This document shows positions 1 through 64,000 of a stretch of DNA of 64,000 nt, piece by piece. This DNA comes from Candidatus Latescibacterota bacterium (GTDB taxonomy: Bacteria; Latescibacterota; UBA2968). Position 1 is the first letter of the stretch, and every line of letters starts with the position of its first letter. Where the stretch lies: positions 448,001-512,000 of the forward strand of contig OZ220741.1 of the NCBI GenBank assembly GCA_965116885.1, in the 5' to 3' direction. The notes beneath the pieces are model-generated. The model was not told the origin of the DNA. It ran no database searches and saw only the letters and a list, made by a program, of their open reading frames with translations. Position numbers and translations under genes: made by a program.

Positions 1-1313
1 TGCGCTCCCAGCGCAGCGGGCAAACCAAAACCCATCGCTCCCAAACCGCCCGACGTAAGCCAACGGCGCGGCTCATCAAAAGGATAAAATTGTGCCGCCC
101 ACATCTGATGTTGTCCCACCCCTGTAGATATAATGGCCTTCCCGTCTGTCATCTTATACAGCATCTCAATCGCATACTGGGGCAAAATAACATCTTCCAC
201 ATCCTTGTAATTGAAGGGATATTTCTCTCGCCACGTTTCAATCTCATCACACCAGACCTGATAATCGCCCGGCACAACAACACTATTCAGCTCTTGCAGG
301 GCATATTTGATATCGCTCACAATCGGCAAATGAGCAACCTTGTTTTTATTAATCTCAGAAGGATCAATATCTATATGCACAATGCGACCGTGTTTGCAAA
401 ACTCTTCGAGCTTACCCGTCACCCGATCATCAAAACGCACCCCAAATGCCAGCAACAAATCGGCGTGATTGATGGCGTAATTGGCGTAAACCGACCCGTG
501 CATGCCCAGCATCTGCAAAGACTGGGGATCTGTTTGCGGAAAAACCCCCAGCCCCATCAACGTCTGCGCCACGGGAATACGTGTTTTCCGAGCAAACTCG
601 CGAAGCTCTTCCGACGCATCTGCAGTCACAATCCCTCCACCTGCATAAATGAGCGGGCGTTTGGATTCTAAAATCGCCTGCGCAACCTCTTGAATTTGCG
701 CACGGCTGGCGTGCAAATGATTGGGGGTATAGCTGCGAATAGAAACCGTCTCGGGAAAATCGGGCACACAAACACTTTGCTGCACATTTTTGGGAATATC
801 GACCAGCACAGGACCGGGCCGCCCAGACGAGGCAATAAAAAACGCCTCTTTGACAACGCGGGGAATATCTTCAATGCGATCCACGAGATAATTGTGCTTC
901 GTAATCTGCCGCGTAACCTCAATAATCGGAGTCTCTTGAAAAGCATCGCGACCAATAACAGCAGTGGGGACCTGCCCCGTGATGGCAACAAGTGGCACAG
1001 AGTCCATTTTGGCATCGGCCAGCCCCGTGACCAGATTGGTAGCACCTGGTCCAGACGTTGCCATACACACCCCAACTTTGCCCGAGGCTTTGGCATATCC
1101 CTCAGCAGCGAAAATTTCGCCCTGTTCGTGCCGGCACAATACAACCTGGATATTGGAACGCGTGAGGGACTGGTGCATTTCCATACTGGCCCCTCCGGGA
1201 TAGCCAAAAAGAACTTCGACCCCCTCGCGGATGAGACTTTCAACCAGAATATCGGCACCGCTCATTTCGCCAGGAGTGGAACCAGATGCCAGAGTCTGGG
1301 GATTGCTCGCCAT
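1..1313 (-). CDS. ilvB: Acetolactate synthase large subunit, biosynthetic type (3' end runs off the window)
   Basis: Not in the ORF track. Manual translation from ATG at 1313 (AGGAG RBS upstream) gives [48 protein letters not shown]...[15 protein letters not shown]...SGPGATN, and near base 1 ...[13 protein letters not shown]...[20 protein letters not shown]. Confidence 0.95.
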
Positions 1314-1367
1314 TGCAAAAATCTCCTTGATATAGGAGCACACCTGCGCGTGCGTCCTTTGTCAGAC

Positions 1368-1439
1368 AAAAAAAAACCGCCATTGCATTGTAGCGATGAC
1401 GGGACAAGATGTTTTTTCGATACGATCATCAATCCCATC
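1368..1439 (-). terminator. ilvB attenuator: terminator and overlapping antiterminator
   Basis: Minus strand CCGTCATCGC-TACAAT-GCAATGGCGG followed by T9 (1402-1368). GATGGGATTGATG (1439-1427) can pair with CATCTTGTCCCGTC (1411-1398), which overlaps the terminator 5' arm. Confidence 0.85.
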
Positions 1440-1440
1440 A

Positions 1441-1521
1441 TCACATGGGTACAAGTACTACAACACGGCCTACAACAGCCGTTGTAATTGCAATGTGGGA
1501 TGTGGTGATCTGATGTGTCAT
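1441..1521 (-). CDS. ilv attenuator leader peptide (26 aa)
   Basis: MTHQITTSHIAITTAVVGRVVVLVPM*, with 6 Val, 3 Ile, 1 Leu and 5 Thr. The stop codon abuts the antiterminator. Confidence 0.85.
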   Translation of the reverse strand: MTHQITTSHIAITTAVVGRVVVLVPM

Positions 1522-1551
1522 AACTCTGCACTCTCTTTCGGTGAGGAAAAA

Positions 1552-1580
1552 AAGATACAGGCTTAGTCCAGTTCTGTCAA
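1552..1580 (-). promoter_or_regulatory. Sigma70-type promoter of the ilv leader
   Basis: TTGACA-17 bp-TATCTT on the minus strand. Confidence 0.65.
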
Positions 1581-1598
1581 GAAAACTCGTCAAAAGCA

Positions 1599-1657
1599 GG
1601 GCGAGGCAGGCCTCGCCCCTACATGGCATTGGCGGGCGAAAAATTTTTCGCCCCTAC
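1599..1657. repeat. Two GTAG-type REP palindromes
   Basis: gggcgaggcaggcctcgcccctac and gggcgaaaaatttttcgcccctac. A near-identical pair occurs at 38583-38653. Confidence 0.8.
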
Positions 1658-1660
1658 ATA

Positions 1661-2425
1661 TCACGTATCTTCCATCGTATTAATCCGGTCTCGCAGTTCG
1701 GCAGCGCGTTCAAACTCCTCGTTGTCAATTGCTTCCAGCAATTCTTTTTGCAGACGTTCAGATTCCGTGAGGGGGCGCTGTTGCTCAAGCTCGTTGAGCA
1801 ATTCGTTCAGAGATTCAATAGAGCGTTTTTTTTCAACGGCAAATTCTTCTGCTTCTACTTCTTCCAGATTTTCGATCTTGTCGAGCACATCGCGGATAAT
1901 GCGCATGCCCTCCGTAAAATTGTTCTTTTGCGATTCAATCATCACGCGCGCAATCGCGTGGATTCGCAAAACATAAGGCCACCATTTTTCGAGATTGAGA
2001 CGATCGTTTTCCGCAGCAGCGTATTGGTTGACAAAACGAAACAGCCTCATGTTGCGCTCTGTATCTCGAATAACGCGGTCATAATCTCGTATTTGAAGTA
2101 AAAAAACATACCGCTCGTAGAGCAGTCGGCTTTCATCAAAAAGCTCACGACAGTGCGCCTTTTTCAGTGAAAAACCATCTGATGTACCGTGTTCTTCAAT
2201 GAAATGATGAAGCCTATCAGTAAAATGATCCAGCACAAACACACTACTGTGCGGTTTGCGCCCATCGGGACGCCCGTCGAGCTCCATCTGTAGAATGCCT
2301 TGAAATGGACCCTGATCTATGCGCACCTGAATTTTTTCAACACCTTTGGACGAGAAAATTTTGCGAATGCTGTTTTTGGGATCATAGGGCCAGTGCTTCA
2401 GCAAAGGGCCAATATCTTCGGTCAT
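1661..2425 (-). CDS. UvrB/UvrC (UVR) motif-containing protein
   Basis: 254 aa, C-terminal LQKELLEAIDNEEFERAAELRDRI UVR motif, N-terminal LQMELDGRPDGRKP. Confidence 0.8.
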   Translation of the reverse strand: MTEDIGPLLKHWPYDPKNSIRKIFSSKGVEKIQVRIDQGPFQGILQMELDGRPDGRKPHSSVFVLDHFTDRLHHFIEEHGTSDGFSLKKAHCRELFDESRLLYERYVFLLQIRDYDRVIRDTERNMRLFRFVNQYAAAENDRLNLEKWWPYVLRIHAIARVMIESQKNNFTEGMRIIRDVLDKIENLEEVEAEEFAVEKKRSIESLNELLNELEQQRPLTESERLQKELLEAIDNEEFERAAELRDRINTMEDT

Positions 2426-2575
2426 GGCAAGTTCCCCTGATGTGTGGGAGAGACCTCTCTTGAACTGCTAATACCCGAACCTGTTGTGCCATAGGTTTCA
2501 ATCTAATTGCATTTGATGGCAGACGCAAGTATCATGTAAGGCGGGTAAGAAGTAAGATGTGAGAAAGGAAAAAAA

Positions 2576-3907
2576 ATGGGAACAGAAAAAAACACAGGAT
2601 CAATCGCAGAGTTTTTCAAATTTAACGCGCAAAACACAGATTGGCGCGCTGAAACAACAGGTGGTATAACGACATTTGTGACAATGGCTTATATCGTAGC
2701 CGTAAACCCGGGCATCTTGTCCGACGCATTGGGCAAAGATTTATTTCCCGAACTGCTATTCGCAACATGTGCTGCTGCAGCCATCGCAACAATACTTATG
2801 GGACTTCTGGCAAATTATCCCTTTGCCCTGGCGCCGGGCATGGGCCTCAATGCGTTTTTTACCTACACAATTGTACTGGGTATGGGCGTACATTGGAAAT
2901 TGGCCCTGGGCGTAGTCCTCGCCTCCGGACTCTTGTTTTTATTATTAACTGTATTGCGCGTGCGCGAGGCCATTATCACAGCAGTGCCCCAACCTCTCAA
3001 GCTCGCCGCTGCCGCGGGCATTGGACTATTCATTGCATTCATCGGATTTAAGAATGCGGGTTTTATTGTCGATGATCAGGCCACGTTGATCAGCCTGGGC
3101 AATGTACGCACGGGACCTGTTGGATTGGCACTGGTGGGACTTTGGGGCACGGCCATCATGCTGGCGCGCGGCATCCGCGGTGCAATTTTACTCGGCGTAC
3201 TCGGCGTCACCTTATTATCCATGATCACGGAACTCACGCCCTGGCCAACAGGTATCATAAGCCTGCCTGTCTGGCCCACCCATCTCTTTGGAGAAGCCAT
3301 CTATCATCTGCCCCTCGCATTTCACACCGCAGTAATAGAACTCGTCTTTGCATTTCTCTTTGTCGATCTATTTGATACCATGGGCACGCTGGTGGGATTA
3401 TCCGAACGCGTGGGATACCTGGATAAGCGAGGACAATTGCCGCGCGCCAACAAAGCACTGCTATCAGACTCTATTGGAACCGTATGCGGCAGCGTATTGG
3501 GCACCTCAACAGTAACGACCTATATCGAAAGCGCCGCTGGCATATCTTCGGGCGCACGCACGGGCTTTGCCAGCCTGGTAACCGGCGGCCTATTCATCTG
3601 CGCCTTATTTTTCACACCTCTGGTACAGGCCATACCGTCCTTTGCCACAGCACCCGCGCTCATCGTCGTAGGCGTCATGATGATGGCCCCGGCTGCTCGC
3701 ATTGCCTGGGATGATATGTCGGACGCCGTACCCGCTTTTTTAACACTGATAGCCATTCCCTTAACATTCAGCATTGCCGATGGATTAGCACTCGGATTTA
3801 TAGCCTATCCCATAATCAAAAGATTGAGCAAAAAAGGCTCCGAAGTACATTTTTTTATAGATGTATTGGCCATCACATTTATTCTCAAATATGTCTTTAT
3901 GGCGTGA
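2576..3907 (+). CDS. NCS2/AzgA-family nucleobase (purine) permease
   Basis: GGITTFVTMAYIVAVNP, LAPGMGLNAFF, TTYIESAAG..GARTG, many TM segments. Confidence 0.92.
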   Translation: MGTEKNTGSIAEFFKFNAQNTDWRAETTGGITTFVTMAYIVAVNPGILSDALGKDLFPELLFATCAAAAIATILMGLLANYPFALAPGMGLNAFFTYTIVLGMGVHWKLALGVVLASGLLFLLLTVLRVREAIITAVPQPLKLAAAAGIGLFIAFIGFKNAGFIVDDQATLISLGNVRTGPVGLALVGLWGTAIMLARGIRGAILLGVLGVTLLSMITELTPWPTGIISLPVWPTHLFGEAIYHLPLAFHTAVIELVFAFLFVDLFDTMGTLVGLSERVGYLDKRGQLPRANKALLSDSIGTVCGSVLGTSTVTTYIESAAGISSGARTGFASLVTGGLFICALFFTPLVQAIPSFATAPALIVVGVMMMAPAARIAWDDMSDAVPAFLTLIAIPLTFSIADGLALGFIAYPIIKRLSKKGSEVHFFIDVLAITFILKYVFMA

Positions 3908-4019
3908 GAGGCGGGGTTCTGATCGCTGCTTTTGTTCGTGACATTTGTATTTTTTTTCTCTATTATTTCAAAATAATTGTGGTAGCTATTAAAAGCTAAA
4001 AAAACATTAGGGAGGCGTT

Positions 4020-6878
4020 ATGCGTACATCGTGGATCATTTTTCTCTTACTATGGAGTACTTGCTCGGTCGTAGCTCAGGATCTCGGTAGCTTGGCTGGA
4101 AAAGTGGAAGATGAAACGGGAGAAGCATTATTCGCGGCCAATATCACAGTCAAAGGACCGGCTATTGAAGGCGTAAGAGGCGCAATCACCAACGACCAGG
4201 GGAACTATCGCATCGACCGCTTGCCACCGGGCATTTACGAAATCACCATCAGTTATATCGGATATGAAACCCTGGTGGCAACCGGCGTAGAAATCCGCGC
4301 TGGCGAAAGCATGACGCGAGATTTCAAACTGACCGCCGTAGCCCTCATCGGTCAACAAGTGGTCGTATCAGCATCGCGCAAACAGGAAAAAGCCCTGGAC
4401 GCACCCGCTTCAATAGCAACGATCGAAGCAGCCGAAATCAGAGATCGGGGGGTCTTGTCGCCAAGTGAGCATATCAAAGCCCTGCCCGGTGTTGACTTTT
4501 CCAAAACGGGCATCTCACAAAGCAACGTGGTGGTTCGCGGATTCAACAATGTATTTTCCGGTGCATTGCTCACACTTGTTGACAACCGCATTGCCCGCGT
4601 CCCTTCCCTGCGTTTCAATGCCTTTGATATGATCCCCGTTACCGGTGAAGACATTGAGCGCATTGAAGTGGTTTTGGGACCCGGATCCGCGCTTTACGGT
4701 CCCAACACCTCCAGTGGCGTGATGCACATTATCACCCGCTCCCCATTTGAATCAGAAGGCAATGCAATTTCCATATCTGGCGGCCAGCGCAGTGTGCGAA
4801 AATTATCACTGCGGCACGCCAGCAGCCTCAACGACAAAATTGGGATCAAAATTTCGGTTGGGCAAAGTTCAGCCCATGACTGGGAGTACATCGATCCCCT
4901 GGAAGTAGAAACGCGCGGTTTTAATCCACGCGATTACAACTCGAAAAAGACATTGGGAGAACTGAGACTCGATTTTCGACCAACAGATGACCTGACGATC
5001 ATAGGATCAACGGGTTATACAAAAACAAGCGGTATTGAATTGACGGGTTTGGGCGCGGGTCAGGCAAAAGACTGGACCTATAATTTTTATCAAGGTCGCC
5101 TGCTATATCGCGAGTGGTTCGCACAAATTTTCTACAACGCGAGTAATGCAGGTCAAACGAGAATGATCGCAGCCGACGACCCAATTGTGGATAATTCATA
5201 TTTGATGGTCATGCAATTGCAACACAATGCCAGCCTGGGAGAAAAACAACACTTTGCTTATGGTGCTGATGTACTGCTCACCCGACCCAAAACAGGGGGC
5301 ACCATAAATGGCATGCACGAAGACATTGATAACATCGATGAATACGGGATCTATTTGCAAAGTGAAACCAGCCTGAGCGATCAAATCGAGATGGTCTTGG
5401 CCGGACGCATCGACAAACACAGCCATATCGAAGACCCGTTTTTCTCACCCCGCGCGGCACTGGTCATCAAACCCAGACCGCTCAACACCCTGCGCTTGAC
5501 GTATAACCGCGCATTTAGCACGCCTTCGACCACCAACTTATTTTTAGACCGGATCGGCGTCCCCGACCCCTTTGGGTTCGGCGCATTGCAACCGTCATTG
5601 GGATTTAATCCAGCAATTGACGTTCGCGCACAGGGCACCGCCGGTACCGGGTTCACATTTCGCAGAGACGGCAATGGACTGCCCATGTATCGGACGCCCT
5701 TTGCGCCCATAGCGGGATTGTCAAAAGAACACTACTTCGCTCTGCACGATCCGCAAGGCACCAATTTGATGTGGGGCGCTGCCAGATCAATAATAATGGG
5801 TATCCTCCTGGCCGAATTGGAACCTCTCGCAACAGGGCTTTTCGTAGATCGGCTTGGACTACCACAAGATCAAGCGGCTGCGGTAGCCGCACAACTGGTT
5901 GCAGACTTCCCCGGGATTATCCCAGAACAACTGCCGGGTTTGCAAAATACGGCCGGGACACTGAATACGGCAACGGCGAGTTTTGATCCCGTGCCCAGCC
6001 TCGCCAATGCAGTGGCAGACATAAACAAAATCGAATCGACCATCTCAGAAACCTTTGAAGTGGGATACAAAGGCGTCATCAACAACAAACTCATTCTCGC
6101 AGCCGATGTCTATCTAAGCAGAAAAAGAAATTTCACCAGCCCGTTGCGGATTGTAACACCCAGTGTATTTCTCGCAGCCGGTCCCATGAGCGAAGCTCTG
6201 GAAAACGGAATTACCGAGAACTTGAAAGACCCGGCCAATGCAAGTCTCGCAATTGCCATCGGTCTTTTAGATCAACTCAACCTGCCGGATCTGGGCCTAA
6301 TTGGCAATGGCAATGGCACAGGCATAGATGAATTGACGCAGTTATTTGTATCCAACGCCGCGGGGATTCCCTTTGGCACCATGTCTGCCGAACAGGCATC
6401 GGACCCCACTGCGGTGATGGTCGCATATCGCAATTTTGGTCGCATAACGCTCTACGGTGCCGACCTATCTTTTGCGTATTATCCAAACGAAATATGGACT
6501 TTTACGGGCAATTACTCCTATGTCAGCGATGATTGGTTCCCCAATTTAGACAACATCGGCGACATAGCCCTCAATGCCCCCCGGCACAAATTTAACATCG
6601 GTATCGATTGCCAACTGCCCAATACACCGCTCACCATCCGCGGGAAATTGAGCTATCGCGATGGTTTTCCCATGCAATCGGGTGTATATGTCGGCGATGT
6701 AGATGCTTATACTGTTTTGGACCTGAGTACCTCATATCAGTTGCCTATTTCACATGATCGCTTCAAGATCACCTGGAATGTGGAAGCCAGCAACGTGTTA
6801 AACCAGGAATATCGATCATTTATCGGTGCGCCATTTATTGGACGCCTGGTCTTAACGGGCCTGAATATTCGATTCTAA
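4020..6878 (+). CDS. TonB-dependent receptor with N-terminal carboxypeptidase-regulatory-like domain (paralog 1)
   Basis: Signal peptide, VVVSASR TonB box, plug motif IERIEVVLGPGSALYG, C-terminal Phe. Confidence 0.92.
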   Translation: MRTSWIIFLLLWSTCSVVAQDLGSLAGKVEDETGEALFAANITVKGPAIEGVRGAITNDQGNYRIDRLPPGIYEITISYIGYETLVATGVEIRAGESMTRDFKLTAVALIGQQVVVSASRKQEKALDAPASIATIEAAEIRDRGVLSPSEHIKALPGVDFSKTGISQSNVVVRGFNNVFSGALLTLVDNRIARVPSLRFNAFDMIPVTGEDIERIEVVLGPGSALYGPNTSSGVMHIITRSPFESEGNAISISGGQRSVRKLSLRHASSLNDKIGIKISVGQSSAHDWEYIDPLEVETRGFNPRDYNSKKTLGELRLDFRPTDDLTIIGSTGYTKTSGIELTGLGAGQAKDWTYNFYQGRLLYREWFAQIFYNASNAGQTRMIAADDPIVDNSYLMVMQLQHNASLGEKQHFAYGADVLLTRPKTGGTINGMHEDIDNIDEYGIYLQSETSLSDQIEMVLAGRIDKHSHIEDPFFSPRAALVIKPRPLNTLRLTYNRAFSTPSTTNLFLDRIGVPDPFGFGALQPSLGFNPAIDVRAQGTAGTGFTFRRDGNGLPMYRTPFAPIAGLSKEHYFALHDPQGTNLMWGAARSIIMGILLAELEPLATGLFVDRLGLPQDQAAAVAAQLVADFPGIIPEQLPGLQNTAGTLNTATASFDPVPSLANAVADINKIESTISETFEVGYKGVINNKLILAADVYLSRKRNFTSPLRIVTPSVFLAAGPMSEALENGITENLKDPANASLAIAIGLLDQLNLPDLGLIGNGNGTGIDELTQLFVSNAAGIPFGTMSAEQASDPTAVMVAYRNFGRITLYGADLSFAYYPNEIWTFTGNYSYVSDDWFPNLDNIGDIALNAPRHKFNIGIDCQLPNTPLTIRGKLSYRDGFPMQSGVYVGDVDAYTVLDLSTSYQLPISHDRFKITWNVEASNVLNQEYRSFIGAPFIGRLVLTGLNIRF

Positions 6879-6922
6879 AAGCTTTCCCAAAAAATCCGAA
6901 TTATTGCGATAAGGAGGATTTG

Positions 6923-9784
6923 ATGCGCGTATTATATATCCTTGCTTTCGTACTGTGGAATGCTTACTCGGTCATAGCTCAGGATTTCGGCAGCTTGACT
7001 GGAAAAGTGAAAACAGAGGACGGAGTAATTTTATTCGGTGCCAATATCATAGTCAAAGGACCGGCCATTGAAGGCATCCGGGGCGCAATCACCAACGACC
7101 AGGGAAACTATCGCATAGACCGCTTGCCACCGGGCATTTACGAAATCACCATCAGTTATATCGGATATGAAACGGTGGTTGTATCGAATGTAGAAATCCG
7201 CGCTGGCGAAAGTATGACGCGAGATTTCAAACTGACCGCTGTAACCCTCATTGGTCAACAAGTCGTGGTATCGGCATCGCGCAAACAGGAAAAAGCCCTG
7301 GACGCGCCCGCCTCAATTGCAACAGTCGATGCATCTGAAATCAGAAATCGAGAAGTCTTGACAATGAGTGAATATGTCAAGACTCTGCCCGGCGTTGACT
7401 ATGCTCAAACAGGCATATCGCAAGGCAGCATGGTCGTTCGCGGATTCAACAAAGTATTTTCTGGCGCACTGCTCACACTCGTTGACAATCGCATTGCCCG
7501 CATCCCATCCCTGCGCCTCAATGCTTATGATTTGATCCCCCTTACCAGTGACGACATTGAGCGCATCGAAATCGTTCTGGGACCCGGATCCGCGCTTTAC
7601 GGTCCCAACAGTGCCAATGGCGTGATGCACATTATCACCCGATCCCCGTTTGGATCAGAAGGCAATACAATTTCTATATCTGGCGGCCAGCGCAGTGTGC
7701 GAAAATTATCGCTGCGGCACGCCAGCAGCCTCAACAACAAGATCGGGATCAAAATTTCAGGTGGATATGTTGCAACCCATGACTGGGAATATGTCGATTC
7801 CCTGGAAGTGGAAGCACGCGGATTTAATCCACGCGATTATAGCACAGAAAGGACAAGTGGGGAGTTCAGACTCGATTTTCGACCAACAGACGACCTGACG
7901 CTGATAGGGTCGGTGGGCTATTCAAAAATGAGCGGCCTTCAACAGACGGATTTGGGTGCGGGCCAGGCGAAAGACTGGATCTATAATTTTTATCAAGGCC
8001 GCCTGCTCTATCGCGGGTGGTTCGCACAAGTCTTCTACAACACCAGTAATGCGGGCGAAACGGAACTGATCACAGCCGGCGACCCAATTGTAGATAATTC
8101 ACATTTAATAGTCTTGCAACTGCAACACAATGCCAGTTTGGGAGAGAAACAACACTTTGCTTATGGTGCTGACGTGCTGCTCACCCGGCCCAAAACACAG
8201 GGCACAGTACACGGCATGCATGAAAACAATGACGATATCGATGAATACGGGATCTATCTACAAAGCGAAACCAACCTGAGCGATCAAATCAATCTGATAC
8301 TGGCCGGACGCATCGACAAACACAGCCATATCGAAGATCTGTTTTTTTCTCCTCGCGCGGCACTGGTCATCAAACCTACGCCGGAAAACACCCTGCGATT
8401 GACATATAACCGCGCATTTAGCACGCCCTCAACCCCCGACTTGTTTGTAGATCGAGTCGGCGTTCCCGACGTCTTTATGCTGGGGACAAATTTCAGTCCG
8501 GTATTGGGATTTAGTCCAGCAATTGACCTTCGCGCACAGGGCACCGCCGGTACCGGATTCACATTTCGCAGAGACGACAATGGGCTCCCCATGTTTCGGA
8601 CGGCTTTCGCGCCCATAGCGGGCTTGTCAAAAGATCACTACTTCTCTATGCACGACCCCCAGGCCACCAATTTGATGTGGCGCGCTGCCAGAGAGGCAAT
8701 ACTGGACGGCTTTCTATCTGAACTGGAACCTCTCGCAACGGAGCTTATCGCAGGCGGGCTTGGGCTACCACCAGATCAAGCGGTTGCGCTGGTCGAAAAA
8801 CTCGTCGAGATCTTTCCCGGAACTATCCCAGAACAACTGCCGGGCTTGCAAAATACGGCTGCGACACTGAATGCAGAAACGCAGGGTTTCGATCCCATAC
8901 CCGACCTCGCCAATGCAGTGACAGACATAGAAAAACTCGGCCCCACCATCACAGAAACCTTTGAATTGGGATACAAAGGCGTCATCAAAAACAAACTGAT
9001 CCTGGCAGCCGATGTCTATCAAACCAGAATCAAAAATTTCGTCAGCCCGTTGCGGATTGAAACGCCCAACGTATTTCTCGCACCCGGTCCCTTAAGCGAA
9101 GCCCTGACAGACGCGCTTACCGAGAACCTGAAAGACCCTGCCAATGCAAGCCTCGCAATTGCCCTTATTTTTTTAGACCAACTCAACGAGCCAGAGTTGG
9201 GTTTGGTTGGCAATGGCAATGGAACAGGCGTGGATGAATTGACGGCGTTATTCGTAGCCAACGCAGCGCTGATCCCATTTGGTACCATAGTGCCCGAACA
9301 GGCGGCAGACCCCAATGCAGTGATCGTCGCACCCCGCAACTTTGGCAACATAACGCTCTACGGTGCTGACCTATCATTTGCTTATTATCTAAACGAAATA
9401 TGGGCTTTTACCGGCAATTATTCCTACGTCAGCAAGGACTTGTTCCCCAATTTAGACAACATCGGCGACATTGCCCTCAATGCTCCCCGGCACAAATTTA
9501 ACATCGGAGTCGATTGCCAACTGCCCAATATACCGCTCACGATCCGAGGAAAATTGCGCTACCGTGACGGCTTTCCAATGCAATCGGGTATATATGTCGG
9601 CGATGTAGATGCCCATACGGTTCTGGACTTGAATCTCACCTATCAATTGCCACTTTCAAATGATCGCTTCACCACCACCTTGAGTTTGGATGCCAGCAAT
9701 TTGCTAAACCAGGGATATCAATCACTTGTCGGTGCGCCCTGGATCGGACGCCTGATTACAAGCAGCTTGCATGTTCGATTCTAA
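6923..9784 (+). CDS. TonB-dependent receptor (paralog 2, tandem duplicate)
   Basis: Colinear and highly similar to 4020-6878, AAGGAGG RBS, C-terminal Phe. Confidence 0.92.
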   Translation: MRVLYILAFVLWNAYSVIAQDFGSLTGKVKTEDGVILFGANIIVKGPAIEGIRGAITNDQGNYRIDRLPPGIYEITISYIGYETVVVSNVEIRAGESMTRDFKLTAVTLIGQQVVVSASRKQEKALDAPASIATVDASEIRNREVLTMSEYVKTLPGVDYAQTGISQGSMVVRGFNKVFSGALLTLVDNRIARIPSLRLNAYDLIPLTSDDIERIEIVLGPGSALYGPNSANGVMHIITRSPFGSEGNTISISGGQRSVRKLSLRHASSLNNKIGIKISGGYVATHDWEYVDSLEVEARGFNPRDYSTERTSGEFRLDFRPTDDLTLIGSVGYSKMSGLQQTDLGAGQAKDWIYNFYQGRLLYRGWFAQVFYNTSNAGETELITAGDPIVDNSHLIVLQLQHNASLGEKQHFAYGADVLLTRPKTQGTVHGMHENNDDIDEYGIYLQSETNLSDQINLILAGRIDKHSHIEDLFFSPRAALVIKPTPENTLRLTYNRAFSTPSTPDLFVDRVGVPDVFMLGTNFSPVLGFSPAIDLRAQGTAGTGFTFRRDDNGLPMFRTAFAPIAGLSKDHYFSMHDPQATNLMWRAAREAILDGFLSELEPLATELIAGGLGLPPDQAVALVEKLVEIFPGTIPEQLPGLQNTAATLNAETQGFDPIPDLANAVTDIEKLGPTITETFELGYKGVIKNKLILAADVYQTRIKNFVSPLRIETPNVFLAPGPLSEALTDALTENLKDPANASLAIALIFLDQLNEPELGLVGNGNGTGVDELTALFVANAALIPFGTIVPEQAADPNAVIVAPRNFGNITLYGADLSFAYYLNEIWAFTGNYSYVSKDLFPNLDNIGDIALNAPRHKFNIGVDCQLPNIPLTIRGKLRYRDGFPMQSGIYVGDVDAHTVLDLNLTYQLPLSNDRFTTTLSLDASNLLNQGYQSLVGAPWIGRLITSSLHVRF

Positions 9785-9796
9785 CGCTGGTGGAAA

Positions 9797-9833
9797 AGAT
9801 GCTTCGGCTCCGTTCCACTCCGCTCAGCATGAC
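9797..9833 (-). repeat. GTCA-type REP-like element
   Basis: Minus strand GTCATGCTGAGCGGAGTGGAACGGAGCCGAAGCATCT resembles the GTCAT.CTGAGC..GAAG.ATCT repeat class. Single copy in this window. Confidence 0.5.
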
Positions 9834-9865
9834 AAAACGCCTGACATGCGTAACATCAAAAATGA

Positions 9866-9898
9866 AAAAATCCGAATCGCAATGATTCGGATTTTTTT
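9866..9898. terminator. Bidirectional intrinsic terminator
   Basis: aaaaatccgaatc-gcaat-gattcggattttttt between convergent genes. Confidence 0.8.
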
Positions 9899-9910
9899 AT
9901 TCTCAGCGAT

Positions 9911-11101
9911 CTACCCAAGCGGCTGATACGACCGGGATTCTGGATCGCGTTCGGGAAGCCCCAAACTATCCCAAAAAATTGTGTGTTCAAATGGCGTGAG
10001 GCGAAAATCCGGAATGGGAACTGGCGCACCGCCCAACTCGGCGGATTTATTTGCCAAAATCCCCGGCAGACAGTATTCAATGGCGCGATACACATCAATC
10101 GGCGATGGCTTGCCAGCGAGAATAGACTGTGTAAAATGTCGGGCGAGTTTTAAGTCCGCACCGCCGTGACCTGCAGAAGTATCATCGCCATGTGCGCCAA
10201 GACCAACAGGTAAAACCTCCCAACCACTGCGATGATCTGCCCCTCGAGAAAAGCGCCGAGCGTGTTTTTCATAGCTAAACCATTCGGCACCGCCCTCAAC
10301 GCCAAAAATGCGATAGCGGTGTTCAGAAGGACGGGCCGTATTCAGTGTAACCATAATCTTGATAAGCGCGCCCTTGGCTGTTTCGAACACCGCGATCTGG
10401 CCGTCGGAACGCAGAGGTGCGTCGGCACTTCGGAACGGCGCACTGCGGCAAGAAACAGAAACACAGCGATCATCAATCACTTCGAGCAATGGCCCCAGGT
10501 CATGCGTCAGATATTGAATAGGAGGTTGATCGGCACGCCAGATCGGCATTGTATCCGCATAACCGGCTGCTCGCGCTCGCGTCGGCGTATGACGCGAACT
10601 ATCCGGGCGAAAAAGCGTACCCGGCAAATGGTGAATATACTCGCCTTCAGCAATGGAAATAGGGCCAAAACGATCTTCGGCAACCCACTTGCGAAAATAG
10701 CGAAAAAAATCCCAATAACAGGTATTTTCTCCCAGCATATACGTTTTGCCCGTGTACTCAACGGTTTGCCGCAAATTCATACACTCTTCCTGCGTATAAG
10801 CCCCCGGCACTTCCGAAAGCACATGACACCCCGCGCGCATCGCCTCACATCCGTGTTCCACCTGCAATTTCCCATTCGTAGCAACCACAATAGCATCGGG
10901 TTTGAGATCGAGCAAATCGTCAAACTCGGGCAAAATCGGAGCCGATGCACCAACCGATGTCAGGTGTTGCTCGGCGCGTTCTCTCAAACGCGGAAAGCGG
11001 TCACAAGCACCAATAACCTCAGCCTCTTCCAGAGCGAGGAAATTTCTAAAATGCGTAAAACCGCGACCGAGGCCCAGGATACCAACTTTGAGTTTATCCA
11101 T
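9911..11101 (-). CDS. Gfo/Idh/MocA-family oxidoreductase
   Basis: KVGILGLGRG Rossmann start, HVLSEVP motif, C-terminal GHGGAD. Confidence 0.88.
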   Translation of the reverse strand: MDKLKVGILGLGRGFTHFRNFLALEEAEVIGACDRFPRLRERAEQHLTSVGASAPILPEFDDLLDLKPDAIVVATNGKLQVEHGCEAMRAGCHVLSEVPGAYTQEECMNLRQTVEYTGKTYMLGENTCYWDFFRYFRKWVAEDRFGPISIAEGEYIHHLPGTLFRPDSSRHTPTRARAAGYADTMPIWRADQPPIQYLTHDLGPLLEVIDDRCVSVSCRSAPFRSADAPLRSDGQIAVFETAKGALIKIMVTLNTARPSEHRYRIFGVEGGAEWFSYEKHARRFSRGADHRSGWEVLPVGLGAHGDDTSAGHGGADLKLARHFTQSILAGKPSPIDVYRAIEYCLPGILANKSAELGGAPVPIPDFRLTPFEHTIFWDSLGLPERDPESRSYQPLG

Positions 11102-11116
11102 AATAAAACCTCACAA

Positions 11117-12802
11117 TCAAGCAGACACAATGCGGATATCAACCTCAAATGTACTGACGGGATAATTTATACCCCAGATTTCGAGAACGCCGGGATGAAC
11201 TTCGCCAATAAGCCCGTAAACGCGCTCGCCTACGCAGATCTCGCCACTGCGACCGGGTAAAAATGTGGGATGCTCAATCGGCGCAATAGTATATTCAAAG
11301 TCAAAATAATAAGATAATACCTCCAGATAGCTCTGAATACCAGACAAATTGGCCTCGTCACTCGCTTCGAGCGCGCAAAGATGAATATCTGTGCGCGTAC
11401 CGTAATCTTCTCCCGACGCGAGAACCCCCACCTCACCCACTTCAAAAATCCGATGCGGGTACAACGCGCGGCGGCTTGTCGCTTCGGTCTTCAACAAACC
11501 GGGCAGCAGTGCCCCCCGAATCGCGCTGTAATTTTCGGACATGGGATTTGAAATCGAGACAATCTTTGCATCTGGATTATTCATATCCACGGTCTGTTCT
11601 TTTTTAGAACAGAGAATCGGCAAAAAGACCTCTTGAAATCCGCTCCCAACCATGAGATTGCGAAATCGGTCTGCAAGATCCTCTTCTGGTGCGGCTTTGC
11701 CAATCGTAAAATCCCGGGGCATCTCGGGTTCAAAAGCCTCGTACCCCACACCGATCACAACATCTTCCACCACATCGACGGGATGCAAAATATCGTCGCG
11801 ATAAGGTGCTGGACGCACTTTAATAATCCGGTCTCGTACATCAACATCCCGATAACCCATCGCGTTGAGCGCGGTCTGAATCTGCCCTATCGAAATATGT
11901 GACCCAACCACTTTGTAAATCTCATCTATATCGACTTGCAATGGCTCGGTCATATCATACGGACACGTCACAACCTGTCCCCTCGGCGTGTGAAATGGAT
12001 ACCGCACCGTCACGGGATAAATGCGACCGCCCCGGTCAGCCATATTGACCGCCATAATCGCCATAGACAAAAGAATAGCGTCGAGTTCAGGACCCGTTGC
12101 TTCGCAAAACAAAAACGTATCCCCCACTTCAACGCGCCCCAGGCTCTGACTATTAATAACAGGAGGCATCGAAAGAACCTCGCCGCGCGAATCGCGGATC
12201 AGGGGAAACTTATCCTTCCCCTCGAGAAGATGTGCATACATCCTGCCCGTGGGATGATCGGACAAAATCTGTCGCAAAGACATCTCATCTTCAAACTCCA
12301 GAGGAACAAAAGCCGTCACATCGGGATCAACCGCATCGTATCGCACCGGATACACAATATCGGACGCATCGTAAATCCCAATCGCAACAACGCTGCGCCC
12401 GCGCCCATATCCATCGGCGAGTTTTTCCTGCGCCTCGATAAGCGCATCCAGTGCCGCATCATCAATCGCAATACCCTCACACGCAAAAGCGGCAATATAG
12501 GGACGGATATTTCGCAAGCCGGGATCGACAATAACCTCCCGTTCCTGCGATACGCCAGACGCATCAAAAAAAGAATAATCCGGCTTCACATTCTCCCGAT
12601 GGCTTTTGAGCAATCGCGCAAGCCCCTCTCCCGACCACAAATCGGGGCGGTTGGTATCCTTGAGTTGAATGCGAAGCGTATCGCCCTCTTCCGCATCGAT
12701 CTCAGCCTTCGCCGTTTCAAGCGCAACACTCAAACTCTCCGAAGAATAAACCTGCCCTGCGAGACGTTCAAAATCGGGTTTATTAACTGTAATCGTTGGC
12801 AT
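11117..12802 (-). CDS. pheT: Phenylalanine--tRNA ligase beta subunit, archaeal/eukaryal (short) type
   Basis: 561 aa beginning MPTITV, with TNRPDLWS, VLSMPPVINS and YRDDILHPVDVVEDV. No B2 OB-fold and no B8 FDX anticodon-binding domain. Confidence 0.93.
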   Translation of the reverse strand: MPTITVNKPDFERLAGQVYSSESLSVALETAKAEIDAEEGDTLRIQLKDTNRPDLWSGEGLARLLKSHRENVKPDYSFFDASGVSQEREVIVDPGLRNIRPYIAAFACEGIAIDDAALDALIEAQEKLADGYGRGRSVVAIGIYDASDIVYPVRYDAVDPDVTAFVPLEFEDEMSLRQILSDHPTGRMYAHLLEGKDKFPLIRDSRGEVLSMPPVINSQSLGRVEVGDTFLFCEATGPELDAILLSMAIMAVNMADRGGRIYPVTVRYPFHTPRGQVVTCPYDMTEPLQVDIDEIYKVVGSHISIGQIQTALNAMGYRDVDVRDRIIKVRPAPYRDDILHPVDVVEDVVIGVGYEAFEPEMPRDFTIGKAAPEEDLADRFRNLMVGSGFQEVFLPILCSKKEQTVDMNNPDAKIVSISNPMSENYSAIRGALLPGLLKTEATSRRALYPHRIFEVGEVGVLASGEDYGTRTDIHLCALEASDEANLSGIQSYLEVLSYYFDFEYTIAPIEHPTFLPGRSGEICVGERVYGLIGEVHPGVLEIWGINYPVSTFEVDIRIVSA

Positions 12803-12822
12803 TTTTTATTCCTGATATTTAT

Positions 12823-14361
12823 CTACCGCGTATTCCTGACCAGATCCAAATCCGTACTGAACAAATCGCGAATATCGTTAATACCCAGCGCGACCATCGC
12901 CATTCTATCAACCCCCAGACCCCAGGCAATAACTGGCACATCCACACCCAGAGGTCGTGTAAGTTCAGGCCGAAAAAGACCCGCGCCACCAAGTTCGATC
13001 CATCCCAGAACGGGATGCTTCGCCTGAAGTTCGACCGAAGGCTCGGTAAAAGGAAAATAATCGGGCACATAGCGCACATCTTCGGCCTGCGCGATCTCAA
13101 GGGCGAACAGCTTGAGCAAACCGAGCAAACTGCGAAAATTTATCTCCTCGCCCAAAACAATACCCTCAGCCTGAAAAAAATCTGCCGCGTGCGTGGCATC
13201 GACATCATCCGGACGAAAACAACGCGCAAGAGCGAAATACTTACCCGGGATATTCGGTTCTGAAGCGAGCGCACGCGCCGAAAGCGCAGTGCCCTGACTC
13301 CGCAAAATAAGGCGGCGCGACTGTTCGGGATTAAATTCATATCGCCACCCGCGCGACCCCGTATCGCCCCCATTTTGATGCGCCTCAGCCACCCGGGAAA
13401 AATGGGGTTCCTCTGCCTCTCGGGATTGCGTTGGCTCCGTAACATAATACGCATCGTGAATATTGCGCGCCGCGTGAAACTGCGGCATAAAAAGGGCATC
13501 CATATTCCAGAACTCGGTCTCCACCAGAGAACCTTTCAACTCTTCAAAACCAAGCGCCATCAACCGGCGCCGCACATTATCGAGATACGCCCGATAGGGA
13601 TGGTGCTTCCCAATAAGCACGCGCGGCGGCTTAATCGACAAATCATATCGGCGAAAAGATGCGCCCTGCCATGTACCTTTCTGAATCATTTCCGGCGTAA
13701 GCCGAGAAACTTCATCACCCGTAAGATTGGCTTTGACAACCTCCACAAGCACGCGCCGCCCTTCTTCCGTAAGACAATAAACCCGCTCTGTGCGCTCGTC
13801 CAAACGAACAGGCGCCCTGCCCCCGCCGCGCTTGCGGGCATTGGCTTCAATATATTGGACAACATCACCGGGAAAATTATCAATCTCAATTCCCGTATCG
13901 GAAAATTTGTCAAACAATTCTGGCATAAGTCGATCAATAAAAAAAGAAGCCCGATCTGCATCGACAATAACAACAGCCCCCTTATCCAGATCGATAATCC
14001 CATCCTTTTTCAAACCGCCAAAAGCACTGCCCCAGGCACCTCTGTCAAAACGCTCGTCGGCTTGCAAATCTTGAATCCCAACGCGCTCTGCACTCGCCCG
14101 GGTCAAAAGTGCCGTCTCTGGCGTCGCGCCCTTTGTTGCAAAATCCCGTCCCACTTCCGTAAGCGAAACTGTTGCGCGCGTATTTTCCCCGGTAACTTCG
14201 AGCAACTGCTTGGAAATCAGCCACTCAACCGCGCGTCTAACCTGTCCTTCGCCAATGCCTGCCCCCTTTTGAAGTTGTGCATCGGACTGCTCGGCACTGG
14301 CATTATTCTCATATACACGCAAAATGCGAATTTCGAGCGCATGTAAAGAAGCGAGATCCAT
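12823..14361 (-). CDS. pheS: Phenylalanine--tRNA ligase alpha subunit, archaeal/eukaryal (long) type
   Basis: About 512 aa with a long N-terminal extension, LTPEMIQKGTW, GKHHPY, FWNMDALFMPQFHAAR, DATH, YFPFTEPS, WIELGGAGLFRPE. Confidence 0.94.
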   Translation of the reverse strand: MDLASLHALEIRILRVYENNASAEQSDAQLQKGAGIGEGQVRRAVEWLISKQLLEVTGENTRATVSLTEVGRDFATKGATPETALLTRASAERVGIQDLQADERFDRGAWGSAFGGLKKDGIIDLDKGAVVIVDADRASFFIDRLMPELFDKFSDTGIEIDNFPGDVVQYIEANARKRGGGRAPVRLDERTERVYCLTEEGRRVLVEVVKANLTGDEVSRLTPEMIQKGTWQGASFRRYDLSIKPPRVLIGKHHPYRAYLDNVRRRLMALGFEELKGSLVETEFWNMDALFMPQFHAARNIHDAYYVTEPTQSREAEEPHFSRVAEAHQNGGDTGSRGWRYEFNPEQSRRLILRSQGTALSARALASEPNIPGKYFALARCFRPDDVDATHAADFFQAEGIVLGEEINFRSLLGLLKLFALEIAQAEDVRYVPDYFPFTEPSVELQAKHPVLGWIELGGAGLFRPELTRPLGVDVPVIAWGLGVDRMAMVALGINDIRDLFSTDLDLVRNTR

Positions 14362-14405
14362 CAAGAGAAACTCCTTATGTAGCGATCAACACTCTACTGA
14401 CTGTC

Positions 14406-14522
14406 GGGACGGCACAGGGGCCGTCCCCTACGGGCGGGCACGAGGCACCGCCCCTACGGTGATATTGTGATTTTTTGTAGGGACAACCCCCTGTGGTTGT
14501 CCTTCGCCCCCTGTGGTCGCCC
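14406..14522. repeat. Cluster of 3-4 GTAG-type REP palindromes in the pheS leader
   Basis: gggacggcacaggggccgtcccctac, gggcgggcacgaggcaccgcccctac, an inverted gtagggacaacccc...ggttgtcc copy, and a partial copy. Confidence 0.8.
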
Positions 14523-14531
14523 ATTGACAAC

Positions 14532-14803
14532 AAAAAAGCCCCTTCGTCATCATATAGGGACGAAAGAGCTTCTCCGCGGTACCACCCTATTTGCGCTAAA
14601 AAGCACCACTCAGCGGATGGCCATCACCATCCTGTCCATTATCGGTGGACCCACCGGCTCGGCTTAATAGGAAACTGTCTCTCCATTCGGCTTTGCAGCT
14701 CGGGAGGGAACTTCGCCTGTGCATCCTGCAGATGTGCTTTCAGCCCAGGACACATCCTCTCTATGCAGTTGGGAACAGGCTACTTTTCTCCGTCATAGCT
14801 TTA
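14532..14803 (-). ncRNA. T-box riboswitch (tRNA-Phe specific, transcription antitermination)
   Basis: Stem I contains a UGA/GA K-turn, AGUA, the AGAGA and GCUGAAA distal motifs, and specifier GAAG-UUC (14710-14708). T-box AAUAGGGUGGUACCGCG pairs with CGUCCCU. Terminator AGCUCUUUCGUC..GACGAAGGGGCU-UUUUU. Confidence 0.93.
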
Positions 14804-14810
14804 AAGGCAA

Positions 14811-14839
14811 AACATAGAAATTTGCGCTACAAGTGTCAA
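14811..14839 (-). promoter_or_regulatory. Sigma70-type promoter of the T-box-pheST transcript
   Basis: TTGACA-17 bp-TATGTT just 5' of stem I. Confidence 0.75.
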
Positions 14840-14855
14840 GCCGAAAGTCGCAAAT

Positions 14856-17108
14856 CTATCCGCCAACCGATTTTCCAAAGGCACTCACAAACAGAAGAAA
14901 ATCGGGAAAGTCAACAGTACCGTTCCTATCGATATCATATTGGGCCTCGGACGATCCAAATGCCCCTACAAACAGGAGAAAATCAGCAAACTCGATTACG
15001 CCATTGCCGTCAAAATCCGATTTGGCTTCCACAGAAAGCGGCTGGACAACGCCAGAAATCGTCAGCATAAACCTTGCGCGATCCGGATCATTACTCAAAA
15101 TATTGATACTACCCGAAAACTCGCCCTCCATGGGTTTGGGAAACGTAATCGTAATCGTCGCCGAACTATCCGGAGATAGTGTAAACATAGAAGGCTCAAA
15201 CGTCAAACCCGACACATCGCTCTCAATACCCGTAATCTCCAGAGGCGCAGTACCCGTATTCGTAATCGTAAAAGTCTGCTGAGCTGTCTTCTCAGCATCA
15301 ATACTCCCAAAATCAATCGCCGGTTCACCCACAACAAGCACAGGCGCAGGTGCCGCCTGCACAATCACAGAAACGGATAAAGTCCGCGTCGCACGATCAG
15401 GATCATTACTCGAAATCGTGATATTACCCGAAAATGTGCCTTCCACAGAACTCGGAAATGTCACCGTCACCGTGCGCGAACCGCCAGGTTCCAATGTGAA
15501 CATCGTAGTATCAAACGTCAAACCCGACACATCGCTCTCAATACCCGTTATCTCCAGCGGTGCTGTCCCCGTGTTCTCAATCGCAATCGTCTGTTGACCT
15601 GTTTGACCTGCCTCAATAGCACCGAAATTAACAGCCGTTTGCTGAACCGCAATCACCGGCACAGGTGCCGCCTGCACAATCACAGAAATAGATAATATCT
15701 GCGTTGCACGATCCGGATCATTACTCGAAATCGTGATATTCCCTGAAAATGTGCCTTCCACAGAACTCGGAAACGTAATTGTCACCGTCTGTGAACCATT
15801 GGGTGCCAGGGTGAACATCGTAGTATCAAACGTCAAACCCGACACATCGCTCTCAATACCCGTAATCTCCAGCGGTGCAGTACCCGTGTTCATAATCGCA
15901 ATCGTCCGTTGACCTGTTTGGCCTGCCTCAATAGTGCCAAAATCAACTGCCGTTTGCTGAACCGCAATCACCGGCGCAGGTGGCGGCTGGACAATCACAG
16001 ACACGGATAAAGTCCGCGTTGCGCGATCAGGATCATTACTCGAAATCGTGATATTACCCGAAAACGTGCCCTCCACAGAACTCGGAAACGTCACCGTCAC
16101 CGTCTGTGAACCATTGGGAGCCAGTGTAAATGTAGAAGGCGTAAACGTCAAACCCGACACATTACTCTGAATACCCGTAATCTCCAGCGGTGCAGTACCT
16201 GTATTCCTGATCGTAATCGTCTGTTGACCTGTCTGCCCTGCCTCAATAGTACCGAAATTAACTGCCGTTTGCTGCACAGCAATCGCTGGTGCAGGGGGCG
16301 GTTGAACAATCACAGAAACGGATAATGTCTGTGTTGCACGATCCGGATCATTACTCGAAATCGTGATATTACCCGAAAACGTGCCCTCCACAGAACTCGG
16401 AAATGTCACCGTCACCGTCTGAGAACCGTTGGGCGCCAGTGTGAACATTGTAGTATCAAACGTCAAACCCGACACATCGCCCTCACCCTTAATCCCCGTT
16501 ATCTCCAAATCCGCTGTACCCGTGTTTGTAATCGTAATCGTTTGTTCACCTGTTTGACCGGCGTCAATAGTCCCGAAATCAATAGCTGTTTGCTGCACAG
16601 AGATCGCTGGCACAGGCGCGGGTATTTGTGCCAACAACTCATCAACCACCTTTGCCGCGTTACTACGTGCAGTGGAATTCGTCAAACTGCTTGATGCAAA
16701 AAAGCGCACAATTCCATCGGGACCAACGACAATGAGATCCTCAAGGCCGAATGGGCTACCTGCGTTTCGGAGCACAGGAAAAGTGACACTTGCGGCAGTG
16801 CGAAAACTATTAACTTGACCCGGATTACCATTCCAAACATCGAGACCCAACATGGCAAAATTATCGGAATCTTTATACTTACCCCAAATTTCGCTTTCGA
16901 GAGACGGACCCGCCTCTCTACAGCGCGTTCAACTCCACCCAATGACCGCAAGCACGAGTACTTTGCCTTCATAGTCAGAGGCCTTATGTGTAGTGCCGCT
17001 GGGATCTGGGAAAGAAAAATTAACAATCGGTTGCCCAACCGTTTGTGCAGAAGCAGCCCCAACGAGCAAAAGTAGAATCATCGGGATGGACAATAGATAT
17101 TTACGCAT
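14856..17108 (-). CDS. Predicted secreted selenoprotein (750 aa): signal peptide, redoxin/thioredoxin-fold domain with UxxC (Sec60), five Ig-like ASH/choice-of-anchor-D repeats, paired EF-hand/dockerin-like tail
   Basis: Track ORFs 16929..17183 and 14856..16853 share a frame and are separated only by TGA at 16931-16929. Read-through gives ..YEGKVLVLAVIGWS-U-TRCREAGPSLESEIWGKYKDSDNFAMLGLDVW..VTFPVL..LIVVGPDGIVRF. A SECIS hairpin follows the TGA. Confidence 0.88.
15045..16620 (-). repeat. Five intragenic tandem repeats, 315-bp (105-aa) period
   Basis: acaatcacag recurs at 15361, 15676, 15991 and 16306. Each unit contains FG.I.AGQTG..TITI.NTGTAPLEITGI..SNDPDRA. Confidence 0.92.
16892..16925 (-). 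promoter_or_regulatory. Bacterial SECIS element
   Basis: UGA-ACG-CGCU-GUA-GAGAGGCG-GGUC-CGUCUCUC-GAA-AGCG: an 8-bp upper stem starting 10 nt after the UGA with a GGUC apical loop, plus a 4-bp lower stem. Confidence 0.85.
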
Positions 17109-17142
17109 GGCATTTATCCTTATATATTGGTGAAAGAAAGAC

Positions 17143-17168
17143 GGGACGGCACGGGGGCCGTCCCCTAC
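17143..17168. repeat. GTAG-type REP palindrome
   Basis: gggacggcacgggggccgtcccctac. Confidence 0.8.
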
Positions 17169-17263
17169 AACAACATGCTGCAATGACGGCTCTCCTGTCC
17201 TAAAGGTATCAACGCTTCAATCTAACAGAAGTTTCTCCACGGGTCAACCACAAGGAGCGAGCG

Positions 17264-18102
17264 ATGGACATCCTCACCGAACAAAAAAATCGTTTTTTGA
17301 CACCTTTGGATTTCTCGCATTTCCGGGGTTATTGGCAGATTGCATCGACGAAATTATCGATGCATTTGAAACGATATGGACACAACGGGGTGGTGGACAC
17401 AACGGACAACCGCACGACGGCATCCGTCGATCGTGCATTGTGCCATTTATCGACCAGCACGAACGACTGTGCGCCCTCTTGGATGATCCGCGAATAAAAG
17501 AAATCCTGGTCGGATTACTGGGTGAAAACTTCAACTACATGGGATCAGACGGAAATTATTATGCCGGAGATACGCAATGGCATTCGGATGGCTGGGGCAA
17601 GGAAATTCGATTTGTAAAAATAGCCCTGTATCTGGATCCCCTAACGCGCGACACGGGCTGTCTGCGCGTCATCCCCGGGAGTCACCATCTCAAAGATCAA
17701 TATGCAAATAATGTCGAAAACACCGTCCGAAATTCTCCAGATCAATGGGGCATTCACGGACCGGATGTCCCTGCACTACCACTGGAAACCAATCCGGGCG
17801 ACGTCGTCCTATTCAACCACAACCTCAAACACGCGGCCTTTGGAGGCAGTCCGCGTCGGCGCATGTTCACCATCAACTGCAGCGAACGCTTCCCTGAAGA
17901 TGAAGAACACATAGAACTGTTAAAAACACAGATTGCCGCACGCGCGCGGTTCTGGAATGATCGCGCATACGGAAAAATCATGCTCGCAACTGCTGGCCCC
18001 AAACGCAAAAAACATCTGGAACAAGTCATGGCGCACGACGACCACCTCGCCGAACTCTCCGCACGCGCAAGAGAAGAAATGCCCGAGCCATCGCGAGGAT
18101 AA
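17264..18102 (+). CDS. Phytanoyl-CoA dioxygenase (PhyH) family protein, frameshifted in an A7 run near the 5' end
   Basis: WHSD facial triad, LRVIPGSH, PGDVVLFNHNLKHA. The RBS-supported ATG at 17264 joins the main frame by a -1 shift, giving MDILTEQKKSFFDTFGFLAFPGLL. Confidence 0.8.
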
Positions 18103-18124
18103 CGCGGACACTATCAAAACCCAC

Positions 18125-18159
18125 AAAGCCCTGTAATCTTGAATCGCAGGGCTTTTTTT
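18125..18159 (+). terminator. Intrinsic terminator
   Basis: aaagccctg-N13-cagggcttttttt. Confidence 0.7.
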
Positions 18160-18241
18160 ATTTAGGAATCCGCGCTTTTGGGTCACATATATATAGCGAG
18201 CGGAAAAACAAGCGGTCAAAAATCGTCTATCCGGAGTTACA

Positions 18242-19471
18242 ATGAGCAAACGCGATGCAGAGCAAGTTCAAAAAGTATTGTCTGGCGACCAGGCTGCTTA
18301 CGAACCGCTGGTTGAGGCGTATCAAGGGCGCATCTTTGCCTTTGTAGCTGGTCGAATCCGCAACTTTTCCGCAACAGAAGACATCGTACAAAATGCGTTT
18401 GTGGAGGCATACATGCACCTCAAGTCTCTAAAATCGCCCGAAAAATTCTCAGGTTGGCTGCGGGGAATTGCACTCAATCTATCGAACAAATGGATTCAAC
18501 AAAAGCGCCCCGCCGTCTCAATAGACGAAACATCACAAGATGTGACACCTGAAATATCAGAATTTCCACTGCCGGACTTACCCGACGAAGCACTGGAAAA
18601 AACCGAAACAGAAGAAGTCGTTATAGCCGTCGTTGATGCATTACCAGACATTTATCGGGAATCAGTACTGCTCCACTACATGGAAGGCATGACCTATCCC
18701 GAAATCGCAGCCTTTCTCGACATCCCCGAAAGCACAGTAACCGGACGCCTTCAGGTCGCGCGCAATCGCTTGCGCGACGAATTGATGCCGCTGGTAGAAG
18801 ACACGCTCCGCGAAAAACGTCCAACACCTCAACTGACGCGCAAAATAATGGCCGCATTACCCCCGCTATTGTACGCAGTACCAACACAGGCGAGTCTGCT
18901 CGCAAAACTGAAAGGAACGGGCATGATTAAAATAACGGGTATCATCGGCGCAGGAATCGCGGGAACGGGATTGTATTTTGGTGGGATTTCGGCAGTATGG
19001 AATTTAGGACAAGAAAACACTGAGCCATCCCAGGTGCCCCAAATACAGCTCGAATTGGAAAACCTCGCTCAAAATGAGCAATCCGTTCCTGAGAAAACTA
19101 ACGAAACAGAGGGCGTAGAATCTTCGCCACAAGAAGTCCAATCCGATTCCAATACAAGTGGCGAAACACAAACAGAAAAACTGGACTTCAAAATGGAAAC
19201 TTCGCCACAAGATTCACTGGTAAAAATAGTGTACTGGATACCAGAGACGGTCTATTCAGACTCCGTCTTTATAGAACTCGAATGCTACAATAATATGGGC
19301 ATGATAGTAGCCAGACCGATCAATAAAACACACGCACCGGGTTCTTATACGACGTTCTTATCTAAACAAGGACTTCCCGACGGAATATACTTCGTGCAAT
19401 TAGAAGCAAATCAATCCAAAAAAAATGCCCAGATACGGAAATTAAATCTAATTTGGACAGACAGAAAGTGA
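18242..19471 (+). CDS. ECF sigma-70 factor with C-terminal extension (TM-like segment, acidic linker, T9SS-CTD/FlgD-like Ig domain)
   Basis: Sigma2 EDIVQNAFVEAY..FSGWLRGIA.N and sigma4 YRESVLLHYMEGMTYPEIAAFLDIPESTVTGRL, followed by about 220 extra aa. Confidence 0.88.
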   Translation: MSKRDAEQVQKVLSGDQAAYEPLVEAYQGRIFAFVAGRIRNFSATEDIVQNAFVEAYMHLKSLKSPEKFSGWLRGIALNLSNKWIQQKRPAVSIDETSQDVTPEISEFPLPDLPDEALEKTETEEVVIAVVDALPDIYRESVLLHYMEGMTYPEIAAFLDIPESTVTGRLQVARNRLRDELMPLVEDTLREKRPTPQLTRKIMAALPPLLYAVPTQASLLAKLKGTGMIKITGIIGAGIAGTGLYFGGISAVWNLGQENTEPSQVPQIQLELENLAQNEQSVPEKTNETEGVESSPQEVQSDSNTSGETQTEKLDFKMETSPQDSLVKIVYWIPETVYSDSVFIELECYNNMGMIVARPINKTHAPGSYTTFLSKQGLPDGIYFVQLEANQSKKNAQIRKLNLIWTDRK

Positions 19472-19478
19472 GGTCAGC

Positions 19479-20762
19479 ATGTATTTCAACAAGTGCAAAC
19501 TGGTAGCAAGTCTGGCAATATGTCTAATTGCATATTCTCTGTGTTTTGCACAACAGCCAACCCATTCCAAAGAAGAAATGAAGCGATTTCGCCAATTTGC
19601 GTCCGGATACCTCCCCAAGACCCCAGATCAGTATTGGGAGGGCATTCTGGGACTGGAGCAACTGCTTGCGGATTATCCCAATACCTTTTTGAAAGGCGAC
19701 ATCTCCATCACCCTGTTGGGTTATTACCAACACGTCACCGATGATCCACACCTGTTGATTGAACTCTCTGAAAAAATGCTCGCATTGCGAAGGCACACCA
19801 ATGGTGCTTATGAAACGGCTGCTCGGGCACTCGTAGATAAGAAAGTTCGGTCTGATAAAACGCTTCTATATGCACAAAACGCATTAAAAGAAGCATTGCA
19901 GAACCAGGAAAAATGGGAAAATTACGGTAAAAGAGAATTAATCTGCCGGGATCTATTGGCGCGTGCTCATCAACTCCTTGGACAACACGACCGTGCTGTC
20001 CAAGAAATAAAAACCGCGCTACGCGGTTGGCAAACCCGAGAAGATTTAGGCGACCTGGAACTGGCATCTCGGCAGGCGTCAGTAGATAGGGCAAAGACCC
20101 ACTTGCTTCGAATCTATATCGACCAAAAAGCATGGACAGAGGCTTATGAACTCGCCTCAGAACTATTGCTAACCTCAGTCATACGCCAGGATATAGCAGA
20201 ACTGTGGAGCCAAGCTTATGCTGGCAAACACGGCTCAGGTGCGGGGATGAGCAAAGCATACGCTGCCTTAAAATCCGAGCGGAAGGAAAAAATCATCCAA
20301 AGCGTCGAAAAAGAACGCATTTTACGCTCTGCACCGGCCTTTGAAGTCCAGAAGTTAGACGGTGAAAAAATCACGTCAGCAGACTTAAAAGGCAAAGCTG
20401 TGGTACTAACATTTTGGGCGGGATGGTGCAGCCCGTGCATTGAAGAACTGCCCTATCTCCAAAACCTCAACGCGCAATTTCTCAAGCAAAATGTCGAATT
20501 TTTAGCTGTAAATATCGACCAGGACAGCTCAATGCGCCGGGATATGGTCGCCAGCTTTCGGTACCAGAGCGCACCGCTCTTAACCTTTGCATTGGGCGAT
20601 CTGGAAATGCGAAAAGCGTTTGGCTCCGACGAGATTCCCTATACCTGCATCATCGACCAGAACGGACAAATTCGGTATGAGCGCAAGGGATTAGGTGCAG
20701 ATTTCAGCGTGGCAATGGCGCATCAATTGCAATGGGTCATCGGAATGAACGAGGCACCGTAA
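19479..20762 (+). CDS. Secreted TPR-like + TlpA-family thiol-disulfide oxidoreductase
   Basis: Signal peptide, helical repeats, LKGKAVVLTFWAGWCSPC..ELP, IPYTCIIDQNG. Confidence 0.88.
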   Translation: MYFNKCKLVASLAICLIAYSLCFAQQPTHSKEEMKRFRQFASGYLPKTPDQYWEGILGLEQLLADYPNTFLKGDISITLLGYYQHVTDDPHLLIELSEKMLALRRHTNGAYETAARALVDKKVRSDKTLLYAQNALKEALQNQEKWENYGKRELICRDLLARAHQLLGQHDRAVQEIKTALRGWQTREDLGDLELASRQASVDRAKTHLLRIYIDQKAWTEAYELASELLLTSVIRQDIAELWSQAYAGKHGSGAGMSKAYAALKSERKEKIIQSVEKERILRSAPAFEVQKLDGEKITSADLKGKAVVLTFWAGWCSPCIEELPYLQNLNAQFLKQNVEFLAVNIDQDSSMRRDMVASFRYQSAPLLTFALGDLEMRKAFGSDEIPYTCIIDQNGQIRYERKGLGADFSVAMAHQLQWVIGMNEAP

Positions 20763-20781
20763 CGAAAGTCCCCGATAAAAC

Positions 20782-20817
20782 AAAACGGGCTGTGAGCAGA
20801 TTGCACAGCCCGTTTTT
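20782..20817. terminator. Intrinsic terminator
   Basis: aaaacgggctgtg-N9-cacagcccgtttt. Confidence 0.75.
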
Positions 20818-20864
20818 ATATGGCACACAGAATAAACATAAAAAAATAATTTTAACCTTGCTTG

Positions 20865-20884
20865 TGTACAAGTAAAGTTGTACA
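20865..20884. promoter_or_regulatory. Inverted-repeat operator of the TA operon
   Basis: TGTACAA-gtaaag-TTGTACA directly upstream of the toxin ATG. Confidence 0.55.
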
Positions 20885-20891
20885 ATTAAAT

Positions 20892-21278
20892 ATGCCTGAT
20901 CAAGAATACATCTTATTTCAAGGTGAAAAATACACTATTGAATGGTATTATGGATCAAATGGTAGAAGTCAGGCTCTAACATATTTTAATCGCTTAGACC
21001 GGAGACAAAAAATAAAACTTATCAAGCTGGTCGAGATAATGGGAACGATAGGTGTTATTAGAAATAAGCAACAGTTTAACTATGAGGGGAATGGTATTTA
21101 TGCTTTTAAGCCTCAGCCCAATCGTTTCCTTTGTTTTTTTTATTCAGGAAAGAAAATTATTGTAACCAGTGCCTTTCAGAAGAAAACTCAGAAACTGCCA
21201 ACAGGGGAAAAGGAAAGAGCTTTGCGGGCGAAAGCAGATTATGCGCAGCGGGTTAAGAGGAGATGCTATTATGAATAA
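20892..21278 (+). CDS. Type II toxin, RelE/ParE (HigB/Gp49-like) family
   Basis: YTIEWY..GIYAFKPQPNRFLCFF..IIVTSAFQKKTQKLP.GEKERA. AT-rich. Confidence 0.85.
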   Translation: MPDQEYILFQGEKYTIEWYYGSNGRSQALTYFNRLDRRQKIKLIKLVEIMGTIGVIRNKQQFNYEGNGIYAFKPQPNRFLCFFYSGKKIIVTSAFQKKTQKLPTGEKERALRAKADYAQRVKRRCYYE

Positions 21279-21570
21279 AAAACCGATATCTACTTACGAG
21301 CGACTGATGCAAGATCCGGAATTTAAAGAAGAATACGAAAAGGAATACAAAGAATTTGCCCTTTCGGAATTGCTTCTGGCACTCATGGACGGGGATGACA
21401 AATCGGTTCGAAAGCTGGCAAAAGAAGCTGGCTTATCCGCCAATACAATTCAAAATATCCGATCTGGAAGACAAAAAGACATCCGTCTGCAGAGCTTTAA
21501 GAACATCGTACAAGCCTACGGTTTTCGGATCATTCTGGAAAAAGATGGAGAGCGGATACCTGTTGCCTGA
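21271..21570 (+). CDS. HTH (XRE/HigA-like) antitoxin
   Basis: Overlaps the toxin stop codon. SVRKLAKEAGLSANTIQNIRSG HTH. Confidence 0.85.
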   Translation: MNKKPISTYERLMQDPEFKEEYEKEYKEFALSELLLALMDGDDKSVRKLAKEAGLSANTIQNIRSGRQKDIRLQSFKNIVQAYGFRIILEKDGERIPVA

Positions 21571-21637
21571 TACCAAATCTTCGACTGCTTAAAATAGAAA
21601 AGGGACACAAAATACTTCGCATTTTTTTTATTTTTTA

Positions 21638-22561
21638 TTAGAGAATCTCATCAATCTCCGCCATCTCCTCATCACTGAGGTCCCAGCCAATAGTCGCGGC
21701 ATTTGCCGTGACCTGCTCGGGCGTGGTAGCTCCGGCAATCACAGAACACACACAGGGATTGGCGAGAAGCCATGCAAAAGCCAGATCGAGAATCGTGTGA
21801 TCGCGTTCCCGTGCAAATTCTTCCAGCGCTTCCAGAACATCAAAATTCTTATCCGTAAACATACCGCGGTCTCTCTCTGCCAACCGCGTGCCCTCGGGTG
21901 CTGGTTCATCCCGGCGATATTTACCCGTAAGAAAACCGCTGGCAAGGGGATAATAGGGTAAAATGCCAATACCATAAGATTTGCAAAACGGCACAAGCTC
22001 TGCTTCAACCTCGCGGTCCAGCATACTGTAGCGGGGTTGCACAGTCGAAAACGCAACCAGATTCTTCGCACGCGAAGTCCATAAGGCCTCACACACCTCC
22101 CACGCCATAAAATTGGAACAACCGATATAGCGCACCTTGCCCTGAGCAACGAGATAGTCAAGCGCGTGCAAAGTCTCCTCAATAGGCGTATTGGCGTCCG
22201 TCTGGTGAATCTGATACAGATCGATATAATCCGTATTGAGACGTCTGAGACTCTCCTCCACCTCTTTGAGAATATGGTAACGCGAATTGCCGCTCATATT
22301 CGGCCCATCCCCCATACTCATCGACACCTTAGTCGCCAGAATAAACGCATCGCGCTTGCCTCTAATCGCCCGACCAATATAAGACTCCGATAGCGACCCC
22401 CCGTACATATTAGCCGTATCGATCAACGTAACACCCTCATCCAGCGCCCGATCCATAACACGCGCCGTACCCCTCGCATCGAGACGCCAGCCAAAATTAT
22501 TCGTACCCAACCCAATGGCCGAAACCTGAAGCCCTGAATTGCCGAGTTGTCGATATTCCAT
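21638..22561 (-). CDS. Aldo/keto reductase
   Basis: MEYRQLGNSGLQVSAIGLG, IDTANMYG, ILATK, DYIDLYQIH, GKVRYIGCSN. Confidence 0.93.
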   Translation of the reverse strand: MEYRQLGNSGLQVSAIGLGTNNFGWRLDARGTARVMDRALDEGVTLIDTANMYGGSLSESYIGRAIRGKRDAFILATKVSMSMGDGPNMSGNSRYHILKEVEESLRRLNTDYIDLYQIHQTDANTPIEETLHALDYLVAQGKVRYIGCSNFMAWEVCEALWTSRAKNLVAFSTVQPRYSMLDREVEAELVPFCKSYGIGILPYYPLASGFLTGKYRRDEPAPEGTRLAERDRGMFTDKNFDVLEALEEFARERDHTILDLAFAWLLANPCVCSVIAGATTPEQVTANAATIGWDLSDEEMAEIDEIL

Positions 22562-22575
22562 TTTAAAACTCCTCC

Positions 22576-23757
22576 TCAAAAAATATCACCCTGATACAAC
22601 TGCTGCAAAAACTCTGCAACGGGCAAAACATCCACACCATCAAAATGATAGCTCCGCTTACCCGTATAAACCCCCACCATGCGATCAACGCGAATCTGTG
22701 GAGATTGACTCATACCGCGCATCTGGCGTTCCCAGCGCCTATCCCACCGCTCAGACAGCTTAACTTCGAGACACACCACATGCGCCCGAGAAGATACCGT
22801 TCGCTTCCGCGTTTCAATAATAAAATCGATTTCTCCCCCTGTAGCCGTGCGATAAAATGCAATAGAACGGTGTTTTTCTCGCGTGTGATTGTACACGCGC
22901 AATTCGTGATAAATTAAAGTTTCTAACGCCGTTCCCAACCAGACGCGGTCAAGCGGATCATCGAGCAATCCCGCGGCTGCACGCGCAACCCCCGGATCGA
23001 ACCAGTAGAATTTGGGTCGGGTCTGCTCTCGAACTTTAATATTTGGACGATAAGCCAACAGTTTGTGCCCCAAAAGCGTATCTTCCAGAATCGAAAAATA
23101 GATATCGATACTACTGCGAGAAACCGCCGCGTCTCGCGCCAGACTTTGCGCGTTAACCTGCTGGGCATTAATCTGGCCAGCAATGCTTAAAAATCGGAGA
23201 AAAGGAGGCAGATTGCGCACAACCCCCTCTTCTTTAATCTCTTCTCTAATATAGGTATTAACATAAGCATCCAGAATATCGCGGGCATACTTGCGGTCTA
23301 ATTGCACCGTGGGCAACATGCCGTATTGCAGTGAAAAATCGAGATCAAAAAGCGCACCGAGTTCTGCACTACTAAACGATTCCATGTGGCGAGTAATTGC
23401 GCGACCAGCAAGCAAATTAGTACCGCCCCGTCGCAACTTGCGCGCAGAAGAACCGCAAAGCACGAACCGCCATCGTTTATTTTCAATCAACCGATGAACC
23501 TCATCCAGCAAAGCGGGAATCTTTTGAACTTCATCCAGAACAACCCAGGTCTGCTCTGGACGATTGCCGATCAGAGCCTCGAGATGATGGGGCGACTGAG
23601 AGAGCGCGAAATAAAGTGAAGAATCGAGCAAATCGAGATACATCGCACCGGGCAAAACCTGGCGCAAATAGGTACTCTTGCCTGTTGAGCGCGGTCCAAA
23701 AAGAAAAAACGAGCGATCAGGCAAGGCCAAAAGGCGTTTTAATAAAGTATCTTCCAT
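22576..23757 (-). CDS. AAA_14-type ATPase with DUF4143 domain
   Basis: GPRSTGKST, VVLDEVQK, CGSSARKL..NLLAGRA, KFYWFDPG, GEIDF..EVK. Confidence 0.88.
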   Translation of the reverse strand: MEDTLLKRLLALPDRSFFLFGPRSTGKSTYLRQVLPGAMYLDLLDSSLYFALSQSPHHLEALIGNRPEQTWVVLDEVQKIPALLDEVHRLIENKRWRFVLCGSSARKLRRGGTNLLAGRAITRHMESFSSAELGALFDLDFSLQYGMLPTVQLDRKYARDILDAYVNTYIREEIKEEGVVRNLPPFLRFLSIAGQINAQQVNAQSLARDAAVSRSSIDIYFSILEDTLLGHKLLAYRPNIKVREQTRPKFYWFDPGVARAAAGLLDDPLDRVWLGTALETLIYHELRVYNHTREKHRSIAFYRTATGGEIDFIIETRKRTVSSRAHVVCLEVKLSERWDRRWERQMRGMSQSPQIRVDRMVGVYTGKRSYHFDGVDVLPVAEFLQQLYQGDIF

Positions 23758-23758
23758 A

Positions 23759-23823
23759 TTGCAAATTTACAAAACTATTGTAAAAAAACAATACAAATTT
23801 ACAAAACTATTGTAAATTTGCAA
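23759..23823. promoter_or_regulatory. Two direct 23-bp repeats, each with an internal palindrome (operator-like)
   Basis: caaatttacaaaactattgtaaa at 23762-23784 and 23794-23816, with core TTTACAA-aacta-TTGTAAA. Confidence 0.7.
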
Positions 23824-23853
23824 TCCAAGGGGCTAAAAAATATAGACAATCAA

Positions 23854-24672
23854 TTAAAAAGAATAAGAAGCAGAGAGGGACAAAGGCGTGTGAGAGCGGT
23901 TGAATTTGAGGCGATCCAATGGGATAGACTGCCAGGTCTCATAGCTGGCAAGTTTGCCAATAACACTACCGATACCGGCACCGACCCCAGAAATAACAAC
24001 CGTTTTGGGACTCAGAACAATATTGGCAAGAGCTGACCATCCCGTCTCGGTACTCCTGTTCAAATCGGACGAGGAAAAAATAACACCAATACAGAAACCC
24101 GTAACCAGACCGGCTTTGAAACCCTTCCCGATATGGGATGTCTTGCTCAGATTAATCGACAGTTGATCCAGTTCCGAAGCCGTCAGGATTTTATACTCAT
24201 CGCGATTATGTGTATCCGCCAAAACGATCAAAGAATCGCTCACACTCGCAATAACACCCTCAAACCGGCTATCTGCCGTCTCCAAAACGCCAATAACAGC
24301 CCGGTGCCCGGGTATGACGCTGGACCGGGTCAAAAATCGCCGCGCCTGGGGATTGAACTGCACGGCAATTCTTTTCGTCTTCTTTACGCGCAAATGATCA
24401 ATAGATCGGTAAGGAATGCGGCGTCTATAGGGCAATTGATTTGTGACAATTGTAACCACATAACCCTGCGTGCGATTGACATAGCCTCGAAAACGCTTTT
24501 TTTGCGCGCCGGAAAAATACGCACCCTCGACATACGTCCCAATATCGAGTTCTTTTACTCTTTCACTCACATCACTCGCATAACTCTGCGTACAAAGCTG
24601 TCCCAGCAGAAATATCAGAAATATCGAACAGGTCTTAAAAGCGCGAAAAAAAAAGAAAGACAAGATAGGCAA
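23854..24672 (-). CDS. Hypothetical exported/membrane protein
   Basis: 272-aa ORF with hydrophobic N-terminus and Gly-rich hydrophobic segments, ending LSASYSF. Start uncertain. Confidence 0.6.
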   Translation of the reverse strand: MPILSFFFFRAFKTCSIFLIFLLGQLCTQSYASDVSERVKELDIGTYVEGAYFSGAQKKRFRGYVNRTQGYVVTIVTNQLPYRRRIPYRSIDHLRVKKTKRIAVQFNPQARRFLTRSSVIPGHRAVIGVLETADSRFEGVIASVSDSLIVLADTHNRDEYKILTASELDQLSINLSKTSHIGKGFKAGLVTGFCIGVIFSSSDLNRSTETGWSALANIVLSPKTVVISGVGAGIGSVIGKLASYETWQSIPLDRLKFNRSHTPLSLSASYSF

Positions 24673-24689
24673 TCCGTGAATGGAAAATA

Positions 24690-25052
24690 TTACGTTTTGT
24701 CTTTGGATGGAATATAGCGGTTGGCAAGCGCGACATAATCCTCGCGAATCGGCGAAAAAATATCGAGCGCCACACAGGGACCATCTACTGCCTCAGCCCG
24801 GTGCGGCACATGGGCGGGAATAAGAAAAGCTTCGCCGGGTTCAACCGTGCGAGTCTCCCCATCAATCGTGAACTTCATCTTCCCCTCAAGCATCATACCT
24901 CCCTGCTCGTGGGGATGGCTGTGCATCGGCACAACAGCACCCGCGTCAAATTCAACGCGAGAGAGCATCAAATTTTCGCCATAAGGCGTCCGAATGCGTA
25001 CGCCCGGCGCGACTTCATTAGCTGGATATTTATCCCAATCAATAAATGACAT
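24690..25052 (-). CDS. Cupin domain protein
   Basis: PMHSHPHEQ..G, GEAFLIPAHVPH, DIFSPIREDY. Confidence 0.9.
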   Translation of the reverse strand: MSFIDWDKYPANEVAPGVRIRTPYGENLMLSRVEFDAGAVVPMHSHPHEQGGMMLEGKMKFTIDGETRTVEPGEAFLIPAHVPHRAEAVDGPCVALDIFSPIREDYVALANRYIPSKDKT

Positions 25053-25099
25053 TTTACACAGCTCTCGAAAAATGGGCAACGGGGATATTTTCTGTCCTC

Positions 25100-25543
25100 T
25101 CAGGAGACTGCACGCGCCTCCGCGTCAATCGCGCCAAAGAGTTGCCGCGTCATCAAACGGGCTGCACTGGCGTGCATGCGTTGTCCCACAGCAGCGATTG
25201 GCCCGCCGATTTGCACATCGCCCTCAAACGAAATCCGCGTATTCTCGCCCTCAGGGGCAAGTTCCACAACGCCCTGCCCCTTGACAAACCCGGTCGTGCC
25301 CTTGATATCGACCACCATCGTATAGCGCTCGGGCGGTTGAATATCTGAAAGCGTGACACTACCCGTGTATTTGCCGCGAACGGGACCAATCCCTGCGGAA
25401 ACAGCCATATCGTAAACCCCATCTTCCCTGTGTTCCAGCTTGTCGCAGCCGGGCATACAACGAGCGAGCACCTCGGGATCGATAAGCAACTCAAAAGCGC
25501 GCTCAACCGGCGCGCCAATCGTGTGTGTACCAGAAAGTTTCAA
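25100..25543 (-). CDS. coxG: CoxG/SRPBCC family protein
   Basis: TTG start with AGGAG RBS. LIDPEVLARCMPGC, GIGPVRGKY.G, GGPIAAVGQR. Confidence 0.88.
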   Translation of the reverse strand: MKLSGTHTIGAPVERAFELLIDPEVLARCMPGCDKLEHREDGVYDMAVSAGIGPVRGKYTGSVTLSDIQPPERYTMVVDIKGTTGFVKGQGVVELAPEGENTRISFEGDVQIGGPIAAVGQRMHASAARLMTRQLFGAIDAEARAVS

Positions 25544-25553
25544 AACGTCTCCT

Positions 25554-25598
25554 AAAAAAATACAGCCCCCTTCCCCGAAAGAGAAGAGGGCTGTAAAA
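25554..25598 (-). terminator. Terminator-like hairpin between coxM and coxG
   Basis: TACAGCCCTCTTC..GAAGGGGGCTGTA followed by T7 on the minus strand. Confidence 0.7.
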
Positions 25599-26456
25599 TC
25601 AAGCTGCGCGTTCAATTGCCCGGCTCAATGCCCGTTGGGCAAACACGCATGCCAAATGGGCGCGGTAATCGCCAGAAGCGTGGTGATCTTCCTGAAATTC
25701 CTCTACGCCATCAGCCGCATGGGCCGCCGCATCGGCAACAGCGTCAATACCCTGACCCACAAGCGCGTCTTCGACCGCCTGTGCGCGGTACGCCGCAGGC
25801 GCAACACCTGTAACACCTACAGCCACAGAAGCGCAGTTGCCCGCATCATCCAGCGTCACCTGAGCCGCAACGCCTGCAAGGGCAAAACCGGACGCAGATT
25901 GTCGCATCTTGACATACGCACCACCCGAATTCTCGGGCGGAGTGGCAATGCGAATACCTGTAAGGACCTCGTCGGGTTGCAAATCTGTAATAAAGAGATC
26001 CACAAAAAAATCAGACGCAGCAACCGCGCGTTCACCATTGGGACCGGCAATATCCAATTGTGCATCGAGGGCGAGCATAGTCGCCGGCCAATCCGCAGCC
26101 GGGTCGGCATGGGCAATACTCCCGCCCACAGTGCCCCGATTCCGCACCTGCGCATCGCCAATCTCTGCTGCAGTCTCGGGCAAAAGGGAACATTTTGAAG
26201 GCAACAGGCGATGGCTTTCCACAGCATAATGCGTGGCCAGAGCGCCAATGGTAATGGTCTCATTGCCCGCCGTCACTCTTTTTAAGCCGGCAACGCCACC
26301 CAGATCAATAACGACCGAAGGCGCAGCAAGACGCAATTTCATAGACGGAATCAGACTGTGACCGCCCGCCAGTACTTTGGCATCGTCGCCGAACTCCTGC
26401 ACCAGACGCATCGCGCTTCTCAGAGTTTTGGGTGCGTGGTAATCAAAGGGAGTCAT
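25599..26456 (-). CDS. coxM: Molybdenum hydroxylase FAD subunit (CoxM/CutM)
   Basis: KVLAGGHSLIP.MKLRLA, QVRNRGTVGGSIAHADPAAD. Confidence 0.9.
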   Translation of the reverse strand: MTPFDYHAPKTLRSAMRLVQEFGDDAKVLAGGHSLIPSMKLRLAAPSVVIDLGGVAGLKRVTAGNETITIGALATHYAVESHRLLPSKCSLLPETAAEIGDAQVRNRGTVGGSIAHADPAADWPATMLALDAQLDIAGPNGERAVAASDFFVDLFITDLQPDEVLTGIRIATPPENSGGAYVKMRQSASGFALAGVAAQVTLDDAGNCASVAVGVTGVAPAAYRAQAVEDALVGQGIDAVADAAAHAADGVEEFQEDHHASGDYRAHLACVFAQRALSRAIERAA

Positions 26457-26459
26457 TGT

Positions 26460-28793
26460 TCAGATCTCCTGCATGAGTTTCCAGAGTTTTTCAGGACGCA
26501 AAGGCAGATCGATATGTCGCACGTCAAAAGGTTTTAGCGCGTCAATCACCGCATTGGCTATCGCGGGCGTAGAACCAATCGTACCCGCTTCGCCCACACC
26601 TTTGACACCCATCGGATTAACGGGTGAAGGCGTAACCGTATTTGCCAATTCAAAGCGCGGGAAATTGTGCGCTTTTGGCAAGGCATAATCCATAAATGAA
26701 CCGGTGATCATCTGCCCGCTTTCATCGTAAATAGCTTCCTCGTAAAGGGCCTGTCCCACACCCTGTGCAATACCGCCGTGTACCTGGCCCTCAACAATCA
26801 ACGGATTGATAATATTCCCGCAATCGTCAACGGCGATATAACGCTGTATCTCGACCTCACCCGTATCGGCATCCACCTCAACCACGGCGATGTGCGTACC
26901 GAAGGGATAGGTAAAGTTTGGCGGCTCAAAAAAGTGCGATTCGGCGAGACCGGGTTCTGTACCCTCGGGAAGTTCCACACCCACATGGGCCACCATCGCG
27001 ATCTCACCCAAAGTGAGACCCGACTCAGGCGCGCCCTGAACGCAGTATTTGCCGTCTTCAATCACAATATCCTGCGGATTGCTCTCCAGCAGATGCGCGG
27101 CAATATTGATCACTTTGTCTTTCACTTTACCCATCGCGTGAACCATCGCCGTACCACCCACAGCCGTCGCGCGACTGCCAAATGTACCAATACCGTATTG
27201 CACAGTATCCGTATCGCCGTGGATAATGCGAATATCGTCGATATCAACGCCCAGACCATCGGCAATAAGCTGGGCAAACGTGGTCTCCTGTCCCTGTCCG
27301 TGAGGCGATACACCCGTGAGCACAGTAACCTTACCCGTGGGATCTACGCGCACAGTGCTGCTTTCCCATCCACCAGCGGGCATCGCAGCAGAAGGACCCA
27401 TCCCACAAATCTCCACATAAGTGGAAAATCCAATACCGAGGTATCGTCCCTCTTCGCGCAAATTGGCCTGCTGCTCGCGCAAAGCCTCGTAATCGGCGAT
27501 CTTGAGCGCCTTATCGAGCGCGGCCGTATAGTCGCCACTGTCATAAGCCAGAGCAGTCCCCGTTTCAAAGGGAAAAGCATCTTTGCCGATAAAGTTTTTG
27601 CGCCGAACCTCCAGAGGATCGAGATCCAGATCGTGCGCCACCACATCGATCATGCGCTCGATGAGATACGTGGCCTCGGGACGTCCCGCACCCCGATAAG
27701 CATCCGTCGCCATCTTATTCGTAAAAGCGGCTGTGAGATTCATCTGCACATTTTTAAATGTGTAAGAACCGCACAACATCAATCCCGTAAGCGTGGGAAT
27801 GGCCGGCGTGAGCAACTGATAATAAGCCCCCACATCCGCCGTAACCGTGTATTTGAGACCGAGGATCGTACCGTCGTCTTTCACCGCAAGCTCGACATCT
27901 CCGGTCTGATCGCGTCCGTGAATCGTGTGCACAAAATTTTCACGCCGCCCCTCAATCCACTTCACGGGCTGCCCGAGATATTTTGCCATATGCCCGAGCA
28001 GGGCTTCTTCGGCGTACACATTGAGCTTGCAACCAAAGCCCCCGCCCACTTCGGGCGCAATAACGCGCACATGATTTTCGGCCATACCCAGCATAACGGA
28101 TATTTGCGTGCGCAACAGATGGGGAATTTGCGTAGAGGACCACAAGTTGAGCTGGTCTTTGCCGGGCAGATATTGGGCAACCACCCCCCGCGTCTCCATT
28201 GGATTGGGAACCAGACGTTGATGGTCAATCCGCTGACTGACGACATGATCGGCTTCGGCAAAAGCCGCATCAATATCGCCCCCGGCAATGCTCCAGGTAA
28301 AAGCCATATTATCGTCCCAATCTTCGTGAATAACAGGCGCGTCATCGGCAAAAGCAGCCTCAGCCGAATTGATGGCATCGAGAGGTTCGTAATCAACCTC
28401 AATCAAATCCAGTGCATCCTGAGCAATGTACGCATCGGTCGCTGCAACAGCGGCGACAGGCTCGCCAACAAAACGCACCTTTCCAGTTGCAAGCACGGGA
28501 TGATGGGGCACCTTAATGCCCGGAAATCCCTCCGGATCTGTAGCCGCACAGGGAATTCCACCAATGACATCTTTGACATCATCGCCAGTGACCACGGATT
28601 TCACTCCGGACAAATTTTGCGCCGCATCGGTATTAATACCATTGATGCGCGCATGGGCATAAGGGCTTCGCAAAATCGCGACATGCAACAAATTGGGCAG
28701 CTTAATGTCATCGACATAATGTGCAAGGCCCTGAATCAATCGAGGGTCTTCTCGGCGCTTAATACGGGCGCCAACAGATTTGCTAACAGGCAT
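26460..28793 (-). CDS. coxL: Molybdenum hydroxylase large subunit, form II CoxL-like
   Basis: REDPRLIQG, VGGGFGCK, active-site loop AYRGAGRPE, HGQGQET, KGVGEAG. Confidence 0.88.
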   Translation of the reverse strand: MPVSKSVGARIKRREDPRLIQGLAHYVDDIKLPNLLHVAILRSPYAHARINGINTDAAQNLSGVKSVVTGDDVKDVIGGIPCAATDPEGFPGIKVPHHPVLATGKVRFVGEPVAAVAATDAYIAQDALDLIEVDYEPLDAINSAEAAFADDAPVIHEDWDDNMAFTWSIAGGDIDAAFAEADHVVSQRIDHQRLVPNPMETRGVVAQYLPGKDQLNLWSSTQIPHLLRTQISVMLGMAENHVRVIAPEVGGGFGCKLNVYAEEALLGHMAKYLGQPVKWIEGRRENFVHTIHGRDQTGDVELAVKDDGTILGLKYTVTADVGAYYQLLTPAIPTLTGLMLCGSYTFKNVQMNLTAAFTNKMATDAYRGAGRPEATYLIERMIDVVAHDLDLDPLEVRRKNFIGKDAFPFETGTALAYDSGDYTAALDKALKIADYEALREQQANLREEGRYLGIGFSTYVEICGMGPSAAMPAGGWESSTVRVDPTGKVTVLTGVSPHGQGQETTFAQLIADGLGVDIDDIRIIHGDTDTVQYGIGTFGSRATAVGGTAMVHAMGKVKDKVINIAAHLLESNPQDIVIEDGKYCVQGAPESGLTLGEIAMVAHVGVELPEGTEPGLAESHFFEPPNFTYPFGTHIAVVEVDADTGEVEIQRYIAVDDCGNIINPLIVEGQVHGGIAQGVGQALYEEAIYDESGQMITGSFMDYALPKAHNFPRFELANTVTPSPVNPMGVKGVGEAGTIGSTPAIANAVIDALKPFDVRHIDLPLRPEKLWKLMQEI

Positions 28794-28803
28794 GGGGCGC
28801 CTC

Positions 28804-29268
28804 CTATGTGGTCATTTTTTTCGATGCGTACTGAACCGCATCGACAATATGTTGGTACCCTGTACAGCGGCACAGATTGCCTTCTATACCGCGACGAATA
28901 TCGGCTTCACTGGGTTTGGGATTGCGTTCTAAAAGCTGGTGCGCGGCAATAATCATGCCCGGGGTGCAAAAACCGCACTGCAATCCGTGACACTCCCAGA
29001 AGCCCTCCTGAATAGGGTGCAATTCACCATTTTGGGCCAGGCCCTCAATGGTAGTAATTTCAGCACCATCGGCTTGCACTGCCAAAACCGTACACGATTT
29101 GACAGCATCTCCATTGAGCATCACACTGCACGCGCCACAAAGGCTGGTCTCACAGCCCACGTGCGTGCCAGTAAGCCCGACGACATCGCGCAAAAAATGC
29201 ACGAGCAACATCCGCGGTTCGACATCGTAACTTTGATGCTCCCCGTTCACAGTGACTTCAATTTTCAC
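28804..29268 (-). CDS. coxS: [2Fe-2S] small subunit (CoxS/CutS)
   Basis: [30 protein letters not shown]. Confidence 0.92.
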
Positions 29269-29393
29269 GCAAGCCTCCTTTGAAAAGGGGGAAGAAAAAA
29301 TAGACTTACACTCTATCGCAAGATATGGCGCATGGCAACGCCATGCAAACAGTTTCTCTAACGCACAGGTGAACCGTCTTGGGATACGACCCG

Positions 29394-30539
29394 TTATTTA
29401 TTTTTTTCTTTATCTAATTTTTCAAGTGCTTTTCGGGCAGATTCTTGTTTGGGCCTCCACTTGAGAGCTGTTTGGAACGCTTCGCGAGCCTTTTGGATTT
29501 CGTTTTGATGAAGATAAATTTCCCCTATCCGGTTATATGCGTTACCTCTTGTCCGGTCTGAACCTGGCGGTAAAATTTGCAGACACGCTTTGAAGTATTC
29601 AAGACCGAGGTCAAGTCTGTCTCCAGATTCCGCCAATATGCGTCCCAAAGCGTATAATGCATTCATTTTACGTGCTTGAAATGTTATTATCTTTTCAAAT
29701 GATGAAATAGTTGTATCGCGCCTTACCGATAGGGAATCGGTCGTTATTTGGAGACATTGTTCCGCAGTGCGATATGCTCGATCAAGTTGTTTGAAACTCA
29801 GCAAATAGGTACGGAGCGCACTTAAGGCACGACTGGAAAAAGGGTGTTGTTGCACATAAGATTCGAGCAACTCAACGGCTTCTTCAAGGCGTTCTGTTCG
29901 ACTGAGATACCCGCTAAGCTGTAAAACGGGTAATTCACTGGATGGGTCTTTTTCTAACGCGGCCCTCAATTCTCGTTCGGCTTTATCCAACTCATCTTTT
30001 CTGCGATAAATTGTAGCTTGTGCTAAATGCCCCCTGATGGGATCGCGCATCTTAATCTGATCAGCCTGATTTTGGGCTTCTTTTTTCTTTCCCCCAAAAA
30101 TACCCGGTGCATAGAGGTGATATCCCATCAAGCGAAATCGCGCCTCAATGTGATCCGGGTCTAAGGCAATGGCTTTTTCAAGAGATTTTTTTGTATTGCG
30201 GGCGTGTCCGGGCTTCCTGAAAATGCTGGCTTTCATCGCTTTTTGACCATAAATTTGCGCCAGCCACCAGTAATAATCGGCATTTTGGGAATCGGATTTA
30301 GTGGCTTTCTCAAAATGGTCAAAAGCATCATCTGTTCTGCCATCCCAAGCTGCTAATCGCCCCAAAAAGAAGTGTATCTCGCCTTTATCCGACGATGTTT
30401 TTAAGAGCGTTTGTAAATGCGCCTCTGCTTCCTCATAGTGCCCGGCAATAAATGCGTCAAAAACCTGGCGCAACGACGCCTCGGCCTTTCCCATCGAGAG
30501 CAGAACCCACAGAACCAGAATTAAATATCTCAAACGCAT
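29394..30539 (-). CDS. Secreted tetratricopeptide repeat protein
   Basis: Signal peptide and multiple TPR-like units ([31 protein letters not shown]). Confidence 0.85.
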
Positions 30540-30602
30540 TATTTTTTACCCCTTTCGCAATTTGGCGAGAAAGCAACTGCCCATTATACAACAGGAGAAA
30601 CA

Positions 30603-31211
30603 ATGAAAACACTTTACTACGTCGCCGACCCCATGTGTTCCTGGTGCTGGGGATTTCAACCAGTATTGGAAAAAGTAAAAGAAGCCGTACCCGAAGAATT
30701 GGCACCCGTATATATCATGGGTGGATTGGCGCGAGACACCGATGACCCCATGCCCGATGTGATGCGGGCGCATATCCAGCGCGCCTGGCGCGAAGTCGCA
30801 GCCATAACAGGTGCGAGTTTCAACTGGGACTTTTGGGAAAAATGCAAACCGAGGCGATGCACATATCCATCTTGCAGGGCATTTTATGCGGCTCAAAATC
30901 AGGGAGCGGGAACTGAGATGTTCGAGGCGACTCAACGCGCCTATTACCGGGAAGCCCGCAATCCATCAGATACAGAGATCCTCGTCGCATTGGCGGGTGA
31001 AATCGGGTTAGACACGCAGCGATTTGCTCAAGATCTATCCTCACCCGAAACAGAACAGCAGATGCAGGATGGATTTAACATCAGGCGATCGATGAATGCC
31101 AATCAATTTCCAAGTCTCGTCGTAAGAAACAATGCGTCTGTAACCTTCATCACCAGAGGGTATAACAACGCGGAAAACGTATTGGCCTACCTGCACGCCG
31201 CACTAAAATAG
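30603..31211 (+). CDS. DsbA-family protein
   Basis: LYYVADPMCSWCWGF and the FPSLV cis-Pro motif. Confidence 0.9.
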   Translation: MKTLYYVADPMCSWCWGFQPVLEKVKEAVPEELAPVYIMGGLARDTDDPMPDVMRAHIQRAWREVAAITGASFNWDFWEKCKPRRCTYPSCRAFYAAQNQGAGTEMFEATQRAYYREARNPSDTEILVALAGEIGLDTQRFAQDLSSPETEQQMQDGFNIRRSMNANQFPSLVVRNNASVTFITRGYNNAENVLAYLHAALK

Positions 31212-31220
31212 ATAACCGCT

Positions 31221-31295
31221 GGGACGGCACAGGGGCCGTCCCCTACAATGATTGGTTAATCCGGTTTTTGTAGGGGCGACCCCCTGTGGTCGCCC
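31221..31295. repeat. Inverted pair of GTAG-type REPs (REPIN-like)
   Basis: gggacggcacaggggccgtcccctac ... gtaggggcgaccccctgtggtcgccc between convergent genes. Confidence 0.8.
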
Positions 31296-31308
31296 ACTGA
31301 CCGCTAAC

Positions 31309-31914
31309 CTATTCCCAGAGCCTGCGGACATCGAGTTCAAAATCGGGCAACACGGGATCGCCAGAAATGGTTTCCGGATCGGACAGACAAACGACCTCTT
31401 CACCTGGACGATAGACATAAACATTTCGCTCTCTCGGATCAATGAGCCAACCGAGTTGTGCGCCGTTATCGATATATTCCTGCATCTTATCTTTTATGGT
31501 ATCAAGGCGATCTTTACGAGAAAGCAGTTTGACGACAAAATCGGGACAAATTGGGGCAAACTCCTCCTGTTCATCTTCTGAAAGCACCTCCCACCGCTCT
31601 TTTCGAATCCACGCCAGATCGGGAGCACGAACAGCGCCATTGGGAAGGGTAAAACCCGCGGATGAATCAAAGCCAAAACCCGTTTCATCAGATTGCATCC
31701 AAATACCAAATTGGACAAGAAGTCCAAAATTCCGCTGCCCAGATTTGCTCCCCGTTGGTGGCATAATAATTATATCTCCATCGCAATTAAGTTCCATTCT
31801 CAAATCGGGATTGGCCTGACAAAATTCAAAAAACTCATGCCTGTCCATGTGCAATACAGGCCCGAAATGAATCGTAAGCGCATCCTGGTCTGTTTGTAAT
31901 GCAACCGCACTCAT
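31309..31914 (-). CDS. Uma2 (DUF820) family endonuclease-fold protein
   Basis: FDSSAGFTLPNGAVRAPDLAWI, ICPDFVV, KMQEYIDNGAQLGWLIDP. Confidence 0.9.
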   Translation of the reverse strand: MSAVALQTDQDALTIHFGPVLHMDRHEFFEFCQANPDLRMELNCDGDIIIMPPTGSKSGQRNFGLLVQFGIWMQSDETGFGFDSSAGFTLPNGAVRAPDLAWIRKERWEVLSEDEQEEFAPICPDFVVKLLSRKDRLDTIKDKMQEYIDNGAQLGWLIDPRERNVYVYRPGEEVVCLSDPETISGDPVLPDFELDVRRLWE

Positions 31915-32119
31915 GGAAAATCCTCCGAATGCAAAAATTAAGAGGGCCTTTTCTACTTATTTTAAAAAATACTCACAATCAAAATTTTGTGCAACCCGAT
32001 AAGCGCGTATTTCTCGTATATTCACAACACAGCGAACATCCCGCCTTGACATCCATAAGAAGTTTTTAAATATTAAAGCCCAATATATCTGCAACGAGAA
32101 ACAAGAGGAGATCACAAAA

Positions 32120-32542
32120 ATGGCTGACCAAAACATTCCGACACAAAATCAACAAAACGAACTGCTATTCATGCAACTGGTCATGATGTTTCAGGGCATG
32201 GCATTGCAAAACCTGGGCAAAGTGATGAACCCGGTAACCAACCAGATCGAGCGCAACCTGGAACAGGCCAAAAACATGATTGACATCCTGGGCATGCTGG
32301 ACGAAAAAACAAAAGGCAACTTAAACGACAACGAGGAAAAATTAATGGAACACGTATTATTTGAACTGCGAATGAACTATGTAGATGAACTCAAAAAGGA
32401 CGAAACGCCAGAAGAGCAAACAGAGGAAGAACAAGTGTCAGATAATAGCGCCGAAGACACAGCATCAGAAGCGCAGGCAACAGAAGAAGATCAGGCACCA
32501 GATAAAAATGCGAATAAAGAGAAAAAAGAAGACAGCGAATAA
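32120..32542 (+). CDS. DUF1844 domain protein
   Basis: ALQNLGKVMNP..NLEQAKNMIDILGMLDEKTKGNL..E..ELRMNYV and an acidic tail. Confidence 0.85.
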   Translation: MADQNIPTQNQQNELLFMQLVMMFQGMALQNLGKVMNPVTNQIERNLEQAKNMIDILGMLDEKTKGNLNDNEEKLMEHVLFELRMNYVDELKKDETPEEQTEEEQVSDNSAEDTASEAQATEEDQAPDKNANKEKKEDSE

Positions 32543-32599
32543 TATCTAACCAGTAACGATCAGCACACACTGGCGAAGCACAACAAAAAGATGACGGAC

Positions 32600-32625
32600 G
32601 GGACGGCACAGGGGCCGTCCCCTAC
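32600..32625. repeat. GTAG-type REP palindrome
   Basis: Identical to the copies at 14406 and 31221. Confidence 0.8.
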
Positions 32626-32678
32626 AACACAATGCCGCGATGACGGCTTTTATGTATAGTACATGCGGAGGAAAAAAA

Positions 32679-33191
32679 TTGAGCACATCCCAAAAGTGGT
32701 CAGCTTGCTGCTTACTGCTCATTATGTATCTACCTTTGAGTTGTGCTTATTACTCCACATCAGCCACGGGCAGTGGCGGCATCCGCTCCGTCGCTGTACC
32801 GCTGCTCGACAACGAAAGCCTCGAAGCCGGTATTCACCAGGCATTGACAGACAGCTTAATACAGGGATTTGTCTCTGATGCTGCCCTGCGCGTCGTCGAA
32901 GAAGATCAGGCCGATGCCGTATTGCAAGGCACGGTCCTCGAAATCAAAGAAGAACCCTTTACATATAGCGGTCAGGCGAGTGCCGAACAATATCAAATCT
33001 CCGTCTATGTAAAAATGGCCTTTTACGACACGCGGGAAAAACAAACACTCTGGGAAATTGACCGCATGCGCGGTTACGGCATCTACGACGCGGCGAGCCA
33101 GCGCGACCTCGCCCGCACACAAGGTATCGGCGACGCGCTGCGCATGCTCTCCAAAGACGTCGTAGATCGAACCCAGGTAGGAGGATGGTAA
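32679..33191 (+). CDS. lptE: LptE-family lipoprotein
   Basis: TTG start after GGAGG, lipobox PLSC, IRSVAVP..N, ADAVLQG, terminal W. Confidence 0.75.
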   Translation: MSTSQKWSACCLLLIMYLPLSCAYYSTSATGSGGIRSVAVPLLDNESLEAGIHQALTDSLIQGFVSDAALRVVEEDQADAVLQGTVLEIKEEPFTYSGQASAEQYQISVYVKMAFYDTREKQTLWEIDRMRGYGIYDAASQRDLARTQGIGDALRMLSKDVVDRTQVGGW

Positions 33192-33194
33192 CGT

Positions 33195-34133
33195 ATGCCT
33201 GAAAACAACGTCGTGGTCGATGACTTCATGCAATTGATCGGCGGAACGCCCCTGATACGCTTAAACAACCTGGCGACACCCGACATGGCCGAAGTCGTCG
33301 TCAAAATGGAATCCTTAAATCCGGCTCGCACGGTAAAAGACCGCATAGCCCTATCCATGGTCGAAGCCGCAGAACGCGACGGCCACTTAAAGCCCGGCAT
33401 GACCATCGTCGAACCTACCAGTGGCAACACGGGCATTGGTCTGGCAATGGTCGCAACCGCGCGCGGTTATCGCCTGATATTAACCATGCCCGACTCCATG
33501 AGCAGGGAACGACGCGACCTGCTCGAAAGTTATGGCGCCGAATTGATATTAACCCCGGGCGAACTCGACATGCCCGGCGCTGTCGCAGAAGCCGAACGGA
33601 TCGTAAACGAGTCACCCGAAACGACCTTTATGCCACAGCAATTTAACAACCCTGCCAATCCAGAAATACACCGCCAAACCACAGCCCGGGAAATATTAGA
33701 AGCCGTTGACGGCCACCTCGACGCCTTTGTCGCAGGCATAGGCACGGGAGGAACCATCACAGGCGTGGGTGAAGTCTTAAAAGCCGAATTAGACCACGTA
33801 CGCGTGATCGCCGTCGAACCCACCAAATCTCCGGTCCTATCGGGCGGAGAGCCAGCACTACACGGCATCCAGGGCATCGGTGCAGGATTTATTCCCTCAG
33901 TACTCAACCGCGATATTTTCGACACGCTAATATGCGTGCGCGATGAAGACGCCATAAAAACAGCTCGCAAACTCGGGCGCGAAGAAGGCATTTTAGCCGG
34001 CATATCAGCCGGGGCAAATGTATTCGCTGCCCTGCAAATCGCCCGCGACCTCGGACCGGGCAAGCGGGTCGCAACCATAATCTGCGACTCGGGCGAGCGG
34101 TACTTCAGCGTACCGGAGTTCTTACAAGCATAG
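33195..34133 (+). CDS. cysK: Cysteine synthase A
   Basis: IGGTPLIRL, NPARTVKDRIA, EPTSGNTGIGLA, GIGTGGT, QGIGAGF, DSGERY. Confidence 0.93.
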   Translation: MPENNVVVDDFMQLIGGTPLIRLNNLATPDMAEVVVKMESLNPARTVKDRIALSMVEAAERDGHLKPGMTIVEPTSGNTGIGLAMVATARGYRLILTMPDSMSRERRDLLESYGAELILTPGELDMPGAVAEAERIVNESPETTFMPQQFNNPANPEIHRQTTAREILEAVDGHLDAFVAGIGTGGTITGVGEVLKAELDHVRVIAVEPTKSPVLSGGEPALHGIQGIGAGFIPSVLNRDIFDTLICVRDEDAIKTARKLGREEGILAGISAGANVFAALQIARDLGPGKRVATIICDSGERYFSVPEFLQA

Positions 34134-34160
34134 TTGACCCCACTTACAACGGAGATCCTC

Positions 34161-35198
34161 ATGAGCAATATCCCCAACTACTTGAAAAATTACGCCGACC
34201 TCTACGCCGACAACCCGCGTGCTGCTGCACTACAATGGTTCCGCGAAGCGCGTTACGGCCTGTTCTTACACTACGGACTCTACTCTCTAATAGGACGACA
34301 CGAATGGGTGCAATTGCGGGAACTCATCCCTGTTGCCGAATACGCAAAACTCATCGACGACTTCACCGCTGAAAATTTCGATGCCGAGCGCATCGCGCAA
34401 TTTGCCGTTGACTGCGGGATGAAATACATCAACATCACCACGCGGCATCACGACTCATTCTGCTTATTCGACACAGCGGAAACGGACTTTAACAGCACCA
34501 ATGCCCCGGCGGGCCGCGACTTAATCAAAGAACTCGCCGAAGCGTGTGATCGCCACGCACTCGGATTGTGTTTATACTATTCCCATGGACGGGACTGGAA
34601 ACATCCACATGCCCCCAACAACGACGAATGGGGGGGACAGGCAAGACCCAAATACGATCTACCCGAACCGAGCTATGCCACTGGCTCCGCGCACAACTTG
34701 CAAATATATCTCGACTTTATGCAGGCACAAATCACAGAACTACTCACAAATTACGGACCCGTAGCCGCAATCTGGCTGGATGGAATTGGCGTTCTCAACA
34801 ACGGCGACAAAGCAAAATTTAAGTGTCAGGAACTCTACGACTACATCCATAGCGTACAACCACAGGTAATGGTCTCCTACAAACAGGGCTTGCTGGGCAC
34901 CGAAGACTTTCAGGCACCCGAACATCAGGCTGTAACACAGACAGACAAACCCATGGAAATTTGCACGACAATGTGTTCTGGACCGGGAGGAAAAGGCGTA
35001 TCGTGGGGCTATCTCGCCGAAGGGGGCCACCACAAAACTGAGGAAGAAGTTTGGCAGGCACTGACAGCAGCACGGGAAAGCGGTTGCAATCTATTGTTAA
35101 ACACCGGACCCCTGCCCGATGGATCACTCGATGAAAAAGATGTACCAGTACTGCTCGCAGTGGGCGAACGCATTCGCAAAGAGGGATTTCCGAAATAA
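34161..35198 (+). CDS. Alpha-L-fucosidase (GH29)
   Basis: WFREARYGLFLHYGLYS, TTRHHDSFCLF, ELLTNYG..IWLDG, NLLLNTGP. Confidence 0.88.
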   Translation: MSNIPNYLKNYADLYADNPRAAALQWFREARYGLFLHYGLYSLIGRHEWVQLRELIPVAEYAKLIDDFTAENFDAERIAQFAVDCGMKYINITTRHHDSFCLFDTAETDFNSTNAPAGRDLIKELAEACDRHALGLCLYYSHGRDWKHPHAPNNDEWGGQARPKYDLPEPSYATGSAHNLQIYLDFMQAQITELLTNYGPVAAIWLDGIGVLNNGDKAKFKCQELYDYIHSVQPQVMVSYKQGLLGTEDFQAPEHQAVTQTDKPMEICTTMCSGPGGKGVSWGYLAEGGHHKTEEEVWQALTAARESGCNLLLNTGPLPDGSLDEKDVPVLLAVGERIRKEGFPK

Positions 35199-35223
35199 AA
35201 AGAACCCCGCCCTACCACCCAAC

Positions 35224-35250
35224 GGGCGGGCACAGGGGCACCGCCCCTAC
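35224..35250. repeat. GTAG-type REP palindrome
   Basis: gggcgggcacaggggcaccgcccctac. Confidence 0.75.
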
Positions 35251-35324
35251 ATTGATTCGTAGATGAACTGGCCTGAGAGACGGCCAGTTGTACCCCGTTC
35301 TGTAGATTCGAGGAGCCTGACTTT

Positions 35325-37283
35325 GTGTCAGTACAAACAACCGACATACAGGAGGAACCCCAACCCCTGACACAGCGATCGCCCTGGTGGGCAATTGCAT
35401 TGGCTGTATTGATCACCGTATCAATCAACGCAATCATCCCCTATACCCATCACTACATGCACACCATATCACTGGTCGAAGGCATGATACCGATGGGTAT
35501 TTTTATGCCATTTCTGGTACTGATCTTTATTGTAAATCCCGTGCTGCGCGCGCTGGGATATGCATTACAACCCTGGGAATTGATCTTCATCTTTGCGGTG
35601 GGCTATGTAAGCATGTCCATCAATGAACTGCTCGGGCGCGTACTGGCAACCTATGCCGTAATGCACTACATGGCAACGCCGGAAAACCTCTGGGAAGAAT
35701 ACGTCTTTGGCCTCGTCCAACCCTATCTCGTAGTCGAAGATGCCAAAGATCAATTGGCCTGGTTTTACGAGGGCCTGCCTCGCAACGCAACGATACCCTG
35801 GGCAATCTGGATACGCCCCACATTCTGGTGGCTGAGCTTTATCGCCGCGCTCGGTCTGGGATCAGTCGCACTGGCGACAATCCTGCGCCGGCAATGGGTT
35901 GAACAAGAGCGGTTGCCCTTTCCCTTTGCACAAGTCGCCGAAGAACTGGCTGAGACAGCAGGACCAAAGGGATTTCCCGAATACATGAAACAGCCGCTAT
36001 TCTGGGCTGGCTTTTCCATTCCCGCAGTTATCGTCTTGTGGTACATCATCGGCTACTTCGACCCCAGCTTCCCCGTAATTACCATAGGGATCCAGAATCA
36101 CACAATCTCATTGGGAAGGTATGTGCCCTACCTGCACGGGCGACTCAACTTTTTAATTATCGGATTTGCATACTTTACCGATCTACAGGTCTTATTTTCA
36201 ATCTGGGTATTCTGGGTACTCACCTGGCTTCAAATAGGGATGACCAACCGGCTGGGCCTGGCAGAGGGCCTCGGCGAGTTTGCCGGCACGCGACAGCAAG
36301 CACTGGGGGGATTTATCGTGTTTTGTCTGTGGGGATTGTGGATTGCGCGAACCCACATAAAGGCGGTCTTCCAACAGGCATTTCGCCAGACAAAAAATAT
36401 GGACGACCAGAACGAATTGATGTCCTACCGTACAGCGGTCACCACATTTCTCACCTGTGCGCTATTTGCCATGTTCTGGTTATTCAAAGGAGGGATGACA
36501 CCGTTTTGGGCCGTATTGGTCACGGTATTCTGGTTTGTTTTTTACACCGGATTTGCCAAAATCGTAGCCATGACCGGACTCGTATTTCTGGAATCGCCCA
36601 GCAGCCTGGGCACGGGCATAATGGGATTCGCACCACCCGATTCACTGTCGTCAAACACAATCGCCATGCGGCAACAAGTGGGCAGCATGTATCAAAACGG
36701 CAAAAGCTTCACCATGCCCGCTGCCGCCCATGCCGCCCGGTTGAGCATCAACCTGGGCAATCGGGCGCGTGTACTGGGCTTGACCATCGCATTTGCATTT
36801 GTATTTTCCCTCATCGCCGCCGCCGCATCGACAATTTATCTGGGCTATACCGACGGCGCATTTAATTTTGGCTCGTACATGTTCCGGGTTGCCGCGCCGC
36901 GTTACTACGACGGCATAGTATCATCCATCCGCGACATAGGCAAAGAGACCCACTACGGTCTTCGAATGGCATTTACGGTATTTGGCGCGCTGACAATGGG
37001 CATCTTAACCCTCTGCCAATACCGATTCACCTGGTGGCCGCTCCATCCCATCGGATTTACAGTCGTAACCTTTTATTCGGCGCGCACCGCCATCTTGTCT
37101 GTATTTCTCACATGGCTGATTAAATTTATCATCTTCCGCCTGGGAGGAATCGCGCTGTATCGCAGGGCAAAACCCTTTTTTATCGGCATGATTGTGGGAT
37201 ACACCCTATCGCTCATTGTGAGCATGAGCGTCGATCTTTTATGGTTCCCCGGGCAAGGGCACAATCTGTATTGGGGAGACTGA
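35325..37283 (+). CDS. Large polytopic membrane protein, DUF6785/DUF6784 (OPT-like) type
   Basis: ILRRQWVEQERLPFP, WWPLHPIGF, GGIALYRRAKPFFIG. Confidence 0.75.
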   Translation: MSVQTTDIQEEPQPLTQRSPWWAIALAVLITVSINAIIPYTHHYMHTISLVEGMIPMGIFMPFLVLIFIVNPVLRALGYALQPWELIFIFAVGYVSMSINELLGRVLATYAVMHYMATPENLWEEYVFGLVQPYLVVEDAKDQLAWFYEGLPRNATIPWAIWIRPTFWWLSFIAALGLGSVALATILRRQWVEQERLPFPFAQVAEELAETAGPKGFPEYMKQPLFWAGFSIPAVIVLWYIIGYFDPSFPVITIGIQNHTISLGRYVPYLHGRLNFLIIGFAYFTDLQVLFSIWVFWVLTWLQIGMTNRLGLAEGLGEFAGTRQQALGGFIVFCLWGLWIARTHIKAVFQQAFRQTKNMDDQNELMSYRTAVTTFLTCALFAMFWLFKGGMTPFWAVLVTVFWFVFYTGFAKIVAMTGLVFLESPSSLGTGIMGFAPPDSLSSNTIAMRQQVGSMYQNGKSFTMPAAAHAARLSINLGNRARVLGLTIAFAFVFSLIAAAASTIYLGYTDGAFNFGSYMFRVAAPRYYDGIVSSIRDIGKETHYGLRMAFTVFGALTMGILTLCQYRFTWWPLHPIGFTVVTFYSARTAILSVFLTWLIKFIIFRLGGIALYRRAKPFFIGMIVGYTLSLIVSMSVDLLWFPGQGHNLYWGD

Positions 37284-37380
37284 GAGAAGTGAGAAGGAAG
37301 AAGTGAGAAGACCGCCCAACACCGCCCTAAAACGGTGCTTTATACTACTTCACACTTCAAACTTCACACTTCCTACTTCA
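37284..37380. repeat. Opposed heptamer repeat arrays
   Basis: gagaagt/gagaagg/aagaagt/gagaag facing tacttca/cacttca/aacttca/cacttcc/tacttca. Confidence 0.7.
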
Positions 37381-37861
37381 AAACCTGCGACACCCAATCG
37401 GACAATCGGGTATTGAGCGGTTTTAACATCACGAGTGCATCTTCGCGAGGGTGTGTATAATACGCTTTTCTGATCGCTATAGTCTCAAATCCCATCTTCT
37501 TATAGAGATCAATCGCAGCACAATTGGACATACGCACCTCCAGAGACACCACCTGCGCCATTTTCTCCAACAGATCAAATACAGCTTTTAGCGTTTTTCT
37601 GCCCAGCCCCTTTCTTTGAAAATCAGGCGCAATAGCCAAATTCACCAGATGAAATTCCCGACCAATCAAAAAACCCACAACATAGCCCGCAATCTCGCAC
37701 CCGACCATAACCACCCGGCAAAAACCATTTTCGCGATTCCGCGCAAACTCAAAATCACGGCGTGTCCAGGGAGTGGGAAAAACTGCCATTTCAATCTTTA
37801 TAACCCGGTCAAAATGCGAAGGGAGCATCTCCACCAACACGGGTGTCATCGAATTATCCAT
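37373..37861 (-). CDS. rimI: Ribosomal protein S18-alanine N-acetyltransferase
   Basis: FPTPW, NLAIAPDFQRKGLG, LEVRMSN..AIDLY..MGF..RKAYY..EDALVM. Confidence 0.9.
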   Translation of the reverse strand: MDNSMTPVLVEMLPSHFDRVIKIEMAVFPTPWTRRDFEFARNRENGFCRVVMVGCEIAGYVVGFLIGREFHLVNLAIAPDFQRKGLGRKTLKAVFDLLEKMAQVVSLEVRMSNCAAIDLYKKMGFETIAIRKAYYTHPREDALVMLKPLNTRLSDWVSQVLK

Positions 37862-38558
37862 CACCACTCAACCGCGCTTCTCGCACGCGCTCTGCTTGTG
37901 TTCGCCGCAAATAAAAAGGCTCTGCCGTCTCCGCATCATCCACCTCTCCCCGTTCGCAACGCGCCTGCCCCAGCAGCGCAACAGCCCCAGCAGTGGGGCG
38001 ACCCAGAGTTGCATTTGCAAAGAACGCATCTCGCCCCAACGCATCGACAATAACATCGCGATAAGCCTGGACACCATCTCCCACCACAGTCACGGGGCGC
38101 GGCAGGCGCGTGACCCAATTGGAAACCGCATCAGCTCTATCGGGCATTTTCGAAATCGGATCCCCCGCAACGAGATCATATACCCCCGCATATACATCGC
38201 CTCGCCGAGCATCCAGCATTGGACAAACCGGCACCCCCTCTACCCCCGTCCCAAAAGCCATTGCCGCAAGGGTTGACACACGCACAAATTTCAGATCCGC
38301 CCCGCGGCACAGCCCCTTCGCCAGGCCCATACCGATACGCAACCCCGTAAACGACCCGGGACCAGCAGCCACAGCCACGCCATCCAGATCGCCAACACTT
38401 AAACCCGCCTCCCGCAACGCCATCTCAACCATCGGCTGCAACCGTTCCGAATGATGTGAACCCAATTCCAGCGTGTATTCCACAACCACGCGGGCATCGC
38501 AGGCCAAAGCCACACTGCATACCGATGTTGAAGTCTCAATACCCAAAAAAAATTTCAA
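37854..38558 (-). CDS. tsaB: tRNA t6A biosynthesis protein TsaB
   Basis: LGIETS, HSERL, GPGSFTGLRIG, LDARRGDVY, EPFYLR. Confidence 0.93.
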   Translation of the reverse strand: MKFFLGIETSTSVCSVALACDARVVVEYTLELGSHHSERLQPMVEMALREAGLSVGDLDGVAVAAGPGSFTGLRIGMGLAKGLCRGADLKFVRVSTLAAMAFGTGVEGVPVCPMLDARRGDVYAGVYDLVAGDPISKMPDRADAVSNWVTRLPRPVTVVGDGVQAYRDVIVDALGRDAFFANATLGRPTAGAVALLGQARCERGEVDDAETAEPFYLRRTQAERVREARLSGDG

Positions 38559-38582
38559 CTTACAATACCTTGTCGATCAAAC

Positions 38583-38653
38583 GGGCGAGGCATGCCTCGC
38601 CCCTACAACAGCGGACGAAAATTTTTATGGGGCGAAAAATTTTTCGCCCCTAC
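38583..38653. repeat. Two GTAG-type REP palindromes
   Basis: Near-identical to the pair at 1599-1657. Confidence 0.8.
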
Positions 38654-38669
38654 GATACAATGTCAACCT

Positions 38670-39695
38670 TCAAAACAACTTACTTTGTGACTCTTCTCCA
38701 GGCGGCGTCTTCCCCAAATGCAAATACGCCCGCGCCGTTGCCTGACGCCCCCGATGCGTGCGCACCAGGAACCCCTCCTGAATCAGATAGGGTTCATACA
38801 CTTCCTCCAGCGTATCTGTCTCTTCACTCAGCGCAGCACCCAGATTATTTAAGCCAACGGGACCACCTTCGAATTTATCGATCAGCGTTTCCAACAATCG
38901 CCGATCCATTTCATCCAACCCCTTTGCATCCACCCCCAGCAATGCCAGCGCCTTAACCGCAACTTCTTCTGTAATCACGCCATCGGCACGCACCTGTGCA
39001 TAATCGCGAGACCGCGACAACTGACGCCCGGCAATGCGCGCTGTTCCCCGCGACCTGTGGGCAATCACGCGCGCGGCATCCTCTTCAATCTCAATACCCA
39101 AAATACGCGCCGCCCTCATCACAATGGCCTGCAACTCTTCCGGGGCGTAAAAATCCAGCCGCTCCATCAACCCAAAGCGCGATCGCATCGGTGCCGTAAG
39201 CAGTCCCAATCGCGTTGTTGCGCCCACCATAGTAAAGGGTTCAAGCGGAATTTGATACGACCTGGCACTCGGCCCGCTATCGATCATAATATCCAGCGTA
39301 AAATCCTCCATCGCCGAATACAAATGCTCTTCTACCACCCGATTCATGCGATGAATCTCGTCGATAAACAGCACATCGCGCTCATTCAAATTCGTCAAAA
39401 TCCCCGCCAGATCAGCCGGGCGCTCAAGCACCGGCCCCGATGTCACATGAATTTCAACCCCAAGCTCGTGCGCGATCACATAAGCCATCGTCGTTTTGCC
39501 CAAACCGGGAGGCCCGTGCAACAAAATATGGCCCATAGCCTCATTGCGATGACGCGCTGCCTCCACAGCAATACGCAAATTCGTCTTCGCCTTTTCTTGC
39601 CCGACCATATCGTCAAATCGAATCGGACGAATCCGTTGATCGTGCTCAAATTCGTCGCCATCCTGAAATTCGGGATCGGTAAATCGTTCATCCAT
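38670..39695 (-). CDS. ruvB: Holliday junction branch migration helicase RuvB
   Basis: [38 protein letters not shown]. Confidence 0.97.
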
Positions 39696-39713
39696 AAAAT
39701 AGCCTTATGACCG

Positions 39714-40310
39714 CTAAATACTCCTCAACGACCGCTTAATCACTTCCTCAATCGGTGCGTCGTCGCCCATCTCCTGCAAGACCGTTGCAACAACTTTGCG
39801 CGCCTGCACCGGATTTGCGCCCAAACCAGATAGAGCCGCCGCCGCTTCGTCTAATACATCGGGATCTGCATGCTCCACGGCATCGGATGAAAAATCTTCT
39901 GGCGTAATATCGCCAATTTTATCCTTCATTTCCAGCACCAGACGCTGCGCGAGTTTTTGACCGATGCCTTTGATACGCGTCAATCCTTTGGCATCTTCTG
40001 CGGCAACCAACCGCCTGAAATCCGCAATGGGAATACCGGACAAAATTTTCAATGCCATCGGTGGTCCAATACCCGAAACCGCGATCAGGCGCTCAAACAA
40101 ATCGCGCTCGGACACTGAGGCAAATCCGTAAAGCGTCATCGCGTCTTCCCTCACATAGAGATGCGTGAGAATATTGACGCGCCCGTCCTCAACCAAAAGC
40201 GATTCATAGCTCGACAGCGAAATATTGACGTGATACCCCACACCCTGAACATCGACAATAACATGAGTCGGGTGTTTTTCGACCAGTTGTCCTTGTAGAA
40301 ACGCAATCAT
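39714..40310 (-). CDS. ruvA: RuvA
   Basis: MIAFLQG, GVGY, VREDAMTLYGF, VSGIGP. Confidence 0.95.
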   Translation of the reverse strand: MIAFLQGQLVEKHPTHVIVDVQGVGYHVNISLSSYESLLVEDGRVNILTHLYVREDAMTLYGFASVSERDLFERLIAVSGIGPPMALKILSGIPIADFRRLVAAEDAKGLTRIKGIGQKLAQRLVLEMKDKIGDITPEDFSSDAVEHADPDVLDEAAAALSGLGANPVQARKVVATVLQEMGDDAPIEEVIKRSLRSI

Positions 40311-40314
40311 TGTA

Positions 40315-40947
40315 TCATCTTCCTCTTCGGTTCAATCGCCGCCGCGACTTCGCACTCACACCGATTTCTTTGAGTTTCTCATCAAATCGACTCTGTTCTC
40401 TACCGCCCTGTTTCAACGCCTCAATCTTCTCTGCCAGTTTATTGTCCCGTTTTCCAGGACCACGCGCAGCAACCTTCTGATGCGCATGGCACAGGGCAAT
40501 TGCCACGGCATCTGTCGCATCAAATCCCTGACCCACTGCTTCTTTCCCCAGCAATCGTTGGATCATAAATTGCACCTGTTCTTTGGACGCACTCCCCCGG
40601 CCCACAACTGCTCTTTTTACTTCGCGGGGCGCGTATTCAAAAATGGGCAGATCGGAATTGGCCAGTGCCGTCACAATAGCCCCTCGCGCCTGACACAACT
40701 TAATCAGCGATTGCGTATTGGCACCGTAAAAAACAGATTCAAGCGCAACTTCATGCGGGCTTGAATCCGCGACCAGCGCGAGCAAGTGATCGTAGATATA
40801 GAGCAAGCGCTGGGGAAAAGACAATTTATTCCCGGGCCGAATACAGCCGCATTGCAGCAACCGATTTTTCCGGTTCTGGTGCTCAACCAGACCAAAACCG
40901 GTTACCACACTACCCGGATCAATACCCAGAATGATCACGCGGACCAC
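40315..40947 (-). CDS. ruvC: Crossover junction endodeoxyribonuclease RuvC with basic C-terminal extension
   Basis: ILGIDPG, ALESVF, QARG, ASKEQV, DATDAVAIALCH. Confidence 0.94.
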   Translation of the reverse strand: MVRVIILGIDPGSVVTGFGLVEHQNRKNRLLQCGCIRPGNKLSFPQRLLYIYDHLLALVADSSPHEVALESVFYGANTQSLIKLCQARGAIVTALANSDLPIFEYAPREVKRAVVGRGSASKEQVQFMIQRLLGKEAVGQGFDATDAVAIALCHAHQKVAARGPGKRDNKLAEKIEALKQGGREQSRFDEKLKEIGVSAKSRRRLNRRGR

Positions 40948-40989
40948 CTTTTGAAGTGTGAAGGAAGAATTGCGGAGGGGGAGGGGAAA

Positions 40990-41739
40990 TCAAGCTGTCA
41001 GGGCTGATAGTTCACTATCGTCAATCTCAAAATTGGCATATACCCGCTGCACATCGTCATTGTCTTCGAGCATTTCCATCAAGGCCAACAATTGCTGCGC
41101 GATTTTGCCTTCAACGGGCACAGTACTTTGCGGAACGCGCGTCAATTCAGCGCGCTCAATCTCAATACCCGCCTCTTCAACCGCCTTGCGAACGCTTTCA
41201 AAATCGGGCAGGGATGCATAAACTTCATAGACACTCTCTTCTTCTGCAATATCCTCGGCACCGGCATCCAACGCCACCAGCATTATCTCATCCTCTTCCA
41301 CACCCTCTTTGGGCACCGAAATCAGGCCCTTTTGCTCAAACACCCATGCCACGGCACCACTTTCGGCCATACTGCCGTTGTATTTGCTAAACAAATGCCG
41401 CACTTCGGACACCGTGCGGTTGCGATTATCTGTCAGAGTTTCAACAAACATGGCCACACCACCCGGCCCGTAGCCCTCGTAAATCGCACCTTCATAAGAC
41501 TCGCCTTCAAGCTCTCCCGTACCCTTTTTAATCGCGCGATCAATATTGACCATAGGCATATTTTCCGCCTTCGCACTCAGAACAGCCGCACGCAGACGCG
41601 GATTGTTCGCTTCATCGCCACCAGCCTCGCGGGCAGCCACGGTAATCTCTCGAATCAGCTTGGTAAACGCCTTGCCTCGAGCCGCGTCCTGACGGCCCTT
41701 GCGATGCTTGATATTTGCCCATTTAGAATGTCCAGCCAT
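40990..41739 (-). CDS. yebC: YebC/PmpR family protein
   Basis: MAGHSKWANIKHRKG, YEGYGPGGVA, TDNRNRT. True start is ATG 41739. Confidence 0.95.
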   Translation of the reverse strand: MAGHSKWANIKHRKGRQDAARGKAFTKLIREITVAAREAGGDEANNPRLRAAVLSAKAENMPMVNIDRAIKKGTGELEGESYEGAIYEGYGPGGVAMFVETLTDNRNRTVSEVRHLFSKYNGSMAESGAVAWVFEQKGLISVPKEGVEEDEIMLVALDAGAEDIAEEESVYEVYASLPDFESVRKAVEEAGIEIERAELTRVPQSTVPVEGKIAQQLLALMEMLEDNDDVQRVYANFEIDDSELSALTA

Positions 41740-41824
41740 CCTTCTATACTCCTTTATTTTTAGGTCTCCTATTACCTTAATCCAAATGTAGTCAGAACCC
41801 CGCCATTGTGCAATAGGAAATACG

Positions 41825-43252
41825 CTATTTACGAACTTGCAACATATCCATAAATTCCCACACGGGCATAGTATCCAAAGCCGAACTTTCAAACACAGCC
41901 AAAATATCTTGTACCTGCTGCGCCTCAAACCGCGTTGTCATATTTTTCACAAACTTTTCCACCAGCAAGGGCGCGGCCTCCTCCCGCCTTCTTCGATGCC
42001 CGATGGGATATTCCACCGTCACGGCCTCTGTCGCCGATCCATCTTTGAAAAACACCTGCACGGTATTGGCAATGGACCGCTTGTCAGGATTGTGGTAATC
42101 CCGCGTAAACCGCGCATTTTCCGTCACCACCATCTTTTTTCTCAACAGATCGATGCGCGCGTCCTCCGCGCGCTCCTCTTCATAGTCATCTGCAGTCAAA
42201 TCGCCAAAAATCAGCCCTATCGCCACCATATATTGCAAGCAGTGATCTCGATCTGCGGGATTGTACAGCGGACCGGTCTTATCGATAATTTTTACGGCAG
42301 CTTCGTGTGTCTCAATCACCACCCGCTCCACTGCCTCCAAACGCGGCGCCACCTCATTGTGCAACGCAAACGCGGCTTCTACCGCTGTCTGTGCGTGAAA
42401 TTCAGCGGGAAAAGACACCTTGAACAACACATTTTCCATCACATAAGAACCGTACACGCGCTGAAACCGAAACCGATCGCCATTCCACAAGCGGTCGTAA
42501 AAACCCCACACAGGCGCTGACAGAGCCGTTGGATATCCCATCTCGCCGCGCCTTGTCTGCAATGCCAAAAATACACCACGCGCTGTCGCATCTCCCGCCG
42601 CCCAACTCTTGCGCGAACCCGTATTGGGCGCATGCCGATAGGTTCGCAAAGGACCCAAATCGCACCATACCTGCGACAATGCATTGACAACCTGCGCCTC
42701 ATCACATCCCAACAGCCCAGCAGAAACCGCCGCACTCGCCAACTTCACCAAAATCACATGATCCAGTCCCCGGGCATTAAAACTGTTTTCCAATGCCATC
42801 ACACCCTGAACCTCATGCGCTTTGATCATCGCCACGAGCACATCCCGCATCACCAGTGTATCTCTCCCCTGTGCCCGTTGCGTGCGCGACATCCAGTCCG
42901 CCACCCCGAGAATTGCACCCAGATTGTCCGAAGGATGGCCCCACTCCGCCGCCAACCACGTATCGTTAAAATCCAGCCACCGCACCAGTGTCCCAATATT
43001 AAACGCGGCAGTCACAGGATCGAGTTCGCAATCCGTACCCGGCACCCGCGCACCGTGCGGCACAATTGTTCCCGGCACCACGGGACCGAGCATCTTCGCA
43101 CACTCAGAAAACCGCAATGCCAACACCGCACACCCCAAACTATCCATCAGACACAATCGAGCTGTCTGAAAAGCCTCCTCGGAATTCACCTCACAATCCA
43201 GCACGTACTGTGCGATAGTCACCAGTTCTCTATCCGGTGTTCTATCATCCAT
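41825..43252 (-). CDS. prpD: 2-methylcitrate dehydratase
   Basis: [52 protein letters not shown]. Confidence 0.95.
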
Positions 43253-43268
43253 GGCAATCCCCAAGCTA

Positions 43269-44366
43269 TTAGCCCCTTTCTTCTATCGGCACATAATCTC
43301 GCGCCTCTATCCCCGTATAGTCTGCCAGAGGCCGAATCAGTCTATTATCCGCCCGCTGTTCCATCACATGAGCAGCCCAACCGCTACAGCGACTGAGCAC
43401 AAATATAGGCGTGAAAAGCGCCGTCTCAATACCGGCCATATGATACGCTGTTGCCGAATAAAAATCCAGATTTGGAAACAACTTTTTTTCATCCCACATA
43501 ACCCGTTCAATCGCTTCAGAAATCTCGTACAGACGCATATCGCCCATTGCTTCACTCACCTGACGCGCCCAATGTTTAATAATCGCATTGCGCGGATCTC
43601 GCACGCGATAAACCCCGTGCCCAAACCCCATAATCAATTCTCTGCGCGCCAGCATCTCTCGCACACCTGTTGCTGCGTCTTCAGGCGTCTCGAACTGCTC
43701 AATCAATTCCATTGCCCGCTCGTTCGCGCCCCCGTGCAAAGGCCCGCTCAAAGTGCCAATTGCCCCGGCAATACAGCCATAAAAATCGGCAAGCGTAGAA
43801 GCGCATACTCTCGCCGTAAATGTCGAGGCATTAAACTCGTGCTCGGCATATAAAATCAACGACGCATCCATCATCCGACACGCCAAATCCAAAGGCGTAT
43901 CCGCTTTGAGCATATGCAAGATATAAGTCGCGTGATCATCCACATCCACATCCAAAACATCCGCACCTATATGCCAGATCCCCAGCATAGAGGGCAATGC
44001 ACCTATAAGCCGCACAGCCACAGCATCCCCCAAATCCCGTTCTGGCTCGGCAATGCCAAGTGCCGATACACCGGTTCGCAAAACATCCATCGGATGCGCA
44101 TCTGAAGGCAGCGAACTCAGAACCCGCACAACCAGGTCTGGCAACTGTCGGTGCGCCCGCAACTGCATCTTCAACGCATCCAATTCCCTTTCAGTGGGCA
44201 ATGCCCCCCACAACAACAAATGTACGATTTCCTCAAAACAGGCAAATTGTGATAGGTCTTCAATAGCATAGCCCCGATAGTGCAAACCGTGACCTTCTGC
44301 GCCCACAGTACAAATCGACGTACTGCCAGCCTTAACTCCTCTCAAGCCTGTCGTCTGTTTGCTCAC
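43269..44366 (-). CDS. prpC: 2-methylcitrate synthase
   Basis: [31 protein letters not shown], located between prpB and prpD. Confidence 0.92.
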
Positions 44367-44380
44367 AGTATCCTCCTCTC

Positions 44381-44418
44381 AAAAAAAGGTCGTGAGCATT
44401 TTCACTCACGACCTTTTT
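44381..44418. terminator. Intergenic hairpin with U-tracts between prpB and prpC
   Basis: aaaaaaaggtcgtgag-N8-ctcacgaccttttt. Confidence 0.65.
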
Positions 44419-44440
44419 CCACAAAATCTCCTCAGGCGCT

Positions 44441-45316
44441 TCACGCGCCATAAAGTCGATTGACCTGCACCTCATACCTGTAATAATCCAGCAATTCGTA
44501 GAGTTCTTCGCGCGTCTGCATCTCGTTTATCAACGCGCCTTGCGCGCCCTGTGTCCGCAGCGTTTTATACGCCCGATAAGCAACCTCATTCATCATTCTA
44601 AACGCCGTGAGAGGATACAGCACCATGGCGACACCCGCACCTCTCATCTCGTCCAGATCAAACAGAGGCGTTTGTCCAAACTCGGTGAGATTCGCCAGCA
44701 CAGGTACAGAAAGCCTTTGGGCAAATACGCGAAAATCCTCCAGCGAACACAAGGCTTCTGCAAAAATCGCATCCGCACCGGCAGCAATGTATTCCCGGGC
44801 GCGATTGACGCCGCATTCCAAACCCTCATTGGCCACGGAATCCGTTCGCGCCATAATCACAAACTCGCTGTCTGAACGCGCGTCAACCGCTGCCTTGATA
44901 CGGTCGCACATCTCCTCGGCAGGAACCACCTGTTTTCCCGGGCGATGTCCACACCGTTTTTGTAAGACCTGATCTTCAATATGAACAGCGGCAACGCCAA
45001 TTTTTTCCAGCGTCTTTACCGCGCGACCAATCGAAAAAGAAGTACCGCCGAACCCGGTATCGATGTCAACCAACAGCGGCAAATCCACCACATCTGTAAT
45101 CCGCCGGGCATCCTCGACCACATTATCCAGTGTTGTAATACCCAAATCGGGCAAACCATAAGAAGCAGCAGCCACGCCCGAGCCGGAAAGATAAAGCACG
45201 CGAAATCCCGCTTGTTTTGCCATCAGCGCAGATATGGCATTGATAGTACCCACAATCTGCAAGGGTCGTTCTGCGTCCAGTGCCGCCCTGAACCTGCGCC
45301 CGGCTGACATCATCAT
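44441..45316 (-). CDS. prpB: Methylisocitrate lyase
   Basis: YLSGSGVA..GLPDLG, VDIDTGFG, HIEDQ..KRCGH. Confidence 0.95.
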   Translation of the reverse strand: MMMSAGRRFRAALDAERPLQIVGTINAISALMAKQAGFRVLYLSGSGVAAASYGLPDLGITTLDNVVEDARRITDVVDLPLLVDIDTGFGGTSFSIGRAVKTLEKIGVAAVHIEDQVLQKRCGHRPGKQVVPAEEMCDRIKAAVDARSDSEFVIMARTDSVANEGLECGVNRAREYIAAGADAIFAEALCSLEDFRVFAQRLSVPVLANLTEFGQTPLFDLDEMRGAGVAMVLYPLTAFRMMNEVAYRAYKTLRTQGAQGALINEMQTREELYELLDYYRYEVQVNRLYGA

Positions 45317-45320
45317 CTCC

Positions 45321-47402
45321 TTATGCTTCTACCAACTCGCGATCGTGTTCGGACTCCTCAATAACCTTTTGCGTCACATGGTGAGGGGCAGACTCATAGT
45401 GGGAAAACGCCATGGTATAATCGCCTGTACCCTGTGTCATAGAGCGCAAAGAAGTCGAATATTTGTAAAGATCGGCCAGCGGAACTTCGGCGTGAATAAC
45501 CTGGAAATTACCCTCGGGATCCATGCCTTGAATACGCCCGCGGCGCCCATTGAGATCCGCCATCACATCTCCCATATAGGAATCGGGAACAACGACGCGA
45601 ACCTTATAGATGGGTTCTAACAAAATGGGTTTGGCATCCATAAATGCATTTTGAAATGCGAAGGAACCGGCCAGCTTAAAAGCCATATCAGAAGAGTCAA
45701 CAGGATGGAAGGACCCATCGTAAACCGTAACCTGCGTATCGACAACGGGATATCCGGCAAGCACACCGCGTTGCATGCATTCCACAACACCTTTTTCAAC
45801 AGCCGGAATAAATTTTCCGGGAATCGCACCACCTACAACCTCGTCTATAAATTCAAAGCCATCACCGCGCTGCCTGGGCGCAACGCGCAAATAAGCTTCG
45901 CCATATTGACCGCGCCCACCGCTTTGTTTTCTGTGACGATACTGCGCTTCTGAACGCGATAGAATGGTCTCGCGGTACGGTATCCGCGGTTCGGCCACTT
46001 CTACATCCACGCCAAATTTGCTCTTCAACTTGTCAAACACGACCGTCAAATGTAACTCGCCCTGTCCCTGGGCAATAATCTGACGCAATTCCGAGTCATA
46101 CCCGGCGACAAAGCTCGGGTCTTCTTCGTGAATGCTTTGCAATCCAGCGCTAATTTTGTCTTCGTCGCCACGCGATTTGGGTTCTACGGCCACGCGAATC
46201 AAAGGGTGTGGAAATTCGACCGATTGAATTTGCAAGCGCGTGTTTCTGCTGCAAAGCGTATTGCCCGTATGCGTATCCTTTAGCTTGATCAACGCGCCAA
46301 TATCACCTGCGCCCAAAACGTCCATATCCTCGCGCTTTCCACCACTCATCGAATAAATTTGGCCAATGCGCTCACTGGCTCGGCGATTGGGATTAAATAC
46401 ATCGTCGCCAGATTGGACACTACCGGAATACACGCGCAAAAATGACAGATCACCTACAGACTCGGAAATCGTTTTGAACACCACGGCAGCCAAAGGGTCA
46501 CCATCGCTTACAGTAAGTGCCATTTCTTCTTCGGATCCTTCTTTATAGGCTGTGGGAATTGGCAAGTCGAGCGGACCGGGTGCGAATGCAGAAAGAAAAT
46601 CAAGCAATAAATCAACACCAATATTTTTATTGGCGGCACTCACAAAAATGGGAAACAAAGTGCGATTGACCATCCCAATTTTGACCCCTTGTGCAATCTC
46701 TTCGTCTGTCAATTCCCCTTCTTCTAAATAGCTCTCAATCAAATCGTCGTCACTTTCGGCAACCCCTTCAACCACCTGTTCCCTCAAGTCCTCAGCCTGA
46801 TCTTGCCATTCTGAAGGAATCTCCGAAGCCTCCGCTTTACCATCGGTATAAGTTACCAATTTCATCTGCAAAACATCGATGATCTGATTAAACCCTTCGC
46901 CGGCATTGACCGGAATCTGAAAGGGAACAGCCCCATTTCCAAAATGTTCCTGTATTGCCGAAAACGCACCATCGCAATCGGCAAATTCCCGATCGACGTG
47001 ATTGACCAAAAACACAGTTGCGCGATTAAATTCATCGGCAAAACCAAAAGCTTTATCTGTTCCAATCTCTACCCCACTGGCCGCATTGACCAGCGTAAGG
47101 GCAATATCAGATGCCCAAATCGCGGCTTTTGCATCGCCAATAAAGTCGGCATAACCAGGAGCATCCAGAATATTTATTTTGGTACCCTTCCAATCGCAGT
47201 GCAACATGGATGTACTGATAGAGATTTTGCGCTCAACCTCTGCATCGGTATAATCCGACAGCGTATTTCCCTCATCGACTACCCCGAGGCGATTGGTTGC
47301 ACCAGCAGAAAACATCACGGCTTCGGCAACGGACGTTTTGCCCGTGCCGCCGTGACCCGAGAGGGCGATGTTCCTGATATTTTCAGGTGTATATCTATTC
47401 AC
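45321..47402 (-). CDS. fusA: Elongation factor G, EF-G2-like paralog
   Basis: GHGGTGKT, DAPGYADF, GQGELHL, KQSGGRGQYG, FHPVDSS. Not in a str operon. Confidence 0.9.
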   Translation of the reverse strand: MNRYTPENIRNIALSGHGGTGKTSVAEAVMFSAGATNRLGVVDEGNTLSDYTDAEVERKISISTSMLHCDWKGTKINILDAPGYADFIGDAKAAIWASDIALTLVNAASGVEIGTDKAFGFADEFNRATVFLVNHVDREFADCDGAFSAIQEHFGNGAVPFQIPVNAGEGFNQIIDVLQMKLVTYTDGKAEASEIPSEWQDQAEDLREQVVEGVAESDDDLIESYLEEGELTDEEIAQGVKIGMVNRTLFPIFVSAANKNIGVDLLLDFLSAFAPGPLDLPIPTAYKEGSEEEMALTVSDGDPLAAVVFKTISESVGDLSFLRVYSGSVQSGDDVFNPNRRASERIGQIYSMSGGKREDMDVLGAGDIGALIKLKDTHTGNTLCSRNTRLQIQSVEFPHPLIRVAVEPKSRGDEDKISAGLQSIHEEDPSFVAGYDSELRQIIAQGQGELHLTVVFDKLKSKFGVDVEVAEPRIPYRETILSRSEAQYRHRKQSGGRGQYGEAYLRVAPRQRGDGFEFIDEVVGGAIPGKFIPAVEKGVVECMQRGVLAGYPVVDTQVTVYDGSFHPVDSSDMAFKLAGSFAFQNAFMDAKPILLEPIYKVRVVVPDSYMGDVMADLNGRRGRIQGMDPEGNFQVIHAEVPLADLYKYSTSLRSMTQGTGDYTMAFSHYESAPHHVTQKVIEESEHDRELVEA

Positions 47403-47514
47403 AGTAACCTCCTATATCAGTATTAAATGCTCGTTTTGAAATTCGAAAAATAAGGCGCGTATAATTGCAAAACAAACGGGTTTTGTCAAGCACTCTTTTG
47501 ATCTTGTGTGACAC

Positions 47515-47548
47515 AAAAAAAGCCCGGATTTTATATCCGGGCTTTTTT
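47515..47548. terminator. rrn terminator
   Basis: aaaaaagcccggat-tttat-atccgggctttttt downstream of 5S. Confidence 0.85.
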
Positions 47549-47554
47549 ATATAA

Positions 47555-47672
<118 letters not shown>

Positions 47673-47741
47673 AAAATTTAATCGAATATGAATTGAGCGC
47701 CAAAACAAAGCACAGAAGCGATCTGCTGAAAAGTGTTAAAA

Positions 47742-50771
<3,030 letters not shown>

Positions 50772-50900
50772 AAAACAGGTTTTCAGCAGATCACTACTGT
50801 GCTCTGCAAAGAATCCATACTTCAGTTTGGCAAATTGTGTATACCCAATTCATATTCAATTGTCAAAGAGCAGTTACAAATTCTGTTCAAAATACAACTT

Positions 50901-50976
50901 TGGTGGAGATAACCGGGATCGAACCGGTGACCTCCGGCTTGCAAAGCCGGCGCTCTCCCATCTGAGCTATATCCCC
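50901..50976 (-). tRNA. tRNA-Ala(UGC)
   Basis: GGGGATATAGCTCAG..TTTGCAA..GGTTCGATCC..TCCACCA. Confidence 0.96.
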
Positions 50977-50991
50977 AAATATTTTGTAGTT

Positions 50992-51068
50992 TGGTGGGCC
51001 TAAGTGGAGTTGAACCACTGACCTCGCGCTTATCAGGCGCGCGCTCTAACCAACTGAGCTATAGGCCC
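50992..51068 (-). tRNA. tRNA-Ile(GAU)
   Basis: GGGCCTATAGCTCAG..CTGATAA..GGTTCAACT..GGCCCACCA. Confidence 0.96.
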
Positions 51069-51186
51069 GCCTTAAAAAGCCGGGAAAAATCCCGGCCTTT
51101 CAAAAACCAAATAACGTGCACATGCCAAACCTGGTATTGACCTTAGGAGTAGATGTAAGCGCCTGTGGCCTTACATCGCGTCTCCC

Positions 51187-52733
<1,547 letters not shown>

Positions 52734-52840
52734 AAAAAATGAGAGAGCCCATATTATGGGCTTTTTTTGCAAATTACTGAAATTCTCAAAAAATTTTGAG
52801 AACCTACCAAGCTTTTGAATAACACATGCACGTTATTTGA

Positions 52841-52986
52841 TTTTCAAAGAACAAAATAGGCACTTTTGACTTACGAAGTGCCGGTAAGGGGTAAATCTAT
52901 CAAATCGACTTTCGCAAGTCAAGCAAAATTCTGCACCATTTTTGATGCAGAGCGCGAAATATATAAAACAAGAACGCGAAAGTCAA
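52841..52986 (-). promoter_or_regulatory. rrn tandem promoters P1/P2 and boxA
   Basis: TTGACT-17-TATATT (52986-52958), TTGACT-17-TAGATT (52922-52894), boxA-like GTTCTTTGAAAA (52852-52841). A second boxA, TGCTCTTTGACA, lies at 50872-50861. Confidence 0.8.
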
Positions 52987-52993
52987 ACTATTT

Positions 52994-53476
52994 TTAAAAA
53001 AACTCTCCTCTCACACGACCTTCTTCAACATCTGCTTCACCATCAAACTGCCTCAAATAGCGCACTGCCCGCTCCATATCTTTTTTTACCCACGCGTCGG
53101 GTTCAGACGCCATAGCGCGTTCAAGTGCTGAAATGGCTTCGGGCTCTTCAATTTGCATCAATGCCCATGCGACAATCTGGCGCACATCCCGGTCTTTGTC
53201 TCCAAGCATTCGGATCAGGTCGCGCAATGCCTCCTTCGCCCGCAACATTCCCAACGCCCAGGCGGCCTTTGTGCGCACAGATGTGACAGTGTCGCGCAAA
53301 GCAGCGCGCAAATGGGGAACAGCCTCAAAAACTCGCTGTGCGCCCAAAAAAGCAGCCGCATCAACGCGCTGATCAACCGTCCCCGATCGCAATTGCCGAA
53401 GATAATCGCCATGTGGAGAGCTACAGCCACATAAAAAAAGCAACAGTACTGGCAGTATTTTTTTTATTGAATACAT
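52994..53476 (-). CDS. HEAT-repeat lipoprotein
   Basis: Lipobox [14 protein letters not shown] and VRQIVAWAL repeats. Confidence 0.8.
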
Positions 53477-54753
53477 GCTTTCAGAGCTTCGTAATTTGCC
53501 TTTATAGTCTTGTCAATATCCGCGTCAGAATGGGCCAGAGAGACAAACGCAGCCTCAAACTGCGACGGAGCCAGATAAACACCTCGATTGAGCATCTCCC
53601 GAAAATATCGAGCGAACAAATCCTGATCGCACGCATTGGCAGCATCAAATGACGTCACAGGTGATTCCGTAAAAAATAAGGTCATGATCGAACCCACCCG
53701 ATTGGTCTGATATTTCAATCCCAGAGCTTTTAAGTTTTCCGAAATACCCGTCTCCAGAGTCTGTGCTTTTGCCTCCAACACCTCATAAACACCCGGTTCT
53801 TGCAATCGTCGGAGTGTCTCATATCCCGCTGTCATAGCCAGGGGATTGCCCGACAATGTGCCGGCCTGCGACACCATTTTTCCCAGAGGTGAAATATCTG
53901 ACATAATTTCTCGCCTACCACCAAAAGCACCAACGGGCAGCCCACCGCCAATAATCTTCCCCAGAGTCGTCAAGTCAGGCGTCACCCCATAAAGCTCCTG
54001 CGCCCCACCCTGACTGACGCGGAACCCGGTGATGACCTCATCGAAAATCAGCACAATATCCATTTCTGCCGTTATATCTCTCAATCCCTGTAAAAAACCC
54101 GGCGCCGGCGGAATCACCCCCATATTGCCAGCCACAGGCTCAACAATAACAGCGGCGATCTCATCCCTATTTTCCACAACGGCTTTTTCTACGGCCTCCA
54201 GATCATTAAAAGGCACAGTAATCGAATCCGCTGCAGTTCCAGGTGTAACCCCCGGGCTGCTCGGCGCGCCCATCGTGAGTGCCGAAGACCCCGCCTGAAT
54301 CAGAAAACTATCGGCATGCCCATGCCAGCACCCCTCAAATTTGACAATTTTGTTTCGCCCCGTGTGTCCGCGAGCCAGCCGAATAGCCGACATCGTGGCT
54401 TCGGTGCCCGAATTTACCATCCGCACCATTTCCACACTCGGCACCATTTCAGTGACCAATTGGGCCATCTTCACTTCAATTTCTGTCGGCGCGCCAAAAC
54501 TCGTACCCCCAGCGGCAGCTGCGTTGACAGCCGCGACAATTTCTGGATGTGCATGGCCCAAAATAAGCGGTCCCCAGGACCCTACAAAATCGATATAAGA
54601 TGCCCCATCGGCATCGACAATTCGCGCTCCCTCACCTTTCACAATAAAGAGCGGATCACCACCCACGGGACCATAAGCTCTTGCGGGACTATTCACACCG
54701 CCGGGAATCACCTGTTGTGCTGCGTCAAATAGCGTCTTTGAACGCGTATTCAA
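53464..54753 (-). CDS. hemL: Glutamate-1-semialdehyde 2,1-aminomutase
   Basis: [49 protein letters not shown]. Confidence 0.96.
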
Positions 54754-54872
54754 ATTACACCTCCGTGAAAAGACAAATGGAATATTGTGACAACATCTTA
54801 ATTACACCTCTCACTGTCAAGCTAATTCATCCACTTGCAAAACACGACCACAATCCGTATATTATTTGCACA

Positions 54873-54946
54873 GCGGCAGTAGCTCAATTGGATAGAGCAT
54901 CTGGCTTCGGACCAGAGGGTTGGGGGTTCGAGTCCTCTCTGCCGCA
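54873..54946 (+). tRNA. tRNA-Arg(UCG), CCA not encoded
   Basis: GCGGCAG TA GCTC..GAGC A TCTGG CT-TCG-GA CCAGA GGGTT GGGGG TTCGAGT CCTCT CTGCCGC A. Confidence 0.93.
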
Positions 54947-54954
54947 CTTTCTTT

Positions 54955-54989
54955 TTCAGGCACTTAAAAATTAAGTGCCTGAATTTTTT
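54955..54989 (+). terminator. Terminator after tRNA-Arg
   Basis: ttcaggcacttaa-aaa-ttaagtgcctgaa-tttttt. Confidence 0.75.
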
Positions 54990-55001
54990 ATCATCACACC
55001 T

Positions 55002-57746
55002 ATGAGCGATACAATCACCATCAGAGGTGCGCGTCAGCACAACCTCAAAAACATCGATCTGGACATCCCGCGCAACTGCCTCGTCGTCATCACCGGACCT
55101 TCGGGGTCGGGCAAATCGTCCCTGGCCTTCGACACGATCTACGCCGAAGGACAACGCCGTTATGTGGAATCGCTATCCGCTTATGCGCGGCAATTTCTCG
55201 ATCTCATGGACAAACCCGATGCCGACAGCATAGAAGGTCTCTCGCCAGCTGTGGCAATTCAGCAACGCGGCATCCCCCGCACACCGCGTTCAACAGTGGG
55301 CACCATAACCGAAGTCTATGACTATTTGCGCCTCTTATTCGCCAGAATAGGCACGCCGCATTGTCCGATATGCAGCCAGCCCATTGTGCGCCAGACCGTC
55401 GCGCAAATTGTCGATCGCGTACTCGCACTGCCCGAAGGACAACGCCTTCAGATTCTCGCGCCCCTGATCCGAAATGCCAAAGGCACCCACCTGAGTACTT
55501 TCAACCAGTTGCGCAAGGAAGGCTATCTCAGGGTACGCGTTAATGGCGAAGTTATATCACTTGACAGCGACATCGTCCTCAATAAAAACACAGCGCACAA
55601 CATCGAAGCCGTCATCGACCGCCTCGTCGTGCGCGAAAACATGGCCGCGCGCCTCGCGGACTCACTCGAAACAGCCCTCGACCTTGCCAACGGCACAGCC
55701 ACACTCGACATCATCGACGATGAGGAATGGACGTTTTCCACGCGCTTTGCCTGCACAGAAGGCCACTTTGAAATCGAAGAATTAGAACCGCGTCTCTTCA
55801 CCTTCAACAGCCCGCACGGCGCTTGTCCCACTTGCAGCGGTACGGGTACAGTTTTTGAGGTCGATCCCGACCTCGTCGTGCCCGATCCTTCAAAATCCAT
55901 TCTCGAAGGCGCGATTGCGCCCTGGGGTATTCCCAAGGGCAAACGCCAGGCAGACCAACGTCAACGCCTATCGCGCAACCTCTCATTCGATCCTTCAACG
56001 CCCTTTTCCAAGCTTTCCAAAACAATTCAAAAAACAATCCTCAGAGGAAAAACAGGCGTTATACCCGATCTTCAGAACCAATACAAAGCGGCTACCTCCG
56101 ACGAAGCACGGGAAAAAATCGAACGTTTTATGCGCGAGCAAACCTGCCCTGCCTGTCTGGGCGCGTGCTTGCGCCCAGAAGCCCTTGCCGTCACAATTGC
56201 CAATTCTACAATTGCCGACATTGCCGGCATGCCCATTGCAAAAATCGGACACTTCTTCCAAACGCTCGACCTCAAAAACAACGCGGCTGAGATCGCCGCC
56301 CCCCTCATACGCGAAATCGAAAACCGCCTCGCATTTCTCACCGATGTCGGCGTGGGGTATCTCGCGCTCAACCGCAGAGCCGCAACACTTTCGGGAGGTG
56401 AATTTCAACGCATTCGCCTCGCCACACAAATCGGAACCCGCCTCGTCGGTGTCCTCTACGTACTCGACGAACCCAGCATAGGCTTACACCCCCGCGACAA
56501 TCGCAAACTCATCGACACCTTCTGCAACCTGCGCGATTTGGGCAACTCGGTCATCGTGGTCGAACACGACCGCGAAGCCATAGAAATGGCCGATCATCTC
56601 ATCGACCTGGGACCGGGCGCGGGCGAACACGGCGGCAAAATTATCTCACAGGGACCGCCAGAAACCGTGATCGCAGACGAAAATTCTCTCACCGGCAATT
56701 ATCTCTCCGGTCGAAAAACCATCCCCCTCCCCCCCGATATCCGCCAGCCTCGCGGGCATCTCTCAATTAAGGGCGCCAGCGGACACAACTTGCAAAACAT
56801 CGATATCGATATTCCACTGGGCGTCTTTGTATGCGTCACTGGCGTATCCGGCTCGGGCAAAAGCTCGCTCATCAATCACACCCTGTATCCCGCACTCGCC
56901 CGGCAACTCCACCGCGCGAGTACAGAACCACTACCTCATAAAGCCCTTGAAGGCGTTGAACAAATCGACAAAGTCATTCGCATAGACCAATCTCCAATCG
57001 GGCGCACCCCGCGATCAAATGCCGCCACATACACGGGCCTCTTCACAGCCATACGCGAACTCTACGCCCAATTGCCCGAATCCAGAGTGCGCGGTTATGG
57101 TGCCGGACGCTTCAGCTTCAACATCAAAGGCGGGCGCTGCGAAGCCTGCCAGGGCGACGGCGTGCGCCGCATTGAAATGCACTTCCTCCCCGACGTATTC
57201 GTCACCTGCGACGTATGCGGCGGCAGCCGATACAACAGAGAAACCCTTGAAATTCGGTACAAAGGCAGTTCAATTGCCGACGTCTTAAACCTCACAGTAA
57301 ATCGCGCCCGCACCTTCTTCCGCAATATCCCGGCGGCGCAGCGACAACTCAAATCACTCGCCGACGTGGGCCTGGGTTATCTCCGCCTCGGTCAACCGGC
57401 CACATCCCTCTCTGGCGGAGAAGCACAGCGCGTCAAACTCGCAACCGAACTGGCGAGAACCGCCACGGGCAAAACGCTTTACCTCCTCGACGAACCCACC
57501 ACGGGCTTGCACTTTGACGACATCCGCGTCCTCATCGAAGTCCTCGACCGCCTCGTTGACCGCGGCAACACCGTCCTCGTCATAGAACACAACCTCGACG
57601 TGATCAAACGCGCAGACTGGGTCATCGACCTCGGACCCGACGCAGGCGAAAACGGCGGCCACATTGTCGCAACCGGCACGCCAGAGACCATCGCCCAAAA
57701 TCCATCTTCTCACACGGGCTGTTTCCTCAAAGAGTATCGCGGATGA
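55002..57746 (+). CDS. uvrA: Excinuclease ABC subunit A
   Basis: [38 protein letters not shown], two LSGGE motifs, zinc-finger Cys pairs. Confidence 0.97.
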
Positions 57747-57835
57747 CGCGGATTAACGGATGACACGGATTAAACCTGGATGGTTGAGATATTGCCCATC
57801 TCGATCATCTGTCTTGCCTAATGTCAGTTAAAAAG

Positions 57836-57872
57836 AAAAAAGCGCTCCATAACTTACTGGAACGCTTTTTTT
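57836..57872. terminator. Bidirectional terminator
   Basis: aaaaaagcgctcca-N8-tggaacgctttttt between convergent uvrA and rfbB. Confidence 0.7.
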
Positions 57873-57888
57873 CACAGATCTCCGCCAC

Positions 57889-58902
57889 CTATTTCCGCTC
57901 ATCGTACTGCCGTCTGTAATATTCTCGATAACTCTCACTCTCTCGAATTTTTCGCCACCAATCTTCATTGCCCAGATACCATTCAACCGTCAGGCGCAAC
58001 GACTCTTCAAAATTGTACTTCGGCTTCCATCCCAGCGCCATAATTTTTGACGCATCCAGAGAATACCGCATATCGTGCCCGGGTCGATCGGCCACATGCG
58101 CCATCAAATCTCTGGGCTTCTCCAAATACTCCAGAATTTTTTCCGCAACAGAAAGACCATCCGCTTCATTCTCACCCCCCACATTATACGCCTCGCCCTG
58201 CGCGCCCTTGTGTAGCACCAGATCAATCGCCTCGCAGTGATCCGTCACATAGAGATGATCGCGAATCGCCGTCCCTGCGCCATATACGGGCAATGCAATA
58301 TCGTCCATCGCATTGGTAATATAAATGGGCACGCGCTTTTCGGGATATTGAAACCCCCCAATATTATTGGACGCGCGCGTAATCACCACGGGCAAATTGT
58401 ATGTAATGGCAAATGCCCGCGCCATCATATCTCCAGACGCCTTCGCCACCGCATAGGGATTGCGCGGTGCAATCGGCGCATCCTCGGTCCACGGATCTTC
58501 GTCCTCTCCCAAAGACCCATACACCTCATCGGTACTCACCTGCAAAAACCGCTCAACACCGCAATCTCGCGCTGCAGCGAGCAGCGTGTACACACCCAGC
58601 GCATTGGACTTCATAAACTCCTCGGCACCCATAATGCTCCGATCCACATGGCTCTCCGCCGCAAAATTCACTACCAGATCAACCCGCTGCATCAAATCAT
58701 TGACCAACCCGGCATCGCAAATATCCCCCCGTACAAATTCATATCGGGAACTGTCCGCAACATCCAGCAAATTGTCCAGATTGCCCGCGTACGTCAGCTT
58801 GTCCAGATTGATAACGCGATAATCGCGATACGCATCGAGAACATATCGCACAAAATGGCTGCCGATAAACCCGGCACCGCCTGTAATGAGCATTGTCTTC
58901 AA
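57889..58902 (-). CDS. rfbB: dTDP-glucose 4,6-dehydratase
   Basis: ITGGAGFIGS, LDKLTYAGN, FAAESHVDRSI, VSTDEVYG, YAVAK, DRPGHDMRY. Confidence 0.93.
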   Translation of the reverse strand: MKTMLITGGAGFIGSHFVRYVLDAYRDYRVINLDKLTYAGNLDNLLDVADSSRYEFVRGDICDAGLVNDLMQRVDLVVNFAAESHVDRSIMGAEEFMKSNALGVYTLLAAARDCGVERFLQVSTDEVYGSLGEDEDPWTEDAPIAPRNPYAVAKASGDMMARAFAITYNLPVVITRASNNIGGFQYPEKRVPIYITNAMDDIALPVYGAGTAIRDHLYVTDHCEAIDLVLHKGAQGEAYNVGGENEADGLSVAEKILEYLEKPRDLMAHVADRPGHDMRYSLDASKIMALGWKPKYNFEESLRLTVEWYLGNEDWWRKIRESESYREYYRRQYDERK

Positions 58903-58988
58903 ATTTTTCTCCGTTCATGCGGGTTAAGAGGATATGCGTTGCTTGTCGAAAGTGTTGGTGATAATTCCACCTTTTTTATCTTTGTTCT

Positions 58989-59160
58989 GCCTTCGGCGAC
59001 TTCATTTTTTTGCGCGCCCAAAAAAATAAAGGAAAAAAAGGGCGCCCCTGCGGGGGGCTGGCACAGCGCAAACCGTTTTTGTGATAGTACGACATGCGGT
59101 GGCCTGCACAGTTGGAATGCCATAAAGATGTCCGCTGCGAGACGGACTCGCGCGCTGTGC
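58989..59160 (-). other. Highly structured intergenic element (ncRNA or MITE/REP-like)
   Basis: Nested stems GCACAGCGC/GCGCTGTGC, CCGT/ACGG, GACAT/ATGTC and TGGC/GCCA, then a GC hairpin with T7 and an A/T-run hairpin. Confidence 0.45.
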
Positions 59161-59204
59161 GTGATGACTTTAACTGATTTTTGAAATGGTGTGTTTTGAA
59201 ATAG

Positions 59205-59399
59205 CTAATCTGAATACACCGTTTCCGTACCTTTTTGGACGCCCTCCAATAAGTCTGCGGCAAGGTAGTAATCCTCCACATCCTCAAGACCGCGTTTAAT
59301 AATCTCCTTGAGAAAGAAATCCTTGCTGCGCCCTGTTCGCGCCACGAGGGAATCAATTCGTTTCTCTGCTTCGGAAGCCAGTTGAATAGTACTCGCCAT
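59205..59399 (-). CDS. RHH (RelB/CopG-like) antitoxin, probably C-terminally truncated, orphan
   Basis: MASTIQL..EAEKRIDSLVARTGRSKDFFLKEIIKRGLEDVEDYYLA with GAGGAG RBS. Confidence 0.75.
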   Translation of the reverse strand: MASTIQLASEAEKRIDSLVARTGRSKDFFLKEIIKRGLEDVEDYYLAADLLEGVQKGTETVYSD

Positions 59400-59556
59400 A
59401 TTGCCATCTCCTCTAAACGTCTCAAAATAGACACGATACCGATCTGGCATCGCCATCATTTCATACACGTTTTCTTCCAGTTGGTTCAACATAAAATTTT
59501 GAGTAATAGTCGCAGAGTGTCGAATGTCTATATGTTTGGAGAATTTTCAAACTTAA

Positions 59557-59826
59557 TCAATAGGCGGGTTGTACACGCAATACGTCTGCCGGATCGCTTT
59601 GCTGGATTTGTTCGCTATAGGCTGTCTTGCGGCGTTGCCAAATTTCGTAAATACCTTTCCACCGACTAAAATCTGTTCGGGTTTCGTCAAAATCGTCGTA
59701 GCACGATAATTTTCCCGCCATTAAACTGTCGTAAAAATCCTGGCTGAGAATCCCGTATTTTTCCTCGTAAAGCGTGAGTCTCCGTTCAAGCTGCTTCATT
59801 TCAAGAACGAGTTCATGAAGTTCCAT
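59557..59826 (-). CDS. Small antitoxin-like hypothetical protein
   Basis: LERRLTLYEEKYGILSQDFY..GKL..D..RWKG motif, recalled as typical of DUF6516-associated partner proteins. Confidence 0.6.
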   Translation of the reverse strand: MELHELVLEMKQLERRLTLYEEKYGILSQDFYDSLMAGKLSCYDDFDETRTDFSRWKGIYEIWQRRKTAYSEQIQQSDPADVLRVQPAY

Positions 59827-59952
59827 TGTGATTTCTCGAAACATTATTGACATTGTAGGTTTTTAATAGCTATATTTTTCAGCCCCAATGCTTCTTTTAA
59901 GGATACGCTCTTTTTTTCAATATACCTCATAAAATCCGGTAGGAGCTAAAAC

Positions 59953-60186
59953 ATGAAACACATTATTTCAGATCCAGAGATTCTGGGTGGTAAACCAGTT
60001 ATTGAAGGCACGCGATTGAGTGTTGAGCATATTTTAGGCTTACTTGCGCGCAATATGTCACATCGAGAAATCGTGGAGGCGTATCCAGTATTAACAGTTG
60101 AAGACGTGAATGGTGTTTTGGAATACGCTGCAAAGGCATTGCAAAACGATATTGTGATTGATGTCAAAATGGCTTCAGGAGTCTAA
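59953..60186 (+). CDS. DUF433 domain antitoxin-like protein
   Basis: IISDPEILGGKPVIEGTRLSVE.IL..EIVEAYPVLT.EDV. Confidence 0.9.
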   Translation: MKHIISDPEILGGKPVIEGTRLSVEHILGLLARNMSHREIVEAYPVLTVEDVNGVLEYAAKALQNDIVIDVKMASGV

Positions 60187-60189
60187 CGT

Positions 60190-60222
60190 ATGTTGCCACC
60201 TCTTGTGGCGGATATGAATATC
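60190..60222 (+). pseudogene. 5' stub of a DUF5615 PIN-like toxin
   Basis: MLPPLVADMNI directly after DUF433, then the RBS of the next gene. Confidence 0.5.
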
Positions 60223-60241
60223 GGGATTAAGGAGATACATA

Positions 60242-61027
60242 ATGGGAAATCTGACTCCTTACTCAATGCTCAGTGACGAACAGGTCGAAGCATTCTTTGA
60301 AATTGGATTCGTCATCGTACCGGACGTCTTTACACCAACCGAAATCGAAGAAATGCGAGCCGGATTTGACCGGCTGCAAAAAATGGCCTACGCGCTATCG
60401 GAACCCGGGATCCACAACGGCTCTGATTTTGCCATAGAAAGAAAGGAATCGGGACAGGTCATCATTCACCGCATCTCCTGGTGTGGGGCGGCCGAACCCG
60501 TGCTGCTCGCTTATGGCAAAGACCTCCGCCTCCTCGGCATGGCGAGCCAGTTGCTGGGCAGCAATGAAATGAACCAGTTAATCAACCAGGCCCACTTCAA
60601 AATACCCGGCGACAACGTCGCATTTCCGTGGCATCAGGACAGCGAACATCGCGGATATGGAAAACCCTGGTGGAAGGACGTCAATGGACGCGGCAGCTTT
60701 GTCCAGCAAGCCATCGCCATTGACGATGTAACCGAAAAAAGTGGACCTCTGAAATTCATCCCCGAGAGTTGCAAATTGGGACACCTGGGCCTGCTGAGTC
60801 GCAGCGAAGAAGAATACCCGGCGCTCTTCGACCCCGACGACGCTATCACGGGGATCATGAAAGCCGGCAGCGTAGCCCTATTCAACCCTTATGTCATCCA
60901 CGGCAGCGAACCGAACCGCTCGCAGAAATCGCGGCGCGTCTTTATAAACGGCTATGCCTACCCGGGCGCCAACTCGAGAACCTATCCCGGAAGGGGTGCT
61001 GGCAGACTCTTGAAGATCACCGACTAA
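60242..61027 (+). CDS. Phytanoyl-CoA dioxygenase (PhyH) family protein
   Basis: LSDEQVEAFFEIGF, FPWHQD, GPLKFIPES, HGSEPNRS..RR. Confidence 0.9.
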   Translation: MGNLTPYSMLSDEQVEAFFEIGFVIVPDVFTPTEIEEMRAGFDRLQKMAYALSEPGIHNGSDFAIERKESGQVIIHRISWCGAAEPVLLAYGKDLRLLGMASQLLGSNEMNQLINQAHFKIPGDNVAFPWHQDSEHRGYGKPWWKDVNGRGSFVQQAIAIDDVTEKSGPLKFIPESCKLGHLGLLSRSEEEYPALFDPDDAITGIMKAGSVALFNPYVIHGSEPNRSQKSRRVFINGYAYPGANSRTYPGRGAGRLLKITD

Positions 61028-61956
61028 CGGCCAATCTGAGCCATCTCCCGGTCCTCCTCAAGCGCACGGGCTATCGCTTGACGCACATTTAGAGGACGGA
61101 CGGGAAAACGCTCGCGCGCACCGTCATCTCGAACAATCGTCTCATTGCGCAAACTGTCGATAAGCTTCTTACCCACCCGCGCATAAAGAGGCGTCACCAG
61201 CCACAACCACAAACTGGAAAGACGAGGACTCAAAAAAGGAACCGGAATCATAAGACGCCGCACGCCGATCTGGCGGGCATATTCCCGCATCAACCCGCCG
61301 TAGGACACCTGTTGAGGCCCCCCAATCTCAAAAACCGCGCTACCCTCCCCCTCCATATCCAGACCATGGATCAAATAAGCAATCACATCCGCAATCGCAA
61401 TCGGCTGGGTTGGCGTGCGGACCCAGCTCGGCGTAATCATAATCGGCAACTTATTGACCAGACTCCGCACCATCTCAAAAGACAGCGACCCCGAACCAAT
61501 AATAATAGAAGCCCGAAACTCCAGCGTTGCAGGTCCCTCCGAAGCCAGAATATTACCCACCTCCTGGCGACTCGCCAAATGAGAAGAAAGCTGGCGATCC
61601 CCAACCAGACCCCCCAGATAAATAACGCGCCGAACTCCTTGCTGCAGCGCGGCGCGAGCAAAATTTTGTGCCCCAACGCGGTCCTGCTCCTCAAAATTGG
61701 CTCTGGACCCCATAGAATGCACCAGATAGTACGCCGTATTCACCCCTTCCAGAGCAACCCTCAGCGAATCCCGATCCAGCACATCCCCTGCGACAATCTC
61801 GGTATCGGAACAAAACCGACCCATCAGATACTGGGGATTGCGAGCCAGACACCGCACGCGCGCGCCCCTCTCTTCAAGCGCCGGAACCAGCCGCCCCCCA
61901 ACATACCCACTGGCCCCCGTCACCAGCACGAGCTTGTCTTTTTCCCTATCAGACAT
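61024..61956 (-). CDS. YbjT-like NAD(P)-binding atypical SDR, lacking the usual C-terminal domain
   Basis: VLVTGASGYVGGRLV, AYYLVHSM, SSHLASRQEVG, IIIGSGSLSFE. Confidence 0.82.
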   Translation of the reverse strand: MSDREKDKLVLVTGASGYVGGRLVPALEERGARVRCLARNPQYLMGRFCSDTEIVAGDVLDRDSLRVALEGVNTAYYLVHSMGSRANFEEQDRVGAQNFARAALQQGVRRVIYLGGLVGDRQLSSHLASRQEVGNILASEGPATLEFRASIIIGSGSLSFEMVRSLVNKLPIMITPSWVRTPTQPIAIADVIAYLIHGLDMEGEGSAVFEIGGPQQVSYGGLMREYARQIGVRRLMIPVPFLSPRLSSLWLWLVTPLYARVGKKLIDSLRNETIVRDDGARERFPVRPLNVRQAIARALEEDREMAQIGR

Positions 61957-62248
61957 TGCTTTACCCGCGTCATAAGAGTGGAATATTGAAAGTTTATCTA
62001 TGTGGACGCCTCAATAGACAAAAGCGTTTCGATTATAGCACCTTCTGAAACGCATTCTGCAGGTACAGATTCAGGCGTTTTGGATCAAAAGGCAATATAT
62101 ACCAAAAAATTGAAAAAGGAGATAAACTAATATTTTATTGTAGATAAATTATTGATATATATTGCTATAGTCTAAAATTGTGACATGATAAAAAAATAAA
62201 TAATATTTATAACCCAATGATAAAATAGAAATTTAAACGAAAAATTGC

Positions 62249-62278
62249 TTGACATTCCAATAAATATAATCTTATCAT
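62249..62278 (+). promoter_or_regulatory. Sigma70-type promoter in an AT-rich tract
   Basis: TTGACA-18 bp-TATCAT. Confidence 0.5.
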
Positions 62279-62353
62279 TTCTATAAATTTTACAAATAGA
62301 AGTTTAGCCTACAGCAGTGAGCCAGTCTATCAAAACCAAAAGGAGGGCAGACA

Positions 62354-63073
62354 TTGAAGCTACTCAAAGTATTGACAATGTGCGGGCTAATGTGTCTCGC
62401 TTTCAATAGCAAAGCCCAGGAGGCACATGCCCAGGACAAGACCCAATGGCGGCTGGGTTTGGGAGGATATTGGAGCCTCAACGTGCCATTAATGGGTCTG
62501 AGAGATCGGGTCACCGATGCCGGGAAGATAGGGGGAACACTCAGCTATGTGATGTCCCCCAGAACGATCATGGAATTGGAGTGCTATTACGCCAAGTTTA
62601 ACAACGGAAAGCTCGAGGACCTGGAATTTGTCTGGCCGGTAGATGGCAATTCCTATGGCAGCCCTCAAGCGCTATCGGAGATGACACTCAAAAGTGCCAT
62701 CTTGAACTTGGTGTTGCACTCATCCAGCGATCGCGCCTTCACGCGCGGTGGTATTTCTCCCTATCTCGCTTTCGGCGTCGGATTTTACGACTACGATTTT
62801 TACAATGAAAATCTGGTCTTTGGCGCGCAGACCTCACCGCCGCTCGACACAACCCTCGTCCTTCACCCCTTCAGCGATACGCGCACGGCCTTGAGTTTCA
62901 ACCTCGGCCTTGGTGCTCAAGCCTTCATTATCGAAAACTGGGCATTGGATGTGCGGGCGCGGTACAACATGATGATAGGCGAACTGCGCGAGGTCGTACA
63001 ATACAACATCGGACACACATTTCCGATCCAGCTATTCGATATAAATGCGGGAATAAAATTCTATTTCAAATAG
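62354..63073 (+). CDS. Outer-membrane beta-barrel protein
   Basis: Signal peptide, SPYLAFGVGFY, FNLGLG, WALDVRARY, C-terminal AGIKFYFK. Confidence 0.82.
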   Translation: MKLLKVLTMCGLMCLAFNSKAQEAHAQDKTQWRLGLGGYWSLNVPLMGLRDRVTDAGKIGGTLSYVMSPRTIMELECYYAKFNNGKLEDLEFVWPVDGNSYGSPQALSEMTLKSAILNLVLHSSSDRAFTRGGISPYLAFGVGFYDYDFYNENLVFGAQTSPPLDTTLVLHPFSDTRTALSFNLGLGAQAFIIENWALDVRARYNMMIGELREVVQYNIGHTFPIQLFDINAGIKFYFK

Positions 63074-63086
63074 TAAGGAGGTCTTG

Positions 63087-64000
63087 ATGAATCAGCCCAA
63101 ATCAGTTGTACTTTCTGTATTCGCGACCGGGCTATTGACCTTTGTGCTGGGTTTAATGCTATCCGGACCCGTCCTGGCGGGAACAACGGGCAAAATAACC
63201 GGTCAGGTCCTGGACCCAGACGGCAGCCCCCTCCCCGGATCAAACCTGGTTATTGAGGGTACGCAGCGGGGGGCAACAGCCGACGCGGAAGGAAATTACG
63301 TCATCCTGCTCGTGGAACCGGGAATGTACACAATGACGGCAAGCCTGGTCGGCTACACACCTCGGACCAAGACGCAGGTGCGAGTAAATGCAGACTTTAC
63401 CACGACCGTAAATTTCACGCTACCGCCAACAGTATTAGAAATGGAAGTCCTGACCGTAGTGGCGGAGCGGCCCCCAGTGGAGCCAGACAAAACATCCAGC
63501 AAATATGTCATCGACGCCAGTGATATTGAGGCACTCCCCCTGATTCGAGGCTTCGACGATCTGATTGAGCTTCAGGCAGGGGTCTCGAACGACGGACGGC
63601 AGCGGATCCGAGGAGGCGATACATACGAGGCCGGAGATGTCACCTACTACCTGGATGGCATCAAGATTGTCAACAACGACACCGGCTGGGACAGGTCTCG
63701 CTACTTCCAGGGATTCAACAACAGCGCCATCCAGGAACTAACGGTTGTGACCGGCGGTATGGAAGCCGAATACGGCAACGCACAGGGCGGCGTCATCAAT
63801 ATCGTAACCAAATCGGGCGGAAAGGACATAGGGGGGCGGCTCGAATACCGTTTTACGCCATCTACCCAAAGGCACTGGGGAGATAATGTATATGACTCTC
63901 CAGTGCATCGAGACCGCATGAAATTCGACGACATTGAATGGGTAAACGAAATTGATCCCCTGACCGGCCGCCTCGTCCACCAGAGGACAAACTACTCAGA
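63087..64000 (+). CDS. TonB-dependent receptor (5' part, runs off the window)
   Basis: AAGGAGG RBS, MNQPKSVVLS..AGTTGKITGQV..GATADAEGNY..VVAERP..IQELTVVTGGMEAEYGNAQGGVINIVTK. Confidence 0.88.
   Translation, partial: MNQPKSVVLSVFATGLLTFVLGLMLSGPVLAGTTGKITGQVLDPDGSPLPGSNLVIEGTQRGATADAEGNYVILLVEPGMYTMTASLVGYTPRTKTQVRVNADFTTTVNFTLPPTVLEMEVLTVVAERPPVEPDKTSSKYVIDASDIEALPLIRGFDDLIELQAGVSNDGRQRIRGGDTYEAGDVTYYLDGIKIVNNDTGWDRSRYFQGFNNSAIQELTVVTGGMEAEYGNAQGGVINIVTKSGGKDIGGRLEYRFTPSTQRHWGDNVYDSPVHRDRMKFDDIEWVNEIDPLTGRLVHQRTNYS

Follow-up and report, generated by a model that had tools for sequence, protein, structure and literature searches.

The gene described here lies on the minus strand of the window (the whole 64,000-nucleotide stretch analysed, positions 448,001 to 512,000 of contig OZ220741.1, assembly GCA_965116885.1, Candidatus Latescibacterota bacterium), in a genome that is a single contig of 5.56 Mb. 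When read through, its frame runs from 17108 to 14856 as 750 codons followed by TAG and contains exactly one in-frame TGA, codon 60 (16931-16929), in the context GKVLVLAVIGWS-U-TR-C. The original prediction held that two open reading frames are one frame split by that single TGA, and the read-through bears this out. It also anticipated that automated annotation would fail on the gene, as is the case: gene calling with table 11 returns only a 665-aa downstream piece (14856-16853), and this post-UGA piece (P0002) is all that the public protein set holds. A homolog search with the whole-length protein recovered three proteins, every one of which starts after the UGA; one truncated member carries the NCBI label Candidatus Latescibacterota and only the name "DUF1573 domain-containing protein". 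The domain order of the full protein is signal peptide, redoxin head, five Ig repeats, and a 58-residue tail. The features of the locus are as follows.

17219..17247, minus strand: promoter-like site TTGACC-17-TAGATT with TG (consensus match only)
17143..17164, minus strand: GC-rich hairpin of the 5' leader, a copy of a palindromic repeat that has 74 BLAST matches across the genome
14856..17108, minus strand: whole selenoprotein gene, 750 codons plus TAG, one UGA read as selenocysteine (read-through)
17046..17108, minus strand: signal peptide (Sec export pathway), residues 1-21, cleavage after ASA (sequence and hydropathy, by inspection)
16623..17045, minus strand: redoxin head, residues 22-162, ResA/TlpA-like thioredoxin fold (profile and model)
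16929..16931, minus strand: selenocysteine codon TGA, residue 60 (frame, relatives)
16892..16925, minus strand: bacterial SECIS hairpin inside the coding sequence (folding and conservation)
16299..16610, minus strand: Ig repeat 1, choice-of-anchor D / HYDIN-ASH-like (profile)
15984..16289, minus strand: Ig repeat 2 (profile)
15669..15974, minus strand: Ig repeat 3 (profile)
15354..15659, minus strand: Ig repeat 4 (profile)
15039..15344, minus strand: Ig repeat 5, which diverges most, being 70-75% identical in DNA to the other repeats (repeat comparison)
14859..15032, minus strand: C-terminal dockerin-fold domain with two Ca-binding loops (profile and model)
14553..14805, minus strand: T-box leader of the downstream pheST (Rfam)

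The N-terminus is basic, then hydrophobic, then ASA, a signal peptide as judged by inspection and hydropathy, in agreement with the export signal that had been proposed for the upstream half. It contains no Cys and hence no lipobox, and it almost certainly takes the protein through the Sec export pathway. A divergent phyH-type gene flanks the gene upstream, and the T-box, the only match in an Rfam scan, lies downstream with pheST. Because the T-box/pheST unit has its own promoter-like site (14839-14811), the selenoprotein gene is probably monocistronic, that is, transcribed alone. Throughout the genus the locus keeps its place between phyH and T-box-pheS, sometimes as a tandem pair, and neither of these neighbors is a conserved redox partner.

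Codon 60 and its SECIS hairpin

The genome encodes the selenocysteine machinery, with matches to selA (492 bits), selB (385), selD (369), and tRNA-Sec (70) that all lie above cut-off, and its selD also contains an in-frame TGA. A published bSECIS model calls for a loop of 3-9 nt with G in the first two places, a stem of 4-16 bp, a distance of 16-37 nt from the UGA, and an MFE of at most -7.5 (PMC13188914). The hairpin found here falls within all four limits: it starts 18 nt after the UGA, carries its GGUC loop (16910-16907) on an upper stem of 8 bp, and folds with an energy of -19.6 kcal/mol. Its stability corresponds to a z of -4.0 for a 46-nt fold, which 0 of 200 shuffles equaled, and to a z of -2.6 for a 60-nt fold, which 1 of 200 equaled. 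Because the genome-wide filter is loose, passing 319 of 12,144 TGA junctions, the hairpin alone proves little, and the case rests on conservation.

The three uppermost hairpin pairs were compared in 34 relatives: 100 of the 102 cells are paired, the exchanges being G-U, G-C, and A-U, and the covariation score is matched by no slid control and by 1 of 500 shuffles, the shuffle control being inflated by kinship. The outer pairs are weakly preserved, with column 32-45 paired in 5 of the 34. When distinct heads are compared at 40 fourfold-degenerate sites, the four that vary least are codons +5 to +8, which make up the hairpin; genome-wide, Gly GGT and Pro CCG account for only 24% and only 27% of such codons, respectively. 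A three-codon signature of the hairpin occurs in 36 of 54 selenocysteine heads versus 0 of 5 Cys heads. These comparisons indicate that the hairpin is under selection as RNA.

The codon itself is conserved as well. The head was matched in 55 of 61 related genomes, and among 59 distinct heads from retrieved loci the catalytic codon is TGA in 54, TGT in 4, and TGC in 1. A phylum-wide search with a 25-row profile matched the head in 108 of 168 genomes; among the 150 matches listed (31 more lie beyond these), 143 have one TGA, 1 has TGA plus TAG, 1 has TAA, and the 5 that are free of stops are Cys versions. The TGA at the catalytic position is shared across four families of the class, and Cys heads are nested at several places within selenocysteine clades in a 72-row tree, many forks of which are unresolved. 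A pattern scan of 185,579 genomes gave three loci, of which two encode ordinary TlpA proteins with WCxxC and the third is a chance frame.

The view that the gene is a pseudogene or contains a sequencing error, with the TGA a true stop, could draw on the public gene calls that begin after the TGA and on two TGA-bearing genomes (G012 and G050) that have no selA match, in a phylum where 131 of 168 genomes have one. We regard it as extremely unlikely, as these two genomes are fragmented (430 and 820 contigs, respectively), the frames of relatives are intact up to about 1700 codons, and the TGA stands at the same codon in four families together with a selected hairpin. Sequencing error is argued against mainly by the retention of the TGA across relatives, which is stronger evidence than a contig from run X2 that covers 16587-17162 with 0 differences at a depth of 54, X2 possibly being the assembly's own source. 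The original prediction was to be given up if the genome lacked selenocysteine machinery, if reads showed TGC, TGT, or TGG at this codon, or if homologs had a non-Cys residue there and no conserved hairpin. None of these holds: selA, selB, selD, and tRNA-Sec are present, the TGA is found in relatives and in a public contig, and the homologs alternate between TGA and Cys above a conserved, covarying hairpin. Sequence comparison thus identifies the gene as a real selenoprotein missed by annotation, and we consider it virtually certain that UGA60 would be decoded as selenocysteine by SelB and tRNA-Sec under the direction of the hairpin that starts 18 nt after it. Since gene callers start after the UGA, a class-wide selenoprotein subfamily is invisible in public protein sets.

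The redoxin head, its relatives, and its stalk

The read-through head passes Pfam AhpC-TSA (PF00578) with 35.7 bits against a cut-off of 26; it has no match to PF08534 (Redoxin) at E 0.001, and none of the NCBIfam selenoprotein models matches it at E 0.1. Its predicted structure (pLDDT 95) is a thioredoxin fold for which the nearest structures are 2ls5 and ResA (TM 0.77-0.87). The active site reads G-W-S-U60-T-R-C63, with Glu123 at the cis-proline position, and residues 60 and 63 are the only U/C residues in the whole protein. The profile match and the predicted fold together support the UxxC redoxin identity that had been proposed. The narrower description of the head as TlpA/AhpC-like stands only with respect to the AhpC-TSA match and the thioredoxin fold; the head is not an ordinary TlpA or AhpC but, as judged from alignments, falls into a cis-proline-less subfamily with the signature G-x-x-[U/C]xxC.

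All 25 of the 25 heads that were aligned share the U, C, P, and GLD motif without change. The cis-proline column is occupied by E, D, or H in 92% of 92 class domains and by Asp in 91% of 140 Cys relatives, and by Pro in 75% of 8 WCxxC-type rows and in ResA; the loop that precedes this position is among the most variable parts of the head. Passages in PMC2757866 and PMC2665069 describe the cis-proline as an aid to substrate-peptide binding that may also keep metals off the CxxC, and place an Arg at this position in peroxiredoxins. The head has neither that Arg nor a PxxxTxxC/U site. Like ResA, TlpA, and CcmG, it combines a fold with an N-terminal hairpin extension (TM about 0.8), the position of the CxxC, and export; those proteins differ in having A-x-W-C where G-x-x-U is found here, a cis-proline, and a membrane anchor. 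Membership in ResA/TlpA was rejected, with neither a cis-proline nor W-C-x-x-C present (the head reads G-W-S-U) and scores of 20-27 bits (26.5 vs 170 and 27 vs 230). A deiodinase reading was also rejected: NF038285 gives weak scores in some relatives, far below the cut-off of 250, and none for this protein.

A search with the head covered 1.84 billion representatives. Among the best 150 hits, 140 of 155 aligned domains share the same Gly, and many of the hits are 260-residue proteins composed of a signal peptide, the head, and a T9SS sorting domain. The T9SS sorting domain TIGR04183 was passed by 43 of 68 hand-picked Cys relatives from these hits; our own profile found a T9SS tail in 56 of the 150, and a dockerin tail ends 7 of the 150. 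One T9SS-tailed Cys relative, P0106, is from Calditrichota and is named "T9SS C-terminal target domain-containing protein". These Cys G-x-x-CxxC redoxins resemble the protein described here in the G at -3, the GP after the site, GLDxW/YxG, the acid at the cis-proline position, and the signal peptide; they differ in their length of about 260 residues and their T9SS tail or lipoprotein-type N-terminus, and they have no U, stalk, or dockerin. Our literature search found no paper on them. Selenocysteine heads can themselves end in a T9SS-type tail, as do 3 of 4 loci of one family of the class (f3: L183, L184, and L186) and two further heads (L054 and L063). Because selenocysteine and Cys relatives alike carry T9SS-type tails, the dockerin and the T9SS-type tail appear to be interchangeable.

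UxxC redoxin-type selenoproteins are already known (PMC9312934), and a catalogue of 119 selenoprotein families includes a UxxC Prx-like thiol:disulfide oxidoreductase (PF00578) and a UxxC Redoxin (PF08534) (PMC13188914). The protein described here shares with them the AhpC-TSA match, U as the first residue of UxxC, and a SECIS just past the UGA. Table 1 of that catalogue has no form with an Ig stalk, dockerin, or T9SS tail, and the terms "dockerin" and "secret" occur in the paper 0 times. Among the titles and opening lines of abstracts that made up most of our literature search, we found neither a dockerin- or T9SS-tailed selenoprotein nor any selenoprotein of Latescibacterota, although supplementary selenoproteome lists could hold members. 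Within that literature, the combination of a catalogued type of UxxC redoxin with an Ig stalk and a dockerin was not found described, in keeping with the original prediction, which did not recognize the architecture as a described one. The public name DUF1573 recalls a different selenoprotein, OS_HP2/DUF1573 (NF041425), for which the Ig repeats jointly pass the cut-off (138.6 vs 100). The site of that selenoprotein is UGC (PMC13188914), a motif absent from the Ig domains here, where U and C occur only at 60 and 63 in the head; membership was rejected, and the label is misleading.

The stalk matches choice-of-anchor D (NF012200) in five stretches with 305.7 bits, confirming the five Ig repeats of the original prediction, and DNA identity among the repeats is 70-89%. 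An Ig domain is about 4 nm long, so that a five-repeat stalk would reach roughly 20 nm. Relatives have 0, 1, 2, 3, 4, 5, 6, 11, or 14 repeats between head and tail, and one relative has its head fused to LRR and a protease-like domain.

The head itself is also unusually variable. Across 14 copies of the syntenic locus, head identity is 45-96% (median 59) versus 88-98% for the adjoining PhyH, and the head of a two-Ig paralog, also UxxC, is 72-98% identical. Omega is 0.65 for the head versus 0.11-0.19 in its own first Ig, the paralog head, the paralog Ig, and PhyH. A site-model test, run with our own code on a fixed tree from several starts and on 14 sequences that possibly mix tandem paralogs, gave 2dL 31.2 (p 1.7e-7) for the head and at most 0.2 for the four controls, with about 16% of head sites at omega 3 and a posterior > 0.9 at R64, S72, T104, A105, A138, and N150. 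These values indicate diversifying selection in this head only, as compared with the four controls, with the reservation that recombination, indels, or misalignment can mimic or inflate such a signal. The fast-changing surface of the head suggests contact with something outside the cell.

The dockerin tail and the proposed role at the cell surface

The tail scores barely above dockerin_GC (NF041540; 29.8 vs a cut-off of 29) and has no match to Pfam Dockerin_1 at E 1e-6. Its structural model (pLDDT 95.5) has as its top match the type II dockerin 2y3n (TM 0.85, E 1.9e-4), and nine of the next ten structure matches are cohesin-dockerin or scaffoldin complexes. According to the model, the tail is a dockerin fold with a duplicated Ca-loop/helix; of the EF-hand/dockerin-like tail originally described, the dockerin fold is retained and a plain EF-hand is not.

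A profile of this tail finds 70 ORFs in the genome, 30 with the domain at the C-terminus and the remainder mostly near the N-terminus. Among the 65 of the 70 that were scanned, the enzymes include chondroitin lyases, a sulfatase, GH10, GH113, three proteases (S8/M8/M10), and a Cys redoxin, and the other proteins include HmuY, 12 LRR, WD40, NHL, cadherin, and Fn3 proteins; 18 of the 65 have no Pfam match. Cohesin-like domains occur in three ORFs (3 cohesin vs 70 dockerin ORFs), each of which ends in a FlgD/T9SS-type domain, and two of which (1232 and 1692 aa) also bear a dockerin. A cohesin is matched in 60 of 61 related genomes, and SprA is encoded in this one. The selenoprotein has no TIGR04183 match and is outside the genome's 15 T9SS-tailed ORFs, as it is one of the 68 of 70 dockerin ORFs without a T9SS tail. 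When the dockerin tail was modeled in complex with the cohesin from the 1692-aa scaffold, the prediction had a score of 0.02 against a mark of 0.32, which speaks neither for nor against binding. Taken together, the dockerin and cohesin set has the anatomy of a putative docking system.

As in the cellulosome (2y3n), the dockerin fold is found on many exported enzymes and the cohesins on large scaffolds. Here, by contrast, the bacterium is a diderm, each scaffold has one cohesin and a T9SS-type tail, the cargo is directed at glycosaminoglycans, protein, and contact with the host, and the binding is a predicted one. "Cellulosome-affiliated enzymes" are noted for Latescibacteria in a passage of PMC7081726 that cites Farag 2017, and the main texts of PMC4454575 and PMC12993501 make no mention of dockerin, cohesin, or selenium.

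From the combined evidence, we lean toward the reading that this Latescibacterota bacterium, which is sponge-associated, exports the protein and docks it at the cell surface as a selenol-thiol oxidoreductase. The "surface redox system" of the original prediction is something we infer, whereas export itself is well supported. It is likely that U60 would be the attacking selenolate and C63 the resolving thiol in a thiol-disulfide or oxidant-scavenging cycle, and with a Glu in place of the cis-proline, the head would probably offer no polypeptide clamp, unlike ResA/TlpA. The Ca-binding dockerin would, with fair probability, dock on the cohesins of T9SS-tailed scaffolds, with the Ig repeats serving as a spacer that sets the reach of the head. 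Docked in the company of about 70 further proteins with a dockerin tag (lyases, proteases, and LRR proteins), the enzyme would probably keep an exposed enzyme coat, or the host matrix it touches, redox-balanced under host oxidants.

Electron supply is the main weakness of the surface reading: we know of no electron source beyond the outer membrane, and the sole DsbD-type donor found in the genome would serve the periplasm. A periplasmic selenol reductase or isomerase of the ResA/TlpA kind, fed by DsbD and tethered inside the envelope by its dockerin and stalk, would have this problem solved by the existing DsbD-type gene, and it is in line with ResA being among the nearest solved folds and with the absence of a T9SS tail from the protein. 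We nevertheless hold such a role to be unlikely, as the substrate-binding cis-proline of ResA/TlpA, described in passages of PMC2757866 and PMC2665069, is missing, relatives carry T9SS-type tails, the dockerin-tagged companions are polymer-degrading enzymes, and stalks of up to 14 repeats with a fast-evolving head are ill-suited to housekeeping.

The lost cis-proline is also the basis for a different proposal, that the protein binds metals or metalloids at the surface and captures or detoxifies a soft metal chelated by U60, C63, and the Glu/Asp/His that replaces the cis-proline, and the heme-binding HmuY does bear the same dockerin tail; the putative ligand, however, varies among E, D, and H behind a highly variable loop, no metal transporter or regulator adjoins the gene, and we judge this improbable. 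The rapid evolution of the head could instead mark a covalent adhesin or host-interaction protein, the selenolate of which exchanges with host disulfides, tethering or editing them, while stalk length and head surface track host or phage. Head identity of 45-96% against 88-98% for PhyH and 72-98% for the paralog head, the six sites with high posterior, the relative with a head fused to LRR and a protease-like domain, and holders labeled sponge metagenome (the label on 11 of 23 listed runs) all agree with this idea, but the invariant resolving Cys favors release over a lasting bond and a conserved two-Ig paralog exists without such variation, which leaves it, in our estimate, quite improbable.

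A bolder form of the surface-docked oxidoreductase reading, which we consider speculative and rather unlikely, is that of a surface selenoenzyme on a T9SS-exported cohesin scaffold, cellulosome-like but host-directed, the selenolate of which would cleave or exchange disulfides in matrix or defence proteins of the host; the stalk, with its 1-14 repeats at one locus, and the selected head surface would then reflect a host arms race, and the cis-proline-less subfamily would be a widespread and undescribed outer-surface redox class. If the surface location is right, this would be a selenoenzyme active on the outside of a bacterial cell, a case that we did not find described in our literature search, and it raises the question of how an enzyme beyond the outer membrane obtains electrons. 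The analysis further reveals, for an uncultured sponge symbiont, an exoproteome of 70 dockerin-tagged members together with cohesin scaffolds that have T9SS tails, as well as an undescribed cis-proline-less redoxin subfamily, Cys members of which, in other phyla, should be easily expressed.

In the RNA runs, contigs cover the tail and the stalk but not the head, which is not covered at 88% likeness by contigs of RNA runs X15 and X16 or of DNA run X3. In one contig of X16, the signal-peptide region and the stalk are linked by about 390 bases that have no match, as would be the case with a divergent head.

A second selenoprotein and other likely ones elsewhere in the source genome

The source genome (contig G000:C1) carries a second selenoprotein of the same family as the window gene, with two Ig repeats and a dockerin, and this protein is strongly conserved across the 17 genus copies that we compared. 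Three other likely selenoproteins were retrieved by a genome-wide census of in-frame TGA junctions, and the SelD locus among them adjoins tRNA-Sec.

G000:C1:225,650-227,051 (L045:3652-5052), + strand: second selenoprotein of the family, GYN-U-GT-C site
G000:C1:1,580,922, + strand: likely SelW/Rdx-like selenoprotein, CAAU
G000:C1:4,348,487, - strand: likely AhpC-like selenoprotein, UPHC
G000:C1:608,597, - strand: likely selenoprotein SelD

Other architectures around the Sec head

Sec-form heads are followed by a T9SS-type sorting tail at five loci (L183, L184, L186, L054, and L063), which represent another family of the class and are candidate T9SS-secreted selenoproteins; at L054, the tail is out of frame with the head. 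In the related genome G029, one family match (C34:81947-82324, + strand) has TAA in place of TGA within the head, either because the copy has decayed or because the assembly is wrong there. In G009, a fusion protein without the Ig stalk (L047:616-4161) combines the same Sec head with a dockerin and LRR repeats, and its C-terminal domain is HExxH protease-like. The G052 protein (L062:2614-4500), in which a repeat domain and one Ig precede a WUPVC redoxin and dockerin, is a different Sec redoxin bearing the same dockerin tail.

Cohesin proteins, predicted partners of the dockerin

L044:2534-13566 (G000:C1:1,014,536-1,025,574): three large exported proteins in tandem, with T9SS-type tails
G000:C1:4,084,152: third cohesin, a 281-aa ORF

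Two of the three tandem proteins contain a dockerin and then a cohesin, and therefore could polymerize, forming a scaffold at the surface or a coat resembling an S-layer.

Leader hairpin and other genes of the window

Window 17136-17180: palindromic repeat in the leader of the selenoprotein gene
Window 18242-20762: ECF sigma factor (409 aa) with a long C-terminal extension, then a 427-aa protein
Window 11117-14364: pheS (513 aa) and pheT (561 aa), with a T-box upstream
Window 4020-9784: two tandem TonB-dependent receptors, ∼950 aa each

The leader repeat, which has 74 matches in the genome (4 inside the window), forms a terminator-like hairpin that could limit transcription of the selenoprotein gene. 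The 427-aa protein ends in a C-terminal Cys redoxin domain. By size, PheS and PheT presumably match the archaeal/eukaryotic-type subunits.

Follow-up and report, generated by a model that had tools for sequence, protein, structure and literature searches.

Our analysis of a 64,000-nt stretch of DNA from an uncultured Candidatus Latescibacterota (hereafter, the window) reveals a long reading frame broken by a single TGA, located where homologous redoxins carry the first cysteine of a CxxC motif. The TGA is very probably a genuine selenocysteine (Sec) codon, and it is quite likely that the frame constitutes one gene, encoding an exported, modular selenoprotein that comprises a ResA/TlpA-like Sec head, a stalk of five Ig-like repeats, and a dockerin (Table 1). 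The UxxC Prx-like selenoprotein class is already known; what is new is confined to the architecture and the lineage.

Table 1. Features of the proposed selenoprotein gene (positions in the window).
Feature	Position	Strand	Details	Basis
Whole coding sequence	14856..17108	(-)	750 codons plus TAG stop (14856-14858); ATG at 17106-17108	Read-through translation, ORF table
Signal peptide	17046..17108	(-)	Residues 1-21 (MRKYLLSIPMILLLLVGAASA); putative cleavage after ASA	Read by eye from translation
Redoxin head	16614..17045	(-)	Residues 22-165; thioredoxin fold of ResA/TlpA/AhpC-TSA type	Pfam, AlphaFold, Foldseek
In-frame TGA	16929..16931	(-)	Residue 60, proposed selenocysteine; first position of U-T-R-C	Read-through translation, homologs
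Cys63 codon	16920..16922	(-)	Proposed resolving cysteine of UxxC motif	Translation; column nearly invariant in alignment A3
SECIS-like hairpin	16892..16925	(-)	Lower stem 16922-16925/16892-16895; upper 8-bp stem 16911-16918/16899-16906; apical loop GGUC 16907-16910	
Met86 codon	16851..16853	(-)	False start for 665-aa fragment in gene callers	ORF table
Stalk	15057..16613	(-)	Five tandem Ig-like repeats of ~105 residues (choice-of-anchor D / DUF1573 / HYDIN-type)	Pfam, NCBIfam, Tandem Repeats Finder
Dockerin tail	14859..15056	(-)	Residues 685-750; two Ca-loop-plus-helix segments	Nine-tail profile, AlphaFold, Foldseek

Translated with TGA as U, the coding sequence yields 750 residues and one terminal stop, with U60, in the context GKVLVLAVIGWS-U-TR-C, as the sole departure from translation table 11. 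Under table 11, the frame breaks into an 84-aa ORF (16929..17183, ending at the TGA) and a 665-aa ORF (14856..16853, starting at Met86). An earlier note on this DNA had claimed a single frame broken by one TGA, placed at the first Cys position of a redoxin CxxC, with redoxin sequence on both sides. The translation confirms the first claim; the second is borne out by the translation, the distant homologs, and the AlphaFold model of the head; and the third holds in that both the Pfam match and the predicted fold run through the TGA. Among other window frames broken by one or two TGAs, we found no second candidate with a redox motif at the TGA, in a screen that allowed at most two TGAs per TAA/TAG-bounded frame and that can miss cases: the 750-codon gene itself was not listed by it, probably owing to extra TGAs in the 5′ leader.

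The head is predicted to adopt a continuous thioredoxin fold. Specifically, Pfam AhpC-TSA covers residues 24-115, across the TGA (35.0 bits for the head alone; cut-off 26), and the AlphaFold model of the head (pLDDT 92.8) places residue 60 just ahead of a helix comprising residues 61-78, with a pLDDT of 98 on either side of the break. The top Foldseek matches include 2ls5 (TM 0.76) and, within the top ten, ResA structures (TM 0.62-0.69). In the model, the head has the structural hallmarks of ResA/TlpA proteins, namely a thioredoxin fold, an N-terminal extension, and a redox motif at the start of helix 1. ResA and TlpA are also the nearest NCBIfam families, with scores that miss the cut-offs (NF002854 and NF047696; 24.4 versus 170 and 24.5 versus 230). 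The combination of the Pfam match with U60-T-R-C63 places the head within the published definition of a Prx-like thiol:disulfide oxidoreductase selenoprotein, pfam00578 plus UxxC, as given in the available portion of PMC9312934.

Judged from sequence and model, a thiol-disulfide oxidoreductase chemistry is reasonably likely for the head. An alternative is that the protein is a selenoprotein whose head is no disulfide reductase or isomerase but a peroxidase, peroxiredoxin- or glutathione-peroxidase-like, that detoxifies peroxides outside the cytoplasm. Sec is a typical feature of peroxidases, AhpC/TSA is the best Pfam family, and Bcp/PrxQ and GPx structures are among the fold matches from rank 20 onward; however, the ten best ranks of the fold search are taken by a PDI-like protein, ResA, and thioredoxin-like proteins, TlpA and ResA are nearest among NCBIfam families, and the position of U-x-x-C at the beginning of helix 1 is that of the motif in thioredoxin and ResA. 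In particular, the peroxidatic signature of peroxiredoxins, T/S-x-x-C, is absent, because the residue three positions before the first Cys is Gly (G57 in the window; FGYxCPxC in the family consensus) and not Thr or Ser. We regard a peroxidase as improbable.

The case for Sec draws on relatives of the gene. The set comprises eight loci, all in Candidatus Latescibacterota metagenome-assembled genomes (MAGs) and with heads 43-64% identical, which together with the window give nine sequences. The same alignment column is TGA in all nine copies, from separate assemblies, and the two residues between U and C vary across copies (TR, QT, PT, PS, GT, ST, PF, and PI). Among distant homologs, the 150 best matches out of 1006 gave 154 aligned stretches: column 60 is Cys in 153 of them, the second motif Cys, at position 63, is likewise present in 153, and the full C-x-x-C is present in 152. 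In the 62-row alignment A3, only columns G57 and C60 are invariant. Cys/TGA alternation among homologs was a test set by the earlier note, and its outcome is positive: TGA throughout the Latescibacterota copies, and Cys-x-x-Cys in nearly all distant stretches. As read from these alignments, a TGA at the position of the catalytic Cys of homologs is the classic Sec/Cys pattern. One relative, P0017, is a Cys form with the same architecture and belongs to the same starred clade (support 99/92); other Cys relatives bear T9SS Por_Secre_tail domains. A TlpA-like gene in the neighbourhood bears the motif W-C-x-x-C, the motif of the head being G-[WY]-[SN]-U-x-x-C.

A SECIS-like hairpin is predicted directly after the TGA in the window, and an RNAalifold consensus hairpin is present across all nine sequences. 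The upper stem begins 10 nt past the TGA, and the apical loop is GGUC, replaced by GGGC in L006. The minimum-energy fold of the window hairpin has an energy of -19.8 kcal/mol and a modest z of -2.13. Across the alignment, 80.6% of hairpin cells are paired, versus 37-62% in slid controls; hairpin columns 17/30 are unpaired in seven of nine sequences, and the free minimum-energy fold differs from the consensus hairpin in eight of nine. At codons +5 to +10, 45 of 48 cells agree with the majority third base, versus 187 of 266 elsewhere (Fisher one-sided p = 2e-4, a value that ignores the shared ancestry of the sequences), and the codons upstream of the TGA are likewise fairly conserved at the third base (65/85). 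Compensatory changes were absent from the nine sequences (0/8 pairs by pair count and 0/6 by RNAalifold); the support for the hairpin therefore consists of conservation and pairing only, and we claim no structural proof of a SECIS. Rfam contained no family matching the hairpin, either for the whole window at gathering scores or for 16780-17010 at E up to 10.

A further reading, which we consider very unlikely, is that read-through of the TGA inserts a residue other than Sec, such as Trp, Cys, or Gly, whether the code itself is altered or near-cognate or suppressor decoding is at work. In its favour are the lack of covariation in the hairpin and the fact that selA, selB, selD, and tRNA-Sec were not found in the 64-kb window or the eight loci. 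However, the codon falls at the catalytic Cys of the homologs, and the conserved hairpin lies where a SelB-binding element would be. Furthermore, TGA is the normal stop of 9 of 31 confident window genes (including pheT, ruvB, ruvC, prpB, and uvrA, in which profile matches extend close to the gene ends), and therefore there is no genome-wide recoding.

We regard as highly improbable the reading of the TGA as a Cys codon (TGC or TGT) altered by mutation or by sequencing error, in a gene that no longer yields an intact protein. In one locus, L007, the copy is interrupted by an IS4/5 transposase that separates the head from the signal peptide, so this genome can dispense with the gene; gene callers see two ORFs; and among the closest genomes dN/dS is 0.5-1.2, which fits diversifying selection or, equally, relaxed constraint. 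Against these points, seven of the eight loci have an intact read-through frame (324-1408 codons) that includes the signal peptide and the dockerin tail and contains no further stop or frameshift. For L005 versus L006, dN/dS is 0.08 on the upstream side of the TGA and 0.13 on the downstream side, indicating that both flanks are under purifying selection in that pair. The hairpin region, moreover, is conserved at synonymous sites. The pseudogene or error reading is largely refuted by the conservation of the TGA in separate assemblies while the flanking residues diverged. The head is 51-64% identical while flanking genes are 89-98% identical, which makes the head a candidate interaction surface under selection; as part of the history of the gene, the head appears to evolve much faster than the genes around it.

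Public protein sets contain only fragments of the gene, confirming the expectation that automated annotation would split it. All eight protein matches cover only the part after the TGA; the seven relatives examined all start at the equivalent MLGLDV; and three entries (P0061, P0160, and P0161) are 59-aa N-terminal fragments. NCBI names the fragments 'hypothetical protein', 'DUF1573 domain-containing protein', or 'choice-of-anchor D domain-containing protein'. That these pieces are two real genes, one for an exported 59-residue peptide ending at the TGA and one for a separate 665-residue Ig/dockerin protein starting at Met86, is an equally remote prospect, since the thioredoxin fold and the Pfam match both cross the break, the Met86 fragment would be missing the signal peptide, the active site, and both strand 1 and helix 1, the full-length homologs with Cys each form one chain, and Met86 is merely the first ATG past the stop.

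In the single-gene reading, the head is flanked by a signal peptide and a stalk. The N-terminus, MRKYLLSIPMILLLLVGAASA-QT, looks by eye like a Sec signal peptide, is shared by L001-L003, and corresponds to a segment of low pLDDT in the AlphaFold model (60-67 for residues 1-20). The stalk is matched in five stretches both by Pfam HYDIN/DUF1573 families (PF07610, 223.4 versus a cut-off of 26.1) and by NCBIfam choice_anch_D (NF012200, 305.7 bits versus 45), and Tandem Repeats Finder reports a period of 315 nt, with 4.8 copies and 82% matches, at 15074-16600. Among relatives, the Ig repeat copy number ranges from 1 to 11.

The C-terminal tail is a dockerin as judged by profile and by predicted fold. 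In the window, the tail passes Pfam EF-hand_1 (31.4 bits; cut-off 25.4) and falls below Dockerin_1 (17.8 versus 22.9) and below the cut-off of NCBIfam dockerin_GC. A profile of the nine tails, whose alignment A4 contains two D-x-[DN]-x-[DN]-G...DF segments, matches dockerin 2y3n_B with E 3.6e-12, covering both segments. The AlphaFold model of the tail has a pLDDT of 92.1, and dockerins fill the first 11 places of its Foldseek ranking (best TM 0.74). An EF-hand calcium sensor was considered and rejected: calmodulin matches span one loop (query 12-29), with a TM of about 0.3. Thus, the signal peptide in the upstream half (by eye), the five-Ig-repeat stalk, and the dockerin-like tail that the earlier note had described all stand.

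The chances are about even, on the sequence data, that the tail docks onto a cohesin. The tail of P0190, 74% identical to that of the window, passes Dockerin_1 (27.1 versus 22.9), and P0190 also contains a Cohesin domain (37.3; cut-off 24.1). Among the 120 of 450 cohesin-module matches listed, there are proteins from apparently the same chromosomes as L003 and L004, and none from the window's own chromosome. Pfam Cohesin was absent from the 14 ORFs scanned for it, and an NCBIfam cohesin family from the 45 ORFs scanned. No route across the outer membrane was evident; the organism has LptE and TonB receptors.

The proposed protein can be compared with five known systems. PMC1794560 (Table 1), PMC2398784 (Table 2), and PMC9312934, in the portions available, already list UxxC Prx-like and thiol:disulfide interchange selenoproteins as a class. 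The Prx-like UxxC/UxxU selenoproteins of Zhang and Gladyshev share with the head pfam00578, UxxC, Sec in first position, and Cys homologs. As described in those portions, they are small proteins with a thioredoxin fold, found mostly in Deltaproteobacteria and in marine reads, and this description sets them apart, whereas the window protein is from Latescibacterota and continues from the head into Ig repeats (1-11 in the family) and a dockerin. ResA of Bacillus subtilis and TlpA are alike in fold, in having a CxxC-type site at the start of helix 1, and in export, and differ in that the head scores far below their cut-offs, has Sec for Cys, and has a stalk and dockerin in place of the membrane anchor. 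Among Cys homologs, those nearest to the head (27-42% identity, same active-site context) are T9SS FGYxCPxC redoxins, proteins of about 260 aa with Por_Secre_tail, which are exported and tethered like the window protein but have Cys rather than Sec, a T9SS sorting domain rather than a dockerin, and, in most cases, no Ig stalk. We know of no tested function for them. The dockerin of 2y3n chain B shares with the tail the duplicated calcium-loop-plus-helix segment (rmsd 1.9 Å, 29% identity, at the TM given above); the cargo here would be a redox enzyme and no glycoside hydrolase. Finally, the Ig repeats match the OS_HP2 family (seleno)protein NF041425 with 138.6 bits summed over five stretches, versus a cut-off of 100; at about 28 bits per repeat this suggests a shared fold family rather than membership, and the match sits in repeats that contain no TGA, whereas the proposed Sec is in the redoxin head. 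The available portions of the literature contained no report of Sec in Candidatus Latescibacterota and, on Latescibacteria with dockerins or cellulosomes, one second-hand mention of cellulosome-affiliated enzymes.

We propose that the ribosome would meet UGA at codon 60 and that, on comparative grounds, the hairpin 10 nt further on would recruit SelB with Sec-tRNA(Sec), so that selenocysteine insertion would take the place of termination. The Sec-type signal peptide would then carry the protein over the inner membrane. Sec60, at the N-terminus of helix 1 in the ResA/TlpA-like head, would be the attacking nucleophile, and Cys63 would resolve it into a selenenylsulfide; Sec would confer high reactivity together with resistance to irreversible over-oxidation. 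The five Ig-like repeats would form a rigid stalk, and the C-terminal dockerin would, with calcium, fix the protein to cohesin modules. The most likely role would be that of a tethered thiol-disulfide oxidoreductase acting on exported or environmental proteins, whose disulfides it would reduce or reshuffle. The Sec form would be derived from a Cys form, other members of the family being displayed via T9SS sorting tails.

A broader and more doubtful proposal, which we consider rather unlikely, is that the lineage runs a cohesin-dockerin display of binding modules (LRR and Ig) together with a Sec enzyme held at a tunable distance (1-11 Ig repeats), scaffold-docked and extracellular, with the head diversifying against host, prey, or phage proteins. 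If this scaffold-display proposal were true, the protein would be the first selenoprotein known as cohesin-dockerin cargo and would provide the first evidence for Sec decoding in the phylum.

In practical terms, the gene offers a clean test of gene callers that take selenoproteins into account in MAGs. If the TGA encodes Sec, the public genomes wrongly annotate a whole clade of large exported proteins as pairs of fragments. Sec decoding would, in that event, be added to Candidatus Latescibacterota, selenium use would be linked to a non-cellulosomal cohesin-dockerin system, and a Sec redox centre could sit in a long, modular, tethered protein, and not just in a small soluble redoxin.

Read-through translation reveals that the two ORFs are one coding frame interrupted by a single TGA within a UxxC motif, as the earlier note had proposed. 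In particular, this TGA is the sole internal stop of the frame and occupies residue 60, with the surrounding sequence GKVLVLAVIGWS-U-TR-C, where U denotes the residue coded by TGA; the standard code splits the frame into an 84-aa ORF ending at the TGA and a 665-aa ORF starting at the next ATG, Met86. Redoxin sequence continues on both sides of the TGA, with the AhpC/TSA match (Pfam, residues 24-115) spanning the break at 30.8 bits for the whole protein and 35.0 bits for the head alone (cut-off 26). The N-terminus of the upstream half, judged by eye, resembles a Sec signal peptide, and the stalk comprises five HYDIN/DUF1573-type Ig repeats (Pfam, NCBIfam). The earlier observation is confirmed in all details; for the EF-hand/dockerin-like tail, the dockerin fold stands by both profile and model, and the Pfam Dockerin_1 cut-off is not reached (17.8 versus 22.9).

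Coordinates of the probable selenoprotein gene, its neighbors, and the interrupted ortholog in L007
Feature	Sequence	Position	Strand	Remarks
Single coding frame, 750 codons	Window	17108 to 14856	-	Translation with TGA read as U
In-frame TGA	Window	16929-16931	-	
Ig repeats matching OS_HP2	Window	15057-16613	-	
315-nt tandem array	Window	15074-16600		4.8 copies, 82% matches
Hairpin after UGA	Window RNA			Lower 4-bp stem, 8-bp upper stem, GGUC loop; upper stem begins 10 nt past UGA
T-box leader	Window	14553-14805	-	Rfam 106.5 bits vs 93
pheS, archaeal-type	Window	12823-14364	-	
pheT, archaeal-type	Window	11117-12802	-	
ECF sigma factor	Window	18242-19471	+	220-residue C-terminal extension
Exported protein, 427 residues	Window	19479-20762	+	Helical N-domain and canonical TlpA/ResA domain (FWAGWCSPC)
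Ortholog	L007	4858-6067		Signal-peptide exon-like piece 4858-5100; head resumes near 6000
Transposase gene, IS4/5 family	L007	5163-5963		DDE_Tnp_1, 109.5 bits
TGA of ortholog	L007	6067		

Relatives' DNA, sampled at one genome per species, yielded eight loci (L001-L008), all labelled Candidatus Latescibacterota, with heads 43-64% identical to the window head. Read-through translation places a TGA at the identical column in all eight, and thus in 9/9 with the window; the residues between U and Cys vary (TR, QT, PT, PS, PT, GT, ST, PF, and PI). Searched exhaustively with HMMER at E up to 1e-3, with Cys in place of the TGA residue, the head retrieved 1006 homologs. The 150 best of them give 154 aligned stretches that have a letter at each of the two columns, and Cys-x-x-Cys is present in 152, the two exceptions being one C..Y and one A..C. 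The alternation of Cys and TGA at residue 60 that the earlier note set as a check is therefore found, with TGA in the close copies versus C-x-x-C in the distant homologs. Passages of PMC9312934 and PMC1794560 describe TGA in one clade versus Cys elsewhere as the usual comparative hallmark of selenoproteins. The only invariant columns of a 62-row alignment are G57 and C60.

Neither a single nonsense mutation or sequencing error nor two independent genes would account for the TGA in every copy, the intact frames, and the dN/dS values. Specifically, read-through frames are intact in seven of the eight loci (324-1408 codons), and in each a signal peptide precedes the UxxC head, 1-11 Ig repeats, and the shared tail; and dN/dS for the L005/L006 pair is low on either side of the TGA (0.08 upstream, 0.13 downstream), indicating translation and constraint of both parts. 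The organism does not generally read TGA as sense, since TGA terminates 9 of 31 confident window genes (TAA, 12; TAG, 10), including pheT, ruvB, ruvC, prpB, and uvrA, in which NCBIfam matches reach near the ends. On this comparative evidence, the TGA very probably encodes Sec. No tRNA-Sec, selA, selB, or selD gene is present within the 64-kb window or the eight loci, and no paper describing Sec in Latescibacterota turned up in a literature search.

The hairpin after the UGA has a layout that we take to be that of the E. coli fdhF element, in which the upper stem-loop lies about 11 nt past the UGA and the apical loop supplies a G and a U that SelB contacts. The window hairpin has an energy of -19.8 kcal/mol (z = -2.13; 2/200 shuffles equally stable). 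The upper hairpin is the RNAalifold consensus across 9/9 sequences, and its 8-pair structure has standard pairs in 80.6% of cells, versus 37-62% with slid partners. RNAalifold and a pair count identified no compensatory double changes in the hairpin pairs of the nine sequences; columns 17/30 are unpaired in 7/9, with A-U in the window copy alone, and the unconstrained minimum-energy fold differs from the consensus hairpin in 8/9. Because the hairpin overlaps codons of the conserved residues A-A-G-P-S-L-E, we compared synonymous sites instead. Codons +5 to +10 have the majority third base in 45/48 cells, versus 187/266 for other conserved four- or six-fold head codons (Fisher one-sided p = 2e-4, a statistic that ignores shared ancestry); third-base conservation upstream of the TGA is also fairly high (65/85). 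In our reading, a putative SECIS-like element is present and conserved, though covariation gives no proof.

An AlphaFold model of the head, computed with the 62-row alignment, adopts a thioredoxin fold (pLDDT 92.8, pTM 0.85) with residue 60 immediately preceding helix 61-78. The top solved structure is 2ls5, a PDI-like protein of Bacteroides thetaiotaomicron (TM 0.76); the extracytoplasmic thiol-disulfide oxidoreductase ResA has a similar fold (TM 0.62-0.69), whereas Bcp/PrxQ peroxiredoxins and glutathione peroxidases rank lower. The nearest NCBIfam families are TlpA and ResA; the head reaches 24 bits with their models (cut-offs 230 and 170, respectively) and thus belongs to neither. Position -3 from Sec is an invariant Gly in the 62-row alignment; peroxiredoxins have Thr or Ser there, and the Gly therefore counts against a peroxiredoxin mechanism. 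Sequence and model together suggest that the head probably performs thiol-disulfide chemistry, i.e. disulfide reduction or exchange, in which Sec60 would act as the nucleophile and Cys63 as the resolving residue.

By domain-plus-motif definition, the head belongs to the Prx-like pfam00578/UxxC selenoproteins. According to passages of PMC1794560, PMC2398784, and PMC9312934, publications since 2006-2008 include UxxC selenoproteins of pfam00578, under the names "Prx-like thiol:disulfide oxidoreductase" and "Prx-like 1", as well as selenoproteins called "thiol:disulfide interchange protein", and Cys-to-Sec conversions are common in thiol oxidoreductases. What is new is the lineage, the long modular build with its Ig stalk and dockerin, the putative cohesin-dockerin link, and the splitting of all public copies examined, which the earlier note had expected of annotation. 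In particular, 8/8 matches of a protein search with the head, own fragment included, span its second half alone (48%), and all seven retrieved relatives start with MLGLDV, a shared start indicating truncation by gene callers at the upstream stop. The GOS paper (PMC2398784) mentions, in a passage pointing to its supplement, Prx-like selenoproteins fused to unknown domains, which may bear on how new the head fusion is.

The Cys homologs closest to the head measure about 260 residues and carry a T9SS sorting tail, implying that they are displayed redoxins as well. The Cys-form protein P0017 (435 aa) has the same plan as the window protein: head, two Ig repeats, and dockerin-like tail. In an ML tree, the eight syntenic Sec copies form a clade (support 95/81), and a larger clade (99/92) unites them with the Sec paralog L008 and two Cys forms, P0017 and P0026; within it the tree leaves the branching order undecided. 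The tree as drawn requires at least two Cys/Sec changes; a single Cys-to-Sec change is still conceivable. L008 is a second copy in the same MAG as L006, and a further paralog, P0197 (start MLGLDTWDG), missed by the pattern scan that gathered the loci, is apparently on the contig of L002 (length 5559252); the family is thus multi-copy in some genomes.

The gene lies between a PhyH-like gene (6/8 loci) and a T-box/pheS/pheT unit (pheS in 7/8). Among the window, L001-L003, and L007, the head is 51-64% identical where flanking proteins (pheS, pheT, PhyH-like, others) are 89-98% identical, and dN/dS between these closely related genomes spans 0.5-1.2. The head thus appears to be fast-evolving, under either diversifying or relaxed selection. 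In L007, a transposase gene splits the ortholog between signal peptide and head, with the TGA still present, indicating that the gene can be lost.

The T-box leader starts about 50 nt past the selenoprotein stop codon; unless the two are co-transcribed, the promoter of the leader must be located within the selenoprotein gene or directly behind it. The phenylalanyl-tRNA synthetase subunits match archaeal-type models (pheT_arch, 484 bits; PRK04172, 540 bits). The sigma factor/TlpA-like pair is retained in L001, L002, and L007 and absent from other loci; the C-terminal 100 residues of the sigma factor's extension have three tandem matches in L002 and L007. Side features of the window are listed under 25100-29268 (-), 41825-45316 (-), 47555-52734 (-), and 30603-31211 (+). 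The window holds CoxG with a three-subunit molybdenum hydroxylase cluster (best NCBIfam matches to glyceraldehyde dehydrogenase and aerobic CODH families, slightly under cut-offs; weak matches to selenium-dependent hydroxylase models), prpB-prpC-prpD, a full rRNA operon that includes tRNA-Ile and tRNA-Ala, and a gene for a DsbA-like thioredoxin.

The stalk scores 305.7 bits against NCBIfam choice-of-anchor D (cut-off 45). Repeat number ranges from 1 (L005, 324 aa) to about 11 (L001, 1408 aa), protein fragments reach 1817 aa (P0005-P0007, P0165, P0177 set), and the near-identical 315-nt repeats are possible sites of assembly collapse or expansion. The repeats also match NCBIfam "OS_HP2 family (seleno)protein" (138.6 bits versus 100, summed over five repeats) and contain no TGA in the window gene; OS_HP2, a described ocean selenoprotein family, seems to share its Ig fold with the stalk.

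The tail comprises 66 residues with two D-x-D/N-x-D/N-G...DF segments. A profile of nine tails matches the dockerin of PDB 2y3n chain B over both segments (E 3.6e-12), whereas calmodulins match over one loop only; for the tail model (pLDDT 92.1), fold matches 1-11 are all dockerins (best TM 0.74, rmsd 1.9 A), versus TM about 0.3 for calmodulin-type folds. The sub-threshold Dockerin_1 score thus places the window tail outside the Pfam family, though it has the dockerin fold. A tail search (E up to 1e-5, 8000 candidates scored) returned 1553 longer proteins; among the 120 matches listed, Ig-repeat proteins with the same tail are the majority, under the NCBI names, where given, "choice-of-anchor D domain-containing protein", "DUF1573 domain-containing protein", and "hypothetical protein". 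The Ig-plus-tail relatives P0164, P0222, P0233, and P0263 are labelled Gemmatimonadota or Gemmatimonadetes by NCBI; the P0164 tail is 100% identical to the window tail, and all eight genome loci are labelled Latescibacterota. These labels could reflect a MAG taxonomy-label problem or a wider distribution.

Several tail-matching proteins of about 480 residues also bear cohesin modules. Specifically, P0190 comprises a signal peptide, two cohesin-like repeats (Pfam Cohesin, 37.3 versus 24.1), one Ig repeat, and a tail that is 74% identical to the window tail and passes Dockerin_1 (27.1 versus 22.9); a search with its cohesin region (E up to 1e-5) gave 450 relatives, of which many are fused to leucine-rich repeats. 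Among the matches listed, cohesin-module proteins apparently share contigs with L003 (length 6340849) and L004 (length 4699647), and they also occur on other contigs holding split gene copies (lengths 5325212, 5677935, 5832746, 6181206, and 6174179). Among the 120 matches listed of the 450, none is on the window's own chromosome, and Pfam Cohesin and the NCBIfam cohesin families have no match in the 14 and 45 ORFs scanned, respectively. We infer, with evenly balanced confidence, that the tail would dock to a cohesin. Cohesin-like modules fused to Ig repeats, dockerin tails, CARDB, and leucine-rich repeats form a large family (P0190, P0189, P0192, P0193, P0200, P0232, P0241, P0242, and the 450 matches). 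A non-cellulosomal cohesin-dockerin network appears to exist in this lineage of Latescibacterota, in which P0190-type proteins, holding both cohesins and a dockerin, could chain.
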